A stretch of 64,000 nt of DNA from assembly GCA_965233165.1 (NCBI GenBank), contig CBDDRX010000102.1, positions 8,776 to 72,775 of the forward strand, read 5' to 3'. How positions within the stretch are numbered: the stretch's first letter is position 1; each line of letters begins with the position of its first letter. This document shows, piece after piece, positions 1 through 64,000 of this stretch. The stretch comes from an uncultured bacterium. GTDB lineage: Bacteria > Pseudomonadota > Gammaproteobacteria > Burkholderiales > SG8-39. Under the pieces are notes generated by a model that had not been told where the DNA came from, did not search any database, and saw only the letters and a program-made list of their open reading frames with translations. The position numbers and the translations under genes are program-made.

Positions 1-67
1 TGGCACTCGTCCTTGATCGCTTCCTTTCGGCGCCACCGAGCGCCTAACACTCTTACCGAGAGATCCG

Positions 68-1528
68 ATGAAAACCGAAATTCCTTCCGCGCTTCCCGTT
101 GCCGTCATCGGCGGTGGTCCCGTCGGCCTCGCAGCCGCTGCCCACCTTGCCGAACGTGAAATCCCGTTTATCGTGTTCGAGGCGGGCAAATCCGTCGGCG
201 AAAACATCGCCGGCTATGGCTACGTACGCCTCTTCTCACCGTGGCGATTCAATATGGATCGCGCGGCCGTGCGCCTGTTGCAAGCCGATGGCTGGAAGGC
301 TCCTCGCCCGGATGATCTGCCGACCGCAGGCGAAGTGGTGCGGGATTACCTGGCTCCGCTGTCGCGGAGTCCTCGGCTATCAAAGCACATCCGCCTCGGG
401 GCGCGGATCATCGCGATTTCACGGGCGAACCATGACAAGGTGAAAACCGCAGGCCGCGAATCTGCGCCGTTCATCGTCCAAGCCGAGGAGGAAGGACGCA
501 TCACGGAATACTCCGCGCGTGCCGTGCTCGATGCGTCGGGGACGTGGAATCAGCCCAACCCGATCGGCGCCCATGGACTGCCGGCTATCGGCGAGCGCGA
601 GAACGCCGGACGCATCGCCTATGGCATGCCGGATATCTTGCGGGGGTCGCGGAATCGCTATGCCGGCCGCAAGGTCCTTGTGGTTGGCGCGGGACATTCT
701 GCGGCCGGGAACCTGCTTTCGCTTGCCACGCTCGCCCGCGAGGTTCCCGGCACACACATCGCATGGGCAGTTCGCGGAAAGGACATGCGCCGGCTTTTCG
801 GTGGCGGCGAGAACGACGGCCTGGCGGCGCGCGGCGCGCTCGGTACCGAGCTGCGGCGCTTGGTGGAGAAGGGTTCGTTGGAGATCCATACGGGCTTCCG
901 CACCAGCCGCATCGAGGCAGCCGGCCACCAGTTGCGCATCGTCGCCGAGGATCCGACATTGCCCGCAATCGAGGACGTGGACGAAGTGATCGCCGCTACG
1001 GGATGTCGTCCCGACCTTTCACTGAGCAGAGAACTGCGCGTACGGAACGACGAGTGGCTTGAAAGCACCGAAGCCCTCGCGCCGCTTATCGACCCCAATG
1101 TCCATTCGTGCGGCACCGTGCGGCCGCATGGTCATAGGGAGCTCAAGCATCCGGAGTCCGGTTTCTATGCGATCGGCGCCAAGGCTTACGGCCGAGCGCC
1201 GAACTTCCTGATGGCGACCGGATACGAGCAAGCCCGCTCGGTGGTGGCTGCGCTCGCGGGCGACATGGTGGCTGCGGACGACGTCCAGCTGGAATTGCCC
1301 GAGACCGGAGTTTGTTCTACGGACCTACTTGTCGGGGCCGAGGCGGCCGTGGCCAGCGCATGCTGCGGCGGTCCGGCGAAGACTGATGCGAGCGCCTGCT
1401 GTGTCCTGGACGAGGAAAAGAAAGCCGAAGGGGAGGCGGGATGCGGCTGCTCGACGCCGACGCCTGCGCCAAAGGTCCGCGAGCCGATCAAGATCGAAAC
1501 TGCGGAAAAGTCTGGCTGCTGCGGCTGA
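68..1528 (+). CDS. FAD/NAD(P)-dependent oxidoreductase (flavin monooxygenase-like) with Cys-rich C-terminal tail; family often found in arsenic-resistance clusters
   Basis: GGGPVG FAD-binding and GAGHSA NAD(P)-binding motifs; LIDPNVHSCGTV and YGRAPNFLMATGYEQ motifs; tail ACCGG..ACC..GCGC..GCCG. Confidence 0.85.
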   Translation: MKTEIPSALPVAVIGGGPVGLAAAAHLAEREIPFIVFEAGKSVGENIAGYGYVRLFSPWRFNMDRAAVRLLQADGWKAPRPDDLPTAGEVVRDYLAPLSRSPRLSKHIRLGARIIAISRANHDKVKTAGRESAPFIVQAEEEGRITEYSARAVLDASGTWNQPNPIGAHGLPAIGERENAGRIAYGMPDILRGSRNRYAGRKVLVVGAGHSAAGNLLSLATLAREVPGTHIAWAVRGKDMRRLFGGGENDGLAARGALGTELRRLVEKGSLEIHTGFRTSRIEAAGHQLRIVAEDPTLPAIEDVDEVIAATGCRPDLSLSRELRVRNDEWLESTEALAPLIDPNVHSCGTVRPHGHRELKHPESGFYAIGAKAYGRAPNFLMATGYEQARSVVAALAGDMVAADDVQLELPETGVCSTDLLVGAEAAVASACCGGPAKTDASACCVLDEEKKAEGEAGCGCSTPTPAPKVREPIKIETAEKSGCCG

Positions 1529-1578
1529 CACGGCGAACCCGCTGATCCACGGCCGTCCCAGGTCGTCCAGCGCCGAAG

Positions 1579-1672
1579 TGGGGGTAGCATTGGGGGTAGC
1601 GGTGGCCTGGTATGAAGTGTCGCCGCTACTTCAGTTACTTACGGAATTTCCCGGCGGACTCACTCTCCGCCA
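1579..1672 (+). mobile_element. Probable right end (att) of an integrative element targeting a tRNA-Ser 3' end
   Basis: Direct repeat TGGGGGTAGC at 1579-1588 and 1591-1600 (arm-site-like); IHF-like TCAGTTACTTA at 1631-1641; CTCTCCGCCA at 1663-1672 resembles a tRNA-Ser 3' end. Confidence 0.6.
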
Positions 1673-1758
1673 GCCACTACCCTATCTCCGCGGACGTAGT
1701 ACGTACTCGATTTTCAATTCGACAAGGGCGATCCTTCGCCCGGAGTTCAGAGTGACGT

Positions 1759-2142
1759 TCACGACGTTCCGGCTTTGCGTGCGAGGCGGCTCATATAGAG
1801 CTTCGCTAGGACTGTCGCGGCCTTGGCGTAGATCCCCGGGCACTTGCTCTCTCGCGGACCGGCAACGTTAAGCGTTCTGACCCGATGCCGCACGAGCCAC
1901 GCTCGGAAAGCGCCGGTGTCGAGACGTTTGTCGAGTTGCTGGATGTACAGGGGCTTGGCGTGGATCTCGCGCGCGAGGCGCGCAGTGCGCATCGTGCCTC
2001 CGTCCAGGCGACCGCGATTGATGATCAAGGTGCCATCCGAGTCGCGCACATTCCAGTTGGTACGCTGCCCATAGTCTCGGGAGGTAGTTTCCTTTAGGCG
2101 ATAGCGTTTGGGCAGGGCACTGATTCCCACCTTTTCGAGCAA
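1759..2142 (-). pseudogene. 5'-truncated putative molybdenum-carrier (SLOG-family) protein
   Basis: RTNWNVRDSDGTLI, GGT and LNVAGPRES motifs are present; the usual N-terminal SGGQTGAD...GGWCP segment is absent. Confidence 0.65.
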
Positions 2143-2317
2143 TTTCGGCCACGTCCCCGGCCGCCTCGAAGCTCAGCACGCCATTGCTGAAGGCCAACAA
2201 AGGCCTCGGGAGCTTTCTTCGCTGCACTGATTGCCGCAGCTTATCTATGTGTCCACGCTTCCGTGATAGCCTTGCTGAGGTCCTAAAAATTGCAGTCGCC
2301 GGTTCGGAGGGGAAGGC

Positions 2318-5300
2318 GTGCTGGCCAGCTATGACCCGTGGGTGGTTAGTCTCTCGGTCGTCATCGCCGTCTTTGCTTCGTATACCGCGCTCGATCTTGC
2401 CTCTCGCGTAACGGCAGCAAGCCGCCGCGCCGCGACCCTTTGGATTCTCGGCGGCGCCTTCTCGATGGGTATCGGGATCTGGGCGATGCATTTCGTCGGC
2501 ATGCTGGCGTATCAACTGCCGATTGCGCTTGCCTACGATGTCCCCATCACCGTGCTCTCGATGGTGCCGGCGATCGGAATTTCCGCGCTCGCTTTGTTCG
2601 TCATCCGGCAACGCAGCACGCGCGTATTGAGTCTTGTCGTGGCTGGCATCCTCATGGGCATGGGCATCGTCGCCATGCATTACACCGGCATGGCGGCGAT
2701 GCGCATGCAACCGGCAATCGAGTACAGCCCCGGGCTGTTCGCGCTTTCCGTAGTGATCGCTATTGTGGCGGCGACCGCGGCGCTGTGGATCGCCGGCATC
2801 TTCCATTCCGGGGAAACCGGCGCCAAAGTGATTTACCAGAAGCTCGGAGGCGCGCTCGTCATGGGGCTCGCGATTTCGGGCATGCATTACACCGGCATGG
2901 CGGCGGCCAACGTGGCGCCCGGCAGCATCTGCCTTGTCACCCCGTACGGCGTGGCGCCGCACTGGCTCGCCGTGCTGGTCGGCGCAGGCACCTTCGTAAT
3001 CCTGTCCGTCACGCTGCTCGTGTCCGTGTTCGATGCACGGTTCGCCCAGCAAGGGCAGAAGATGCTCGCCGACCTGAGGGCGGTGCAGACGTTTCTCAGC
3101 TCGATTGTCGAAAACATGCCGAACATGGTTTTCGTCAAGGAGGCTGTGGACCTTCGCTTCGTGCATTTCAACCGGGCAGGCGAGCGCCTCACCGGATACA
3201 GCCGGGACCTGATCATCGGCAAGAATGACTACGACTTGTTTCCCAGGGAGCAGGCCGACTTTTTCGTCGGCAGAGATCGCGAGGTGCTCGCCACCCGGGA
3301 CGAGCTGGTCGTCGTCGAAGAACCCATTAGCCGCGCGGACGGCACGACTCGGCTGCTTCGGACTGTAAAGCTTTCGATCGAGGACGAGCAAGGCAGGCCA
3401 AAGTACCTGCTCGGAATTTCCGAGGACATAACGGATCGCAGGCGCGCCGAAGAGCAGCTGCGCATCGCGGCCCGGGCATTCGAGAATACCGCAGACGGCG
3501 TGGTCATCTATGACGCGCAGCGGCGCATCGATTCGGTAAACAAGTCGTTCACCACGATTACCGGCTATCAGGAGCACGAGGTGGTCGGCAAGCACGCTGA
3601 TTTCTTCCGCTCTGCCCAGCATGACGACGCTTTCTACCGCGACGTCGACAGCGTTGTTGAGCAAAACGGGCGCTGGCAGGGCGAGATGACGCTGCGCCGA
3701 AAGAGCGGCGAAATCTTTCCTGCACTGTCCAGCATCAGCGCGGTAAGCGACGAACGGGGCGTCACAACAAACTACGTCACGGTGTTCAACGACATTTCGA
3801 GCTTCAAGGAGTATGAGGCGAAGCTCGAATTCATCGCACGCCACGACTCTTTGACCGGACTGCCGAATCGCGCATTTTTCCAGGAACGGTTCAGGCTGGC
3901 GCTTGCAAAGGCTCGCCGCCACAACGTCGCGGTCGTACTGCTATTCATCGATCTCGACCAGTTCAAGACGATCAACGACTCTCTGGGACACCAGGTGGGC
4001 GATGAGCTGCTCCAGGCGGTGGCGACTCGTCTGCAGACCTGCGTGAGAGAAACCGACTTGGTCGCCCGGCTAGGAGGCGACGAGTTCACGATCATGGTCG
4101 ACGATCTTAACAACGCACAGCATGCCGGGAAGATCGCGGAGAAGCTATTAGGCGCGCTGGCCATTCCCATCCAGGTTCGCGAACACAACCTCGTCATCGC
4201 GGCCAGCATTGGCATCAGCTGCTATCCGCAGGACGGCCCGGACGCCGAAACGTTGCTCAAGAACGCCGACGCGGCGATGTACGCGGCCAAGCAGGCGGGG
4301 CGCAGTACGTTCAGGTTCTTCGAGCCGCAAATGAACGAACAGGTGATGAAGCGCGTGCAGATGGAAGCGTTGATGCGCCGGGCCCTCGAGCGCGGCGAAT
4401 TCCTGCTGCATTACCAGCCCAAGGTCGACATCGCGACCGGCGCCATCCACGGCGTCGAAGCACTCCTGCGCTGGGCGCATCCGGATCGTGGGCTCGTCTC
4501 CCCGGCCGAGTTCATTCCGATTCTCGAGGAGACCGGCCTCATTGTCCCCGTGGGCGAGTGGGTGACGCGGGAGGCCTGCCGGCAAATCAAGGCATGGCAG
4601 CAAAGTGGCTTGAAGGTGCCGCCGGTCGCGGTGAACCTGTCAGCGCGCCAGTTTCAGCAGAAGGACCTGGAAAGGAGCGTGAGCGACATTCTCAGGGAGA
4701 CGGGAGTCGCCCCGGAGCTGCTGCAGTTCGAAATCACCGAGTCGATGCTGATGAACGATCCCGAAGCAGCCGAGCGGACGCTGCGCGCCCTGAAAGCAGC
4801 CGGCGTAAAACTGTCCATCGACGATTTCGGCACGGGCTATTCCAGCCTCGCGTATCTGCGGCGATTCCCCTTGGACATGCTTAAGATCGACCGCACGTTC
4901 ATCAAGGACATGGTCGGCAACCCGGACGGCGCGGCGATCACGGTTGCAATCATCAATCTCGCCCACAGCCTCGGCCTGAAGGTCGTCGCCGAGGGCGTGG
5001 AGACTGAAGCGCAGGTCAATTTGCTGGCACTGCATTCGTGCGACGAGCTGCAAGGCTATTACTTTTCCAAGCCGGTAGCAGCCGCTGCTCTCGCAGAGAT
5101 GCTTCGCGAAGAGCGCCGGCTGGTGCGTTCCCAGAACTGGGCGAACGCAAGACCCGCCGTGCTGCTGCTCGACGACAGCGAGAGCGATCTTCGTCTGCTC
5201 CAGCGCACCTTGCAATCCGAAAACTTTGAAATCTTCACCGCTACCAATGCAGCGCAGGCATTTGCTTTGCTCGCGAGCCATCCCGTGAGCGTGGTGGTTT

Positions 5301-5545
5301 CCGACCAGCGGATGCCCGGCATGGACGGCACCGAATTCCTGGCAAAGCTGAGGAAGCTCCATCCGCATGCGCTGCGCATCGCCATCAGCGGCGCAGACGA
5401 TGCCCGGATCGTGGCCGATGCCGTCAACGAGGCGGGAATCTACAAATTCCTGTCGAAGGACTGGAACGAGGAGCGCCTGCGCAGCGAGGTGCTCGAAGCC
5501 TATCGGCGCGCGTCGACAAGCAGCCCAAAATTGGCGGGCCGCTAG
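2318..5545 (+). CDS. MHYT-PAS-PAS-GGDEF-EAL-REC c-di-GMP signalling protein
   Basis: MHFVGM/MHYTGM repeats, two PAS-like regions, LGGDEF, VEALLRW, DDFGTGYSS, C-terminal receiver (VVSDQRMPGMDG); GTG start after GGAGG. Confidence 0.92.
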   Translation: MLASYDPWVVSLSVVIAVFASYTALDLASRVTAASRRAATLWILGGAFSMGIGIWAMHFVGMLAYQLPIALAYDVPITVLSMVPAIGISALALFVIRQRSTRVLSLVVAGILMGMGIVAMHYTGMAAMRMQPAIEYSPGLFALSVVIAIVAATAALWIAGIFHSGETGAKVIYQKLGGALVMGLAISGMHYTGMAAANVAPGSICLVTPYGVAPHWLAVLVGAGTFVILSVTLLVSVFDARFAQQGQKMLADLRAVQTFLSSIVENMPNMVFVKEAVDLRFVHFNRAGERLTGYSRDLIIGKNDYDLFPREQADFFVGRDREVLATRDELVVVEEPISRADGTTRLLRTVKLSIEDEQGRPKYLLGISEDITDRRRAEEQLRIAARAFENTADGVVIYDAQRRIDSVNKSFTTITGYQEHEVVGKHADFFRSAQHDDAFYRDVDSVVEQNGRWQGEMTLRRKSGEIFPALSSISAVSDERGVTTNYVTVFNDISSFKEYEAKLEFIARHDSLTGLPNRAFFQERFRLALAKARRHNVAVVLLFIDLDQFKTINDSLGHQVGDELLQAVATRLQTCVRETDLVARLGGDEFTIMVDDLNNAQHAGKIAEKLLGALAIPIQVREHNLVIAASIGISCYPQDGPDAETLLKNADAAMYAAKQAGRSTFRFFEPQMNEQVMKRVQMEALMRRALERGEFLLHYQPKVDIATGAIHGVEALLRWAHPDRGLVSPAEFIPILEETGLIVPVGEWVTREACRQIKAWQQSGLKVPPVAVNLSARQFQQKDLERSVSDILRETGVAPELLQFEITESMLMNDPEAAERTLRALKAAGVKLSIDDFGTGYSSLAYLRRFPLDMLKIDRTFIKDMVGNPDGAAITVAIINLAHSLGLKVVAEGVETEAQVNLLALHSCDELQGYYFSKPVAAAALAEMLREERRLVRSQNWANARPAVLLLDDSESDLRLLQRTLQSENFEIFTATNAAQAFALLASHPVSVVVSDQRMPGMDGTEFLAKLRKLHPHALRIAISGADDARIVADAVNEAGIYKFLSKDWNEERLRSEVLEAYRRASTSSPKLAGR

Positions 5546-6321
5546 GCTGTCGCACCTTTGCCCGGGACGCTGCTCGGTTGTCCCGGTGCAGCGTCTCTAG
5601 GTGGGTCTCCCCCGGCTGACATCAGCGATGCGGCAATCCTTCCGAGCGTCGCCATCGCGCGCTCGAGGCGCGGCGACCAGGGATGGCCATAGTTCAGGCG
5701 GATGTAGTTGCGGCATTCCCGCCGGCACGAAAAGATGGGGCCGGGGGCGGTGCTGATACCGCTGGCCATCGCCCGGCGATGCAGCTCGAGCGCGCTCACC
5801 TGGGGCGGCAGCTCCACCCACACGAAGTAGCCGCCGTTCGGCCGCGTGGCGCGCGTGCCGGGCGGAAAGTGGGCGGCGAGCGAGCGCAGCAGCTCGTCGC
5901 GGCCGTTTTCCAGCCGGCGGCGCAGCGTGCGCAGGTAATGGTCAAAGCCACCGTGCCTCAGATAGTCGGCGATGCCCGCCTGGGCGCAGATGTTGGTCCC
6001 GAGCGTGGTCACGAGCTTGACGCGCTGCAGGGCCGGGGCGAAGCGCCCGGCCGCGCACCAGCCCACCCGATATCCGGGCGCCAGGCACTTGGAGAAGGAA
6101 GAGCAGTGCAGCACCAGGCCCTTGCGGTCGAACGCCTTCGCCGGACGCGGCTTGTCGGCGGTGAAGTAAAGCTCCTGGTACACGTCGTCCTCGATGAGCG
6201 GCACGTCATGGCGGGCGAGGAGCTTCACGAGCTCGGCCTTCTTCTCATCCGGCATGGTCGAGCCGAGGGGGTTCTGGAAGCTGGTCATCAGATAGCAGGC
6301 GGCGATCCGATGCTTCTTCAG
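5542..6321 (-). pseudogene. 3' half of a MocR/GntR-family PLP-dependent aminotransferase-like regulator; N-terminus missing
   Basis: FQNPLG, IEDDVY, SSFSKCLAPGYRVGW motifs; similarity ends abruptly at ~6321 against an EAL fragment; no wHTH region. Confidence 0.8.
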
Positions 6322-6674
6322 ATGCCGGCATCCGCATCGCGATCGACGATTTCGGCACCGGCTATTCGAGCCTCGCCTACCTCACCCGCTTCCCCGTGGC
6401 GACGCTGAAGATCGACCGCTCGTTCGTCGCCCACGCCTTGAGCGACACCGCCTCCGCCACGATCGTGCGCACGATCATCGAGATGGCCAGGACGCTTCGC
6501 TTCACGGTCGTCGGGGAGGGCGTGGAAACCGAAGCACAGGCGCAATTCCTGCGCGGCCTGGGCTGCGAGCAGGCGCAGGGCTACCTCTTTGCCAGGCCCA
6601 TGCCCGCCGGCGAGCTGGCCGCGCTCCTCGAGCCCAAGGCAACAGTGGCTGCCCGCCGACTCAGGTTTTCATGA
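6321..6674 (+). pseudogene. EAL phosphodiesterase C-terminal fragment (copy 1)
   Basis: Reads DAGIRIAIDDFGTGYSSLAYL...GEGVET...QGYLF; no EAL motif and no proper start. Confidence 0.85.
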
Positions 6675-6833
6675 TTCTCCTGCCGGCCTTGCGATTCTTG
6701 ATGAGACCGCGTCCGCCGGCTGTCTTCGCGGCACGCTTCTTCGCCCCAAAGATCGTCTAAGCGCGCCATCGCACAGAGCGGCGCGCGACGGCGCCGGTAT
6801 AAGCGGAAGCCGTCTACTCCAAAGGGGAAAGAA

Positions 6834-7181
6834 ATGAAAAGAGGACTTGTCGCAGTGCTCTGCCGCTTTATCGCCGTCGCGCTGATCATGCTGCCCTTCC
6901 AGACCGCGCAGGCGAGCCTGATCGGCACCGACCAGGCATTGTCGCCCGCGAGCGTCCAGGCCGATCGGGACCTTCTCGCCGGCTTCCTGGGCCGTTCACA
7001 GGTCGCCGCCGAGCTCCAGGCCTTCGGCGTCGACGTGCAGGTCGCGCGGGACCGGGTCGCCGCGATGACCGACGAGGAAGTGCGCTCGCTCGCGGGCCAG
7101 GTCGAAACGGCGCCAGCCGGCGGCGTGATCGTCCTCATCCTGGTCATCTTCCTGGTCTGGTTCGTCGCCTTTCGCCGCTAG
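6834..7181 (+). CDS. PA2779-like exported/membrane protein
   Basis: Signal peptide ending AQA; ARDRVAAMTDEE motif; PAGG followed by a hydrophobic C-terminal segment; purine-rich RBS. Confidence 0.75.
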   Translation: MKRGLVAVLCRFIAVALIMLPFQTAQASLIGTDQALSPASVQADRDLLAGFLGRSQVAAELQAFGVDVQVARDRVAAMTDEEVRSLAGQVETAPAGGVIVLILVIFLVWFVAFRR

Positions 7182-7201
7182 ACCCGGCGGCAGGAGCAAG
7201 G

Positions 7202-7232
7202 AAACCGCTAGGTGCCCGCCTAGCGGTTTTTC
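7202..7232 (+). terminator. Intrinsic terminator between convergent genes
   Basis: AAACCGCTAGG-tgcccg-CCTAGCGGTTT followed by more T. Confidence 0.7.
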
Positions 7233-7438
7233 ACCCCCACGAGCAGAAACACGCCGAGCGCGAGCGAGGCGATGCTGAGCGCAATGGGGATGAACACCGT
7301 CTCCTTCTCCTTCACCTGAAGCACGACCGGCCCGAGGTTTGCGGTATGCGTCTCGCTCGTGTAGGAGAAGCCGCCGTAGGCGAGGCCGAGGGCACCCGCG
7401 GCGATGAGGAGGATTCCGACGATTCTGTAGGGGTTCAT
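7220..7438 (-). CDS. Small two-TM membrane protein (DUF3185-like)
   Basis: GILLIAAGALGLAYGGFSYT..LGP..KEKETV.IP pattern with two hydrophobic helices. Confidence 0.7.
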   Translation of the reverse strand: MNPYRIVGILLIAAGALGLAYGGFSYTSETHTANLGPVVLQVKEKETVFIPIALSIASLALGVFLLVGVKNR

Positions 7439-7494
7439 GCCGCGATGCTGCCAGCCCGGGCCGCCTCGTTCTATGCGTTGTCGCGCACAGCAGG

Positions 7495-7727
7495 CGCGCG
7501 GCGGATCTTCACGGGTATTCGACGGGGCGGGCGGGGCGTTCCGGGAGCGGGATGAGCTCGGTCGGGGACGGGCGGGAAGCGGCCTGCCAGTCGTCGGCGG
7601 CCTGGTCGATGCGTGCCTTGCTGCTCGAGACGAAGTTCCACCACAGGAAGCGCGGCCCGACCGGCTCGCCGCCGAGCAGCATCAGCCGGCTGTTGCCGGC
7701 CGCCGAGATCCGCTCTTCCGAGCCGGC
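7495..7727 (-). pseudogene. Duplicated 3' end of the pirin gene plus the first codons of the GNAT gene
   Basis: Near-identical to 9383-9624 apart from 5-bp and 4-bp deletions and a few substitutions. Confidence 0.9.
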
Positions 7728-8107
7728 AGGACCCGGAGGACGCCGTCCGTGTCCTGCGGGCCCTGAGTGACGCCGGCATCCGCATCGCGATCGACGATTT
7801 CGGCACCGGCTATTCGAGCCTCGCCTACCTCACCCGCTTCCCCGTGGCGACGCTGAAGATCGACCGCTCGTTCGTCGCCCACGCCTTGAGCGACGCGGCC
7901 TCCGCGACGATCGTGCGCACGATCATCGAGATGGCCAGGACGCTTCGCTTCACGGTCGTCGGGGAGGGCGTGGAAACCCAAGCGCAGGCGAGATTCCTGC
8001 GCCGCCTCGGCTGCGAGCAGGCGCAGGGCTACTTCTTCGGAAAGCCCATGCCCGCCGACGAGCTGGCCGCGCTTCTCGAGCCGCTGGAGAAAATCGCCGC
8101 CCGGTAG
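7727..8107 (+). pseudogene. EAL phosphodiesterase C-terminal fragment (copy 2)
   Basis: QDPEDAVRVLRALSDAGIRIAIDDFGTGYSS...; 7769-8082 aligns without gaps to 6321-6634. Confidence 0.85.
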
Positions 8108-8291
8108 CCCGGCTGACCCAGCGGAACCCGGAGCTCCCTGCCCGGTCCTGGTCCCATATCGAGACAGGACAAAGTACCCCTGCAGGGCGGGAGGGCTGTC
8201 CTATATACCGAGCAGCGTTATAGGCGCACGCTGCTATGGGAGACGATCGCAACGCTGTCACCATGCTTCGAGCCGATTTCAAGGGGGATAC

Positions 8292-8924
8292 ATGAACTAC
8301 GCACTCCGAGTCATCGTGGCATCGCTCTTCGGCCTTCTTTTGGCGGGAGCGGCGCAAGCAAACGCGATCTATTCATACAGCGGAAACGCTTTCGATGCCT
8401 TCCGAGACGACGCGTTTCCTGCTGGAACGTACGACGCATCCATGCGGGTAACCGGATGGTTCGAGGTCTCTAGCGCGTTGGAGGCCAATCGCTCATTGTC
8501 GATCCTGACGCCGACGTCGTTCTCCTTTTCGGACGGTCGCAATGTATTGAACGATGGCAATGTCACCGCCTTGACCTCGGCAACCACGTCGTTTCTCCAG
8601 ATCGCAACCGACTCCACAGGCGCCATCTCGAGCTGGTATGTATCGCTCTTCAGCTTCTCAACCGGCTCGATAATTACGGCGAAAAGTGACCTGTCCTTGT
8701 GGGGTCCGGCCCAAGGTACGGGCGATTTCGCGTCCACAGAACCAAACTGGTTTTCCCCGACGACGCAGCGCGACGACGGCATAGTCTTCGGCAATGCCGG
8801 ATCTTGGACATCTACAGCTGTTGCTGCACCGATTCCTGAGCCGGAAACTTACGCCATGCTGCTGGCGGGGTTGGCAATCCTGACCTTGCACGCCCGCAGA
8901 AGGCGAAAAGCAGCTGACCATTGA
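8292..8924 (+). CDS. PEP-CTERM sorting-domain surface protein
   Basis: Signal peptide, Ser/Thr-rich body, C-terminal IPEPETYAMLLAGL-TM-RRRRK. Confidence 0.9.
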   Translation: MNYALRVIVASLFGLLLAGAAQANAIYSYSGNAFDAFRDDAFPAGTYDASMRVTGWFEVSSALEANRSLSILTPTSFSFSDGRNVLNDGNVTALTSATTSFLQIATDSTGAISSWYVSLFSFSTGSIITAKSDLSLWGPAQGTGDFASTEPNWFSPTTQRDDGIVFGNAGSWTSTAVAAPIPEPETYAMLLAGLAILTLHARRRRKAADH

Positions 8925-8938
8925 GGCAACGAGCGGAC

Positions 8939-9400
8939 TCACGCTCCGCCGCGCAAGACCAGTTTGAGTCCCTCGTGACTCGCGGAGAATCCCAGCCGCT
9001 CGTAGAAGCGCACGGCGTCGACGCGCTGCTTGTCGCTGGTGAGCTGGACGAGCCCGCAGCCTTTCTCGCCCGCGCGGGCGATCGCGTGACGCACCAGCTG
9101 CTCGCCGACGCGGTGGCCGCGCTCCTTCGAGGACACGCGCACGCCCTCGATCTGGGCGCGCCACATGCCCTGGCGGCTCAGGCCGGGAAGAAAGGTGAGC
9201 TGCAGCGTGCCGATGATCCGCCCGTCCAGCTCGGCGACGAGGAGCTCGTGGTTCGGGTCGGCGGCGATCGCTTCGAAGGCAAGAAGGTACGTTTCCGGGA
9301 GCGGGTCTTCGTTGCGCTCGCGCTTCGCGCCCAGCATGTCGTCGGCCAGGAGCGCGACGATCGCCGGGAGGTCGGCGCGTTCCGCGCGCCGGATCTTCAC
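8939..9400 (-). CDS. GNAT family N-acetyltransferase
   Basis: [37 protein letters not shown] start overlaps the pirin stop. Confidence 0.88.
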
Positions 9401-10284
9401 GGGTAGTCGACGGGGCGGGCGGGGCGCTCCGGGAGCGGGATGAGCTCGGTCTCGCCGGGGACGGGCGGGAAGCGGCCGGCCTGCCAGTCGTCGGCGGCCT
9501 GGTCGATGCGCGCCTTGCTGCTCGAGACGAAGTTCCACCACAGGAAGCGCGGCCCGACCGGCTCGCCGCCGAGCAGCATCAGCCGGCTGTTGCCGGCCGC
9601 CGAGATCCGTTCTTCCGCGCCGGCGGAGAACACGAGCATCTGCCCGGCGCGGTACGGCTTGTCGGCGTACAGCACGTCGCCTTCGGCCACGTAGGCGGCG
9701 CGCTCGGCGTACTCGGGCTTCAGGACGAAGGAGCGGCCGGCCTTGAGGTCGAGCTCCGCGTAGAACATCTCGGAGTACGTCTCCACCGGCGACTGGGCGC
9801 CGAAGAGCTCGCCGACGATCATGCGGGTGCGTGCGCCGGCATCCTCGATCACCGGCAAGTCCTGCGCGCCGAAATGGGCGAAGGCGGGGGCGGTTTCCTC
9901 GTGCTCGCGCGGCAGCGCCACCCAGACCTGGATGCCGAAGGCGCGCGAGCCGGTCGTGCGCAGCTCGGCGGGCGTGCGCTCGGAATGGACGATGCCGCGC
10001 CCGGCGGTCATCCAGTTGACCTCTCCGGGGCGGATCGCCTGCACCGTGCCGAGGCTGTCGCGGTGCATGATCACGCCCTCGAAGAGGTAGGTGACCGTCG
10101 CGAGGCCGATGTGCGGGTGCGGACGCACCGTTAGGCCCTGGTTCGGGTGGAAGGCAGCCGGGCCCATCTGGTCGAAGAAGACGAACGGGCCGACCATGCG
10201 CCGCTCGGCGGCCGGCAGGGCGCGGCGGACCATGAACCCGTCGCCCAGGTCGCGGCTCTTCGGAACGAGGACTGCCTCAAGCAT
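9397..10284 (-). CDS. Pirin family protein
   Basis: [36 protein letters not shown]. Confidence 0.95.
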
Positions 10285-11955
10285 TCAGGGGCGTATTTTG
10301 CGCCTGGGCTTGATGTCGCTGGCAAGAATCGAGACGGCGAGGCCGATGCCGCCGGCCGCGGCGAAGAGGAAGAGCAGAATCGCCAGGCCGGGGTAGCCGA
10401 ACAGGCGGAACTCGGTCTCGACCGGCATGAGCAGCGCCGCGCCGACGATCAGGGCGGCGAGCACCAGCCCGAGGGTGATCCGGTTCGCCACCTTCTGCAG
10501 GCCCTCGAGCAGGCGCGCCTCGTCGATCGAGTCGACGCGGATGCGCAGCTGGTTGCCGGCGAGCTGGTCGAGGATGCGGTTCACGCGCCCGGGCAGGTGC
10601 TGGACGAAATTCTTCGCGTCCACCGCGGCGCTGAAGATCGAGCCGAGCGAGAGGTCGCGCAGCATCTGCTTCTCGGTGATCTCGGCGGCGTGGCGGCGGA
10701 TCGCCTCGTTGGGATCGAAATGCGGCGAGAGCGTGAGCCCCACTTCGTCGAGGTTGAGGAGGGTCTTGCCGATCATCGCCAGCTCGGGTGGCAGCCGCAC
10801 GCCGTTCTCCGCCGCGGCCTTGAGGAGGAAGAGGACCGCGCGCCCGACCTGCGGGCGCTGCGCCGCGAGCTGCCCGTGCTGCGCCAGGACATCCGCGACG
10901 GCGCGCTGGAATCCGCCCGGATCCGCGCCTTCGCGGCACTCGCCGACAAGCAGGAGGATCTTCGCCGCCTCGTCGGCGCGGTTCTCGCTCACGGCGAGCA
11001 GGAGCTGGAGCAGGCGCTCCTGCAGCCCGGGGGAGACGCGGGCGACCATTCCCAGGTCGATGAGCGCGATGCGGCCCCCGGCGAGGAAGACGTTGCCCGG
11101 ATGCGGGTCGGCGTGGAACAGGCCGTCGCGCAGCATTTGCTTGAGATAGGCGCGGAAGAGCGCGTCGGCGAGCCGCTCGCCGTCGATCTCCATCCGCGCG
11201 AGCGGCCCGAGCCGGGTGACCTTGGTGCCGGCAACGAACTCCATGGTGAGCACGCGCGAGGTGCTGAGCGCTTGCACCGGCCCGGGCACGCAGATCTCCT
11301 CGATCTCGCGCAGGTTGCCGCCGATCGCGACGAGATGCATCGCCTCCTGACGGAAGTCGAGCTCGCGCAGGAGCGATTTGCGGAACGCCTCGAACACGAG
11401 GGCGACGTCGAAGCGGCGTGCGGCCTCCGTGTGGCCGTCCAGGAAGGCCGCCACTTGGCCCATCGCCTCCAGGTCGGCGAGCACCTGGTCGCGCACGCCC
11501 GGGCGCTGGACCTTGATCGCCACGGCGCGGCCGTCGCGCAGCTCGGCGTAGTGCACCTGCGCGATGGAGGCGGCGGCGAGCGGCTCGCGCTCGATGCGGC
11601 GGAAGGCGGCGAGGCGCGGCCCGAGCTCCTCGTCGAGGATCTTCTCGATCTGCGCGAACGGGATCGGCGCGACGCCGTCCTGGAGCCGCTTCAGCGCCTC
11701 GGCGTAGGCCGGCGGGACGATGTCGGGCCGCGTGGACAGGAGCTGCCCGAGCTTGATGAAGGTCGGCCCGAGCTTCTCGAGGTCGTCGGCGAGCTGCGCC
11801 GCTTCGGGCGCGGCGGCCGCCACCTGCGCTGAATCGTCGGGCAGCAGCTCCGCGAGGCCGGCGCCCTTGACGAGGTCGCTGCGCCCGTACTTGAGCAGGA
11901 GGAGCGCGACGTCCTTGTAGCGCGCCAGGTGCTCCGGCTTGAGGGAGATGGACAC
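10285..11955 (-). CDS. ABC1/AarF/UbiB family atypical kinase
   Basis: LGPTFIKLGQLLSTRPD, AASIAQVH, VAIKVQRPG, FHADPHPGN, DLGMV; C-terminal TMs; start uncertain (11955 or 11979). Confidence 0.92.
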   Translation of the reverse strand: MSISLKPEHLARYKDVALLLLKYGRSDLVKGAGLAELLPDDSAQVAAAAPEAAQLADDLEKLGPTFIKLGQLLSTRPDIVPPAYAEALKRLQDGVAPIPFAQIEKILDEELGPRLAAFRRIEREPLAAASIAQVHYAELRDGRAVAIKVQRPGVRDQVLADLEAMGQVAAFLDGHTEAARRFDVALVFEAFRKSLLRELDFRQEAMHLVAIGGNLREIEEICVPGPVQALSTSRVLTMEFVAGTKVTRLGPLARMEIDGERLADALFRAYLKQMLRDGLFHADPHPGNVFLAGGRIALIDLGMVARVSPGLQERLLQLLLAVSENRADEAAKILLLVGECREGADPGGFQRAVADVLAQHGQLAAQRPQVGRAVLFLLKAAAENGVRLPPELAMIGKTLLNLDEVGLTLSPHFDPNEAIRRHAAEITEKQMLRDLSLGSIFSAAVDAKNFVQHLPGRVNRILDQLAGNQLRIRVDSIDEARLLEGLQKVANRITLGLVLAALIVGAALLMPVETEFRLFGYPGLAILLFLFAAAGGIGLAVSILASDIKPRRKIRP

Positions 11956-12018
11956 GATGCACCGAACAGCAATCCGCATGCCCGTCTGCGCTTAACAATC
12001 GGCTGCAAGCATGGGTCG

Positions 12019-13296
12019 ATGCGCGCACGCTCATGGCACAAGTACCTGCTGGTCGCGGCGGCGATGGGGCTCGCCGTGCTCGTCGTCGCCAACCTGGCGC
12101 TCGGCGACAAGCGCATCGATACCCATGTCGAGCACCTCTACCCGGTCGCCTCGCCGCAGTTCCGGCGCGCCGTGGGCGTGATGCTTGGCCCGGCGCTCGT
12201 GGAGGGCAACCACGCGCGGGCGCTGGTCAACGGGCGCGAAATCTTCCCCGAGATGCTGAAGGCGATCCGCGCCGCGCAGCAGACGATCACCTTCGAGATG
12301 TACATTTTCGCCGAGGGCGAGGTCGGCGAGGCGTTCACGCAGGCGTTCGAGGAGCGCGCGCGCGCCGGCGTGAAGGTCCACTTCCTCTACGACGCGATCG
12401 GCAGCGAGAAGATCGACAGGAAGTACCTCGAGCGCCTGGAGGCGGCGGGAGTGGAGATCGCGGCGTACAACCCGGTGCGCTGGTACACGCTCGCGCAGAT
12501 GAACAACCGGACCCATCGCAAGCTGATGGTGGTCGACGGGCGCGTCGGCTACACCGGCGGCGTGGGCATCCAGGACCAGTGGCAGGGCGACGCCGAGAAC
12601 CCGGAGCGCTGGCGCGACACCCACTTCCGGGTCGACGGGCCGGCCGCGGCGCAGATGCAGGCTGCCTTCATGGAGAACTGGATCGAGACCACGGGCGAGG
12701 TGCTGCACGGCGAGGGGTACTTCCCGCGCATCGAGCCGGCGGGGAGCCAGCTCGCCCAGGTCGTCGTCAGCTCCCCCGGCGGCGGCGGGGAAAGCATGCA
12801 GCTGCTCTACCTGCTGTCGATCGCGGCGGCGGAAAAGTCGATCCTGCTCGCCAACGCCTACTTCGTGCCCGACAACGTGGAGATCAAGACGCTGGCGGCA
12901 TCCGCCCGGCGCGGCGTGAAGGTGCAGGTGATCGTGCCCGGGCCGATCATCGACAACAAGTTCGTGCGCCGGGCCTCGCGCGCGAGCTGGGGCGACCTCC
13001 TGCGCGCCGGGGTCGAGATCTACGAGTACGAGCCGACCATGTTCCACGTCAAGTCGCTGGTGGTCGACGACCTGTGGGTCACGGTGGGCTCGACCAACTT
13101 CGACACCCGGTCGTTCAGCACGAACGACGAGGCGAACCTGAACGTGCTCGACGGCCGGTTCGCCGCCATGCAGCGGCGCATCTTCGAGGCCGACCTGAAG
13201 CGCTCGCGCCGGGTCACGCTCCAGGAGTGGGAGGCCCGGCCCTGGACCCAGAAGGTCCTGGACACGGCGTGGGACGCCCTCAGCTCGCAGCTTTAG
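12019..13296 (+). CDS. cls: Cardiolipin synthase / phospholipase D family protein
   Basis: Two HKD motifs (HRKLMVVD, HVKSLVVD) and GSTNFDTRS. Confidence 0.88.
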   Translation: MRARSWHKYLLVAAAMGLAVLVVANLALGDKRIDTHVEHLYPVASPQFRRAVGVMLGPALVEGNHARALVNGREIFPEMLKAIRAAQQTITFEMYIFAEGEVGEAFTQAFEERARAGVKVHFLYDAIGSEKIDRKYLERLEAAGVEIAAYNPVRWYTLAQMNNRTHRKLMVVDGRVGYTGGVGIQDQWQGDAENPERWRDTHFRVDGPAAAQMQAAFMENWIETTGEVLHGEGYFPRIEPAGSQLAQVVVSSPGGGGESMQLLYLLSIAAAEKSILLANAYFVPDNVEIKTLAASARRGVKVQVIVPGPIIDNKFVRRASRASWGDLLRAGVEIYEYEPTMFHVKSLVVDDLWVTVGSTNFDTRSFSTNDEANLNVLDGRFAAMQRRIFEADLKRSRRVTLQEWEARPWTQKVLDTAWDALSSQL

Positions 13297-13322
13297 CCGC
13301 GAACCCGCCGGGCCGCTACGAT

Positions 13323-13988
13323 TTACGGGGGGGGGGCGGTCATTCCGGTGGAGAGGCGCAGCTCCGGAAGCGATTTGTCGACCAGCTCCCGCATCCTGTG
13401 CAGCGCATCCTCCAGCACCGTCCCCGTGGCGCCCATCAGGCCGATGTTGCCCACCTTGAGCGCGTCGAGCGCCGTGAGCGCGGTGGCGATCAGCTTGCGA
13501 TGCTCGTCGGCAAGCGTGCCCATCCGGGCATGGAGATCTTGGTCTGCCCGGATGGTGAGTGCCTCGTCGTGGTGCTCTGCGTAGGCAGTCACGGCGTCGG
13601 CGATGGCGCTGTCGAGCAGGCGGTTGAAGGTGTGGAACTCCGTGACGGTGACCGGCGCCGCTCTTTCTCTCGCCAGCTCGGTGATCGACTGGCAGATGTC
13701 GCCGTACCCGTGTACGACCTGTTCGACGCTGTAGCCCTTCGCGAGGAGCGCCTTGCCGTGCAGGGCGGCGGTCCGGCTGTTTTCCGCCGCGGCCGGCGAC
13801 TTGGCCGCGGCGTCCTGACCGGAACTGCTTTCCTCGCAGCGAAGAGCTTCCACGAGCTGATCGAGGAACAGCGGGACGCCATGCTCGAGCTCCGTCTCGG
13901 TCACCGGCGGCGAAGACCTCCTGGCCACCTTGCCGCGGCAGCGGCGGATCAGGTCTTCCCGATTGTCGGTTAGAAATTCGTGCAGCAT
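13323..13988 (-). CDS. RsbRD-N-like sensor protein with a degenerate HisKA-like helix; no HATPase domain
   Basis: GVPLFLDQL, HG..L...GYSVEQVVHGYGDICQSITELA, FNRLLDSAIADAV; ends after a DHp-like region. Confidence 0.65.
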   Translation of the reverse strand: MLHEFLTDNREDLIRRCRGKVARRSSPPVTETELEHGVPLFLDQLVEALRCEESSSGQDAAAKSPAAAENSRTAALHGKALLAKGYSVEQVVHGYGDICQSITELARERAAPVTVTEFHTFNRLLDSAIADAVTAYAEHHDEALTIRADQDLHARMGTLADEHRKLIATALTALDALKVGNIGLMGATGTVLEDALHRMRELVDKSLPELRLSTGMTAPPP

Positions 13989-14073
13989 CCGCTCAGGGTA
14001 CTCGCGCTTCGCTCCCACCTCTGTCCGCGGTCGGACACAGAGCGGGCGGATCGGAATTTTTTCGTTTTCTACC

Positions 14074-14532
14074 CTATGAGGTGATGTAGTCGCGCAGTGC
14101 CTGCGCCTCCTGCGCGGACTCGTCCAGCTTCACCTTCACGAGGTCGCCGATCGAGACCAGCCCGAGCAGCTTGCCCTGCTCGACCACCGGCAGGTGCCGG
14201 AAGCGCCGCTCGGTCATCAGCCCGAGGGCTTCATCAACCGACATCGACAAGCGCCCGACGACCACGCTGCAGGTCATCCGCGCCTCGACCGGCAGCGTCT
14301 CGAAGTCGCGGTCGCCTTCGGCATACAGGCGTATCACGTCACGCTCGGTGAAAATGCCCACCGGGCATCCCGGGGCGTCGGGCACCATCACGGCGCCGAC
14401 CTTCTCGGCGTGCATGACGTGGATTGCCTCGGCGATGCTGGATTTCGCGGGTACCGTCACCAGGCGGTGACCCCGGGCTGCTAGAACTTCTTGCAATTTC
14501 AATGGCGTCTCCGGTTGACCGCGGGCCTGCAT
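14074..14532 (-). CDS. CBS domain pair protein
   Basis: GIFTERD and MTERRFRHLPVV..GLVSIGDLVK; start may be TTG at 14502. Confidence 0.9.
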   Translation of the reverse strand: MQARGQPETPLKLQEVLAARGHRLVTVPAKSSIAEAIHVMHAEKVGAVMVPDAPGCPVGIFTERDVIRLYAEGDRDFETLPVEARMTCSVVVGRLSMSVDEALGLMTERRFRHLPVVEQGKLLGLVSIGDLVKVKLDESAQEAQALRDYITS

Positions 14533-14632
14533 CGAATCAAGGGCGCAAAGCTCTGGGACACGGCGATGGACACGTCAGTTCTCAGCTTTAGCACGGCTTT
14601 AGGTAATATTGCTCCCCAGAGGAGGAGCACCC

Positions 14633-15892
14633 ATGAAGATCCGTTCCGTCGGCGCCGCCCTTGTGGCCGCCGCATCCGTCGCGTTCGCAGGCGCCGCTTT
14701 CGCGCAGGCCGCGAAGGGCAAGCCGATCAAGATCGCCTACATCGACCCGCTGTCCGGGGCGTTCGCCAACGTCGGCGAAGCCGGGCTGCACCACTTCCGC
14801 GCCATGGCCGCGGAGGTCAACGCGAAAGGCGGCCTGAACGGCCGGCCGATCGAGGTGGTGGGCTTCGACAACAAGGTGAGCCCGCAGGAATCGCTGAACC
14901 AGCTCAAGCGCGTCATCGACGACGGCATCCAGTACATCACGCAGGGCAACGGCTCCGCGGTGGCCGGCGCGCTCATCGAGGCGGTGAACCGCCACAACGA
15001 GCGCAACCCGGGCAAGGAGATCCTGTACCTGAACTACGCCGCGGTGGATCCCGCCTTCACCAACGAGAAGTGCTCGTTCTGGCACTTCCGCTTCGACGCC
15101 AACAGCGACATGAAGATGGAGTCGCTCACGACCTGGATGGCGCAGAGCAAGAACATCAAGAAGGTCTACCTGATCAACCAGGACTACTCGTTCGGCCACG
15201 CGGTGAAGAAGGCGGCGCGCGAGATGCTCGGGCGCAAGCGCCCCGACATCGAGATCGTCGGCGACGACCTGCACCCGCTGGGCAAGGTGACCGACTTCTC
15301 GCCCTACGTGGCGAAGATGAAGCAGGCCGGCGCCGACACGGTGATCACGGGCAACTGGGGCCAGGACATGGCGCTGCTCATCAAGGCGGCGAAGGACGCC
15401 GGCCTGAACGCCGCGTTCTACACCTACTACGGCGGCGGCCTGGGCGCGCTCTCGACGATCGGCGAGTCCGGGGTCGGCAACCTGAAGCAGATCACCGAGT
15501 GGCACGAGAACGTGCCGACGAAGATCGAGAAGTGGAGCCAGGACTTCGAGAAGAAGTACAAGGTCGACTTCTACTACCTGCGCGTGCGCACCATGATGCT
15601 GATGCTCGCCGAGGCGTCGAAGAAGGCGAAGTCGGTCGAGCCGAAGGCGATCGGCTACGCGCTCGAGGGCATGCGCTACCAGAGCGACACGGGGGAGGTG
15701 GAGATGCGCAAGCAGGACCACCAGCTCATCCAGCCGCTCTACCTGTCCACCGTGCAGAAGACCGCGGCGAAGGGCGGACCGAAGGACGTCAAGTACGACG
15801 TGGAGAACACCGGCCTCGGGTTCAGGACCGACGCGAAGCTCGACGCGTTCACGTCGGCGGGATTCACCTCCTGCAACATGAAGCGGCCGTAG
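14633..15892 (+). CDS. Branched-chain amino acid-type ABC transporter substrate-binding protein
   Basis: Signal peptide, IDPLSGAFA, YLINQDYSFG, VITGNWG; GGAGG RBS. Confidence 0.9.
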   Translation: MKIRSVGAALVAAASVAFAGAAFAQAAKGKPIKIAYIDPLSGAFANVGEAGLHHFRAMAAEVNAKGGLNGRPIEVVGFDNKVSPQESLNQLKRVIDDGIQYITQGNGSAVAGALIEAVNRHNERNPGKEILYLNYAAVDPAFTNEKCSFWHFRFDANSDMKMESLTTWMAQSKNIKKVYLINQDYSFGHAVKKAAREMLGRKRPDIEIVGDDLHPLGKVTDFSPYVAKMKQAGADTVITGNWGQDMALLIKAAKDAGLNAAFYTYYGGGLGALSTIGESGVGNLKQITEWHENVPTKIEKWSQDFEKKYKVDFYYLRVRTMMLMLAEASKKAKSVEPKAIGYALEGMRYQSDTGEVEMRKQDHQLIQPLYLSTVQKTAAKGGPKDVKYDVENTGLGFRTDAKLDAFTSAGFTSCNMKRP

Positions 15893-15909
15893 CCGTGAGG
15901 AGCTGAAAC

Positions 15910-15935
15910 AAGGGGGCGCCAGCCCCCTTTTTTTT
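15910..15935 (+). terminator. Stem-loop with T tract after the SBP gene
   Basis: AAGGGGGC-gcca-GCCCCCTT then T run. Confidence 0.7.
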
Positions 15936-15939
15936 GGCC

Positions 15940-16827
15940 ATGGAGGTCTTCCTCGTCCAGGTGTTGAACAGCATCAGCTACGGGCTGCTGCTGTTCATGC
16001 TGTCCTCGGGGCTGACCATCGTCTTCTCGCTGATGGGCGTGCTGAACTTCGCCCACGCGAGCTTCTACATGCTCGGCGCGTACTTCGCCTACCAGACCAG
16101 CCGCTCCCTGGGCTTCTGGCCCGCGCTCGTCATTGCCCCGCTCCTGGTCGGCCTGGTCGGCATGGCCGTCGAGCGCTTCGCCCTGCGCCGCGCGCACAAG
16201 TTCGGCCACGTCGCGGAGCTGCTGTTCACGTTCGGCCTCGCCTACCTCATCGAGGAGGCGGTGCACCTCGTGTGGGGCAGGGTGGCGGTGGACTACCGGG
16301 TCCCCTCGGAGCTCGAGGGGCCGCTCTTCGCGATCATGGGCACGCCGTACCCGGCCTACCGCGCCTTCATGATGCTGGTGGCGATGCTGATGCTGATCTC
16401 GATCTGGCTCGCGCTGACGCGCACGCGGATCGGCCTGGTGATCCAGGCGGCGCTCACCCACCCGCACACCGTCGAGGCGCTCGGCCACAATGTGCCGCGC
16501 GTGTTCATGCTGGTGTTCGGCGGCGGTGCCGCGCTCGCCGGCCTCGCCGGGGTGATCGGCGGCAACGCGTTCGTCACGGATCCGGCGATGGCGGCGGCGG
16601 TGGGGCCGATCGTGTTCGTGATCGTGGTGGTGGGCGGCATCGGCTCGCTCGCGGGGGCCTTCTACGCGTCGCTGCTGATCGGCTTCATCCAGACCTTCGC
16701 CGTGTCCCTCGACTGGGGACTGTTCGGCTACAAGATCTCGCAGATCGCCCCGGTCCTGCCGTATCTCGTGATGGTGCTGATGCTGATCCTCCGCCCGCGC
16801 GGCCTTCTCGGAACCCGGGACTCGTGA
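15940..16827 (+). CDS. ABC transporter permease (LivH-like)
   Basis: GLTIVFSLMGVLNFAHA; RPRGLLG C-terminus. Confidence 0.9.
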   Translation: MEVFLVQVLNSISYGLLLFMLSSGLTIVFSLMGVLNFAHASFYMLGAYFAYQTSRSLGFWPALVIAPLLVGLVGMAVERFALRRAHKFGHVAELLFTFGLAYLIEEAVHLVWGRVAVDYRVPSELEGPLFAIMGTPYPAYRAFMMLVAMLMLISIWLALTRTRIGLVIQAALTHPHTVEALGHNVPRVFMLVFGGGAALAGLAGVIGGNAFVTDPAMAAAVGPIVFVIVVVGGIGSLAGAFYASLLIGFIQTFAVSLDWGLFGYKISQIAPVLPYLVMVLMLILRPRGLLGTRDS

Positions 16828-18083
16828 AGCTCTCCCTGCGCATGGGCGGCTGGCTGGTCTGGATCGTCACGGCGAGCGTCATGCTGGTGGCGCCGTGGCT
16901 TTTCCCGGGCGGCTTCGCGCTCACGCTGCTCACGCAGATGGGCACGCTGATCATTTTCGCCCTTTCGTACAACATGCTGCTCGGGCAGGGCGGGATGCTG
17001 TCCTTCGGCCACGCGGTCTACTCGGGCCTGGGCGCCTACATCACCGTGCACGCGCTGAACGCCATCGGCCAGAGCTGGGGCTGGGTCACGCCGATCCCGC
17101 TGCTGCCGCTCGTGGGCGGGGTGGCGGGCCTGGTGTTCGGCGTGATCTTCGGCTACGTGACCACCAAGCGCGCCGGAACCATCTTCGCCATGATCTCGCT
17201 CGGGATCGGCGAGATGGTCTACGCCTGCGTGCTCATGTTCCCGGGATTCTTCGGCGGCGAGGCCGGCATCTCGACCAACCGCACGGTGGGGCAGCCGCTG
17301 CTCGGGCTGACCTTCGGGCCGGCGATCCAGGTCTACTACCTCGTCGCCGCCTGGTGCTTCGCCTGCATGATCGCCATGTACGCGCTCACCCATACGCCGC
17401 TCGGGCGCATGGCCAACGCGGTGCGCGACAACCCGGAGCGCGCCGAGTTCGTCGGCTACGACACGCAGAAGGTGCGCTTCCTCCAGCTCGTGCTGTCGGC
17501 GTTCTTCGCCGGGATCTCCGGCGCGCTCTCGTGCATCAACTTCGAGATCGTGTCGGCGGAGAACGTCTCGGCGATCCGCTCCGGCGGGGTGCTGCTCGCC
17601 ACCTTCATCGGCGGGATCCCGTTCTTCTTCGGCCCGGTGATCGGCTCGGTGATCTTCATCTTCTTCGTCGCCGCGCTCTCGGGCTTCACCAAGGCGTGGC
17701 TGCTCTACCTGGGCCTCTTCTTCTGCCTGATGGTCCTCTACGCCCCCGGCGGCGTGGCCTCGCTCGTGCTCATGCAGATCGGCCTGATCCGCGCCGGGCG
17801 ATTCGGCCGGATGCTGCCGCCCTATGGCCTCGCCGCGCTTGCCGCGCTGCTCGCGCTCGCCGGCGTGATCGGCCTGGTCGAGTCCGTCTACCGGCTCTCG
17901 GACGTCACCAGCGACCCGCAGATGACGCTGTTCGGCCTGGCGCTGAACGCCCGCGATCCGGCGGTCTACGCCGTGTCGGGGCTGCTCCTCGCCGCCGGCC
18001 TGCTCGCCATGCGCCACGTGGCGAGGATGGTGGCGGCGCGCTGGGACGTGGTGCAGCAGGAGCTGAAGGCGGCCGCGGCATGA
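16824..18083 (+). CDS. ABC transporter permease (LivM-like)
   Basis: YNMLLGQGGMLSFGHA, AVRDNPERAEFVG; GTGA overlap with the upstream gene. Confidence 0.9.
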   Translation: MKLSLRMGGWLVWIVTASVMLVAPWLFPGGFALTLLTQMGTLIIFALSYNMLLGQGGMLSFGHAVYSGLGAYITVHALNAIGQSWGWVTPIPLLPLVGGVAGLVFGVIFGYVTTKRAGTIFAMISLGIGEMVYACVLMFPGFFGGEAGISTNRTVGQPLLGLTFGPAIQVYYLVAAWCFACMIAMYALTHTPLGRMANAVRDNPERAEFVGYDTQKVRFLQLVLSAFFAGISGALSCINFEIVSAENVSAIRSGGVLLATFIGGIPFFFGPVIGSVIFIFFVAALSGFTKAWLLYLGLFFCLMVLYAPGGVASLVLMQIGLIRAGRFGRMLPPYGLAALAALLALAGVIGLVESVYRLSDVTSDPQMTLFGLALNARDPAVYAVSGLLLAAGLLAMRHVARMVAARWDVVQQELKAAAA

Positions 18084-18853
18084 GCGAACCCATGGAGCGC
18101 GGCGGCGCCGCGCTGGAGCTTCGCGACGTCCACAAGAGCTTCGGCGCGACCCGGATCATCCAGGGCGTTTCCCTGGCGATCCCGGCGGGCGAGCGCCACG
18201 CGATCATCGGCCCGAACGGGGCCGGCAAGTCGACGCTGTTCAACCTGATCTCCGGCCGCTTCGGCCTGAGCGCCGGGAGCATCCGCCTGAACGGCGCGGA
18301 GATCGGCGGCCTGCGGCCCTTCGAGATCAACCGCAAGGGCCTCGCCCGCAGCTTCCAGGTGACCAACCTCTTCCACAACCTGTCGGTCTACGAGAACCTG
18401 CGCTGCGCGGTGCTCTGGGCGCACGGCTACAAGTATTCCTTCTGGCACCGCCTGTCCGGGCTCGCCAGGGTGAAGCGCCGCGTGGACGAGGTGATCGAGA
18501 AGATCGGCCTCGCCGCGCGCGCCGCGACGATCGCCGGCACGCTTTCCTACGCCGAGCAGCGCGCGCTGGAGATCGGCATCACCATCGCCGGCGGCGCGAG
18601 CGTGATCCTGCTCGACGAGCCGACCGCGGGAATGAGCCGCACCGAGACCGCGCATGCGGTCGAGCTGATCCGCCAGGTCTCCGAGGGCAAGACGCTGGTC
18701 ATGGTCGAGCACGACATGGGCGTGGTGTTCGACCTCGCGGACCGCATCTCGGTGCTCGTCTACGGCGAGGTGATCGCGAGCGGCCCGCCCGCCGAGATCC
18801 GCGCCAATGCCGCGGTCAAGGAAGCCTACCTGGGGACTTCGCTGCATGCTTGA
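18080..18853 (+). CDS. ABC transporter ATP-binding protein (LivG-like)
   Basis: GPNGAGKST, LLDEPTAGM, VKEAYLG. Confidence 0.92.
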   Translation: MSEPMERGGAALELRDVHKSFGATRIIQGVSLAIPAGERHAIIGPNGAGKSTLFNLISGRFGLSAGSIRLNGAEIGGLRPFEINRKGLARSFQVTNLFHNLSVYENLRCAVLWAHGYKYSFWHRLSGLARVKRRVDEVIEKIGLAARAATIAGTLSYAEQRALEIGITIAGGASVILLDEPTAGMSRTETAHAVELIRQVSEGKTLVMVEHDMGVVFDLADRISVLVYGEVIASGPPAEIRANAAVKEAYLGTSLHA

Positions 18854-19541
18854 AGTCCGGGACCTGAATGCGTTCTACGGGAAAAGCCACATCCTGCGCG
18901 GCGTGCACCTCGACGTGCGCCAGGGCGAGATCGTCAGCCTGCTCGGGCGCAACGGGGTCGGCCGCTCGACCACCCTCAAGGCGATCATGGGGATGGTGAG
19001 CCGGCAGGGCTCGGTCCGGTTCAAGGGGCGTGAGCTTACCGGGCTGAAGGCGTTCGAGATCGCGCACCAGGGCCTGGGCTACGTGCCCGAGAACCGCGAC
19101 ATCTTCCCGTCGCTCACCGTGCGCCAGAACCTGATCCTCGGGGAGAAGCGGCGCAAGGCGCCTGGCGGGTGGACGATGGAGCAGTGCTTCGCGCTGTTCC
19201 CGCGCCTGAAGGAGCGCGTCGACACCTCCGCCGGCGTGCTCTCGGGCGGCGAGCAGCAGATGCTCACGCTGTGCCGCACGCTGATGGGCGACCCCGAGCT
19301 CGTGATGATCGACGAGCCGACCGAAGGCCTGGCGCCGAAGATCGTGGAGCAGGTGGCCAGCCTCTTCCAGGAGGTGAAGAAGCGCGGCATCTCGATCCTG
19401 CTGGTCGAGCAGAAGCTCGCCATCACGCTCGACATCTCCGAGCGCCTCTACGTCATGGGCCACGGCGCGATCGTGTTCGAGGGAACCGCGCAGGACGTGC
19501 GCTCGAACGCGGCCATGCGCAAGGAATGGCTCGAGGTCTAA
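18846..19541 (+). CDS. ABC transporter ATP-binding protein (LivF-like)
   Basis: GRNGVGRST, LSGGEQQM, IDEPTEGLAP. Confidence 0.92.
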   Translation: MLEVRDLNAFYGKSHILRGVHLDVRQGEIVSLLGRNGVGRSTTLKAIMGMVSRQGSVRFKGRELTGLKAFEIAHQGLGYVPENRDIFPSLTVRQNLILGEKRRKAPGGWTMEQCFALFPRLKERVDTSAGVLSGGEQQMLTLCRTLMGDPELVMIDEPTEGLAPKIVEQVASLFQEVKKRGISILLVEQKLAITLDISERLYVMGHGAIVFEGTAQDVRSNAAMRKEWLEV

Positions 19542-19828
19542 ACGCCCTCTACGATCCGAAAGTCGCGCTCGACGCTGTCGCCCAGAATGCGCAGTGCTTC
19601 CTGGTACCCCGGTCCATCGTGCACCGCGTGCGCGGCCTTCAGGCTGTCGAACTCCACGACGACCGTGCGCTGCACCACGCCCTGCTCATAGGCCTTGTCG
19701 GCCATGCCGCGCACCACGAACCGCCCGCCGCCTGCCTGGATCGCGGGGCCGGCGAGCTTCGCGTACGCCGCGAGCTGGTCGGGATTGCTGATCTTGCGGT
19801 AGCAGGAAACCCAGTAGCCTTTTGCCAT
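19538..19828 (-). CDS. DUF1330 family protein
   Basis: MAKGYW...GGRFVVRG...RTVVVEFDS...YQEA; GGAG RBS upstream. Confidence 0.85.
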   Translation of the reverse strand: MAKGYWVSCYRKISNPDQLAAYAKLAGPAIQAGGGRFVVRGMADKAYEQGVVQRTVVVEFDSLKAAHAVHDGPGYQEALRILGDSVERDFRIVEGV

Positions 19829-19933
19829 GCCGTCGCTCCTCGTTATCGGGTGCCCGTAATGTAGGCCAAACCGCGACAGCCGGAAGGCGCGTACGGCGGG
19901 CGCGCGGGCTGCTACACTGGCCCCGCAAGCGTC

Positions 19934-20839
19934 ATGAAACGGACCGCGGTCTACAGTCCTTCCCGCTCGCGAGGCGCGCCCTTCGCGGCCTCGCCGCAGC
20001 CGGAACACCCCGTTGTTTCCCAAAGGAAAGCGTTCCGCCTGCCCGATCGCAAGGCAATGCTGCGGGCCGGCGCGGCGCTCGTGGTCGCGCTGGCGCTCGC
20101 GGCGGCATGGCTCGCGCCGCGCGGGATGAACCAGGCACAGGTGGACGAGGCGATCCAGCGCGCGCTGGAGGCCCAGGGGACGGCGCGCCCGCCGGTGGCG
20201 GATGCGTACGAGAAGATCGCCCCGTCCGTGGTGCACGTGCGCGGCCTCGCCACCGAGGCGGACGAGCCCGAAGTGGAGGGCAAGCCGGCGACGCCGGCGG
20301 CGGAAGGCAACGTCGGCACGGGCGTGGTGATCATCGACGACGGCACGATCCTGACGAACCTGCACGTCGTGGCGGGCGCCCGGCGCGTGCGCGTCACTTT
20401 CGCGGACGGCACCGAGTCCTCCGCGGACGTGATCGGTACGCGCCCGGAGCACGACCTCGCGGTGCTCAAGGCGCAGAAGATCCCCGACGACCTGTTCGCC
20501 GCGACGCTGCGCTCCACCCACGGGCTGCGCCCGGGCGACGAGGTCGTGGCGGTCGGCTTTCCCTTCGGCATCGGCCCGTCCGCGACCGCCGGCGTGATCT
20601 CGGGCCTGAAGCGCGAGTACCGCTCGCCCGAGGGCCAGCGCATCCTCACCAACCTGATCCAGTTCGACGCGGCGGTGAACCCCGGCAACTCCGGCGGCCC
20701 GCTCGTCACCACCGAAGGCGAAGTCGTCGGCATCGTCACCGGGCTGCTCAACCCGACCGAGCAGCGGGTGTTCGTCGGCATCGGCTTCGCGGTGCCGATC
20801 GAGAACGCGGCCGGCGCGGTGGGACTCAACCCCTTCTAA
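19934..20839 (+). CDS. Membrane-anchored trypsin-like serine protease (HtrA-like, no PDZ)
   Basis: ILTNLHVV, DLAVLK, DAAVNPGNSGGPL. Confidence 0.9.
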   Translation: MKRTAVYSPSRSRGAPFAASPQPEHPVVSQRKAFRLPDRKAMLRAGAALVVALALAAAWLAPRGMNQAQVDEAIQRALEAQGTARPPVADAYEKIAPSVVHVRGLATEADEPEVEGKPATPAAEGNVGTGVVIIDDGTILTNLHVVAGARRVRVTFADGTESSADVIGTRPEHDLAVLKAQKIPDDLFAATLRSTHGLRPGDEVVAVGFPFGIGPSATAGVISGLKREYRSPEGQRILTNLIQFDAAVNPGNSGGPLVTTEGEVVGIVTGLLNPTEQRVFVGIGFAVPIENAAGAVGLNPF

Positions 20840-20850
20840 GGGAAGCGACG

Positions 20851-21870
20851 ATGGAAAACACGCATCTTCCACACGATGCAGCGGAAGTGTCCTCGCTCAT
20901 GGAGCGCATCCTCTACGAGGTCAAGAAGGTCGTCGTCGGCCAGGACCACTTCCTGGAGCGCGTGCTCGTGGCGGTGCTTGCGCAGGGGCACCTGCTCGTC
21001 GAGGGCGTGCCCGGCCTCGCGAAGACGCTCACCGTGAAGACGCTCGCGCAGGCGATCCGCGGCCAGTTCCGCCGCATCCAGTTCACGCCCGACCTCGTCC
21101 CGGCGGACCTGGTCGGCACCCGCATCTACAACCAGAAGACCGGCGAGTTCAGCACCTCGCTTGGGCCGGTGTTCTGCAACCTGCTGCTCGCCGACGAGAT
21201 CAACCGCGCGCCGGCGAAGGTGCAGAGCGCGCTCCTCGAGGTCATGCAGGAGCGCCAGGTGACGATCGCCGGCGACACGCACCGCGTGCCCGACCCGTTC
21301 CTCGTCATGGCGACGCAGAACCCGATCGAGACCGAAGGAACGTACCCCCTGCCGGAGGCGCAGGTCGACCGCTTCATGATGAAGGTGCTGGTCGGCTACC
21401 CGACCGAGGCGGAGGAGTTCGTGATCGTCGAGCGCGTCACCGGCGCCATGCCGGCCGTCGCGGCGGTCGCCTCCACCGAGGAGCTGAGCGTGCTGCAGCG
21501 CCAGTGCCGCAGCGGCTACGTCGAGCCTTCGCTCATGCAGTACGCCGTGCGCCTCGCCGCCGCGACGCGCGCGCCGCAGGACTTCGGGCTGAAGGACCTG
21601 CAGAAGTACGTCACCTACGGCGCCAGCCCGCGCGCCTCCATCCACCTCATCGAGGGGGCGAGGGCGCTCGCTTTCCTGCGCGGACGCGACTACGCGCTGC
21701 CGGAGGACGTAACCGACCTGGTGCCGGATGTGTTCCGCCACCGCCTGGTGCTGTCCTACGAGGCCCTCGCCGAGGGTATTAGCGCCGACGAGCTGATGAA
21801 GCGCGTGATGCAGGCCGTGCGCGCCCCCGAGAAGCCGCTCCGGGCCCATGTTCAAGTGGCTGGCGCGTAG
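20851..21870 (+). CDS. moxR: MoxR family AAA+ ATPase
   Basis: GVPGLAKT, RIQFTPDL, LADEINRAPAKVQSALLE, ATQNPIE. Confidence 0.93.
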   Translation: MENTHLPHDAAEVSSLMERILYEVKKVVVGQDHFLERVLVAVLAQGHLLVEGVPGLAKTLTVKTLAQAIRGQFRRIQFTPDLVPADLVGTRIYNQKTGEFSTSLGPVFCNLLLADEINRAPAKVQSALLEVMQERQVTIAGDTHRVPDPFLVMATQNPIETEGTYPLPEAQVDRFMMKVLVGYPTEAEEFVIVERVTGAMPAVAAVASTEELSVLQRQCRSGYVEPSLMQYAVRLAAATRAPQDFGLKDLQKYVTYGASPRASIHLIEGARALAFLRGRDYALPEDVTDLVPDVFRHRLVLSYEALAEGISADELMKRVMQAVRAPEKPLRAHVQVAGA

Positions 21871-22825
21871 ACCGTCGCCGCCGGGGACGACCTCCGGCAG
21901 CGTGACGCCGATCCGGGCCCGCAGCCCGGAGGCGGTGCTGCGCCGGATGGAATGGACGGTGCTGCGCCGCCTCGACGGGCTGCTGCAGGGGGACTTCCGC
22001 ACGCTTTTCCGCGGCCACGGCCTCGATCTCGCCGACCTGCGGGAATACCAGTACGGCGACGATGTTCGCCATATCGACTGGAACGTGACCGCCCGCCTGC
22101 AGACCCCGTATATCCGGGAGTACCACGAGGACCGCGAGATCACTGCGTGGTTCCTGCTCGACCTCAGCCCGTCGGTGGACTTCGGCTCGCACGAGGTGCG
22201 CAAGCGCGCCGTCTCCGAGAACTTCGTCGCCGTGCTCGGCCGGCTGCTGACCCGCCACGGCAACCGGGTCGGGGCGATGCTCTACGGGAGCGGGGTGGAG
22301 TCGGTGATCCCGGCGGGCAGCGGACGGCGGCACATCCTCGGCATCCTGCACGCCATGGGCGCGCCCCGGCGCGCGCAGAGCGAGCGTCGCACGGACCTCT
22401 CGGACCTCCTGAACGCCGCCGCCCACATGATCAACCGGCGCTCGCTCGTCTTCGTGGTCTCGGATTTCTTCAGCGAGCCGGGATGGCAGCGCCTGCTCGG
22501 CACGCTCGCGCAGCGGCACGAGATCATCGCCGTGCGCCTCTATGATCCGCTCGAGTCCGAGCTCCCCGACCTCGGACTGGTGCCGTTCCGGGACGCCGAG
22601 ACCGGGGAGCAGGTGCTGGTCGATACGCACGATTCGGCGTTCCGGGCGCGCTTCGCCGCTGCGGCCGCGAAGCGGGAGGCGGCGCTGCGCGCGGGCTTCG
22701 CCGAATCGGCCGTCGACGTGCTGGAGCTCTCGACCGAGGATGACCTGGTCGACTCGGTGCTGCGCTTCACCGACCTCCGGAAGCGCCGCAGCCGCACCGC
22801 CGGCTCGCCGAGGATGGCGGCATGA
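21848..22825 (+). CDS. DUF58 family protein
   Basis: LREYQYGDDVRHIDWNVTAR; VVSDF. Confidence 0.92.
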   Translation: MFKWLARRPSPPGTTSGSVTPIRARSPEAVLRRMEWTVLRRLDGLLQGDFRTLFRGHGLDLADLREYQYGDDVRHIDWNVTARLQTPYIREYHEDREITAWFLLDLSPSVDFGSHEVRKRAVSENFVAVLGRLLTRHGNRVGAMLYGSGVESVIPAGSGRRHILGILHAMGAPRRAQSERRTDLSDLLNAAAHMINRRSLVFVVSDFFSEPGWQRLLGTLAQRHEIIAVRLYDPLESELPDLGLVPFRDAETGEQVLVDTHDSAFRARFAAAAAKREAALRAGFAESAVDVLELSTEDDLVDSVLRFTDLRKRRSRTAGSPRMAA

Positions 22826-23871
22826 GCTTCATCTGGCCGGAGCTCCTCTGGCTGCTCCTCGCGGTGCCCCTGCTCGTCATGGCTTACCTGTGGGTCCTGG
22901 GGCGGAAGAAGAAGTTCGCGCTGCGCTACGCGAGCCTCGACCTCGTCAAGGAAGCGATGGGCACGCGAATCGGCTTGCGCCGCCATGTGCCGCCGCTGCT
23001 CTTCCTGGCGGCGCTCGCGATCATGATCGCCGCGATCGCGCGGCCGCAGGCGACCGTGACGCTGCCCTCGCAGCACGAGACGGTGATCCTGGCCATGGAC
23101 GTCTCGGGCAGCATGCGCGCGGCCGACGTGGAGCCGAACCGGCTCGTCGCCGCGCAGAACGCCGCCAAGGCCTTCATCAACGAGCAGCCCGACAGCGTGC
23201 GGGTCGGCATCGTCGCCTTCGCCGGCACGGCGACCGTGGCGCAGGCGCCGACCAGCAACAAGGAGGACCTGGTCGCCGCGATCGACCGCTTCCAGCTGCA
23301 GCGCGCCACCGCGATCGGCAGCGCCATCCTTGTGTCGCTCGCGACGATCTTCCCGAAGGACGGCATCGACGTCGCGACCTTCGGCTGGGGGGCGGACCAG
23401 AAGGGCGCCAAGGGCAAGCACGACGGCGCGGACCGCACCACCGGACCGGGGAACACGAAGCCCGTGCCGCCCGGTTCCTACCGCTCCGCCGTGATCATCC
23501 TGCTGACCGACGGCCAGCGCACCACCGGTCCGGATTCCATCGCCGCGGCGCGCCTCGCGGCCGACAAGGGCGTGCGCGTCTTCACCGTGGGCGTCGGCAC
23601 GCCGGAAGGCAAGATCGTCGGCTTCGAAGGCTGGTCGATGCATGTGCGTCTCGACGAGGAGACGCTCAAGACCATCGCCGACGTCACCCGCGCCGAGTAC
23701 TTCTACGCCGGCAACGCGCTCGACCTGAGGAAGATCTACGAGAGCCTGAATTCGCGCCTCGTGATGGAAACGCGCAAGACCGAGGTGACGGCGCTCTTCG
23801 CAGCCGCCGCGGCGCTCCTCGCCACGATCGCCGCGCTGCTCTCGATGGTCTGGTTCAACCGCATCCTCTAG
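22822..23871 (+). CDS. vWA domain membrane protein (BatA-like)
   Basis: N-terminal TMs, IARPQ, MIDAS DVSGSM, LLTDG. Confidence 0.9.
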   Translation: MSFIWPELLWLLLAVPLLVMAYLWVLGRKKKFALRYASLDLVKEAMGTRIGLRRHVPPLLFLAALAIMIAAIARPQATVTLPSQHETVILAMDVSGSMRAADVEPNRLVAAQNAAKAFINEQPDSVRVGIVAFAGTATVAQAPTSNKEDLVAAIDRFQLQRATAIGSAILVSLATIFPKDGIDVATFGWGADQKGAKGKHDGADRTTGPGNTKPVPPGSYRSAVIILLTDGQRTTGPDSIAAARLAADKGVRVFTVGVGTPEGKIVGFEGWSMHVRLDEETLKTIADVTRAEYFYAGNALDLRKIYESLNSRLVMETRKTEVTALFAAAAALLATIAALLSMVWFNRIL

Positions 23872-24017
23872 TCAGTCCAGTCGTCGTCCTTCGGCAGCGG
23901 CTTCACGCCGGGCGGCGGCTTGTCCTTGCGCCGCAACCAGCCGAAGAGGAACAGCCCGCCCAGGCCGGCCGCGGCGAGCACGAGGAAGACGGCGAGCCAG
24001 AGCGTCCCCTGTGACAC
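23868..24017 (-). CDS. Small (49 aa) single-TM protein, not in the ORF track
   Basis: MSQGTLWLAVFLVLAAAGLGGLFLFGWLRRKDKPPPGVKPLPKDDDWTD; strong GC3 codon bias; fills an intergenic gap. Confidence 0.65.
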   Translation of the reverse strand: MSQGTLWLAVFLVLAAAGLGGLFLFGWLRRKDKPPPGVKPLPKDDDWTD

Positions 24018-24048
24018 GGGGATTGGACGGCCGAGGCCGCGGGCGAGT

Positions 24049-24669
24049 TCAGCGCGGGAGCAGAAGGACTACGGTGGCGGCGGCGGAGGCGAGGGAAAGG
24101 CCGAGGATGACAATGCCGCAGGCGCGCGGGAAGCGCTCGGCCAGCCGGTCGAACGGCAGGTACATGGTGTCGGCGCCCTGCAGGGCCTGGCGGGTCGAGA
24201 CCCAGCGGTCCGACCAGGCCTCGATGCCCTCCAAGGCGCGCGGGGCTAGGGCCATCATGAGGCCCACGGCGACGCATAGGGCGCTGCCCGCGACGAGCAT
24301 CCACCGCAGGCTTTCGATGCCGATCGCCGCGAGCGAGTGGCCCGGGGGCGCGCCGAGCGCCGCGCCCAGCCGGCGCGGCTCGAGGCTCCAGATCAGCACG
24401 ATCAGCGCATAGGCCGCGGCGGCAGCGAGCAGCAAACCGAGCCACAGGCGCCGCCCGCGCACGCGCTGCTCGAGGGTTCGCGGCACCTCGAGCGGCTTCA
24501 TGACCTGCCGCGAGGACACCCAGCGGTTCATGTCGCGCATGGCGGCGAGCGTGCGCTCGGTGCGAAGGAGAAGGCAGGCGCCGAGGAGGATCCCGGCGAA
24601 GCTGCCGCACAGCGCCAGGATCTTGAAGAACGGCACGAGGATCTGCGCCAGCGCCGCGGTCGTGCTCAC
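24049..24669 (-). CDS. Uncharacterised multi-TM membrane protein with internal repeat
   Basis: About four hydrophobic segments; RWVS[ST]RQ occurs twice; GTGA overlap with the upstream gene. Confidence 0.7.
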   Translation of the reverse strand: MSTTAALAQILVPFFKILALCGSFAGILLGACLLLRTERTLAAMRDMNRWVSSRQVMKPLEVPRTLEQRVRGRRLWLGLLLAAAAAYALIVLIWSLEPRRLGAALGAPPGHSLAAIGIESLRWMLVAGSALCVAVGLMMALAPRALEGIEAWSDRWVSTRQALQGADTMYLPFDRLAERFPRACGIVILGLSLASAAATVVLLLPR

Positions 24670-25301
24670 GGCGCCACCGGCCGGTCTTCGATGGGAAAGG
24701 GCGAGGGCGCGCCGGCGAGCCATGCCCTGCCGTGGGCATAAAGGCGCTCGACGACCGGACCCTTGAGCTGCGGGAGGTCCAGCTTGATCCTGAAGCCGAG
24801 CTTGGTCTGCAGGTAGGCGAGGTGCCGATAGCCCTCCGGGAAGGAGCCGAGGAGATCCGGATCGAGCTTCAGCGCTGCCGCCGGGTTCACCGGGTCCATG
24901 CGGTCCTTCTCGTAGATCGGCTGCCGGCGCACGATCGCCCACCTTTGATTTCTTCTTTCGAAGAAATCAAAGAACCTGCCCGTGCAGACGACGTCGACCG
25001 TTTCCTTGTCGAGCTCGCCGCGCTGGCTGATGGTCATCTTGGTCTGGGCGATCGCGCGGCTGCCGCGGACGTCCACGCTCGAGCCGCCGAGGAAGTGCAG
25101 GATGCTCACCCCCTGGTCGAAGCCGGCCTTGCTGACTTCGATGAACTTCGCCGCCGGTCCCTGGAACCAGGTGGCGGTCATCCAGCCGTCGTCGTGCCAG
25201 ACGGTGCGGAAGCGCTCCCAGTCGCCGGCGTCGCGCCAGAGCGCCCAGTTCTGCACCACCTCGACGACCGCGGCGCGGTCCTCCATCGCCTGCCGGTCCA
25301 C
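24666..25301 (-). CDS. SnoaL-like / NTF2 family protein
   Basis: WALWRDAGDWERF, ILHFLGG, CTGRFFD, RQPIYEKDR. Confidence 0.8.
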   Translation of the reverse strand: MDRQAMEDRAAVVEVVQNWALWRDAGDWERFRTVWHDDGWMTATWFQGPAAKFIEVSKAGFDQGVSILHFLGGSSVDVRGSRAIAQTKMTISQRGELDKETVDVVCTGRFFDFFERRNQRWAIVRRQPIYEKDRMDPVNPAAALKLDPDLLGSFPEGYRHLAYLQTKLGFRIKLDLPQLKGPVVERLYAHGRAWLAGAPSPFPIEDRPVAP

Positions 25302-25305
25302 GCGG

Positions 25306-26262
25306 CTAGTCGACCTTGGCGCCGGAGAGCCGCACGACGCGCTCCCACTTCTTGATGTCCTCGCGCATGAACTGGCCGAACTGGTCGACCGACATCCCCA
25401 TCGGCACGGCGCCCTGCTTGCCCCAGCTTTCCTTCACCTCGGCGGAGTTCACGACCTTCTGCACCTCCGCGCTCAGCCGGTCGAGCACGGGGCGCGGCGT
25501 CGCCGCCGGCGCCATCAGCCCCAGCCAGATCGTCGCCTCGTAGCCGGGCACGCCGGCTTCGCCGACCGTCGGCATGTCCGGAGTGATCGCCGAGCGCGCC
25601 TTGCCGGTGGTGCCGAGCGCGCGGACCCTGCCGCCGCGCGCATGGCCGGCCATGGTGGTGATGGCATCGAACATCATGTGCACCTGCGCGCCGAGGATCG
25701 CGACGCGCGCCTGGTCGCTGCCCTTGTGAGGCACGTGGACGATGTCCACGCCGGCCATGGTCTTGAAGAGCTCGCCGGCCATGTGGTACGGCGTTCCCGG
25801 GCCGGACGAAGCGTAGAACAGCTTGCCCGGATGCGCCTTCGCGATCGCCAGGAACTCGCGCAGGTTGTTCGCCTGCACGGACGGATGGATCACCAGCATC
25901 AGGTCGGAATAGTTGATGCCGCTGATCGGCGCGAGGTCCTTCATCAGGTCGTAGGGCTTCTTCGGGATCAGCGTCTCGTTGACCGTGTGGGTGTTCGACA
26001 TCACCAGGAGGGTATGGCCGTCGGCCGGGGATTTCGCGACCGCGTCGGTCCCGACCACGGCGCCGCCGCCGGGGCGGTTCTCGACCAGGAACGGCTGGCC
26101 CAGCGCTTCGGAGAGCTTCGCCCCGACGAAGCGCCCGTAGATGTCGGCCGGCCCGCCCACGCCGAACGGCACGACGATGCGTACCGAGCGGGTCGGATAC
26201 TGCTGCGACCATGCATTGAGGCTGAGCGCCGCGGCGAGCACGGCAAGGATTGCGCGAATCAT
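25306..26262 (-). CDS. Bug/TctC tripartite tricarboxylate transporter substrate-binding protein
   Basis: YPTRSVRIVVPF..GG..D, VENRPGGG, DGHTLL, HVPHKG. Confidence 0.93.
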   Translation of the reverse strand: MIRAILAVLAAALSLNAWSQQYPTRSVRIVVPFGVGGPADIYGRFVGAKLSEALGQPFLVENRPGGGAVVGTDAVAKSPADGHTLLVMSNTHTVNETLIPKKPYDLMKDLAPISGINYSDLMLVIHPSVQANNLREFLAIAKAHPGKLFYASSGPGTPYHMAGELFKTMAGVDIVHVPHKGSDQARVAILGAQVHMMFDAITTMAGHARGGRVRALGTTGKARSAITPDMPTVGEAGVPGYEATIWLGLMAPAATPRPVLDRLSAEVQKVVNSAEVKESWGKQGAVPMGMSVDQFGQFMREDIKKWERVVRLSGAKVD

Positions 26263-26304
26263 GGTCCCCCCTCCATTTGTTGACGCTTAGAATACCTGCG
26301 ACCC

Positions 26305-27228
26305 ATGAGAATACTCGTCACGGGCGCGGCGGGCTACATCGGTTCCGCGCTGGTCCGCGCGCTGTCCCGGGAGCACCAGGTGCTCGCCACCGACCAGGCG
26401 GCGATGGATTTCGGCCCCGGCGTCGAGAGCGTGACCGGCAATCTCGCCTATCCCAAGTTCGCGCGCTCGCTCGTTACACCGGAAACGGGGGCCGTATTCC
26501 ACCTCGCGTCGCTCGTTTCCGGCGGCGCCGAGCAGAACTTCGAGCTGGGAACCAAGGTGAACCTGGACGCGACCCGGGACCTGCTCGAGGCCTGCCGCCT
26601 CTCCGGCCACGCACCGAAGTTCCTCTTCGCCTCGTCGGTCGCGGTCTACGGCGGCCGGGGCGGCGAGATCGGCGACGACACGCCCGCGCGGCCGCGGCTT
26701 TCCTATGGCGCGCAAAAGCTCGTGGGCGAGATCCTCATCGACGATTACTCGCGCCGCGGCTTCCTCGACGGCTGCTCGCTGCGGCTGCCGGCGGTCATGG
26801 TGCGCCCGGGCACGGCGAACACCGCGCTCACCGGCTGGGTGAGCGCGCTCGTGCGCGAGCCGCTTGCGGGCCGGGACTACGTCTGCCCAGTCGCGCCCCA
26901 CACCATCATGGCCTGCATCTCCGTCGGCAAGGTGGTCGAGGCCTTCCTGCACGCCGCGCATCTCGACCTGAAGGACGAAAGGACGTTCCTGCTTCCGGGC
27001 ATCCCGGTGAGCGCGCAGCAGATGTGGGACGCCGTGCGGGACAGGGCAAAGGGGAAGGTGACCTTCGACCCGGATCCGCGCATCCAGCCGCTGATGGACG
27101 CGGCGCCGCGCCGCACGCATTCGGCGCTGGCGCACAGACTGGGCTTCCGGGGAAACCGGGACATCGCGGAAATCGTGGATGAATACGAAAAAGACCATAC
27201 CCATCCTGCCCTCGCGCGTCACGGTTGA
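26305..27228 (+). CDS. NAD-dependent epimerase/dehydratase (D-erythronate dehydrogenase-like SDR)
   Basis: TGAAGYIG, HLASLVSGGAE, SYGAQK, DYSRRGFLDG, VRPG. Confidence 0.85.
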   Translation: MRILVTGAAGYIGSALVRALSREHQVLATDQAAMDFGPGVESVTGNLAYPKFARSLVTPETGAVFHLASLVSGGAEQNFELGTKVNLDATRDLLEACRLSGHAPKFLFASSVAVYGGRGGEIGDDTPARPRLSYGAQKLVGEILIDDYSRRGFLDGCSLRLPAVMVRPGTANTALTGWVSALVREPLAGRDYVCPVAPHTIMACISVGKVVEAFLHAAHLDLKDERTFLLPGIPVSAQQMWDAVRDRAKGKVTFDPDPRIQPLMDAAPRRTHSALAHRLGFRGNRDIAEIVDEYEKDHTHPALARHG

Positions 27229-28861
27229 GGGACTGGATCGCGCGCCGCACCGCGCGTTCCTGCACGGCCTCGGGCTTAAGGACGCCGACATCGCGAAGCC
27301 GTTCGTCGGCGTCGCCTCCACCGACGGGCGCGTCACGCCGTGCAACGCGCTGCTCGGCGGCTTCGCGCGCGAGGCTTGCGCGGCCGTGCGCGAGGCGGGC
27401 GGCACGCCGTTCGATTTCGCCTCGATCTCGGTGGCCGACTCGATGTCCATGAACCACGGCGGGATGCGCTACTCGCTCGTCTCGCGCGAGATCATCGCCG
27501 ACGGGGTCGAGGCGGTGGCGCGCGGCCATGCCTACGACGCGCTCGTCACCTTTGCCGGCTGCGACAAGACGCTGCCCGGGATGATGATGGCGATGGTGCG
27601 CCTGAACCTGCCGTCGGTGTTCGTCTATGGCGGCGCCGCCCTGCCCGGGCGCCGCAACGGCCGGGACATCACCGTGCTCGACACCTATGAAGCGGTCGGC
27701 GCGGTGCTCGCCGGGCGGATGCAGGAGAGCGAGCTGAAGGCGCTGGAGGACAGCTGCATTCCCACGCTCGGCTCCTGCCCCGGCCAGTTCACCGCCAACA
27801 CGATGGCCATGGTCTCCGAGACCCTCGGCCTCGCGCTTCCCGGTTCCGCCACGTTGCCTGCCGTTGCGGAAGAAAGATCTTCCGTTGCCAAGGATGCGGG
27901 TCGCAGGGTGATGGATCTGCTGAGGACGGGCGGGCCCCTGCCGAGGGACCTGGTGACGAAGAAGAGCCTCGAGAACGCCTGCGCCGCGGTGGCGGCGACC
28001 GGCGGCTCCACCAACGCCGGCCTGCACATCCCGGCGATCGCGCACGAGGCGGGCATCCGCTTCACCCTGGATGATTTCGCGCGCGTCGCGAAGCGCACCC
28101 CGCTCATCGCGGACATGAAGCCCGGCGGGCGTTTCCTCGCGAAGGATCTGCACGCCGTGGGTGGCGTCTACACGGTACTCAAGGCGCTGCTGACGCACGG
28201 TGCCCTCCATGGCGAGTGCCTGACTTTGGCAGGGACGACATTGGAATCGGAGCTCCTGAAGCGTCCGGAGGCAGACGGTGAAGTCGTCAGGAAAACACCG
28301 ATCATGAAGACCGGCGGCCTCGTGGTCCTGAAAGGGAACCTGGCGCCGGATGGAGCGTTGCTCAAAGTCGCGGGACTGAAGTCACTGGTCTTCGAAGGCA
28401 GGGCAAGGGTGTTCGATTCGGAAGAGGCGTGCGCGGAGGTGGTACGGAGGAAGGCGTACAAGGCAGGGGATGTCCTGGTGATCCGCTACGAAGGCCCGCG
28501 CGGCGGGCCGGGGATGCGGGAGATGCTCGGCGTGACGGCGCTGATCTACGGCCAGGGCATGGGCGAGAAGGTCGCGCTCCTCACCGACGGCCGATTTTCC
28601 GGCGCGACGCGCGGGATGATGATCGGCTACGTCTCGCCGGAGGCCGCCACCGGCGGGCCGTTGGCGCTGGTGAAAACGGGCGACCGGATCGTCATTGATG
28701 CGGTGAAGGGAACACTGGACATGAAGATCGACAAGGCGGAGCTGGCAAGGCGCCGGAAGGCATGGAAGCCGAAGCGCCTGAGCGTGGCCGGAGCGCTGGA
28801 GAAATATGCTGCGCTCGTCGGGCCGGCGAACCTCGGCGCAGTGACGCACAGCGGAGGTTAG
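27179..28861 (+). CDS. ilvD: IlvD/Edd family dihydroxy-acid dehydratase
   Basis: TPCN, GCDKTLPG, CPGQFTANTM, GGSTN, YEGPRGGPGMREM, TDGRFSGAT. Confidence 0.88.
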   Translation: MNTKKTIPILPSRVTVEGLDRAPHRAFLHGLGLKDADIAKPFVGVASTDGRVTPCNALLGGFAREACAAVREAGGTPFDFASISVADSMSMNHGGMRYSLVSREIIADGVEAVARGHAYDALVTFAGCDKTLPGMMMAMVRLNLPSVFVYGGAALPGRRNGRDITVLDTYEAVGAVLAGRMQESELKALEDSCIPTLGSCPGQFTANTMAMVSETLGLALPGSATLPAVAEERSSVAKDAGRRVMDLLRTGGPLPRDLVTKKSLENACAAVAATGGSTNAGLHIPAIAHEAGIRFTLDDFARVAKRTPLIADMKPGGRFLAKDLHAVGGVYTVLKALLTHGALHGECLTLAGTTLESELLKRPEADGEVVRKTPIMKTGGLVVLKGNLAPDGALLKVAGLKSLVFEGRARVFDSEEACAEVVRRKAYKAGDVLVIRYEGPRGGPGMREMLGVTALIYGQGMGEKVALLTDGRFSGATRGMMIGYVSPEAATGGPLALVKTGDRIVIDAVKGTLDMKIDKAELARRRKAWKPKRLSVAGALEKYAALVGPANLGAVTHSGG

Positions 28862-28909
28862 GCAGTGCCGAGTTCCCGTGTGCGCTGGATGATGTTGCGG
28901 TTATTGCCA

Positions 28910-28990
28910 GGCAAATAGCCGGCCAGATAATCGGCAAATAGCCGCTTGCGTAATAGTCAAATGGACGGTATCCTGATCGGCAAATGGCCG
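28910..28990 (+). repeat. Four 12-bp quasi-palindromic repeats at 23-bp period
   Basis: GGCAAATAGCCG at 28910 and 28933, GTCAAATGGACG at 28956, GGCAAATGGCCG at 28979. Confidence 0.9.
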
Positions 28991-30231
28991 ACTCCACCTC
29001 CGTCTATCCAAGAGGCATTCTGCAGGCGCTGCTGGAGGCCCTGGGGGACACCCCGGTGGTGGCGCTGCTGGGCCCCCGCCAGTCGGGAAAGAGCACGCTG
29101 GTGCAGTCGCTGACGCCTGCCCGAACGTACGTCACGCTCGACGACGACCAAACCCTGCACGCCGCGCAGGATGACCCCACGTCATTTATCGCCGGTCTGT
29201 CGGGGCGGGTCACGATCGACGAGGTTCAGCGCGCGCCGGGATTGATACTGGCTATCAAGGCGGCCGTGGACAGGGATCGAAAGCCGGGACGGGTTCTGCT
29301 GACAGGCTCGGCAGACCTGTTGCTCCTTCCTAAGGTCGGGGATTCGCTGGCCGGACGGATCGAGTTCGTCCACCTGCATCCGCTGGCCGAGTCTGAAAAG
29401 GAGCGCAAGCCCGGCGGGTTGTTAAGGGCGTTTCTGGACGGAAAGCTCGCGACTCGAATCCGGGCTACGGCAACGCCGCCCCTCCAGGAAATCGGCGAGC
29501 GCGTGGTACGTGGGGGCTACCCCGCAGCCCTGGAGCGCTCGGCTGAACGAGCACGCCAGTGGCACCGTCAGTATGTGCGCTCCGTGCTCGAGAGGGATGT
29601 GGCGGATGTGGCACGCGTGCGGGGCACCGCGGAGTTGCAGAAGCTCGTCGAGCTCCTCGCCTTGCGAACGGCCAACCTGCTGAACGTTTCCGCCTTCAGC
29701 ACCGAGATCGGCATCAGGCGCGAAACCGTGGAGCAGTATTTGTTGGTCCTCGAACGTCTGTTCCTTTTGCGCCGCGTGCCGGCCTGGCACCGGAATCAGT
29801 CGAAGCGGCTGGTCAAGACACCGAAGATGCATCTCGCGGACAGCGGGCTGAGCGCGACACTGGCGGGGCTCGACGCATCGGATTGGACAGGCCATCGGGA
29901 TCGGTTCGGTCACCTGTTGGAGACGTTTGTCGTCCAACAGTTCTTCGCTCAAGCCGGTTGGACGGACCCGGACCTGCGCTTCTGGCACTATCGCGACAAG
30001 GATCAGGTCGAGGTGGATCTGGTGATCACGCGGGGCCGTAAGACTTGGGGAGTGGAGGTGAAGGCGGCCGCTTCGGTTACGGCCTCCGACGGTCGGGGCT
30101 TGCGCCGGCTGGCCGACCAGTGCGGCAAGGACTTCCAAGGGGGGATGGTTCTGTACGCAGGCCTCAATACGGTCACGGTTGGCGACCCAAGCATCCTTGC
30201 GGTGCCGCTCACGGAGCTTTGGGAACGCTAG
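28984..30231 (+). CDS. AAA_14/DUF4143-type ATP-binding protein with C-terminal PD-(D/E)XK-like domain
   Basis: GPRQSGKST, IDEVQR, LTGS, SLAGR, GGYP, KTPKMHLADSG, YRDKDQVEVDLV...VEVK. Confidence 0.9.
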   Translation: MADSTSVYPRGILQALLEALGDTPVVALLGPRQSGKSTLVQSLTPARTYVTLDDDQTLHAAQDDPTSFIAGLSGRVTIDEVQRAPGLILAIKAAVDRDRKPGRVLLTGSADLLLLPKVGDSLAGRIEFVHLHPLAESEKERKPGGLLRAFLDGKLATRIRATATPPLQEIGERVVRGGYPAALERSAERARQWHRQYVRSVLERDVADVARVRGTAELQKLVELLALRTANLLNVSAFSTEIGIRRETVEQYLLVLERLFLLRRVPAWHRNQSKRLVKTPKMHLADSGLSATLAGLDASDWTGHRDRFGHLLETFVVQQFFAQAGWTDPDLRFWHYRDKDQVEVDLVITRGRKTWGVEVKAAASVTASDGRGLRRLADQCGKDFQGGMVLYAGLNTVTVGDPSILAVPLTELWER

Positions 30232-30260
30232 ATCGTCCATGCCGGACTGGAGTTACTGAT

Positions 30261-30815
30261 ATGAGCCTGGACAACGTCACGCCGGGTCGCGACGTGCCGC
30301 GGGACATCAACGTGGTCATCGAGATCCCGATGAACGCCGAGCCGGTGAAGTACGAGGTGGACAAGGCGACCGGCGCCATCTTCGTGGATCGCGTGCTGAG
30401 CACCTCCATGCGCTACCCGTGCAACTACGGCTACGTGCCGAAGACGCTATCGGGCGACGGCGACCCGGTGGACGTCCTCGTGGTGATGCCGCTGCCGCTC
30501 GTGCCCGGCTGCGTCATCCGCTGCCGGCCGATCGGCATGCTGGCGATGGACGACGAGGCGGGCGTCGACACCAAGGTGATCGCCGTGCCGGTCGACAAGG
30601 TGTTTCCGACCTACCGCAAGGTGAAGGCGGTGAGCGCGCTCCCCGAGCTCACGCGCGGGCGCATCGCGCACTTCTTCGAGCACTACAAGGACCTGGAGAA
30701 GGGCAAGTGGGTCAAGGTGCGCGGCTGGAAGGACGCGAAAGCCGCGCAGAAGGAGATCGTGGACGGCGTGCGCCGCTTCAGCCGGACGCCCGCGAAGGAT
30801 CGCCCGAAGTTCTAG
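30261..30815 (+). CDS. ppa: Inorganic pyrophosphatase
   Basis: VKYEVDK, YPCNYGY, DGDPVDVLV, HFFEHYKDLE. Confidence 0.96.
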   Translation: MSLDNVTPGRDVPRDINVVIEIPMNAEPVKYEVDKATGAIFVDRVLSTSMRYPCNYGYVPKTLSGDGDPVDVLVVMPLPLVPGCVIRCRPIGMLAMDDEAGVDTKVIAVPVDKVFPTYRKVKAVSALPELTRGRIAHFFEHYKDLEKGKWVKVRGWKDAKAAQKEIVDGVRRFSRTPAKDRPKF

Positions 30816-31542
30816 CCCAGTAGGCGAAGGTGCCGCGCACGATCGCGGGCTGCAGCAGGAACGCGCGCGCTTCCTCGGCGAGCGCGGGGGCCACTTCCCT
30901 GACTCCGCCGGCCGCCATGGCGCGCAACTGCATGCGCGCCGCGCGCTCGAAGAATACCGCGAGGTAGGTCGCTTCCTCCACGCTCGCGCCCGCGGCAAGC
31001 AGGCCGTGGTTCGCGAGCAGGATCGTCTTCGCCTCGCCGAGCGCGCCTGAGATGATGCGCCCTTCGTCGTCCGCCACCGGCACGCCGGGCCATTCCGGCA
31101 GGTGCGCGGTGCCATGGAGCATCGCCGAATCCATATGAATGGTCTTCAGGGCCTTGCCGGTGCTGGCAAGCGCTGAAGCGTGCGGAGCGTGCGTATGAAT
31201 AACGGCTTGGACATCGGGGCGCTTCCGATAGATCCAGATGTGGAAGCGCACTCCCGGGTTCGGCCGGCCGCCGCGCAAGGGCTGGAGATCCTCGTCGACG
31301 AGCACCATGCGCTCGGCGGTCGCCTCGTCGAAGCCGTAGCCGAACTGCAGCGTCCACCATGTGCCCGGCTTCGGGCCGCGCGCGGTGACCTGGCCGGCGA
31401 GGCCCGACTCGTGCCCCTCCTTCGCGAGGATGCGGCAGGCGGCGGCGAGCGCCTCTTCCGGGGGATGCTGCAGGAGCGGGAGGTCCTGGTCCATCTCGCG
31501 GCTCACCCGGTCGAGGAAATGCTGCTTCCCCAGCTCGTTCAT
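30778..31542 (-). CDS. Class II aldolase/adducin family protein
   Basis: GLAGQVTAR, FHIWIYRKRPDV..VIHTH, LLANHG. Confidence 0.88.
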   Translation of the reverse strand: MNELGKQHFLDRVSREMDQDLPLLQHPPEEALAAACRILAKEGHESGLAGQVTARGPKPGTWWTLQFGYGFDEATAERMVLVDEDLQPLRGGRPNPGVRFHIWIYRKRPDVQAVIHTHAPHASALASTGKALKTIHMDSAMLHGTAHLPEWPGVPVADDEGRIISGALGEAKTILLANHGLLAAGASVEEATYLAVFFERAARMQLRAMAAGGVREVAPALAEEARAFLLQPAIVRGTFAYWARTSGDPSRASG

Positions 31543-32963
31543 CGCATCAGCCCGGGGAGGAAGAGGGAGATCGCAGGGAAGGCGATCAGGAGGGCGAGGC
31601 GGACGCAATCGGCGGCGATGAAGGGCAGGACCCCGTAGAAGATGGTGCGGGTCTGGACCTGGGGCAGCAGCGTGTTCAGCACGAACAGGTTCATGCCGAC
31701 CGGCGGGCTGATGAGGCCGATCTCGACCACCACGACGATCAGCACGCCGAACCAGATCGGGTCCACGCCCAGGCTGACGACGAGCGGGAAGAACACCGGC
31801 ACCGTGAGGAGGATCATCGAGAGCTCCTCCATCGCCGTGCCGAGCAGCACGTAGATGGCCATGATGACGCCGACGACGACGACCGGGCTGACGCCGAGCT
31901 CCTTGACGAAGTCCTTGAGGTCCGAGGGCATCGAGGTGATGTTCACGAACTCGGCGAACATCAGCGCGCCGATGAGGATGAGGAACAGCATCGCCGTCGT
32001 ACGCGCGCTCTCGACCAGCGCCTGGTAGAGCCCTTTCAGGGTGAGCGAACGGCGCGCGATGGCGAAGACCATCGCGCCGAACGCGCCGACGCCCGCGCCT
32101 TCCACCGCGGTGAAGACCCCGCCGTAGATGCCGCCCATCACCAGGACGAAGAGCGCGATCACGCTCGTGATGCCCTTGTAGACGAGCGACAGGCCGAAGA
32201 CCGCGAGCGCGCCCAGGACCGCCGCGTCGTCGGACTTCGCCCAGCCGAACTGCACGCTGCCGACGATGGCGACCCCGACCGCGGCGAACCAGCCGACGCC
32301 TTCGAGCGTGGCGAAGCGCTCCTTCCAGGTCAGGCGCTCTCCGCGCGGCCCGGCCTTGGGATCTCGCCAGGTGATGTAGTACACGGCAAGGCAGAGGAGC
32401 AGCACCGCGAGGATGCCCGGGAGGATCCCGGCGGCGAACAGCTTGCCGATGCTGGTGCCGGTCATGATCCCGTAGATCACCATGATGGTGGAGGGCGGGA
32501 TCAGGATGCCGAGCGTGCCGCCGGAGGCGATGGCGCCGGTGGCGAGGGCGTCGGAATAGCCGAACCTCTTCATCTGCGGGTAGGCCACCTTGGCGAACGT
32601 CGCCGCGGTGGCGATCGACGAGCCGCAGATCGCGCCGAAGCCGCCGCAGCCGACGATGGTCGCCATGGCGAGGCCGCCGCGCAGGTGGCCGATGAACGCG
32701 TAGGCGGTCTTGAACAGCTCCTGCGACATGCCGGCGCGCGTGACGAAATTGCCCATCAGGATGAACAGCGGGATGACCGAGAGGGTGTAGTTGCGCCCGG
32801 TTTCGTAGACCTTGGTCTGCACGGTGGCGAAGGCCGCGTTCCAGCTCCAGTCGCGCATGTACGCGTAGCCGACGATGCCGACCACCGCCATCGCGAATGC
32901 GATCGGCAGGCGCAGGAAGGCGAGCACCAGCATCGCGCCCAGGCCGACGAGGGATTCGGTCAT
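31539..32963 (-). CDS. TRAP transporter large permease (DctM)
   Basis: IPLFILMG, RGGLA, GGTLGILIPPS, ISPPVGMNLFV. Confidence 0.93.
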   Translation of the reverse strand: MTESLVGLGAMLVLAFLRLPIAFAMAVVGIVGYAYMRDWSWNAAFATVQTKVYETGRNYTLSVIPLFILMGNFVTRAGMSQELFKTAYAFIGHLRGGLAMATIVGCGGFGAICGSSIATAATFAKVAYPQMKRFGYSDALATGAIASGGTLGILIPPSTIMVIYGIMTGTSIGKLFAAGILPGILAVLLLCLAVYYITWRDPKAGPRGERLTWKERFATLEGVGWFAAVGVAIVGSVQFGWAKSDDAAVLGALAVFGLSLVYKGITSVIALFVLVMGGIYGGVFTAVEGAGVGAFGAMVFAIARRSLTLKGLYQALVESARTTAMLFLILIGALMFAEFVNITSMPSDLKDFVKELGVSPVVVVGVIMAIYVLLGTAMEELSMILLTVPVFFPLVVSLGVDPIWFGVLIVVVVEIGLISPPVGMNLFVLNTLLPQVQTRTIFYGVLPFIAADCVRLALLIAFPAISLFLPGLMR

Positions 32964-32967
32964 CGCC

Positions 32968-33468
32968 TCAGGCCGTGCCCTGCGGGCCGCGGCGGGCGAG
33001 CGGGGAGAAGATCTTGACCACGTGGATGGCGCCGGTCAGCGCGGTCATCGCGGCCATGAAGTACACGAAGGGGCCGATGGCGATGCGCAGGACGTCGGTC
33101 GTGTCGCCGTAGCCGGCGATCTTTCCGGCCTTGATCCACACCTGCCAGGTGAGGAAGGCCATGAGTGCGGCGCAGATGCCGTGCATGATGCGCATCCACA
33201 GGTCGGCCACGCGCTGCGGCAGGATCCGGTCGATGAAGTCCATGGTGACGTGCTCGTCGGCATGCGAGACGAGCGGCACGCCGGCGAAGATCAGCACGAG
33301 GAGCAGCAGCTCGGTCACCTCGAACCCGCCGCGGATGGGCCGGTTGAGGAGGTAGCGCGCCACTACGTCGACGAACGTCAGCAGCATCATGCCGAGCAGC
33401 AGGATCGACGCGGCCACCCCGAGGACGGCGTCGGCCTGCCTTTCCCACTTGTGTTCGGGCGCGTTCAC
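32968..33468 (-). CDS. TRAP transporter small permease (DctQ)
   Basis: DVVARY...PIRG..EVTE, HVTMD; four TMs. Confidence 0.9.
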   Translation of the reverse strand: MNAPEHKWERQADAVLGVAASILLLGMMLLTFVDVVARYLLNRPIRGGFEVTELLLLVLIFAGVPLVSHADEHVTMDFIDRILPQRVADLWMRIMHGICAALMAFLTWQVWIKAGKIAGYGDTTDVLRIAIGPFVYFMAAMTALTGAIHVVKIFSPLARRGPQGTA

Positions 33469-33502
33469 AAAATAAAAGGGCGCGGTCGGAACCGCGCCCT
33501 TA
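33469..33502 (-). terminator. Stem-loop between dctP and dctQ
   Basis: AAGGGCGCGG-tcggaa-CCGCGCCCTT with a T tract on the minus strand. Confidence 0.65.
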
Positions 33503-33521
33503 TCTTAGTGTATTTGCTGCG

Positions 33522-34550
33522 CTACTTCCCGGCCGCCACCTTCTTCAGCTCGGCGCGGAACTCGGCCAGGATCGCCCGTGCGTTGACCCCCTTTGCGCTC
33601 GCGGCCTTGATCCACTCCTCGATGATCGGGCCGGCCCGCTTCTGCGCCTCGGCGCGCATCGCGGCATTCGCGTTCACCACGTTCGCCCCGGCGGCCTTGA
33701 GAGCGCTCAGGCCGACCTGGTCGGCCTTGTCCCACGACTGGCCGTTGCTGCGCGCGGCGTACTCGCCGGCGTGCTTCTCGATGATCGCCTGGTCCTGCTT
33801 GGGGATCTTGTTCCACTTGTCCTCGTTCATGAAGAAGCCGAACGACGAGCTGTAGAGGCCGCCCGGGAAGACCGTGGCCTGGCCGATCAGCTTGTCGAGC
33901 TTGAACGAGACGATGGACTCGAACGGGAAGAACACGCCGTCGGCGACGCCCGAGTTGAGCAGCTCGTAGGATTCCGGGGCCGGCTTGACGAAGGCGGACG
34001 CGCCGAGCGCGTTGGCCGTCTTCTCGGCGATGCCGCCGCCGGTGCGGATCTTCAGGTTCTGGAAGTCCGACATCGCCTTGACCGGCTTCTTGGTGAACAT
34101 CTGGCCCGGGCCGTGCGTCCAGACCGCGAGCAGCTTCACGCCCTTGTACTCGCCCATCTTGTGGAAGTGCTTCCAGTGGATGCGCGAATAGGCGACCGAG
34201 TTGACCTCTGCCGTGTCGCCGGCGCCGGGCAGCTCTGCCATCAGGGGGAAAATGTGCCGCGCCGGCGTGTAGCTCGCCGTCACGTAGGACAGGTCGACCA
34301 GGCCGTCGCGCACCGCGTCGAAGGTTCCGGGCGGCGCGGCGGGCGCCTTGGGCAGCGACTGGAACTTGACGCGGCCGTTCGTGGCTTTTTCCACGTCGGC
34401 AGCCCAGTTCTGCTGCCACAGGGTCAGGTGGTGCGTCGGCGGGACCCACGACGAGAACGTGAGCGGGGCCTGCGCCTGCGCCGGGAGCGCCGCGACGAGC
34501 GCGGCGAGCGCGCCGATCAGCGCGGCATTGCGTTTCGGGAATGAAATCAT
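33522..34550 (-). CDS. TRAP transporter substrate-binding protein (DctP)
   Basis: Signal peptide, LKIRTGG, YELLNSGVADG, MNEDKWNKIP; GGAGG RBS. Confidence 0.92.
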   Translation of the reverse strand: MISFPKRNAALIGALAALVAALPAQAQAPLTFSSWVPPTHHLTLWQQNWAADVEKATNGRVKFQSLPKAPAAPPGTFDAVRDGLVDLSYVTASYTPARHIFPLMAELPGAGDTAEVNSVAYSRIHWKHFHKMGEYKGVKLLAVWTHGPGQMFTKKPVKAMSDFQNLKIRTGGGIAEKTANALGASAFVKPAPESYELLNSGVADGVFFPFESIVSFKLDKLIGQATVFPGGLYSSSFGFFMNEDKWNKIPKQDQAIIEKHAGEYAARSNGQSWDKADQVGLSALKAAGANVVNANAAMRAEAQKRAGPIIEEWIKAASAKGVNARAILAEFRAELKKVAAGK

Positions 34551-34662
34551 GAACTCCTCCTCTGAACCTCTAGTGTACAGCCTTCGATCCGTCGAATGTT
34601 TGCGCCGCCGCGCGTTGAACTTCGATCGGGCTTTCGCTACGATTTGCGCCGGAGGGGCGCGC

Positions 34663-34953
34663 ATGCCATCGGTGGTCACCAAGTCCGACCTCGTGCAGGT
34701 CGCGGCGAAAGCCGGCAATGTCAGCAAGGCGGCGGCGGGCGAGGCGGTCAACGCGCTGTTCGACGCCATCGTCCAGAACGTCGCGAAGGGCAACCGCGTG
34801 ACCGTGGTGGGCTTCGGCACGTTCCTGCCGCGCAAGCGCAAGGCGCGCGCCGGGCGCAGCCCGCTCAACGGCAAGGAGATCAGGATCCACGCCAAGACGC
34901 TCCCCGCGTTCGCCGCGGGGCAGGGCTTCAGGGAAGCGGTCGACAAGAAGTAA
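34663..34953 (+). CDS. HU/IHF family DNA-binding protein
   Basis: TKSDLV, VGFGTF, R.AR.GRSP.NG..I.I, PAF.AG..FREAV. Confidence 0.9.
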   Translation: MPSVVTKSDLVQVAAKAGNVSKAAAGEAVNALFDAIVQNVAKGNRVTVVGFGTFLPRKRKARAGRSPLNGKEIRIHAKTLPAFAAGQGFREAVDKK

Positions 34954-35043
34954 GCTTCAGGTTCGGCGCGCAGTTCCTTGTTTTTTCCGGGGATTGCCAA
35001 GCCCGGGGAGGATAGGCAGAATCGCGTAGCACGATTTTTGCCT

Positions 35044-35622
35044 ATGGACCGCCCGCTCATTCTTTCCCTCGACGCCCACGGTGTTCCGCACCGGTGGATC
35101 AGCTGGCAGCAGGCCTGCTTCTACTACGCGAAAAACCTCGTCGCGTGGACGCTCGGCGACGAGACCTTCACCTACTACGGCGGGATCTCGCGCGTCACCG
35201 GCGAGCGCTCGAGCATCACCGCGCACTCGATCATCGCGATCAAGGGCAAGGCGCTCGCGGCGAAGGGCTTCAACCAGGTGCCGCCGCTCAACAACCGGGA
35301 GCTGTTCCGCCGCGACCGGCACATGTGCGGCTACTGCGGCGGGGAGTTCAACTACTTCCGGCTGACGCGCGACCACATCACGCCGCTTTCCCGCGGCGGC
35401 CGCGACACCTGGATGAACGTCGTGACCGCGTGCCGCCACTGCAACGGGCACAAGCGCAACCGCCTGCCCGAGGAGTCCGGCATGCAGCTCCTCTACGCTC
35501 CGTACGTGCCGAACAAGGCCGAGTACCTGATCCTCACGAACCGGCGCATCCTCTCCGACCAGATGGAGTTCCTGAAGCAGCACGTCGCGTCCCACTCGCG
35601 CCTGGTCCTGTCGCCTGCCTGA
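35044..35622 (+). CDS. HNH endonuclease
   Basis: LFRRDRHMCGYCG, TRDHITPLSRGG, NVVTACRHCN. Confidence 0.92.
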   Translation: MDRPLILSLDAHGVPHRWISWQQACFYYAKNLVAWTLGDETFTYYGGISRVTGERSSITAHSIIAIKGKALAAKGFNQVPPLNNRELFRRDRHMCGYCGGEFNYFRLTRDHITPLSRGGRDTWMNVVTACRHCNGHKRNRLPEESGMQLLYAPYVPNKAEYLILTNRRILSDQMEFLKQHVASHSRLVLSPA

Positions 35623-36622
35623 TTTTTGGCGCAATAGCGGTTTCCGTCTGCTTGAGCGGGACCCGGCCGGGCGGCTGAAGGTCACCGACGACTTCCTGCG
35701 CGCGTACTACCTCCGCCCGGAGGTGCATCCGGTGGAGGAGTCGAACGACGCCGAGCACGCGCTGCACGCCTCCCTGATGGCCGATCCGCGGCGTGGCGTT
35801 CCCGAGCAGGAGCTTCTCCAGGTGAAGGACGAGGACGCGATCCACAACTACCGGGTCGTGCTGCGGTTCCGGGACCGGCTCGTCGAGGCCGGAACCGTGG
35901 AAGGCTGCTACATGGGCCTGTTCAAGGGGCCGGTCGACATCCCGCCGATGTTCATCGAGCAGCTCGTTCACGTCATCCTGCGCAACATCCTCGACGGCTG
36001 CGACGATCCGCTGCGCCTGCGCGCCGCGGAGCTGTTCTTCCGCGAGCAGAAGGCGACCATCCAGGACGGGCACGTCCTGCTCGCGGATGCGGAGACCGTC
36101 GAGATGCACGCTTCCGGAAACAAGTTCGGCAGCATCGGCCGGCTGATCGTCGAGGCGCAGGGCGACCTCGCCAAGGTGGACCTCGACGTCCTCGACCGCG
36201 CGAACGCCGCCCTCTACTGGGAGCGCGAGTCGCGCCACGACACGGTGATCAGCCTCACCTACGGCCGGCCCGCGCTGGACGCCTTCTGCCGCGTGATCGA
36301 GGCCTGGGTTCGCCATTTCCGCGCCCTCGGCGTGAAGGCGCAGCCCCTGCGGCAGATCGACGAGCATCCCTGGGCGTGGCACGCCGGCCTGGATGCCGAG
36401 GCGACGGGAATCCTGAACGACCTGTGGGCGGGAACGCAGGTGGAGCAGGGGCGCATGCGCAGGATCCTGTCGCTCTTCGCGATGCGCTTCGACGACCCGG
36501 CCGCGATGCGCCAGGACATCGCCGGGCGCAACGTCTACCTCGCGCTCGCCGCGGACGAGGAGGGCGTCGTGAAGATGAAGCCGCAGAACCTGCTGCTCAA
36601 TCTTCCGCTGAATGAAGCCTGA
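35615..36622 (+). CDS. DUF6352-like protein, probable CTG start
   Basis: In-frame PDFWRNSGFRLL...VTDDFLRAYYLRPE upstream of the first GTG; PPMFIEQLVHVILRN, RAAELFFREQ, KPQNLLLNLP. Confidence 0.7.
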   Translation: MPDFWRNSGFRLLERDPAGRLKVTDDFLRAYYLRPEVHPVEESNDAEHALHASLMADPRRGVPEQELLQVKDEDAIHNYRVVLRFRDRLVEAGTVEGCYMGLFKGPVDIPPMFIEQLVHVILRNILDGCDDPLRLRAAELFFREQKATIQDGHVLLADAETVEMHASGNKFGSIGRLIVEAQGDLAKVDLDVLDRANAALYWERESRHDTVISLTYGRPALDAFCRVIEAWVRHFRALGVKAQPLRQIDEHPWAWHAGLDAEATGILNDLWAGTQVEQGRMRRILSLFAMRFDDPAAMRQDIAGRNVYLALAADEEGVVKMKPQNLLLNLPLNEA

Positions 36623-37229
36623 ATACTGGGATCGCGCCCGGCGCGCGCTGGGCCGCCGGGATCCCGTCCTGCGCGCCGTGATCAAGGCGCACCCGGGCGT
36701 CTACATGCAGCCGCGCGGCGAGCCCTTCTTCACGCTCGCGCGCGCGATCGTCGGCCAGCAGATCTCGGTGAAGGCGGCGCAGAGCGTCTGGAACCGCTTC
36801 GAGGCCTGCGTCGGCAAGGTGACGCCGGCGAACGTACTGGAGCAGAAGCGGCCCGCGCTGCGCGCCTGCGGCTTCTCGGATCGCAAGGTGGAGTACGTCG
36901 CCGACCTCGCGCAGCACTTCGTGGACGGCCGAATCCACGTCCACAAGTGGCCGGAGATGGACGACGAGGCGATCATCGGCGAGCTCACCGAGGTGCGCGG
37001 CATCGGCCGCTGGACCGCCGAGATGTTCCTGATGTTCAACCTGCTGCGCCCGGACGTCTTTCCCCTCGACGACCTGGGGCTGCAGAAGGGAATCCGCGTC
37101 GCCTACTACAAAGGGCGCAAGGTCTCGCTGCGCACCATGCGGCGGCACGGGGAAGGCTGGCGGCCCTGGCGGTCCGTGGCCACCTGGTACCTGTGGCGCT
37201 CGCTGGACCCGGTCCCGGTCGAATACTAG
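36612..37229 (+). CDS. DNA-3-methyladenine glycosylase (HhH-GPD, AlkA-like)
   Basis: AIVGQQIS.KAA, VRGIGRWTAEMFL, DDLGL, WRPWRSVATWYLW. Confidence 0.92.
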   Translation: MKPEYWDRARRALGRRDPVLRAVIKAHPGVYMQPRGEPFFTLARAIVGQQISVKAAQSVWNRFEACVGKVTPANVLEQKRPALRACGFSDRKVEYVADLAQHFVDGRIHVHKWPEMDDEAIIGELTEVRGIGRWTAEMFLMFNLLRPDVFPLDDLGLQKGIRVAYYKGRKVSLRTMRRHGEGWRPWRSVATWYLWRSLDPVPVEY

Positions 37230-37253
37230 GGCAGGGGTAGAATCGCCCCCCGA

Positions 37254-38222
<969 letters not shown>

Positions 38223-39495
38223 TCCGGCCGGCGCCGCAGGCGCCTTCCTGGCGGGCGTTCCCCTCGCGAAGAAGCGCGTTGCCGTCGGGCTCTCGGGCGG
38301 CGTGGATTCGGTCGTCCTGCTCCACGTCCTCGCCGCGCTGCGCAAGCAGCACGCCTTTTCTCTTTCCGCCGTTCACGTGCATCACGGGCTGAGCGCGAAT
38401 GCCGGCCGCTGGTCCCGCTTCTGTGCCGCTCTGTGCAAATCCCTCCGTGTCCCTCTGCGCGTGAAGCGAGTGCGCGTTACAAGGACGGGAGAAGGATTGG
38501 AGGCCGCCGCCCGCAAGGCAAGGTACGACGCGTTCCGGGCGATCAAGGCGGATGCGCTGGCGCTCGCCCACCACCTGGACGACCAGGCGGAGACGGTGCT
38601 CTTCAACCTCCTGCGCGGCGCCGGCCGGCGCGGCGTGAGCGGGATGCCGCAGCGGGCGCGCCTCGACGGCAAGCTGCTGCTGCGCCCGCTGCTGGAGGTG
38701 CCGCGCGCGGCGATCGAGGCTTACGCCCGCGCCGAGGGCCTGCGCTGGGTCGAGGACGAGAGCAATGCCGACGAGTCGCTGACCCGCAACTTCCTGCGCC
38801 GCAAGGTGGCGCCGCTTCTTGAGACGCGCTTCCCCCGCTGGCGGGAGGGCGTGGCGCGTGCCGCCCGCCATGCGGCGCGCGGCGAGGCGGATGCCGCGGA
38901 TCTCCTGCGCGCGTACCTGCGCGGGCAAGGGATGCGCGCGCCGAGCGAGGCACGCCTCGGGGAGATGCTGAAGCAGCTCTGCTCCGGAAGCAGCCGTGCC
39001 GCGATCCGCCACGACGGAAAGGTGCTGCGTGCGTATCGCGGTCGCTTGTCCGTCGAGGAGGCGGGCGAGCCCGCCACGTTCGAAGCGCGCCCCTGGAGCG
39101 GCGAGCGGCGCGTCGACCTTCCGGTGCTCGGCGGCGCTGTCACATTCCGCCGCGGCGCGCCGGGCCTGGACGCCAGATTGCTGAAGCAGAAGCCTTTTTC
39201 GATCCGGGTGCGCAGCGGCGGCGAGCGCCTGCAGCCCGACGCGAAGCGCCCGCGCCGCACGTTGAAGAATCTCTTCCAGGAGGCAGGCGTTCCGCCGCAC
39301 GAACGAGACCGCCTGCCGCTTCTTTTCTGCGGCGACGAGCTGGTCTGGGTCGCTCGCCTGGGCATCGATGCGCGCTACCAAACCCGCCGCGGCACGGTCC
39401 CCGAATGGCGATCTAAGGCCTTGTTTTTACGTAAGTCAACACGCGCCCGTGGTAAACTCGCGGGCTAATTTTCCAGCGCTTACGGAGATTCTTTA

Positions 39496-39921
39496 ATGGC
39501 AGTAGAGAGGACCCTTTCGATCATCAAGCCCGATGCAGTGAAGAAGAATGCGATCGGGCAGATCCTGGCGCGGTTCGAGGCGGCGGGCCTGCGCGTCGCG
39601 GCGGCGCGCATGATGCACCTTTCGCACCAGCAGGCGGAGGGCTTCTACGCGGTGCACCGCGAGCGGCCGTTCTTCCGCGACCTGGTCGACTTCATGATCT
39701 CCGGGCCGGTGCTCGTGCAGGTGCTGGAAGGCGAAGGCGCGATCGCGAAGAACCGCGAGCTGATGGGCGCCACCGACCCGAAGAAGGCGGCGAAGGGGAC
39801 GATCCGCGCCGATTTCGCCGATTCGATCGACGCGAACGCGGTGCACGGATCCGACGGACCCGACACGGCCCGGCAGGAGATCGGCTACTTCTTCCCGGCG
39901 TTCGAGGTGTTCTCCCGTTGA
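39496..39921 (+). CDS. ndk: Nucleoside diphosphate kinase
   Basis: [19 protein letters not shown]. Confidence 0.98.
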
Positions 39922-41006
39922 AGCGCAACCTCCTCGACCTGGACGCCGGCGCGCTCGCGCGCGCCTTCGAGGAGCTCGGCGAGAAGCCCTTCCGCGCGCG
40001 CCAGGTGCTGCGCTGGATCCACCAGCGCGGCGCCGCCGATTTCGCCTCGATGAGCGACCTGGCGAAGGACCTGCGCGAGAAGCTCGCGCAGGTGGCCTGC
40101 ATCCGGGCGCCGGTGACCGTGGGCGACACTACCGCGCCGGACGGCACGCGCAAGTGGCTCCTGGCGGTCGATGGCGCCAATGCCGTGGAGGCGGTGTTCA
40201 TCCCGGAAGCCGAGCGCGGCACGCTCTGCGTGTCGAGCCAGGCGGGCTGCGTCCTCGACTGCGCGTTCTGCGCCACCGGCAAGCAGGGCTTCAACCGCAA
40301 CCTCTCGACCGGGGAGATCGTCGGCCAGCTCTGGATGGCGAACCGCGAGTTGCGCAGCGAAGCCGATCCGCGCCCGATCTCCAACGTGGTGATGATGGGA
40401 ATGGGCGAGCCGCTGCTCAACCTGGACGCCGTCGTCCCGGCGCTTCACCTGATGCTCGACGACAACGCGTACGGCCTGTCGCGCCGGCGGGTCACCGTCT
40501 CGACCTCCGGCGTCGTGCCCGGCATGGACCGGCTGCGCGACGAATGCCCGGTGGCCCTCGCCGTGTCGCTGCATGCCTCGAACGATGCGTTGCGCGACCG
40601 CCTGGTGCCGGTGAACCGCAAGTATCCGATCGCCGCGCTCATCGCGGCCTGCAACCGCTACCTGGACAAGGCGCCGCGCGATTTCGTGACCATGGAGTAC
40701 GTGATGCTCGACGGCGTGAACGACGCCGACGCCAACGCGCGCGAGCTGGTCGGCCTCGCCGCCCGGGTGCGCTGCAAGTTCAACCTGATTCCCTTCAATC
40801 CGTTCCCGCGCTCGGAGTTCCGCCGCTCGCCGCCGGAGCGCATCGCGCGCTTCGCCGACATTCTGCGCCGGGCCGGGCTGACCGTCACCACCCGCAAGAC
40901 GCGCGGCGACGACATCGCCGCGGCCTGCGGGCAGCTCGCGGGCGACGTGGCCGATCGCACGCGCCGCACCCGCGCCGCAACCATGATCAAAGAGGTGAGG
41001 GCATGA
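39918..41006 (+). CDS. rlmN: 23S rRNA/tRNA m2A methyltransferase
   Basis: [28 protein letters not shown]. Confidence 0.97.
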
Positions 41007-41797
41007 GGAGCTTCCTGGCAGTGCTGTGCGCGTCCGCGGTGCACGCGGGCTGCGCGACCGACGGCGCCTCGCCGCCGCCGGAAGGCCCGTCCGTCGCCAC
41101 CGGCGGGCAGATCGGCGATGCCGACGAGCCGCGCAACCGCGCGAAGCTGCACACGGAGCTCGCGGCGCTGTACTACTCGCGGGGCAACATGGGGGTCGCA
41201 CTGGAAGAGCTGCGCATCGCGGTCGCGGCCGACGGGACCTATGCGCCGGCGCACGGCATGTTCGGCATCGTCTACCAGGAGCTGAAGGAGACGAAGCTCG
41301 CCGAGCAGAGCTTCGAGCGCGCGCTGCGCCTCGCGCCGGGCGACCCGGACCTCAACCACAACTTCGGCCAGTTCCTGTGCCAGAACCAGCGCGAGAAGGA
41401 TTCGATCAAGTACTTCATGACGGCGGTCAGCAACCCGCTGTACCCGACGCCGTGGCGCTCCTACTCGGCCGCCGGCCAGTGCACGCTGCGCACCAACGAC
41501 GTCAAGGGCGCGGAGGCGTACTTCCAGCAGGCGCTGAAGCTCGATCCCGACGACCCGCCCGCCACGCTGCAGATGGGCCAGATCCGCTTTCGCCAGGGCA
41601 AGCTCGACGAGGCGCGGCGCCTCGTCTCGCGCTTCAACAAGATGGTGAACCCGACCGCCGAGTCGCTCTGGCTCGCGCTGCGCGTCGAGCGCCGGCTCGC
41701 CGCGCGCACCTCCGAGGCGAGCTTCGCCACGCAGCTGCGGCGCCGGTTCCCCGACTCGCCCGAGTACCAGGCGCTGCAGCGGGGCCAGTTTGACTGA
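41003..41797 (+). CDS. pilW: Type IV pilus biogenesis/stability TPR lipoprotein
   Basis: Lipobox-like AGC, TPRs, [15 protein letters not shown]; position after rlmN. Confidence 0.9.
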
Positions 41798-42650
41798 AGC
41801 CGGACCCGGCGAGGCCGCGGCGCTGGGGGTCGGCGCGGCGCTGGCCGAGGCACGCAAGGCGCTCGGCCTGTCGCACCACGACGTGGCGCAGCAGATCAAG
41901 TTCATGCCGCGCCAGCTCGAGGCGCTCGAGGCCGAGCGCTTCGAGTCGCTCCCCGGGCCGACGATCGCCCGCGGCATGGTGCGCACGTATGCGCGCTTCC
42001 TCAAGCTCGACGCCGACCCGCTCCTCGAGCGCATGGCCGGCCGGGTCGAGGTGCCCGACCCCACGCCGCATCTTTCCGCACGCTTCAGCCAGCCCGTGCC
42101 GTTCTCCGACGGCGGGCGCCGCTCGACGTTCTTCTACCTGGCGCTTTCCGCCGGCGTGCTCGCGCTCGCCGGGGGCGTGCTCTACGAATGGCGCCACGAG
42201 CGCCCGGTCGCCGCGTTCGTCACGCCGTCCCGGCTGCCCGCCCCGGCCACGCAGACCGCAAGCATCGCAGCGCCGGCGCCGGTCCCCGAGCCGGCGGCGA
42301 AGAAGCCCGAGCCGATCGCGAAGAAGCCCGAGCCGGCCGCCCAGAAGCCCGAGCCGAAGGCGGAGGCGCCGGCCCTCCCGGTCGCCGCTACCGCGCCGAA
42401 GTCCGTTGCCGGCGCGAACCGCCTGCAGCTGCGCTTCGAGGAAGAGGCCTGGCTCGAGATCACGAACGGCGCCGGGAAACTGCTCGTTTCCTCGCTGCAG
42501 CCCGCCGGGACCGAGCGTGTGGTCCATTGCGCGCCGCCGTGCAGCCTGGTCGTCGGCAACGCCTCGAGCGTGAAGATCAGCTACAACGATCGCGAGATCG
42601 ACCTGCAGCAGCACGCCCGGGCCGACGTCGCCCGCTTTATCCTGAAATGA
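41790..42650 (+). CDS. rodZ: RodZ-like HTH/DUF4115 protein
   Basis: HTH with [13 protein letters not shown], Pro-rich linker, WLEI..G, LVVGNA; position before ispG. Confidence 0.85.
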
Positions 42651-43900
42651 CCCCGGGGAGAAGACCCTCGCGCGCCGTCACGGTCGGCGGCGTCGTCATC
42701 GGCGGCGACGCGCCGGTGGTCGTGCAGTCGATGACCAATACCGACACCGCGGACGCCGAAGGCACGGCGCGCCAGGTCGAGGCGCTCGCCCGCGCCGGCT
42801 CCGAGCTGGTGCGGATCACGGTGAATTCGCCGGAGGCGGCGGCGCAGGTGGCCGAGGTCCGAGCACGCCTGGACCGCGCCGGCTGCGCCGTGCCGCTGAT
42901 CGGCGACTTCCATTTCAACGGCCACAAGCTGCTCACCCAGTTCCCGGAATGCGCGCAGGCGCTTGCGAAATACCGCATCAACCCCGGCAACGTCGGGCGC
43001 GGCGCGAAGCGCGACGACCAGTTCGCGACCATGATCGAATGCGCGCTGCGCTACGGAAAGCCGGTGCGCATCGGTGTGAACTGGGGAAGCCTCGACCCGG
43101 AGCTCCTCGCGCGGGTGATGGACGAGAACGCGCGCCTGTCCGAGCCCCTGGATTCCCTCGAGGTGATGCGCGAGGCGGTGATCCGCTCCGCCCTCGACTC
43201 GGCGGCGCAGGCCGAGGCGCTCGGCCTCGCGGCGGACCGCATCGTGCTGTCGTGCAAGATGAGCCAGGTGCAGGACCTGATCGCGGTGTACCGCAGGCTC
43301 GCCGCGCGCTGCGACTACGCGCTGCACCTGGGGCTCACGGAAGCCGGCATGGGGAGCAAGGGCATCGTCGCCTCGTCGGCGGCGATGGGCGTGCTCCTGC
43401 AGGAGGGCATCGGCGATACGATCCGCATCTCGCTCACGCCCGAGCCGAACGGCGATCGCACACGCGAGGTGCAGGTGGCCCAGGAGCTGCTGCAGACGAT
43501 GGGCCTGCGCGCGTTCTCGCCCATGGTGAGCGCATGCCCGGGGTGCGGGCGCACCACCAGCACGGAGTTCCAGGAGCTCGCGCAGAAGATCGAGTCCTCT
43601 TTGCGGGAGAAGATGCGCGAGTGGAAGACGCGCTATCCCGGGGTCGAGGGCATGCGGGTCGCGGTCATGGGCTGCGTGGTGAACGGGCCGGGGGAGTCGA
43701 AGCACGCCGACGTCGGCATCAGCCTGCCGGGCACCAACGAGTCGCCGGTCGCGCCGGTCTACGTCGATGGGCAGAAGACCGTGACCCTCAAGGGCGCGCG
43801 CATCGCCGAGGAATTCCAGGCGATCGTCGAGGAGTACGTCGCGCGAAGATATGGCCCGGGTTCTCCTCTCAAGAAAAAAATCCCCATCAAGGCGGTCTAA
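42647..43900 (+). CDS. ispG: HMBPP synthase
   Basis: [40 protein letters not shown]. Confidence 0.97.
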
Positions 43901-43906
43901 GGGGCC

Positions 43907-45262
43907 ATGGAGAAAGTAAAGCCTGCCCTCCTGAAGGGCTTCGACCAGGAGTTCCTGCCCGCCGAGCAGCTGCAGTTCAACGCGCTCGTCGACACGATCC
44001 GCAGGAGCTTCGAGCTGTTCGGCTTCCTGCCGATCGAGACGCCTTCGGCCGAGCGCAAGGAGATCCTCACCTCCAAGGGCGGGATGGAGAAGGAGATCTA
44101 CGCCATCACGCGGCTCGCCGGCGACCCGGGCGACGCCGAGGCCTCGCGCGGCGCGCTGCATTTCGACCTCACGGTGCCGCTCGCCCGCTACGTGGCGATG
44201 CGCGAGCACCAGCTTGCGTTCCCGTTCCGCCGCTACCAGATCCAGCGGGTCTGGCGCGGCGAGAACCCGCAGGCGAACAAGGGGCGCTTCCGCGAGTTCT
44301 ACCAGTGCGACATCGATATCATCGGCAAGGGCGAGCTCGGCTACCTCGCGGAGGCCGAGATCCCGAGCGTCATCTACCGCGTGTTCTCGGAAATGGCGAT
44401 CGGCCCGTTCCGCATCCGCCTCAACAACCGCAAGCTCCTCAAGGGGCTGCTGCGGCACTTCGAAGTGGCGGAGGCAGCGGCGCCGGAGGTTTTCCGCATC
44501 CTCGACAAGGCCGACAAGGAAGATGCCTCGAGAATCCGCAGCGACCTTCTGGCGCAGGGCCTTTCGGAATCCACTTCCGCCCAGCTCCTTAGGCTGGTCA
44601 CGGAAAAGGCACCCATCGACCAGACGCTCGCGCTGCTGAGGGACTACGAGGGAAAGAACGAGCTGGTCGCCAAGGGGGCGCAGGAGCTGCGCTCGGTGGT
44701 CCAGGCGATCCGCCAGTTCGACGTGCCCGACGGCGCATTCGGGATCGACCTGGGCGTCATCCGCGGGCTCGATTACTACACCGGGACGATCTACGAGACG
44801 ACGCTCGTGGATCATCCCGAGCTGGGCAGCATCTGCTCGGGCGGACGCTACGACGACCTGGCGGGCTACTTCACGAACACGAAGCTGCCGGGCGTGGGAA
44901 TCTCGATCGGGCTGTCGCGCCTGTTCTCGCGCATGAAGGACGCGAACCTGCTCAAGCCGCTCGCGCGGACGCCGGCCGAGGTCCTCGTCACGGTCATGGA
45001 CCGGCAGCGGGTGGATCGCTACATCAAGCTCGCCAGCCAGCTGCGCGAGGCCGGCATCAACACCGAGCTGTACCTGGAGGAGAAGGCGCTCGGCAAGCAG
45101 CTCGAGTACGCCAACAAGAAGAGTTTCCGCCTCGCCGTCGTGGCGGGCGAGAACGAGTTTGGCCGCGACGCGGTGCAGGTCAAGAACCTGCGCACGCAGG
45201 CGCAGGCGGAAGTTCCCCTCGCGCACCTCGTAGAATCGGTGCGCGCCGCGCTTAAGGATTGA
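43907..45262 (+). CDS. hisS: Histidine--tRNA ligase
   Basis: FDLTVPLARY, GRFREFYQCDID, RGLDYYTG, GGRYD. Confidence 0.96.
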   Translation: MEKVKPALLKGFDQEFLPAEQLQFNALVDTIRRSFELFGFLPIETPSAERKEILTSKGGMEKEIYAITRLAGDPGDAEASRGALHFDLTVPLARYVAMREHQLAFPFRRYQIQRVWRGENPQANKGRFREFYQCDIDIIGKGELGYLAEAEIPSVIYRVFSEMAIGPFRIRLNNRKLLKGLLRHFEVAEAAAPEVFRILDKADKEDASRIRSDLLAQGLSESTSAQLLRLVTEKAPIDQTLALLRDYEGKNELVAKGAQELRSVVQAIRQFDVPDGAFGIDLGVIRGLDYYTGTIYETTLVDHPELGSICSGGRYDDLAGYFTNTKLPGVGISIGLSRLFSRMKDANLLKPLARTPAEVLVTVMDRQRVDRYIKLASQLREAGINTELYLEEKALGKQLEYANKKSFRLAVVAGENEFGRDAVQVKNLRTQAQAEVPLAHLVESVRAALKD

Positions 45263-45271
45263 GAGACATTC

Positions 45272-45904
45272 ATGCCATTGGATCTTGAAGAGCAGGAAAA
45301 GGTCGCCGAGCTGCGCGCCTGGTGGACGCAGCACGGGACGCTGATCATGGCGGTGCTGGTCATCGCGACGCTCGCCGCGGCTTCCTGGAGCGGCTGGCAC
45401 TGGTACCTGCGCAGCCAGTCGGTGGAAGCGAGCGCCCTCTACGAGGTGCTGAGCAAGGCGGCGCAGGACAACGACGCGAAGGGCGTGCGGGACGCGGCCG
45501 GCTCCCTGGTGGAGTCGTACCCGCGCACCCTCTACGCCTCCATGGGCGCGCTTCTGTCTGCGCGCTACCACTTCGACCGCAACGACCTGAAGACCGCCCG
45601 GGCGCAGCTCGAGTGGGTGGTCGAGCGCTCGCCCTCGGAGGAGCTTCGCGACCTGGCGCGCCTGCGGCTCGGCGCGGTGCTCCTGGACGAGAAGGCGTAT
45701 GACGAGGCGCTGAAGGTGGCGGAGGCGCCGCACGGCGCCGCGTTCGATGCCCAGTTCGCCGCGCTCAAGGGCGACGTGCTCGTCGCGAAGAACGAGGCCG
45801 CCGGCGCCCGGGACGCCTATCGCGTCGCGCTGGAGAAGGCCGGCAAGGAGGAGCGCGCGTTCCGCGAGAGCGTGCGCATGCGCCTCGAGGGGCTGGGCGG
45901 ATGA
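45272..45904 (+). CDS. yfgM: YfgM-like TPR membrane protein
   Basis: DLEEQE.VAEL..WW, LARLRL, KGDVL; position after hisS. Confidence 0.9.
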   Translation: MPLDLEEQEKVAELRAWWTQHGTLIMAVLVIATLAAASWSGWHWYLRSQSVEASALYEVLSKAAQDNDAKGVRDAAGSLVESYPRTLYASMGALLSARYHFDRNDLKTARAQLEWVVERSPSEELRDLARLRLGAVLLDEKAYDEALKVAEAPHGAAFDAQFAALKGDVLVAKNEAAGARDAYRVALEKAGKEERAFRESVRMRLEGLGG

Positions 45905-47034
45905 GGCGGCGCGGCGCCCTGGCGCTCGCCCTGGTCGCGCTCTCGCTCGCGGGCTGCGCGAATCCGTTCCGCTCCAGCGGCCCGAAGCCGGCGGAGCTTC
46001 CCGAGCTGTCCAATCCGCGCGAGGTCAAGCTGCTGTGGTCGGCGAGCGTCGGCGGCGCGGAGCGGTTCATTTTCTCTCCCGCGGTCGCAGGGGACGCGGT
46101 CTACGCCGCCTCGCGCGACGGCAGCGTCGTGCGCCTGGAGGCCGGCGCCGGCAAGGAAGCGTGGCGGGTCTCCGTGGGGACGCAGCTCTCGGCGGGCGTG
46201 GGCGCAAACGCGACCACCGTGGTCGTCGCCACGGAGGAGGGCGAGGTCATCGCGCTCGAGGCCGCGGGCGGCAAGGAGCGCTGGCGCGCACGGGTGTCGA
46301 GCGAGGTGCTCGCGGCGCCCGCGGTGGGCAACGGGCTGGTGCTGGTGCGCAGCGTCGACAACCGCGTCTTCGCGTTCGGCGAGCAGGACGGCCGGCGCCG
46401 CTGGCTCTACCAGCGCTCGCCCGCGACGCTCGTCGTGCGCACGCCCGCCGGCATCACGCTGGAAGGCGAGACGGCCTACATCGGCTTCGCCGGCGGCAGG
46501 CTGGTCGCGCTGGCGCTTGCCAACGGCGGCGTGCGCTGGGAGGCGACCGTCGCGCTGCCCAAAGGCGCGACGGAGCTCGAGCGCGTCACCGACGTGGTCG
46601 GCGATCCGGCCGTCCAGGGGCGCGAAGTCTGCGTCGCGGCCTACCAGGGCCGCGTCGCGTGCTATGAGACCGCTTCCGGCCGCCAGCTCTGGGCGCGCGA
46701 CCTGTCTTCCCTGAGCGGCGTCGGCCTGGACGCGCGCTACGCCTATGTCAGCGACGAAAAGGGCGCGATCCACGCCCTCGACCGCACGAACGGCCGCTCC
46801 GCCTGGAAGCAGGACCGCCTGTTCCTGCGCCAGCCCTCCCAGCCTCTCCCGGTCGGCGTCGCTGCGGCGGTGGGAGACTTCGAGGGCTACGTGCACTTCC
46901 TTGCGCGGGATTCCGGCGCCTTCCTGTCCCGCTATGCGACCGATCGCGGGGCGATTCGCGCCGCGCCCGTGCCGCTGCCGAACGGCTTCCTCGTGCAGAC
47001 CCTGAACGGCGGCCTCTTCGCCCTTGCGCCGTGA
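45901..47034 (+). CDS. bamB: Outer membrane protein assembly factor BamB
   Basis: Lipobox LAGC, PQQ-like repeats, GATELER.TDV. Confidence 0.93.
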
Positions 47035-48437
47035 AGCCGGTCATCGCCCTGGTCGGGCGGCCCAACGTCGGGAAATCGACCCTCTTTAACCGGCTGACCA
47101 AAAGCCGCGACGCCATCGTCCACGACGTGCCGGGCGTGACGCGCGACCGGCACTACGGCGAGGGCCGCGCCGGGGATCGCGCTTTCATCGCCATCGACAC
47201 CGGCGGCCTGGAGCCGGCCGCCGCCGAGGGCATCTTCGCCGAGATGGCGCGCCAGGCCGAGCAAGCGATCGCCGAGGCCGACGCGGTGGTGTTCGTCGTC
47301 GACGGGCGCGCCGGGCTCATGCCTGGGGACCGCGCCATCGCCGAGCGCCTGCGCAGGATCCGCACGCCGCTGCGCGTCGCGGTGAACAAGGCGGAGGGCA
47401 TGCAGCCCGACACGGCGATCGCAGAGTTCCACGAGCTCGGGCTGGGCGAGCCGGCCGCGATCTCGGCCTCGCACGGAGAGGGCGTGGGCGAGCTGCTCGA
47501 GGCCGTCCTCGCGCCCTTTCCCTCGCGACGCGAGGCGGAGGAGAAGGACGAGGGCCATCCGCGCGTCGCGATCGTCGGCCGGCCGAACGTCGGCAAGTCG
47601 ACGCTCATCAATTCCATCGTCGGCGAGGAGCGCGTGATCGCCTTCGACCAGCCCGGCACCACGCGCGACCCCATCGAGGTCCCGTTCGAGCGCGCCGGGC
47701 GGCGCTACACGCTGATCGACACGGCGGGCGTGCGGCGGCGCGGCCGCACCGGCAGCCCGGTCGAGTTCTTCTCCATCGTCAAGGCGCTGCAGGCGATCGA
47801 GGCGGCCAACGTCGCGATCCTGCTGCTCGACGCCGCGGACGGAGTGACCGAGCAGGACGCGCACGTCGCCGGCTACATCCTCGAGCGCGGGCGTGCCGTC
47901 GTCATCGCGGTCAACAAGTGGGATGCGACGAACGAGGAGGGGCGCCGCCGCATCAAGGCGGAGCTCCCCTGGAAGCTCGGCTTCCTCGCCTTCGCCGAGA
48001 CGCACTTCATCTCCGCGAAGGAGGGCAAGGGCCTTGCGCCTTTGCTGCGCGCCGTCGACGGCGCCTATGCCGCGGCGATGGCCAAGCTGCCGACGCCCCG
48101 GCTGACGCGCGCCCTGATGGCGGCCGTCGAGCGCCAGGCGCCGGCCAAGGTAGGCCTGGTGCGGCCCAAGCTGCGCTACGCGCACCAGGGCGGCATGAAC
48201 CCGCCGCGCATCGTGATCCACGGCAACGCGCTCGACCGCGTATCCGACGCCTACAAGCGCTACCTCGAGCACTTCTTCAGCAGCGAGTTCCAGCTGGTGG
48301 GCACGCCGATGCGCATCGAGTTCCGCTCCGGGCGCAATCCGTTCGCGACCAAGGGTGGCAAGCTGCCCTCGGGAAAGCCGCGCGCGCTCCAGCAGGCGAA
48401 GGACCAGCGCCGGGGTTACGTGAAGAAGAAGAAGTGA
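47031..48437 (+). CDS. der: Ribosome biogenesis GTPase Der
   Basis: Two [10 protein letters not shown]-domains. Confidence 0.97.
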
Positions 48438-48766
48438 AGCACGCGGCCCGGGGCAAGCGCCCCCAGGCCGGCGCCGACCAGCCCGAGGTACGTGCCGACC
48501 ATGAAGCCCTGGTGCGCGCGCACGTTTCCGCGCCGGATGAAGAAGACGGCGCAGGCGAGCGAGACCAGGACCCAGAGCGAGAGCAGATGGATCCACGAGA
48601 AGGCGCCGTTGCGCGTGATCCAGAAGGAGGAGATCGCCACGACCAGCATCAGCGCGCCCCAGCTGCGGCCGAGCGCCTTGTGGACCGCCGTGCCCTTGCG
48701 CAGGAACAGGACCGCGACGCCCACGCCCAGCGCCGCGAGAGCGGCAGAAAGATGCAGCGCGATCAC
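48416..48766 (-). CDS. DUF2306-like membrane protein
   Basis: [28 protein letters not shown]; probable GTG start at 48766. Confidence 0.75.
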
Positions 48767-48831
48767 CGGAGTGCCGCGACGAGCGTAAAGGCGGCCAGGT
48801 GGTGCAGCAGGGCGACGAAGGCGGCGCTCAT
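48763..48831 (-). pseudogene. 22-codon ORF resembling a DUF2214-family N-terminus
   Basis: [22 protein letters not shown]; stop overlaps the GTG of the next gene. Confidence 0.45.
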
Positions 48832-48851
48832 TTGACGGATCCAATGCTTAA

Positions 48852-48902
48852 GTTGACAATGACCACATTACGATACCGGACTAATGTTACCAATGTCAAC
48901 AT
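48852..48902. promoter_or_regulatory. Probable TetR operator pair in a divergent promoter
   Basis: GTTGACAATGACCACATTA (48852-48870) and TAATGTTACCAATGTCAAC (48882-48900) form an imperfect inverted pair; includes TTGACA. Confidence 0.65.
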
Positions 48903-49483
48903 CAAGGCGAAGCAAGCGCGCGTACCACCACGGGGACCTGCGGGCCGAGATCCTGCGCGCCGCGGGAGAGCTCCTGGAAAAACAGGGCTCTGACGCCGTT
49001 CTGCTGCGCGAGGTGGCGCGGCGCGCGGGGGTTTCCCACACTGCTCCCTACCGCCATTTCGACAGCCGCGAGGCGCTGCTTGCGGCGCTCGCCGCCGAGG
49101 GATTCCGGGAGTTCGGGCGGCGGGTGAACTCGGCCGCGGGGCCGGCGATGGGCGAAGCGTACGTGGGGTTTGCGCTCGAGCGGCCGCAGTTGTTCCGGCT
49201 GATGTTCGGCGGGGTGTTCAGGCTGGGCAGCGATCCGTCGCTCGCGCTCGCCGCGAAGGGCGCGTACGAAGGGCTGGTGGCGGCGTTTCGCGCCCGGCGC
49301 GAGGTCGCGGATCCCCAGCTTGCGGCGGCGGCAGCGTGGTCGCTCGTGCACGGGCTTTCCCAGCTGCTGCTCGACGGGCATTTCCCCGAGGCGACCGCGG
49401 ACGGCAAGGCCCGCGCGGAGTTCGTGCGCCGCGTGATGGGGACGGTGCGCTTCGCCGCCGCGCCGGCTCAGCGCATCGCGTAG
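48893..49483 (+). CDS. TetR/AcrR family regulator (WHG-type C-terminus)
   Basis: YHHGDLR, LREVARRAGVSHTAPYRHF, WSLVHG. Confidence 0.93.
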   Translation: MSTSRRSKRAYHHGDLRAEILRAAGELLEKQGSDAVLLREVARRAGVSHTAPYRHFDSREALLAALAAEGFREFGRRVNSAAGPAMGEAYVGFALERPQLFRLMFGGVFRLGSDPSLALAAKGAYEGLVAAFRARREVADPQLAAAAAWSLVHGLSQLLLDGHFPEATADGKARAEFVRRVMGTVRFAAAPAQRIA

Positions 49484-52446
49484 GGCGCGAAGTCGGCGAC
49501 GCAGGCCGCGAGGTCCTTCTCCCCGTGGCAGCGCAGGGCGCGGAAGGCCGGCCTGCCCGCCGCCTCGCCGAGCGCCTCCTTGTGCTCGCGCCACAGCGCA
49601 GTGGCGCGCTCCGGCTGGCCGAGCGCAACGCGCCCGGCCATGGCCGCGAGGAGGAGGTACTCGCGTGCTTCCGCCCCGGCGGGGCGCTCGCTCGCGAGCA
49701 GGCGCCCGGCGATCTCGGCCATGCGGGTCGCGTCGCGCCCGCCGACGGCGCGAAAGAGCGCCAGCCACTGGCGCTGGAACTCGTGCAGCTCGCCGAAGCA
49801 GGGGGCGCGCGCGATGCGAAACCAGATCGCGCTCACGTCGTCGCTCGCCAGGAACGGATTGACCGCCTTCGCGAGGCGCAGCGCCGCGCGCAGCCAGACG
49901 TCCAGGTCGCGCGGCTCGCGGCACTCGATCAGCCGCAGCTTGACCAGCTCGAGGTCCTGCTGCAGCTGCGTCGGGATGTCGTCGGGCGCGGGCGGGCGCG
50001 GCGCCAGCAGGAAGTCGCGCGCATACCAGGCGCGCCGGGTGTTCTCGACGCGCTCGAAGGCGTACGCGCCCTGGAAGAGCGGGTTGACCGCGCGCTTGCT
50101 GCGCGAGGGCTCGAGCAGCTCGAGGACGGGCACCTCGGCGTTCAGGAGGGCCACGAGCGAGGTCGCGCTGCGCTCCATGAAGCGGTGCCGCGCGGCGTTC
50201 AGGTCGAGCACCGGCGCGTAGTCGGAGTTCGCCGGCATGCCGTAGCTTGCGAAGAGCGGCTCCAGCGTGGCGCGGCTGCCGAGGTAGCGCGCATCGAGGT
50301 CGCCAGCGGTCAGGACGTGCGTGGTCCAGAGCTCCTTCGCCACGCCGGGATGCTCGAACACCGCGGCCTGCGGGGGCAGCGGGACCGGCGCGGCGCCGGC
50401 GACGATGAGCAGATCGTGATCGCTGGGCGCGAAGACCGCGTAGTGCGGAAACACCTCGCCGAGCGCGCGCATCACCGTGGCGACCAGCGAGGGATCGATC
50501 TCGTAGAGCTGGAACCACTGCACGAGCAGGCCGCCCTCGGCGAGGTGCGCGCGCACGCGCTGGTAGAACTCGCGCGTGAAGAGGCCCGACACGCCGCTGA
50601 CCCAGGGATTGGACGGCTCGGAGATGATCAGGTCGTAGCGGCGGTCGCGCGCGGCGAAGAAGGTCTTCGCGTCGTCGATGACGAGGGTGCCGCGCGGGTC
50701 GGCGAACGCGCCGCTGTTGCGCGGCATGAAGCCGCGCGCCGCCTGCGCCATGGCCGCCTCGATCTCGATCGTCTCGACCTGCTCGATCGCGAGGCTTTGC
50801 AACAGCGTGTGCGTGGTGAGCCCGGTGCCGATGCCGATCACCGCGGCGCTGCGCGTATCCGGCTTGAGGGCGAGCGGCAGCGCGGCGGTCAGGACCATCG
50901 TGATCTCGTCGGAGCCGCGCTCGGCGGCCGGATCCATGTTGATGGAACCGTCGGACTTGCCGTTGGTGCGCAGGCTGGTCGCGGTCTCGTACTGCACGAG
51001 GTGCACGGTCGCGGTCTTGCCATCGCGGGCGTAGAGCACCTTCGCGTCGCGCGAGGCGGCCAGCTCGCCGTGGCGGAACACGCCTGCCGTCATCTTGTTG
51101 GCGTCGAGCTCGACGAACAGGGCGAGCGCAACGAGAAGCGTGGCGCAACCCGCCGCCGCGGCGCCCAGCGCACGCCGCGAGGTGCCGGCCGAGGCGAGCA
51201 GCAGCAGCCCGAGGCCGGCATCGACGAAGGCGCCCGCGAGCAGCGTCCCCTTCAGGCCGAGCAGCGGCAGCCCGAGGTGCACGGCCAGGACGACGCCGGC
51301 GATCGCGCCGAGCGTGTTGGCGGCGTAGATCTGGCCGATCGCCGCCTCGCCCGCCCCGCGGCGCAGCAGCGCGCCGGTCAGCAGCGGCAGGGTCATGCCG
51401 GCGAAGAAGGTGGCCGGCAGCATGATCAGCGCCGCGACCGCGGCGCCGCCCGCGTTGAAGAGCAGGTACCCCGCCTCGCTGCGGGCGAGGCCCTGCATGA
51501 GCGCTTCCATGAGGCCGAAGGTCAGGTCGTAGAAGGGCAGCGTCGCGGCGGCTGCGGCGGCCATCGCCAGCTGGACCCCGCCGAGCAGGCGCTCCGGAGA
51601 GCGCGTGGCATCGACGCGGCGGCGCACCGCGAGGCCGCCGAGCGCGAGGCCCAGGATGAACGTCGCGAGCATCAGCTCGAACGCATGCGTCGAGGCGCCG
51701 AGCACCAGCGAGAGCATGCGGATCCAGCTGATCTCGTAGACGAAAGAGGCGAGCCCGGTGAGGAACGCCACGGCGAGGAGCAGGCGCGCGGCCGCCGGCG
51801 CGTACGCCGGCGCAGGGGACAGGACGCGCTCGGCGGGTCGCGCGAGCAGCCAGACGGCGACGGCGAGCGCGAGGTTCACGGCGCCGGCGAAGCGCAGCGT
51901 GCCGGGCAGCGCGAGCGCTTCCACGAGGACGAAGCCGCTCGCCAGGACGCCCAGCGCCGCGCCGAGGCTGTTCGTGAAGTAAAGCATCGCGACCGACTCG
52001 CCGGCGGCAGCCGGGTGGGCGCGCGCGAGCCCGGCGCTCATCAGCGGAAACGTCATGCCCAGCAGCACGGACTGCGGCACGATGAGCGCGCCCGAGAGGG
52101 CGAGCTTCGCCGCGAGGACCGGCGTGTCCGCCCCGAGCGCGGGAAGCAACGCCGCGTACGCCCAGTCCGTGACGGCCACGAAGCTGGCATGGAAGACGAG
52201 CGCGAGCAGGCCGATGGCGCCCTCGATCAACGCGTAGGCGCGCAGCGGGTTCGCGATGCGCGCGGAGTAGCGCCCCGCGAGCCAGGCGCCGCCGGCAAGG
52301 CCGCCCATGAATACCGCGAGCACCAGCGACTGCGCGTAGGCCGCGTGGCCGAGGAACAGCTTCAGGTAATGCGTCCAGATCGACTCGTAGATCAGGCCGG
52401 CGAAGCCGGAGAAGACGAAGACGAGATAGAAAAGGCCGCGCGGCAT
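49468..52446 (-). CDS. Fused multi-TM/spermidine synthase-like protein
   Basis: SGFAGLIYE, FMGGLA.G, Y..NTLGAI.G, IGIGTG, YDLIISEPSNPW. Confidence 0.88.
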   Translation of the reverse strand: MPRGLFYLVFVFSGFAGLIYESIWTHYLKLFLGHAAYAQSLVLAVFMGGLAGGAWLAGRYSARIANPLRAYALIEGAIGLLALVFHASFVAVTDWAYAALLPALGADTPVLAAKLALSGALIVPQSVLLGMTFPLMSAGLARAHPAAAGESVAMLYFTNSLGAALGVLASGFVLVEALALPGTLRFAGAVNLALAVAVWLLARPAERVLSPAPAYAPAAARLLLAVAFLTGLASFVYEISWIRMLSLVLGASTHAFELMLATFILGLALGGLAVRRRVDATRSPERLLGGVQLAMAAAAAATLPFYDLTFGLMEALMQGLARSEAGYLLFNAGGAAVAALIMLPATFFAGMTLPLLTGALLRRGAGEAAIGQIYAANTLGAIAGVVLAVHLGLPLLGLKGTLLAGAFVDAGLGLLLLASAGTSRRALGAAAAGCATLLVALALFVELDANKMTAGVFRHGELAASRDAKVLYARDGKTATVHLVQYETATSLRTNGKSDGSINMDPAAERGSDEITMVLTAALPLALKPDTRSAAVIGIGTGLTTHTLLQSLAIEQVETIEIEAAMAQAARGFMPRNSGAFADPRGTLVIDDAKTFFAARDRRYDLIISEPSNPWVSGVSGLFTREFYQRVRAHLAEGGLLVQWFQLYEIDPSLVATVMRALGEVFPHYAVFAPSDHDLLIVAGAAPVPLPPQAAVFEHPGVAKELWTTHVLTAGDLDARYLGSRATLEPLFASYGMPANSDYAPVLDLNAARHRFMERSATSLVALLNAEVPVLELLEPSRSKRAVNPLFQGAYAFERVENTRRAWYARDFLLAPRPPAPDDIPTQLQQDLELVKLRLIECREPRDLDVWLRAALRLAKAVNPFLASDDVSAIWFRIARAPCFGELHEFQRQWLALFRAVGGRDATRMAEIAGRLLASERPAGAEAREYLLLAAMAGRVALGQPERATALWREHKEALGEAAGRPAFRALRCHGEKDLAACVADFAPYAMR

Positions 52447-52470
52447 CGGGGCGATGCTAAGTTAAGTGGG

Positions 52471-53613
52471 ATGGGCGTGCCATTCCTCCGCTTCCCCGCG
52501 CTGCCGGCCCGCCTCGGCGCGTTCTACTTCGCCTTCTTCGCGTACGCTGCCGCGTACGTCGCGTATTTTCCGCTCTACCTGGCGGGCCGCGGCCTGGACG
52601 CGGGCGAGATCGCCTTCGTCCTCGCCCTGCCGCAGCTCGCACGGATCTTCGCCCCCGCGGCGTGGGGGTGGCTGGCCGACCGCACCGGGGCGCGCGGCGG
52701 CATCGTGGCGTTCTCCTGCGCGAGCATGGCCGCCTGCTTCGCCGTGCTGCCGCTCGTCGAGGCCTCGTCGATCGCGCTGCTCATCGCCGTGACCGGCGTC
52801 GTCTCCGCAGGCGCGCTGCCGCTCGTCGAGGCGATCGCCCTGGGCATCCCGGGCGGGCCGGCGCGCTACGGGCCGATCCGGCTGTGGGGCTCGGTCGGCT
52901 TCATGGCGGTGGTGCTGGGCGGCGGCGCCTGGCTCGACTTCTTCCCGATCGCGACGCTTCCCCCCGCGCTGGTGCTTTTCGCGCTCGCCTCGCTGCTCGC
53001 CGCGGCCGGCCTGCCGGGCGGGAAGCGGCAGGCCGCCACCGCGCTCGCGCCGGCGACGCTGACGCCGGCTGCCTGGGCGGTTCTGGGCGCGGGCTTCTGC
53101 ATGGCGGCCGCGCACGGCGCGCTCTATGCGTTCCTCACGCTGCATCTGCAGGAGCAGGGATACCGCGGGGCGACGATCGGCGTGCTCTGGACGCTCGGCG
53201 TGGCGGCCGAGATCGCCGTCTTCTATTACCTGCCGCAGCTCCTGCGGCGCTACGCCCTGTCGACGCTGCTCCTTTTCAGCTTCGCCTGCGCGGTCGTGCG
53301 GTTCCTCGGCATCGCATGGGCCGCATCGTCCCTCGCGCTCCTCGTGCTCGCCCAGCTGCTGCACGCCGCCACCTTCGGCGCCTTCCATGCGGCGTCCATC
53401 GCGGCGATCCACCGCGTGTTTCCCGAGGCGGCGCACGCCCGGGGCCAGGCGCTGTTCTCCAGCGCGTCGTACGGCGCGGGCGGCGCCTTCGGTGCCCTCC
53501 TGGCCGGGCAGGCGTGGCAGGCGGCGGGCGCCGGGCTCGCGTTCTCGCTGGCTGCGCTGATGGGACTGGCGGGCGCGCATTTTGCATACCGACTCCGGCG
53601 AGCGGGTCTCTGA
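52471..53613 (+). CDS. MFS transporter (HcaT/MFS_1-like)
   Basis: WGWLAD, YGPIRLWGSVGF, GVAAEI, QLLHAATFG. Confidence 0.88.
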   Translation: MGVPFLRFPALPARLGAFYFAFFAYAAAYVAYFPLYLAGRGLDAGEIAFVLALPQLARIFAPAAWGWLADRTGARGGIVAFSCASMAACFAVLPLVEASSIALLIAVTGVVSAGALPLVEAIALGIPGGPARYGPIRLWGSVGFMAVVLGGGAWLDFFPIATLPPALVLFALASLLAAAGLPGGKRQAATALAPATLTPAAWAVLGAGFCMAAAHGALYAFLTLHLQEQGYRGATIGVLWTLGVAAEIAVFYYLPQLLRRYALSTLLLFSFACAVVRFLGIAWAASSLALLVLAQLLHAATFGAFHAASIAAIHRVFPEAAHARGQALFSSASYGAGGAFGALLAGQAWQAAGAGLAFSLAALMGLAGAHFAYRLRRAGL

Positions 53614-53626
53614 GACGAGGAGCGTC

Positions 53627-54451
53627 ATGCGCAAGTTCGCGGGTTGGGTAGGCATGGTCCTGGTGGCGGGTTGCCAAAGCGTGGAGACGACGCAGCCCGG
53701 CGTGGTCGGCGTGGACCGGGACCAGCGGATGATGGTCTCGGCCGAGGACATGGAAGCGGGCGCGGCGAAAGCCTACGCGCAGATGATGGCGCAGGCGCAG
53801 CAGAAGGGCGCGCTCGACCGCAACCCGGCCCAGGTGCAGCGGGTGCGCGGGATCACGCAGCGGCTCGTCCCGCACACGGCCGCCTTCCGCCCGGACGCGG
53901 CGAAATGGCCCTGGGAAGTGCACGTCGTGTCCATCGACGAAGTGAACGCCTGGTGCATGCCCGGCGGCAAGATGGCCATCTATACCGGTCTCATCGAGAA
54001 GCTGCAGGCGACCGACGACGAGATCGCCGCGGTGATGGGCCACGAGATCGCCCATGCCCTGCGCGAGCACTCGCGGGAGCGCGCGTCGCGACAGATGGGC
54101 ACGCAAATGGCGGTGGGCATCGCCGGGGCGCTCTTCGGCATCGGCGACCTGGGACAGAGCCTGGGAAACGTGGTCGCCGACGTGACGCTCAACCGTCCGA
54201 ACTCGCGCACGCAGGAAGTGGAGGCCGACCGCATCGGCGTCGAGCTGGCGGCGCGCGCCGCATTCGATCCGCGCGCGGCGATCACGCTCTGGGAGAAGAT
54301 GCAGAAGGCGGGCGGCGGCCAGCCGCCGCAGTTTCTCTCCACGCATCCCTCCCACGAGAACCGCATCAGCGACCTGCGTGCGTACGCCGAGCGGGTCCTG
54401 CCGCTCTATCAGGCCGCCAAGGGCCGCGCAAGCGCCTCCTCCGGAAAATAG
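53627..54451 (+). CDS. M48 family metallopeptidase lipoprotein
   Basis: Lipobox VAGC, NAWCMPGG, HEIAH, EVEAD, FLSTHP. Confidence 0.93.
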   Translation: MRKFAGWVGMVLVAGCQSVETTQPGVVGVDRDQRMMVSAEDMEAGAAKAYAQMMAQAQQKGALDRNPAQVQRVRGITQRLVPHTAAFRPDAAKWPWEVHVVSIDEVNAWCMPGGKMAIYTGLIEKLQATDDEIAAVMGHEIAHALREHSRERASRQMGTQMAVGIAGALFGIGDLGQSLGNVVADVTLNRPNSRTQEVEADRIGVELAARAAFDPRAAITLWEKMQKAGGGQPPQFLSTHPSHENRISDLRAYAERVLPLYQAAKGRASASSGK

Positions 54452-54647
54452 CGGCGCGCCGGCCGGAGGATTGCGGGCCGCGGAATCGGCGCCGCCCGCG
54501 TGACGTGCTGCACACCGCGCTGGCGCAGCGACTCCGGAAGAACTGTCGCATTCCGCCCATCGGCGCAGTCCCCCGCCAACGACAGTCACAACGCTCCATA
54601 TCGCGCGCGAAATTTCCGCCGTACTGTCACTGCAACGGAGGTTTTGC

Positions 54648-55913
54648 ATGGCCCCAGTCGCTGCCCGATCCACCAGCTCCCTGGCACCGCCCCCGCCGGC
54701 GCCGGCCCAGACCACCGACCCCCGGCCGGTCGACATCGTTGTCCTTCGCTCGCCGCTCGCCGCGAGCGATACGGGCGTCAAGGTCGCGCTCGGGGCGGAT
54801 GCCTGGGCGACGCTCGAAAGCCGGGCGCTGCTCGTGGAGTGGGAGGCGCTGGAGCGCGCCTGCCCGTGGTCGACGCCGTACCAGTCCAGCGCCTTTGTTC
54901 TCGCCTGGCTGCGCCACTACGGCGGGCAGTTCGCCCCGGTGGTGATCACCCAGCGCAGCGAGCAAGGCGCCCTGGTGGGGCTCCTGGTGCTCGGCGCGGG
55001 GCTGCACGGCAAGCGGCTCGTCGCCGCCGGTGCCCACCAGGCCGAGTACCAGGCCTGGCTGGCCACGCCGGAGACGAGCGCCGGCTTCATCGTCGATGCG
55101 CTCGCGGCCGTGGACGACCTCCTTCCAGGCCATGACCTGACGTTCAAGTACACGCCGCCCGGGCTGCCTTTCCAGGCGCTGCTCGAGTCCACGGCGTTCG
55201 GCGCGCGCGCCAACGTCGTCTCGCACCGGCGCCCGCTCATGCGCCTGGACGCGGCCGAGCTCGCGGGGTCGCTGCGCAAGAAGAGCAACCGGAGCCGCTG
55301 GTCGCGGTTGAAGCGCCTCGGGCCGGTGGCGTTCGAGCGCGTCGCGGACCCGGACGCTTTTACCGCGATGTTCGACGAGATCATTGCTTCCTACGAATCC
55401 CGGCGACACGCGGTCAATGGCGTGCAGCCGTTCGCCCAGGATCCCCGCAAGAAGCCGTTCCACCTCGAGCTCATGCGCGCGACCCCGGGCCTTCTGCACG
55501 TTACCGCGACGACGTTGTCCGGACGGGTCATCGGCGCCCATATCGGCGTTGCCGGCCGCGAGGCGGTGCACGTAGCGATCGTGAGCCATTCCGAGATGCA
55601 TTCCGACCAGTCGCCGGGAAAGCTGCATCTGCTGCGCCTGGGACAGTGCCTCCTGAGCGAAGGGAAGAGCGTGCTCGACCTGACGCCGGGCGGCGATCCG
55701 TGGAAAGAGCGCTTCGCGAACGCCCACGACGAAGTCCACGTCCTGACCGTTTTCAGGAGCGCTACGGCCCGGCGGCTGCACGCCCTGCGCAGTCGGAGCA
55801 GGGCGCTGCTGAAGCGCACCGCAGTGGCCGCTGGCATCTCGCCAGACGAAGTGCGCCGCTCCCTGCGCGACTTCAGGCGCCGCTGGATGCACTCGGGAAA
55901 GCCGGTACCGTAG
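54648..55913 (+). CDS. CelD/BcsL-like GNAT family protein
   Basis: TPYQS..F..AW, SPGKL, LDLTPGGDPWKERFA. Confidence 0.75.
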   Translation: MAPVAARSTSSLAPPPPAPAQTTDPRPVDIVVLRSPLAASDTGVKVALGADAWATLESRALLVEWEALERACPWSTPYQSSAFVLAWLRHYGGQFAPVVITQRSEQGALVGLLVLGAGLHGKRLVAAGAHQAEYQAWLATPETSAGFIVDALAAVDDLLPGHDLTFKYTPPGLPFQALLESTAFGARANVVSHRRPLMRLDAAELAGSLRKKSNRSRWSRLKRLGPVAFERVADPDAFTAMFDEIIASYESRRHAVNGVQPFAQDPRKKPFHLELMRATPGLLHVTATTLSGRVIGAHIGVAGREAVHVAIVSHSEMHSDQSPGKLHLLRLGQCLLSEGKSVLDLTPGGDPWKERFANAHDEVHVLTVFRSATARRLHALRSRSRALLKRTAVAAGISPDEVRRSLRDFRRRWMHSGKPVP

Positions 55914-55990
55914 CGCCGCGGTACGGTTAAGGCACGGTTTCCGTGCCATAATTTCCCATTTCCGCAGCGCGGCAACGGAGTTCGCGGCAA

Positions 55991-57406
55991 ATGGGTCAAA
56001 CGCTCTACGACAAGCTCTGGGACAGCCACGTCGTCCATTCCGAGGACGACGGCACGTCTCTGCTCTACATCGACCGGCACCTCATCCATGAGGTGACCAG
56101 TCCGCAAGCCTACGAGGGCCTCAAGGTCGCCGGGCGCAAGCCTTGGCGCGTCGATTCGGTCGTCGCCACGGCCGACCACAATACTCCGACCGAGCACTGG
56201 GAAGAGGGCATGGGCGGCGTGCGCGACCAGCTCGCGAAGCTGCAGATCGAGACGCTCGACGCCAACATGAAGGAGTACGGGGCCAAGGTCTATTTCCCCT
56301 ACCTCGACAAGCGCCAGGGCATCGTCCATGTCATCGGCCCGGAGCAGGGCGCGACGCTTCCCGGCATGACCGTGGTCTGCGGCGACTCGCATACCAGCAC
56401 GCATGGCGCGTTCGGCTGCCTCGCGCACGGCATCGGCACGTCGGAAGTCGAGCACGTGCTCGCCACGCAGTGCCTGATCAGCCGGAAGATGAAGAACATG
56501 CGCGTGACGGTCGACGGCCCGCTCGGCGCCGGCGTCACGGCGAAGGACGTCGTGCTGGCGATCATCGGCAGGATCGGCACCGCCGGGGGCACCGGGGCGG
56601 CGATCGAGTTCGCCGGCAGCACCATCCGCGCGCTCTCGATGGAAGGCCGCATGACCGTCTGCAACATGGCCATCGAGGCCGGCGCGCGCGCCGGCATGGT
56701 GGCGGTCGACGAGACGACGATCGACTACGTGAAGGGCCGGCCGTTCGCGCCGAAAGGCGTGGCGTGGGATGCGGCCGTCGCCTATTGGCGCACGCTGAAG
56801 AGCGACCCCGATGCGAAGTTCGACCGCGAGGTGAAGCTCGACGCGCGCGAGATCAAGCCGCACGTGACCTGGGGCACGTCGCCGGAGATGGTCGTGGCCA
56901 TCGACGAGCTCGTGCCGGATCCCGACCGCGAAAAGGACGCCTCGCGCCGCGAAGGGATGGAACGCGCGCTCGAGTACATGAGCCTGAAGCCGCGCACGAA
57001 GATCACCGACATCGCGATCGACAAGGTCTTCATCGGCTCGTGCACCAACTCGAGAATCGAAGATCTGCGCTCGGCCGCGCAGGTCGTGAAGGGCCGCCGC
57101 GTCGCCTCGAGCATCAGGCTGGCGATGGTCGTCCCCGGCTCCGGGCTGGTGAAGGCCCAGGCGGAGAAGGAGGGCCTGCACCGGGTGTTCCTCGACGCCG
57201 GCTTCCAGTGGCGCGAGCCGGGCTGTTCCATGTGCCTCGGCATGAACCCCGACCGCCTCGACCCCGGCGAGCGCTGCGCCTCGACGTCGAACCGCAACTT
57301 CGAGGGTCGCCAGGGCGTCGGCGGCCGTACGCACCTCGTGAGCCCGGCGATGGCGGCCGCGGCGGCGATCGCGGGGCATTTCGTCGATATCCGGAGCTGG
57401 CGCTGA
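55991..57406 (+). CDS. leuC: 3-isopropylmalate dehydratase large subunit
   Basis: [43 protein letters not shown]. Confidence 0.98.
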
Positions 57407-57999
57407 TGGACAAGTTCACCGTCCATGCCGGGCTGGTCGCGCCGCTCGATCGTGCCAACGTCGATACGGACCAGATCATCCCCAAGCGCTACCTCGCGTC
57501 GATCAAGCGCACCGGCTTCGCCGAAGGCTGCTTCGCCGACTGGCGGCGCGACCCGGCGTTCGTCCTGAACCAGCCGCGCTACAAGGAGGCCAGCATCCTG
57601 CTCGCGCGCAAGAATTTCGGCTGCGGCTCCTCGCGCGAGCACGCGCCGTGGGCACTGCGCGACCTGGGGTTCCGCGCGGTGATCGCGCCCTCGTTCGGCG
57701 ACATCTTCTTCAACAACGCGTTCAAGAACGGCTTCCTGCCGGTCGTGCTGGGCGAGTCCGAGGTCGACGCGCTCTTCTACGACGCGGCAGCGTTCCCGGG
57801 GTTCAAGCTGGTGATCGACCTGGACGGCCAGACCGTGTCGAGCGCCGACGGGGCGAAGAAGATGCGCTTCGACGTCGAGCCGTTCCGCAAGTACTGCCTC
57901 CTGAACGGGCTGGACGACATCGGCCTCACGCTGCGCCACGCCGACAAGATCAGCGTCTTCGAGGCGCGGCGAAAAACCCAGTTCCCCTGGTACTTCTAG
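57406..57999 (+). CDS. leuD: 3-isopropylmalate dehydratase small subunit
   Basis: [34 protein letters not shown]. Confidence 0.97.
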
Positions 58000-58000
58000 G

Positions 58001-59053
58001 ATGAAAGTCGCCGTCCTGCCCGGTGACGGCATCGGGCCCGAGATCATTGGCGAAGCGCTGAAGGCGCTGCGCAAGCTCGGCCTGCGCCTGGAGTTCCAGG
58101 AGGCGCCGGTCGGCGGGGCCGCGTACGCGGCGCATGGGCATCCACTGCCCGAGAAGACGCTGGCGATCGCCCGGGAAGCGGACGCGGTGCTGTTCGGCGC
58201 GGTCGGCGATCCGCGCTATGACGCGCTGGAGCGCGCGCTGCGCCCGGAGCAGGCGATCCTCGGCCTGCGCAAGGACCTCGGACTGTTCGCCAACCTGCGC
58301 CCGGCGCAGGTCCATCGCGAGCTCGCGTCCGCGTCCGCGCTCAAGGCCGAAGTCGTCGCCGGACTCGATATCCTGATCGTGCGTGAGCTCACCGGCGACA
58401 TCTATTTCGGCCAGCCGAAGGGCATCCGCCAGGCCGAGGGCGAGCGCGAAGGCTACGACACCATGCGCTACCGCGAGTCGGAAGTGCGGCGCATCGCGCG
58501 CGTGGCATTCGACGCCGCGCGCAGGCGCTCGAAGAGGGTCTGCTCGGTCGACAAGGCGAACGTCCTCGAAACGTCGCAGCTCTGGCGCGAAGTGGTGACC
58601 GAGGAGGCGAAGGCGTACCCGGACATCGCGCTCAGCCACATGTACGTCGACAACTGCGCGATGCAGCACGTGCGCACGCCCAAGCAGTTCGACGTGATCG
58701 TGACCGGCAACCTGTTCGGCGACATCCTCTCCGACGAGGCGTCGATGCTCACCGGTTCGATCGGCATGCTTCCCTCGGCGGCGCTGAACGAGAAGGGCAA
58801 GGGCCTCTACGAGCCGATCCACGGCAGCGCGCCGGATCTCGTCGGCAAGGCGTTGGCCAATCCGCTCGCGACGATCCTCTCCGCGGCCATGATGCTGCGC
58901 TATTCGCTCGGTGAGCCGGCGGCGGCCGAGCGCATCGAGAAGGCGGTCGGCCAGGTGCTGCGCGAAGGTCTGCGCACGCCGGACATCTACAGCGAGGGAA
59001 CGCGGAAGGTCGGCACCCGCGAGATGGGCGACGCGGTCGTCGCCGCCCTTTAG
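58001..59053 (+). CDS. leuB: 3-isopropylmalate dehydrogenase
   Basis: [37 protein letters not shown]. Confidence 0.98.
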
Positions 59054-59065
59054 ACTAGGGAGATC

Positions 59066-60190
59066 ATGCTCAGGATCGGCATCGTCGGCTGGCGCGGAAT
59101 GGTGGGCTCGGTGCTCGTGCAGCGGATGCGCGAGGAGCGGGACTTCGACCATGTCGAGCCGGTGTTCTTCTCCACCTCGCAGGCCGGCGGCAAGGGGCCG
59201 CAGATCGGCCGCGACGTCGAGGCGGTGAAGAGCGCCCACGACCTCGCCGCCCTGAAGTCGCTGCCGGCGATCATCTCCTGCCAGGGGGGCGACTACACGA
59301 ACGACGTCTATCCCAAGCTGCGCGCCGAGGGGTGGAAGGGTTACTGGATCGATGCTGCCAGCGCCCTGCGCATGAGGGACGAGTCGGTGCTGATCCTCGA
59401 CCCGGTCAACATGCCGGTCATCAAGGACGGGGTCGCAAAGGGCCGCAAGGACTTCATCGGGCCGAACTGCACCGTGAGCCTGATGCTCATGGCGACGGCC
59501 GGCCTGTTCCAGCGCGACGAGATCGAGTGGACGACCTGCATGACCTACCAGGCGGCGTCCGGCGCGGGGGCGGCGAACATGCGCGAGCTGGTCGCGCAGA
59601 TGGGCACGGTCGGCGACCGGGCCAAGGCGCTGCTCGCGGATCCGGCGGCGACGATCCTGGACCTCGATCGCAACGTCACCGAGTCGATCCGCTCCCCGTC
59701 GTTCCCCAAGGAAGCCTTCGGCCAGCCCTTGGCGGCGAGCCTGCTGCCCTGGATCGCCGAGGATCTCGGCAACGGGCAGAGCAAGGAAGAATGGAAGGCG
59801 CAGGCGGAAGGCAACAAGATTCTCGGGCGCAACGGCGGGCAGATCCCGATCGACGGCATCTGCGTACGCGTGGGCGCGATGCGTTGCCATAGCCAGGCGC
59901 TGACCATCAAGCTGCGCCGGCCGATCCCGATCGACGAGATCGAGGGAATGATCGCGGAGGCCAACGAGTGGGTGAAAGTGGTGCCGAACCGCCGCGAGGA
60001 ATCGCTCGCCGAGCTCACGCCGGCGGCGGTGACCGGAAAGTTGTCGATTCCGATAGGCCGGCTGCGCAAGTTGCCGATGGGGCCGGATTATCTGGCTGCG
60101 TTCACGGTCGGCGACCAGCTGCTCTGGGGAGCGGCCGAGCCGTTGCGCCGGATGGTGCGGATTCTCATCGATTCAGGGGTTCGGCAGTAG
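59066..60190 (+). CDS. asd: Aspartate-semialdehyde dehydrogenase
   Basis: GWRGMVGSVL, NCTVSLM, YQAASGAGA, GDQLLWGAAEPL. Confidence 0.98.
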   Translation: MLRIGIVGWRGMVGSVLVQRMREERDFDHVEPVFFSTSQAGGKGPQIGRDVEAVKSAHDLAALKSLPAIISCQGGDYTNDVYPKLRAEGWKGYWIDAASALRMRDESVLILDPVNMPVIKDGVAKGRKDFIGPNCTVSLMLMATAGLFQRDEIEWTTCMTYQAASGAGAANMRELVAQMGTVGDRAKALLADPAATILDLDRNVTESIRSPSFPKEAFGQPLAASLLPWIAEDLGNGQSKEEWKAQAEGNKILGRNGGQIPIDGICVRVGAMRCHSQALTIKLRRPIPIDEIEGMIAEANEWVKVVPNRREESLAELTPAAVTGKLSIPIGRLRKLPMGPDYLAAFTVGDQLLWGAAEPLRRMVRILIDSGVRQ

Positions 60191-60313
60191 GCCGGGGCGG
60201 CGCGTCCGGGATTTCACGGAAATTCTTGATTTGCCAGCGTAAGATCATGATGTTATGTTAGTTGGTCCGTTGGCTTGGTCCAGCTAAGAAAAGAACTTTG
60301 GGGCGGGGGAATC

Positions 60314-62827
60314 GTGGGTAGATCGATCGCCATCGCAGTTGTCGCGGCCGTGCTGTCCCTGACGGGGCCGTGGGCCGCGCATGCTGCAGGGCTGGGCAAG
60401 CTGACCGTCCTCTCACCGCTGGGCCAGCCCCTGAACGCCGAAATCGAAATCGTCTCGCTGCGGCCCGGCGAGGAGGAGAACCTTTCCGCCAAGCTGGCTT
60501 CCGCCGACGCCTTCAAGCAAGCCGGCATCGAATACAACGCCGTGCTGGCCTCCACACGCTTTTCCATCGAGCGGCGCAACGGCCGTCCCGTCGTCAGGGT
60601 GACCAGCAGCGCGCCGGTCAACGAGCCTTTCCTCGACTTGCTGGTCGAGCTGCAATGGAACACCGGGCGGCTGGTGCGCGAATACACCTTCCTGCTCGAC
60701 CCGGTCGAGTACAAGGCTCCGGCCGCGCTGGCCGCGGCGCCCGCGCCAATGCAGCCGCAGGTTGCGGCGCCCGCCGCCGAGCCCGCCAAGCCGGCGCCGA
60801 TCGAGGCGAAGCCGCTTCCGGCCGACGCCGCGCCTGCACCGCTGGCGCGCGAGCCCGCCGGCGCCGCGAGGACCTATGAGGTCAAGAAGGGCGACACGCT
60901 CGGCAAGATCGCCCGCGAGAATCTGGCGCAGGGCGTCACGCTCGACCAGATGCTGATCGCGATCTTCCGCGCGAACCAGGAAGCATTCATCCGCGACAAC
61001 ATCAACCTGGTCCGCGCCGGCCGGATCCTGAACATCCCGGCCGATGCCGCGACGACCGTCGACGGCGACGAAGCGCGCCGCATCGTCAGCTCCCACCACT
61101 CCGAGTTCAACGCGTACCGCAACCGCCTCGCCGCAGCGCCCGCCGCGGCCGACGGCTCGGCCGGCCGGCGCGAGGTGGCGGGGCGGATCGAGGCGAAGCC
61201 CGAGGCGCCCGCACCGCAGGACAAGCAGGACCAGCTCCGCCTCTCGAAGGCCGACCCGGCAAAGCCGGGCGCGGCGGGAACCCGCGCGGCGCGCGAGGAT
61301 GATCGCGTGGCTCGCGAGCGTGCCCTCAAGGAAGCGCAATCGCGCCAGACCGAGCTCGAGAAGAACGTCACCGATCTGCAGAAGCTGCTCGAGCTGAAGA
61401 ACCAGCAGCTCGCCGAGCTGGAGAAGAAAGCGGCCGCGAAGCCCGCGCCGGCTCCTGCCCCGGTTCCGGCGCCCAAGGCGGCCGAGCCGGCCCCCAAGGC
61501 CGCGGAAGCGCCGAAGCCGGCACCTGCCCCGGCGCCAGCGCCGGCGCCGAAGGCGGCGGAAGCACCGAAGCCGGCCGCCGAAGCGCCGAAGCCGGCCGCC
61601 GAAGCCAAGCCCGCGCCGAAGGAAGCGCCCAAGCCGGCGGCGAAGCAAGCGAAGAAGGCGGCGCCGCCGCCGGCGCCCGAGCCCAGCCTCCTCGACGAGT
61701 TCCTCGACAACCCGGCTGCGCTGGGCGGGCTGGGCTTCGCCGTCCTCGTCCTGATCGGTTACGGCGCCTGGGCGTGGCGCCGCAAGAAGCGCTCGCAGTC
61801 GAAGTTCCAGGACAGCGTGCTCGACGCCGCCTCCGGCGCCGGCGCAGCGTCGGTGTTCGGCGCTCCCGCAGCCGCGGGCGGCCCGGCCGTTTCGCAAGCC
61901 TCCGTGAGCCAGGCCCCGGCCGGCATGGAGGCCGAAGAAGTCGACCCGATCGCCGAAGCGGACGTGTACATGGCCTACGGGCGCGATGCCCAGGCCGAGG
62001 AAATCCTCAAGGAAGCGGTCACGAAGGATGCGAGCCGCATTCCGGTGCACGCCAAGCTGCTGGAAATCTATGCGAACCGCAAGGACGCGAAGTCCTTCGA
62101 ACAGACCGCGCTCAAGCTGAAGAGCCTGACCAATAGCGCGGGACCGGAATGGGACAAGGCAGCTGCGCTCGGCCGGGGCATCGCCCCGCAGAACGGCCTG
62201 TACGGCGGGGCAGCAGCCGCTGCAGTGGCGGCCGCACCGGCCGCGGGCGCGCCGGCGCCGGTCCTCGACTTCGACCTCGGCGGGGCCGCCTCGCAGGCTC
62301 CGCAGCCCGACATCGCGCTCGACGCGGCGCCCGGGGACGATTCCTCGTCGTCGATCGATTTCGATCTCGGCGCCGCTGCGGCGGCCCCGGCGGATGAGCA
62401 GAAGAGCGACTTCACCCCCGAGGGCACGCTGATCATGGGGAAGGAAGACGCGGCCGACAAGACGGCCGGCGGGCTCGACTTCGACCTCGGACTGGACGGG
62501 GATACCAAGCCGGTTTCCGCTTCGCCCTCGGCTCCGGCGGAAGCGAGCGGCGGCATGGATTTCGACCTGAACCTCGACATGGGCGATTCCAAGCCCGCCC
62601 CTTCGATGGACCTGTCGGCGATCAGCCTCGATCTCGGCGATGCGTCCGCCTCGTCGGCCGGCGGAGATCCGAAGTGGCAGGAGGTGGCCACCAAGCTCGA
62701 CCTCGCGAAGGCGTACGAAGAGATGGGCGACAAGGACGGCGCGCGCGAGCTCCTGAACGAAGTCATGAAGGACGGCGACGCCGCGCAGCAGGGCCAGGCG
62801 CAGCAGTTGCTCGCGAAGCTGGGCTAG
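60314..62827 (+). CDS. fimV: FimV/HubP polar landmark protein
   Basis: [17 protein letters not shown], LysM, Pro/Ala-rich linker, [21 protein letters not shown]; start approximate. Confidence 0.93.
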
Positions 62828-62845
62828 ACGCCCGCCACCCCGCCG

Positions 62846-62871
62846 AAAGCCGCGGGCGACCGCGGCTTTTT
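62846..62871 (+). terminator. Intrinsic terminator-like hairpin after fimV
   Basis: AAAGCCGCGG-gcga-CCGCGGCTTTTT. Confidence 0.7.
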
Positions 62872-62876
62872 CATTG

Positions 62877-63665
62877 ATGAGAATTGCACTGGGCATCGAG
62901 TACGACGGCAGCCGCTTCCTGGGCTGGCAGACGCAGCCCGGCGGCGGCGCGGTGCAGGACGCCCTCGAGCCGGCGCTGTCCGGCATCGCGAGCGAAAGCG
63001 TAAGCGTGACCTGCGCCGGGCGCACGGATCGCGGCGTGCACGCGAGGGAGCAGGTCGTGCACTTCGACACGCAAGCGTCGCGGCCGGAATCGGCATGGGT
63101 GCGCGGGGCCAACGCGTTGCTCCCGGGGTCCGTGGCCGTGATGTGGGCGCGCGAGGTTTCGCCGGAGTTCCACGCCCGCTACGCGGCGCGGGCGCGCACC
63201 TACCGGTATGTGCTTCTCAACCGGCCTGTGCGTCCCGCGCTCGCCGCGCGGTACGCGGGCTGGTTCCATGCTCCGCTCGACGTGGCCGCGATGCGCGACG
63301 CCGCGGCACGCCTCGTGGGTGAGCACGACTTCTCGGCATTTCGCTCGGCCGAGTGCCAGGCGAAATCGCCGCTGCGCACGCTGCGGGCGCTCGAGGTCGA
63401 GCAGCGCGGCGAGCGCATCGACTTCGTCGTGCGAGCCAACGCCTTCCTGCACCACATGGTGCGCAACCTGGTGGGGACGCTGATCTACGTCGGCAAGGGA
63501 AAGCATCCCGCGCGGTGGGTGAGCGAGGTGCTCGAGAGCCGCGACCGCTCGCGCGCGGCGCCCACGTTCGCCGCCGAGGGGCTGTATCTCGAGAAGGTGG
63601 ACTACGAGGCGCGCTGGAACCTGCCTGCGGGCGCCGCGCGGGCGCTGGAGATCCCTGTCGCATGA
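62877..63665 (+). CDS. truA: tRNA pseudouridine(38-40) synthase
   Basis: [34 protein letters not shown]. Confidence 0.97.
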
Positions 63666-64000
63666 GGACGCGCGTCAAGATCTGCGGGATCACGCGCCCG
63701 GCCGATGCGCGGGCGGCGGCCGAGGCCGGCGCAGACGCGATCGGCCTGGTGTTCTACCCGCCCAGCCCGCGCTACCTGAGCCTCGAGCGGGCGGTGGAGA
63801 TCCGCGACGCGCTGCCGCCGTTCGTGCAGACCGTCGCGCTGTTCGTCAATCCGGATGCCGCCCAGGTCGCGCAGGTGATCGGCCGCGTGAAGCCCTCGCT
63901 CCTGCAGTTCCATGGCGAGGAAGCGCCGGCGTTCTGCGACGAATTCGGCCTTCCGTACGTCAAGGCCTGCAGGGTGAAGCCAGGGGTCGATACGCTAAAA
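63662..64000 (+). CDS. trpF: Phosphoribosylanthranilate isomerase (partial, runs off the window)
   Basis: [31 protein letters not shown]. Confidence 0.95.

What the first reader, a model, noticed from the sequence alone, without database searches (positions are those of the whole stretch)
1673..10284. Polarised stack of gene-fragment-bounded segments next to a tRNA att site
Seen: three junctions (~2120, 6321, 7727) each cut off the 5' part of a minus-strand gene (Mo-carrier, MocR, pirin). Two of them fuse directly to the 3' part of a plus-strand EAL gene, at breakpoints only 42 bp apart within that gene. The order is [Mo-carrier'] | [MHYT-GGDEF-EAL-REC, MocR'] | ['EAL, PA2779, small TM, pirin'] | ['EAL, PEP-CTERM, GNAT, intact pirin]. 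No transposase, integron attC or target duplication is visible. Inference: alleles of the same locus from related strains were added one after another, anchored by homology or integrase on the tRNA side and joined illegitimately on the other. This would be an integron-like, ordered accretion of cargo without cassettes.
Basis: partly seen in the sequence, partly recalled or inferred. Interest (0 to 1): 0.75.

Follow-up and report, generated by a model that had tools for sequence, protein, structure and literature searches.

The report
Stacked gene fragments beside tRNA island
Next to a tRNA insertion site in a soil bacterium's draft genome lie three abrupt joins between broken genes and two diverged copies of the same gene ends, which likely record DNA from close relatives being added piece by piece, a known way such islands grow, though no reads confirm the joins.

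Summary
The anatomy is confirmed. 1653-1672 is an att-type copy of the tRNA-Ser(UGA) 3' end; that tRNA, on contig C60, is followed by a tyrosine integrase. Three joins (~2120, 6321, 7727) cut cpYpsA, MocR and pirin. Two EAL 3' stubs (94.6% identical) start 42 bp apart, and a pirin 3' end is duplicated (93.8%). The EAL copies differ as selected alleles do (pN/pS 0.34, P=0.014) and share a 123-bp identical block, so unit 6321-7727 likely came from a related strain through one crossover plus one end-joined junction. The site is a genus-wide variable spot. Not supported: a fixed order of addition, anchoring on the tRNA side, att- or attC-like joins, and EAL-pirin synteny in relatives (the sister species has other, intact cargo). 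No read or second genome spans a junction, and the source sample was strain-mixed, so an assembly chimera remains possible (~0.17). Ordered, cassette-free accretion is already proposed for tycheposon islands and Vibrio T6SS arrays. Verdict: a clear but single example of a known kind.

The parts
1653..1672 (+). att-type partial copy of the tRNA-Ser(UGA) 3' end (likely attR of the metal/arsenic island to its left)
   Evidence: 15 bp (1659-1673) identical to the tRNA-Ser(UGA) end on C60; integrase ORF follows that tRNA; same 20-mer with <=1 mismatch in 8 of 70 genus genomes
1759..2120 (-). cpYpsA ('Mo-carrier') 3' fragment; junction J1 at ~2120
   Evidence: PF12694 model 38-144/145; homology to genus relatives starts at residues encoded near 2118
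2318..5545 (+). intact MHYT-PAS-PAS-GGDEF-EAL-REC gene, lower GC3 (0.79)
   Evidence: four short contigs of run X1 match it with 1-7 differences
5542..6321 (-). MocR 3' half; junction J2 at 6320/6321
   Evidence: PF00155 149-349/361; best full-length relative 84%, 468 aa
6321..6674 (+). EAL 3' stub, copy A
   Evidence: PF00563 145-236; 94.6% to copy B
6324..6446 (+). 123-bp block identical to 7772-7894; candidate crossover or conversion tract
   Evidence: P~0.004 under random placement of the differences
6663..6744 (-). remnant of a small Lys/Arg-rich ORF
   Evidence: 84% to C4:6176-6257; a run-X1 contig skips 6689-6750
6834..7181 (+). DUF6627 (PA2779-like) gene, intact
   Evidence: PF20332
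7220..7438 (-). small two-helix membrane protein gene (helices judged by eye), intact
   Evidence: ORF; no Pfam match; DNA relatives in several genus genomes
7495..7727 (-). GNAT 5' stub (~6 codons) plus pirin 3' fragment with 5-bp and 4-bp deletions; junction J3 at 7726/7727
   Evidence: 93.8% to 9383-9624
7727..8107 (+). EAL 3' stub, copy B, starting 42 bp further upstream in the parent gene
   Evidence: PF00563 132-236; homologue alignment
8292..8924 (+). PEP-CTERM protein gene, low GC (0.57)
8939..9400 (-). GNAT gene, intact, overlapping the pirin stop
   Evidence: same overlap in G069
9397..10284 (-). pirin gene, intact; start of the block shared with sister species G069

Best explanation
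This is the tRNA-proximal end of a variable island that likely grew by adding DNA from closely related strains, each piece likely entering through one homology-dependent crossover and one end-joined, nearly homology-free junction. For the 1.4-kb unit 6321-7727 the simplest inferred route is this: a fragment of a relative's version of the locus, ending in EAL and in pirin, was closed into a circle (making J3) and integrated by a single crossover in the 123-bp identical EAL block or in the pirin 3' end. That leaves the two partial duplications seen. J1 and J2 would be one-sided (HFIR-type) insertions or plain deletions between divergent genes. Shown: junctions, duplications, allele-like divergence, variable spot. 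Inferred: donor strains, circle, crossover site, joining enzyme (two Ku genes are present), order of events.
For: EAL A/B: 8.5 synonymous and 8.5 non-synonymous differences over 79.8 and 232.2 sites, pN/pS 0.34, binomial P=0.014; both residues at all 8 changed positions occur among 120 homologues. Neither stub has a stop or frameshift. The identical 123-bp block has P~0.004. The pirin copy has two deletions in a motif that is intact in copy B and in G069, as expected for decay of a real fragment. The spot is variable: a trypsin-like gene (mostly followed by DUF58 and VWA) lies 25-11,354 bp downstream of tRNA-Ser(UGA) or its att in 17 of 43 oriented genus loci, versus ~18.2 kb here. G069 shares the distal block (83% GNAT-cls, 91% SBP-permease) but has different proximal cargo. 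Close relatives were in the sample: 28 contig-end overlaps at 81-99%, median 89%. Two Ku genes and DprA are present. Precedent: circle plus single crossover gave 109-950 bp partial duplications in 56 of 60 clones (PMC3240628, section 12).
Against: No read, contig or protein outside this assembly spans a junction. No intact parent allele was found; the best full-length EAL relative is 79%. No EAL-pirin synteny in 28 pirin loci. No comparable allelic tandem pair in 47 relative loci, 567 kb; the 6 repeat hits there were tandem-like or paralogous repeats and a tRNA copy. Estimated microhomology is short: ~1-2 bp at J2 and 2-4 bp at J3, from homologues only, at or below the 3-10 bp usual for HFIR (PMC3240628). 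comEC was not found in this 93%-complete MAG, though present in 32 of 32 relatives. The 42-bp coincidence is not explained: about 2-4% if both breaks were random in a 2.3-4.8 kb gene, about 10% if J2 hit an existing ~380-bp stub (arithmetic).
Confidence: 0.5

Rival explanations
1. The tRNA-Ser(UGA) integrative element is the vehicle. It excises imprecisely with downstream host DNA from a donor strain, integrates at the recipient's tRNA and later leaves, so donor flanks pile up next to the tRNA (tycheposon or specialised-transduction model).
For: att copy at 1653-1672 and an integrase beside the tRNA. The same att occurs in 8 of 70 relatives. Variability is highest next to the tRNA, as in the model of bioRxiv 2020.12.28.424599 (passages). 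Segment starts lying close together would follow if each segment began just downstream of the att.
Against: No tRNA fragment or att-like core at J1-J3: best matches are at background level. No element remnant between segments. The att 20-mer was found in no viral contig. The first genes after the att or tRNA in relatives had almost all complete domains by eye (82 selected ORFs from 25 loci).
Confidence: 0.2
2. Strain-chimeric assembly: two co-occurring strains each carry one version of the locus, and the assembler joined or mis-phased them through chimeric reads or the identical block.
For: The assembly has 141-bp end overlaps typical of a de Bruijn assembler (recalled) and 28 divergent contig-end overlaps, so strains were mixed. 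Copy identities of 94-95% fall inside that range. There is no independent support for any junction.
Against: A de Bruijn graph cannot create homology-free joins without molecules that carry them (established). Two such joins would have to fall 42 bp apart in one gene and three within 6 kb of an att. The identical block (123 bp) is shorter than k=141, so its phase is resolvable in principle (inference). The joins are interior to the MAG's longest contig. The pirin copy shows decay-type deletions, and no second copy of the missing pirin 5' part is in the MAG.
Confidence: 0.17
3. Purely internal history: a tandem duplication of an EAL-to-pirin interval (J3), complementary loss of cargo from the two copies, and ordinary deletions between divergent genes (J1, J2), with later gene conversion.
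For: J3 has tandem-duplication geometry. The gene order is compatible with one ancestral unit EAL-DUF6627-TM-PEP-GNAT-pirin, and the GNAT stub marks a deletion.
Against: One EAL copy would have been a dead stub from the start and should drift neutrally, yet pN/pS is 0.34 with no stop or indel. EAL copies differ by 5.4%, whereas the pirin-GNAT copies have 6 substitutions in 233 bp. Several extra deletions are needed.
Confidence: 0.1

Closest known systems
tRNA-seeded additive islands with element-borne flanking DNA (tycheposon model; bioRxiv 10.1101/2020.12.28.424599, passages read)
   Same: tRNA-Ser(UGA) seed, tRNA-specific integrase, partial tRNA copy, non-element material accumulating beside the tRNA, highest variability next to the tRNA.
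   Different: No tRNA fragments at the internal joins, no evidence that the element carried these pieces, soil Burkholderiales rather than marine cyanobacteria; tycheposon hallmark genes not tested.
Vibrio cholerae T6SS orphan-immunity arrays by sequential displacement, proposed HFIR (PMC5361080, PMC9711863, passages read)
   Same: Stack of gene remnants from related strains, no cassettes or transposase; the authors already draw the integron parallel.
   Different: No effector-immunity logic and no evident selection to keep old pieces; here the anchor genes are partly duplicated rather than displaced; order not established.
Recircularised linear DNA integrated by single crossover (PMC3240628, passages and section 12 read)
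   Same: Partial duplication of the homologous gene (109-950 bp there; 314 and 242 bp here), with one new junction.
   Different: Laboratory conjugation construct in E. coli; here natural, with two duplicated gene ends and diverged alleles.
HGT hotspots between core genes (PMC5635113, abstract and outline only); NHEJ capture of foreign DNA (PMC6379672, abstract and outline only)
   Same: Rapid gene turnover at one core-flanked spot; Ku genes present and junction homology very short.
   Different: Neither describes this nested allele duplication in the parts I saw; NHEJ involvement here is untested.
Integrons
   Same: Only the idea of stacking; the genome has two integron integrases on other contigs.
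   Different: No integron integrase at the locus, no attC consensus match, and segments are bounded by broken genes, not whole cassettes.

Membership tests
Integron / attC cassette array | IntI gene adjacent to the array | tested here: not met
   TIGR02249 above cut-off only on C4 and C77; no hit on C102
Integron / attC cassette array | attC sites bounding each segment | tested here: inconclusive
   0 candidates in 1600-10400 with a recalled consensus, but also 0 on the two IntI contigs, so no positive control
Integron / attC cassette array | cassettes hold whole genes | tested here: not met
   segments end inside cpYpsA, MocR, EAL and pirin
tRNA-seeded additive island (tycheposon-type flank accretion) | tyrosine integrase beside the target tRNA and a partial tRNA copy | tested here: met
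   C60 and C102 are separate contigs, so their linkage is inferred
tRNA-seeded additive island (tycheposon-type flank accretion) | variability highest next to the tRNA | tested here: met
   between species only:
tRNA-seeded additive island (tycheposon-type flank accretion) | att or tRNA remnants at the joins | tested here: not met
   background-level matches
tRNA-seeded additive island (tycheposon-type flank accretion) | excised element carrying host flank | tested here: inconclusive
   0 viral contigs with the att 20-mer
Tycheposon lineage | hallmark integrase clade and replication modules | not tested
   no phylogeny run
HFIR product | homologous anchor at one end | tested here: inconclusive
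   allelic homology and a 123-bp identical block exist; which side served as anchor is unknown
HFIR product | 3-10 bp microhomology at the illegitimate join | tested here: inconclusive
   ~1-2 bp (J2) and 2-4 bp (J3), estimated from homologues because true parents are missing
HFIR product | insertion coupled to deletion, not duplication, of the anchor | tested here: not met
   for J3 both flanking gene ends are duplicated; J1 and J2 are compatible
HFIR product | natural competence | not testable with these tools
   DprA present; comEC 0 of 1 here, 32 of 32 relatives
Circle plus single-crossover integration | direct partial duplication of the homologous gene around the insert, with one novel junction | tested here: met
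Circle plus single-crossover integration | circular intermediate | not testable with these tools
   needs reads or PCR
IS / transposon | transposase gene in or beside the segments | tested here: not met
   none among the 17 frames scanned in 68-15889; target duplications not searched systematically

The most novel reading that the evidence does not exclude
The locus is an active, cassette-free gene-capture platform: breaks made at the tRNA-Ser(UGA) integrase site are repaired by Ku/LigD end-joining with sister-strain DNA at a fixed hotspot in the EAL gene, building an ordered array. It would be a base-pair-resolved record of flank accretion, so far only hypothesised for tycheposon islands, in soil Betaproteobacteria.
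Probability: 0.1. Interest if true: 0.62.

Novelty: new member of a known kind. Interest (0 to 1): 0.3.

Why it matters
If real, it is a compact example, with readable junctions, of how non-mobile DNA piles up beside an integration tRNA, a process that published models infer but rarely show at base-pair level. It suggests a simple signature for finding such events in strain-resolved data: diverged tandem gene ends with an identical block. It does not reveal a new enzyme or element, it is one unverified assembly, and the cargo shows no evident function of the stacking.

Tried and rejected
Read support: only one run (X1, soil, share 0.06) was offered. Its contigs gave short near-identical pieces of the MHYT and DUF6627 genes but nothing bridging a junction; holes prove nothing. 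Two metagenome pattern scans found 0 loci. The genome scan found 1 locus, L091, titled a Burkholderiales MAG. The att scan of viral contigs found 0. A search for the chimeric J3 reading frame found 0 of 280 candidates at E<=10. Exact look-ups found the stack's proteins only on this contig, except GNAT, which has a 3-member cluster; 3 of 10 and 4 of 8 queries were not in the collection. att-like secondary sites at the joins were rejected. The attC scan was negative without a positive control. Rfam gave one chance-level hit, E=0.35. No similar allelic stacks in 47 relative loci, and few or no cut domains in 82 of 163 candidate ORFs scanned (one erythromycin-esterase match covered only model 200-358 and was not followed up); draft genomes often break at such loci, so this is weak. 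cpYpsA relatives occur in 5 of 70 genomes and MocR DNA relatives in 1 of 70; their tRNA context was not checked. The scan's earlier findings returned nothing. The two original HFIR papers were not held; their microhomology figure is taken from PMC3240628. Literature searches; I make no claim that this exact structure is absent from print. No supplements were read; those of the tycheposon preprint (its Supplementary Fig. 7, elements with host flank) bear on rival 1.
Full report
Setting. The window is G000:C102:8776-72775, in a 3.35-Mb, 161-contig, 68% GC draft genome that is 93% complete. A related locus, L091, is titled a Burkholderiales MAG. There is no tRNA in the window. Bases 1659-1673 equal the 3' end of tRNA-Ser(UGA) on contig C60, and that tRNA is followed by a tyrosine-integrase gene and island-like ORFs. 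Left of the att lie heavy-metal and arsenic genes, named by eye from the translations. The same att 20-mer occurs in 8 of 70 genus genomes. I read 1653-1672 as the attR of an island in tRNA-Ser(UGA); the link between C60 and C102 is inferred.

Observation. cpYpsA lacks model positions 1-37, MocR lacks its N-terminal half (relatives about 460-510 aa), and two EAL stubs cover model 145-236 and 132-236. Self-BLAST gives 94.6% over 314 bp for the EAL stubs and 93.8% over 242 columns for the pirin ends; the EAL breakpoints are 42 bp apart. The pirin copy includes about 6 codons of the overlapping GNAT gene, 6 substitutions and deletions of 5 and 4 bp. Among 6 same-contig repeat hits in the whole MAG, these two are the only interior gene-fragment pairs at kb spacing. 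The strand pattern (3 of 3) is weak evidence by itself.

Alleles, not a fresh duplication. Over EAL codons 2-105 there are 8.5 synonymous and 8.5 non-synonymous differences on 79.8 and 232.2 sites (pN/pS 0.34, binomial P=0.014). At all 8 changed residues both states occur among 120 homologues. The first 123 bp are identical and the remaining differences cluster after them (P~0.004). The pirin sample is too small to test (2 synonymous and 1 non-synonymous in 49 codons, P=0.15). The sample held close relatives: 28 contig-end overlaps at 81-99% identity, median 89%, beside 29 exact ones. This supplies possible donors and also raises the risk of a chimeric assembly.

The locus in relatives. Downstream of tRNA-Ser(UGA) or its att, a trypsin-like gene (mostly with DUF58 and VWA) appears in 17 of 43 oriented loci at 25-11,354 bp; 4 of the 47 loci fetched had no usable att, and several others were short. 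In the window it lies ~18.2 kb from the att. The sister species G069 has the same att, then an intact ABC-transporter operon and enzymes, then GNAT-pirin-ABC1-cls-SBP at 79-92% protein identity, with no EAL gene. None of 28 pirin loci has an EAL gene within ~1.5 kb; 12 have a trypsin-like gene beside pirin. So the spot is a lasting variable site whose tRNA-proximal part turns over, but the EAL-pirin unit is not seen outside this genome; no conspecific genome was available. No allelic tandem pair was found in 47 relative loci (567 kb), and 82 of 163 candidate ORFs near these sites were almost all complete by eye.

Junctions. None resembles the att core more than background. From homologues, the overlap is about 1-2 bp at J2 and 2-4 bp at J3; true parents are missing (best full-length EAL relative 79%; MocR 84%). 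A recalled attC consensus found nothing, without a positive control, although the genome has two integron integrases elsewhere. The genome has two Ku genes (28 of 32 relatives) and DprA. comEC was not found here but is present in 32 of 32 relatives.

Independent support. None. The one run offered had low cover and no bridging contig. It did hold short near-identical pieces of the MHYT and DUF6627 genes, one with a 62-bp skip at 6688-6751, showing that these pieces exist in a near strain elsewhere. Pattern scans and a chimeric-frame search were empty.

Mechanism. Unit 6321-7727 sits between two copies of an EAL end and two copies of a pirin end. That is the product expected when a relative's fragment with ends in EAL and pirin is closed into a circle and integrated by one crossover. 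In E. coli this route gave 109-950 bp partial duplications in 56 of 60 clones (PMC3240628, section 12). Classical HFIR gives a deletion instead, and 3-10 bp microhomology (same paper). A crossover in the EAL block makes unit A the newcomer; a crossover in pirin makes unit B the newcomer and would have replaced a damaged pirin end and GNAT. The sequence cannot tell these apart, so 'polarised, ordered' is not shown. J1 and J2 fit one-sided insertions or deletions between divergent genes. I give this reading 0.5, element-borne flank capture 0.2, assembly chimera 0.17 and internal duplication 0.1.

Comparison with what is known. Accretion of non-element DNA beside integrase-targeted tRNAs, including tRNA-Ser(UGA), with variability highest next to the tRNA, is the published tycheposon island model (bioRxiv 2020.12.28.424599, passages). 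Cassette-free sequential stacking with an explicit integron parallel is published for Vibrio T6SS arrays (PMC5361080 and PMC9711863, passages). Hotspot turnover and NHEJ capture are described in PMC5635113 and PMC6379672 (abstracts and outlines only). The locus works like these. It fails membership of integrons and meets only part of the tycheposon-type and HFIR criteria.

Verdict. A real-looking, unverified, single example of a known kind of island growth; interest 0.3. The boldest reading not excluded, an integrase-site, end-joining capture platform with a fixed EAL hotspot, has probability about 0.1.

Noticed in passing
G000:C4:6823-7764 and G000:C77:4087-5028: Two integron integrases above the TIGR02249 cut-off; my simple attC scan found no cassette sites on either contig.
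   Followed up: partly
window 1-1672 and L001:1-8822: Island end with genes that look like a heavy-metal ATPase, MerR, ArsR, ArsC, an aquaporin-like channel and a flavoprotein (named by eye, except the flavoprotein): an arsenic/metal-resistance cluster.
   Followed up: no
window 6663-6744; G000:C4:6176-6257: Small Lys/Arg-rich ORF (~30 aa) present twice in the genome; the window copy looks truncated, and a near strain in run X1 lacks 62 bp of it.
   Followed up: partly
whole assembly G000: 28 contig ends overlap other contig ends at 81-99% identity: the MAG comes from a strain-mixed sample despite 1.4% stated contamination.
   Followed up: yes
G000 versus 32 genus genomes: comEC is found in all 32 relatives tested but not in this MAG; assembly gap or true loss.
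   Followed up: no
L026-L042 (genus relatives): In 12 of 28 pirin loci the pirin gene lies beside a trypsin-like gene, usually followed by a VWA gene, a different arrangement from the window.
   Followed up: partly
one search hits, e.g. G010:C33, G020:C76, G012:C397, G001:C64, G033:C42: Many genus genomes carry two or more related EAL-domain genes 4-7 kb apart on one contig.
   Followed up: no
window 28957-30228 and 34954-35619: An AAA_14/DUF4143 ATPase and an HNH gene sit among housekeeping and transport genes.
   Followed up: no
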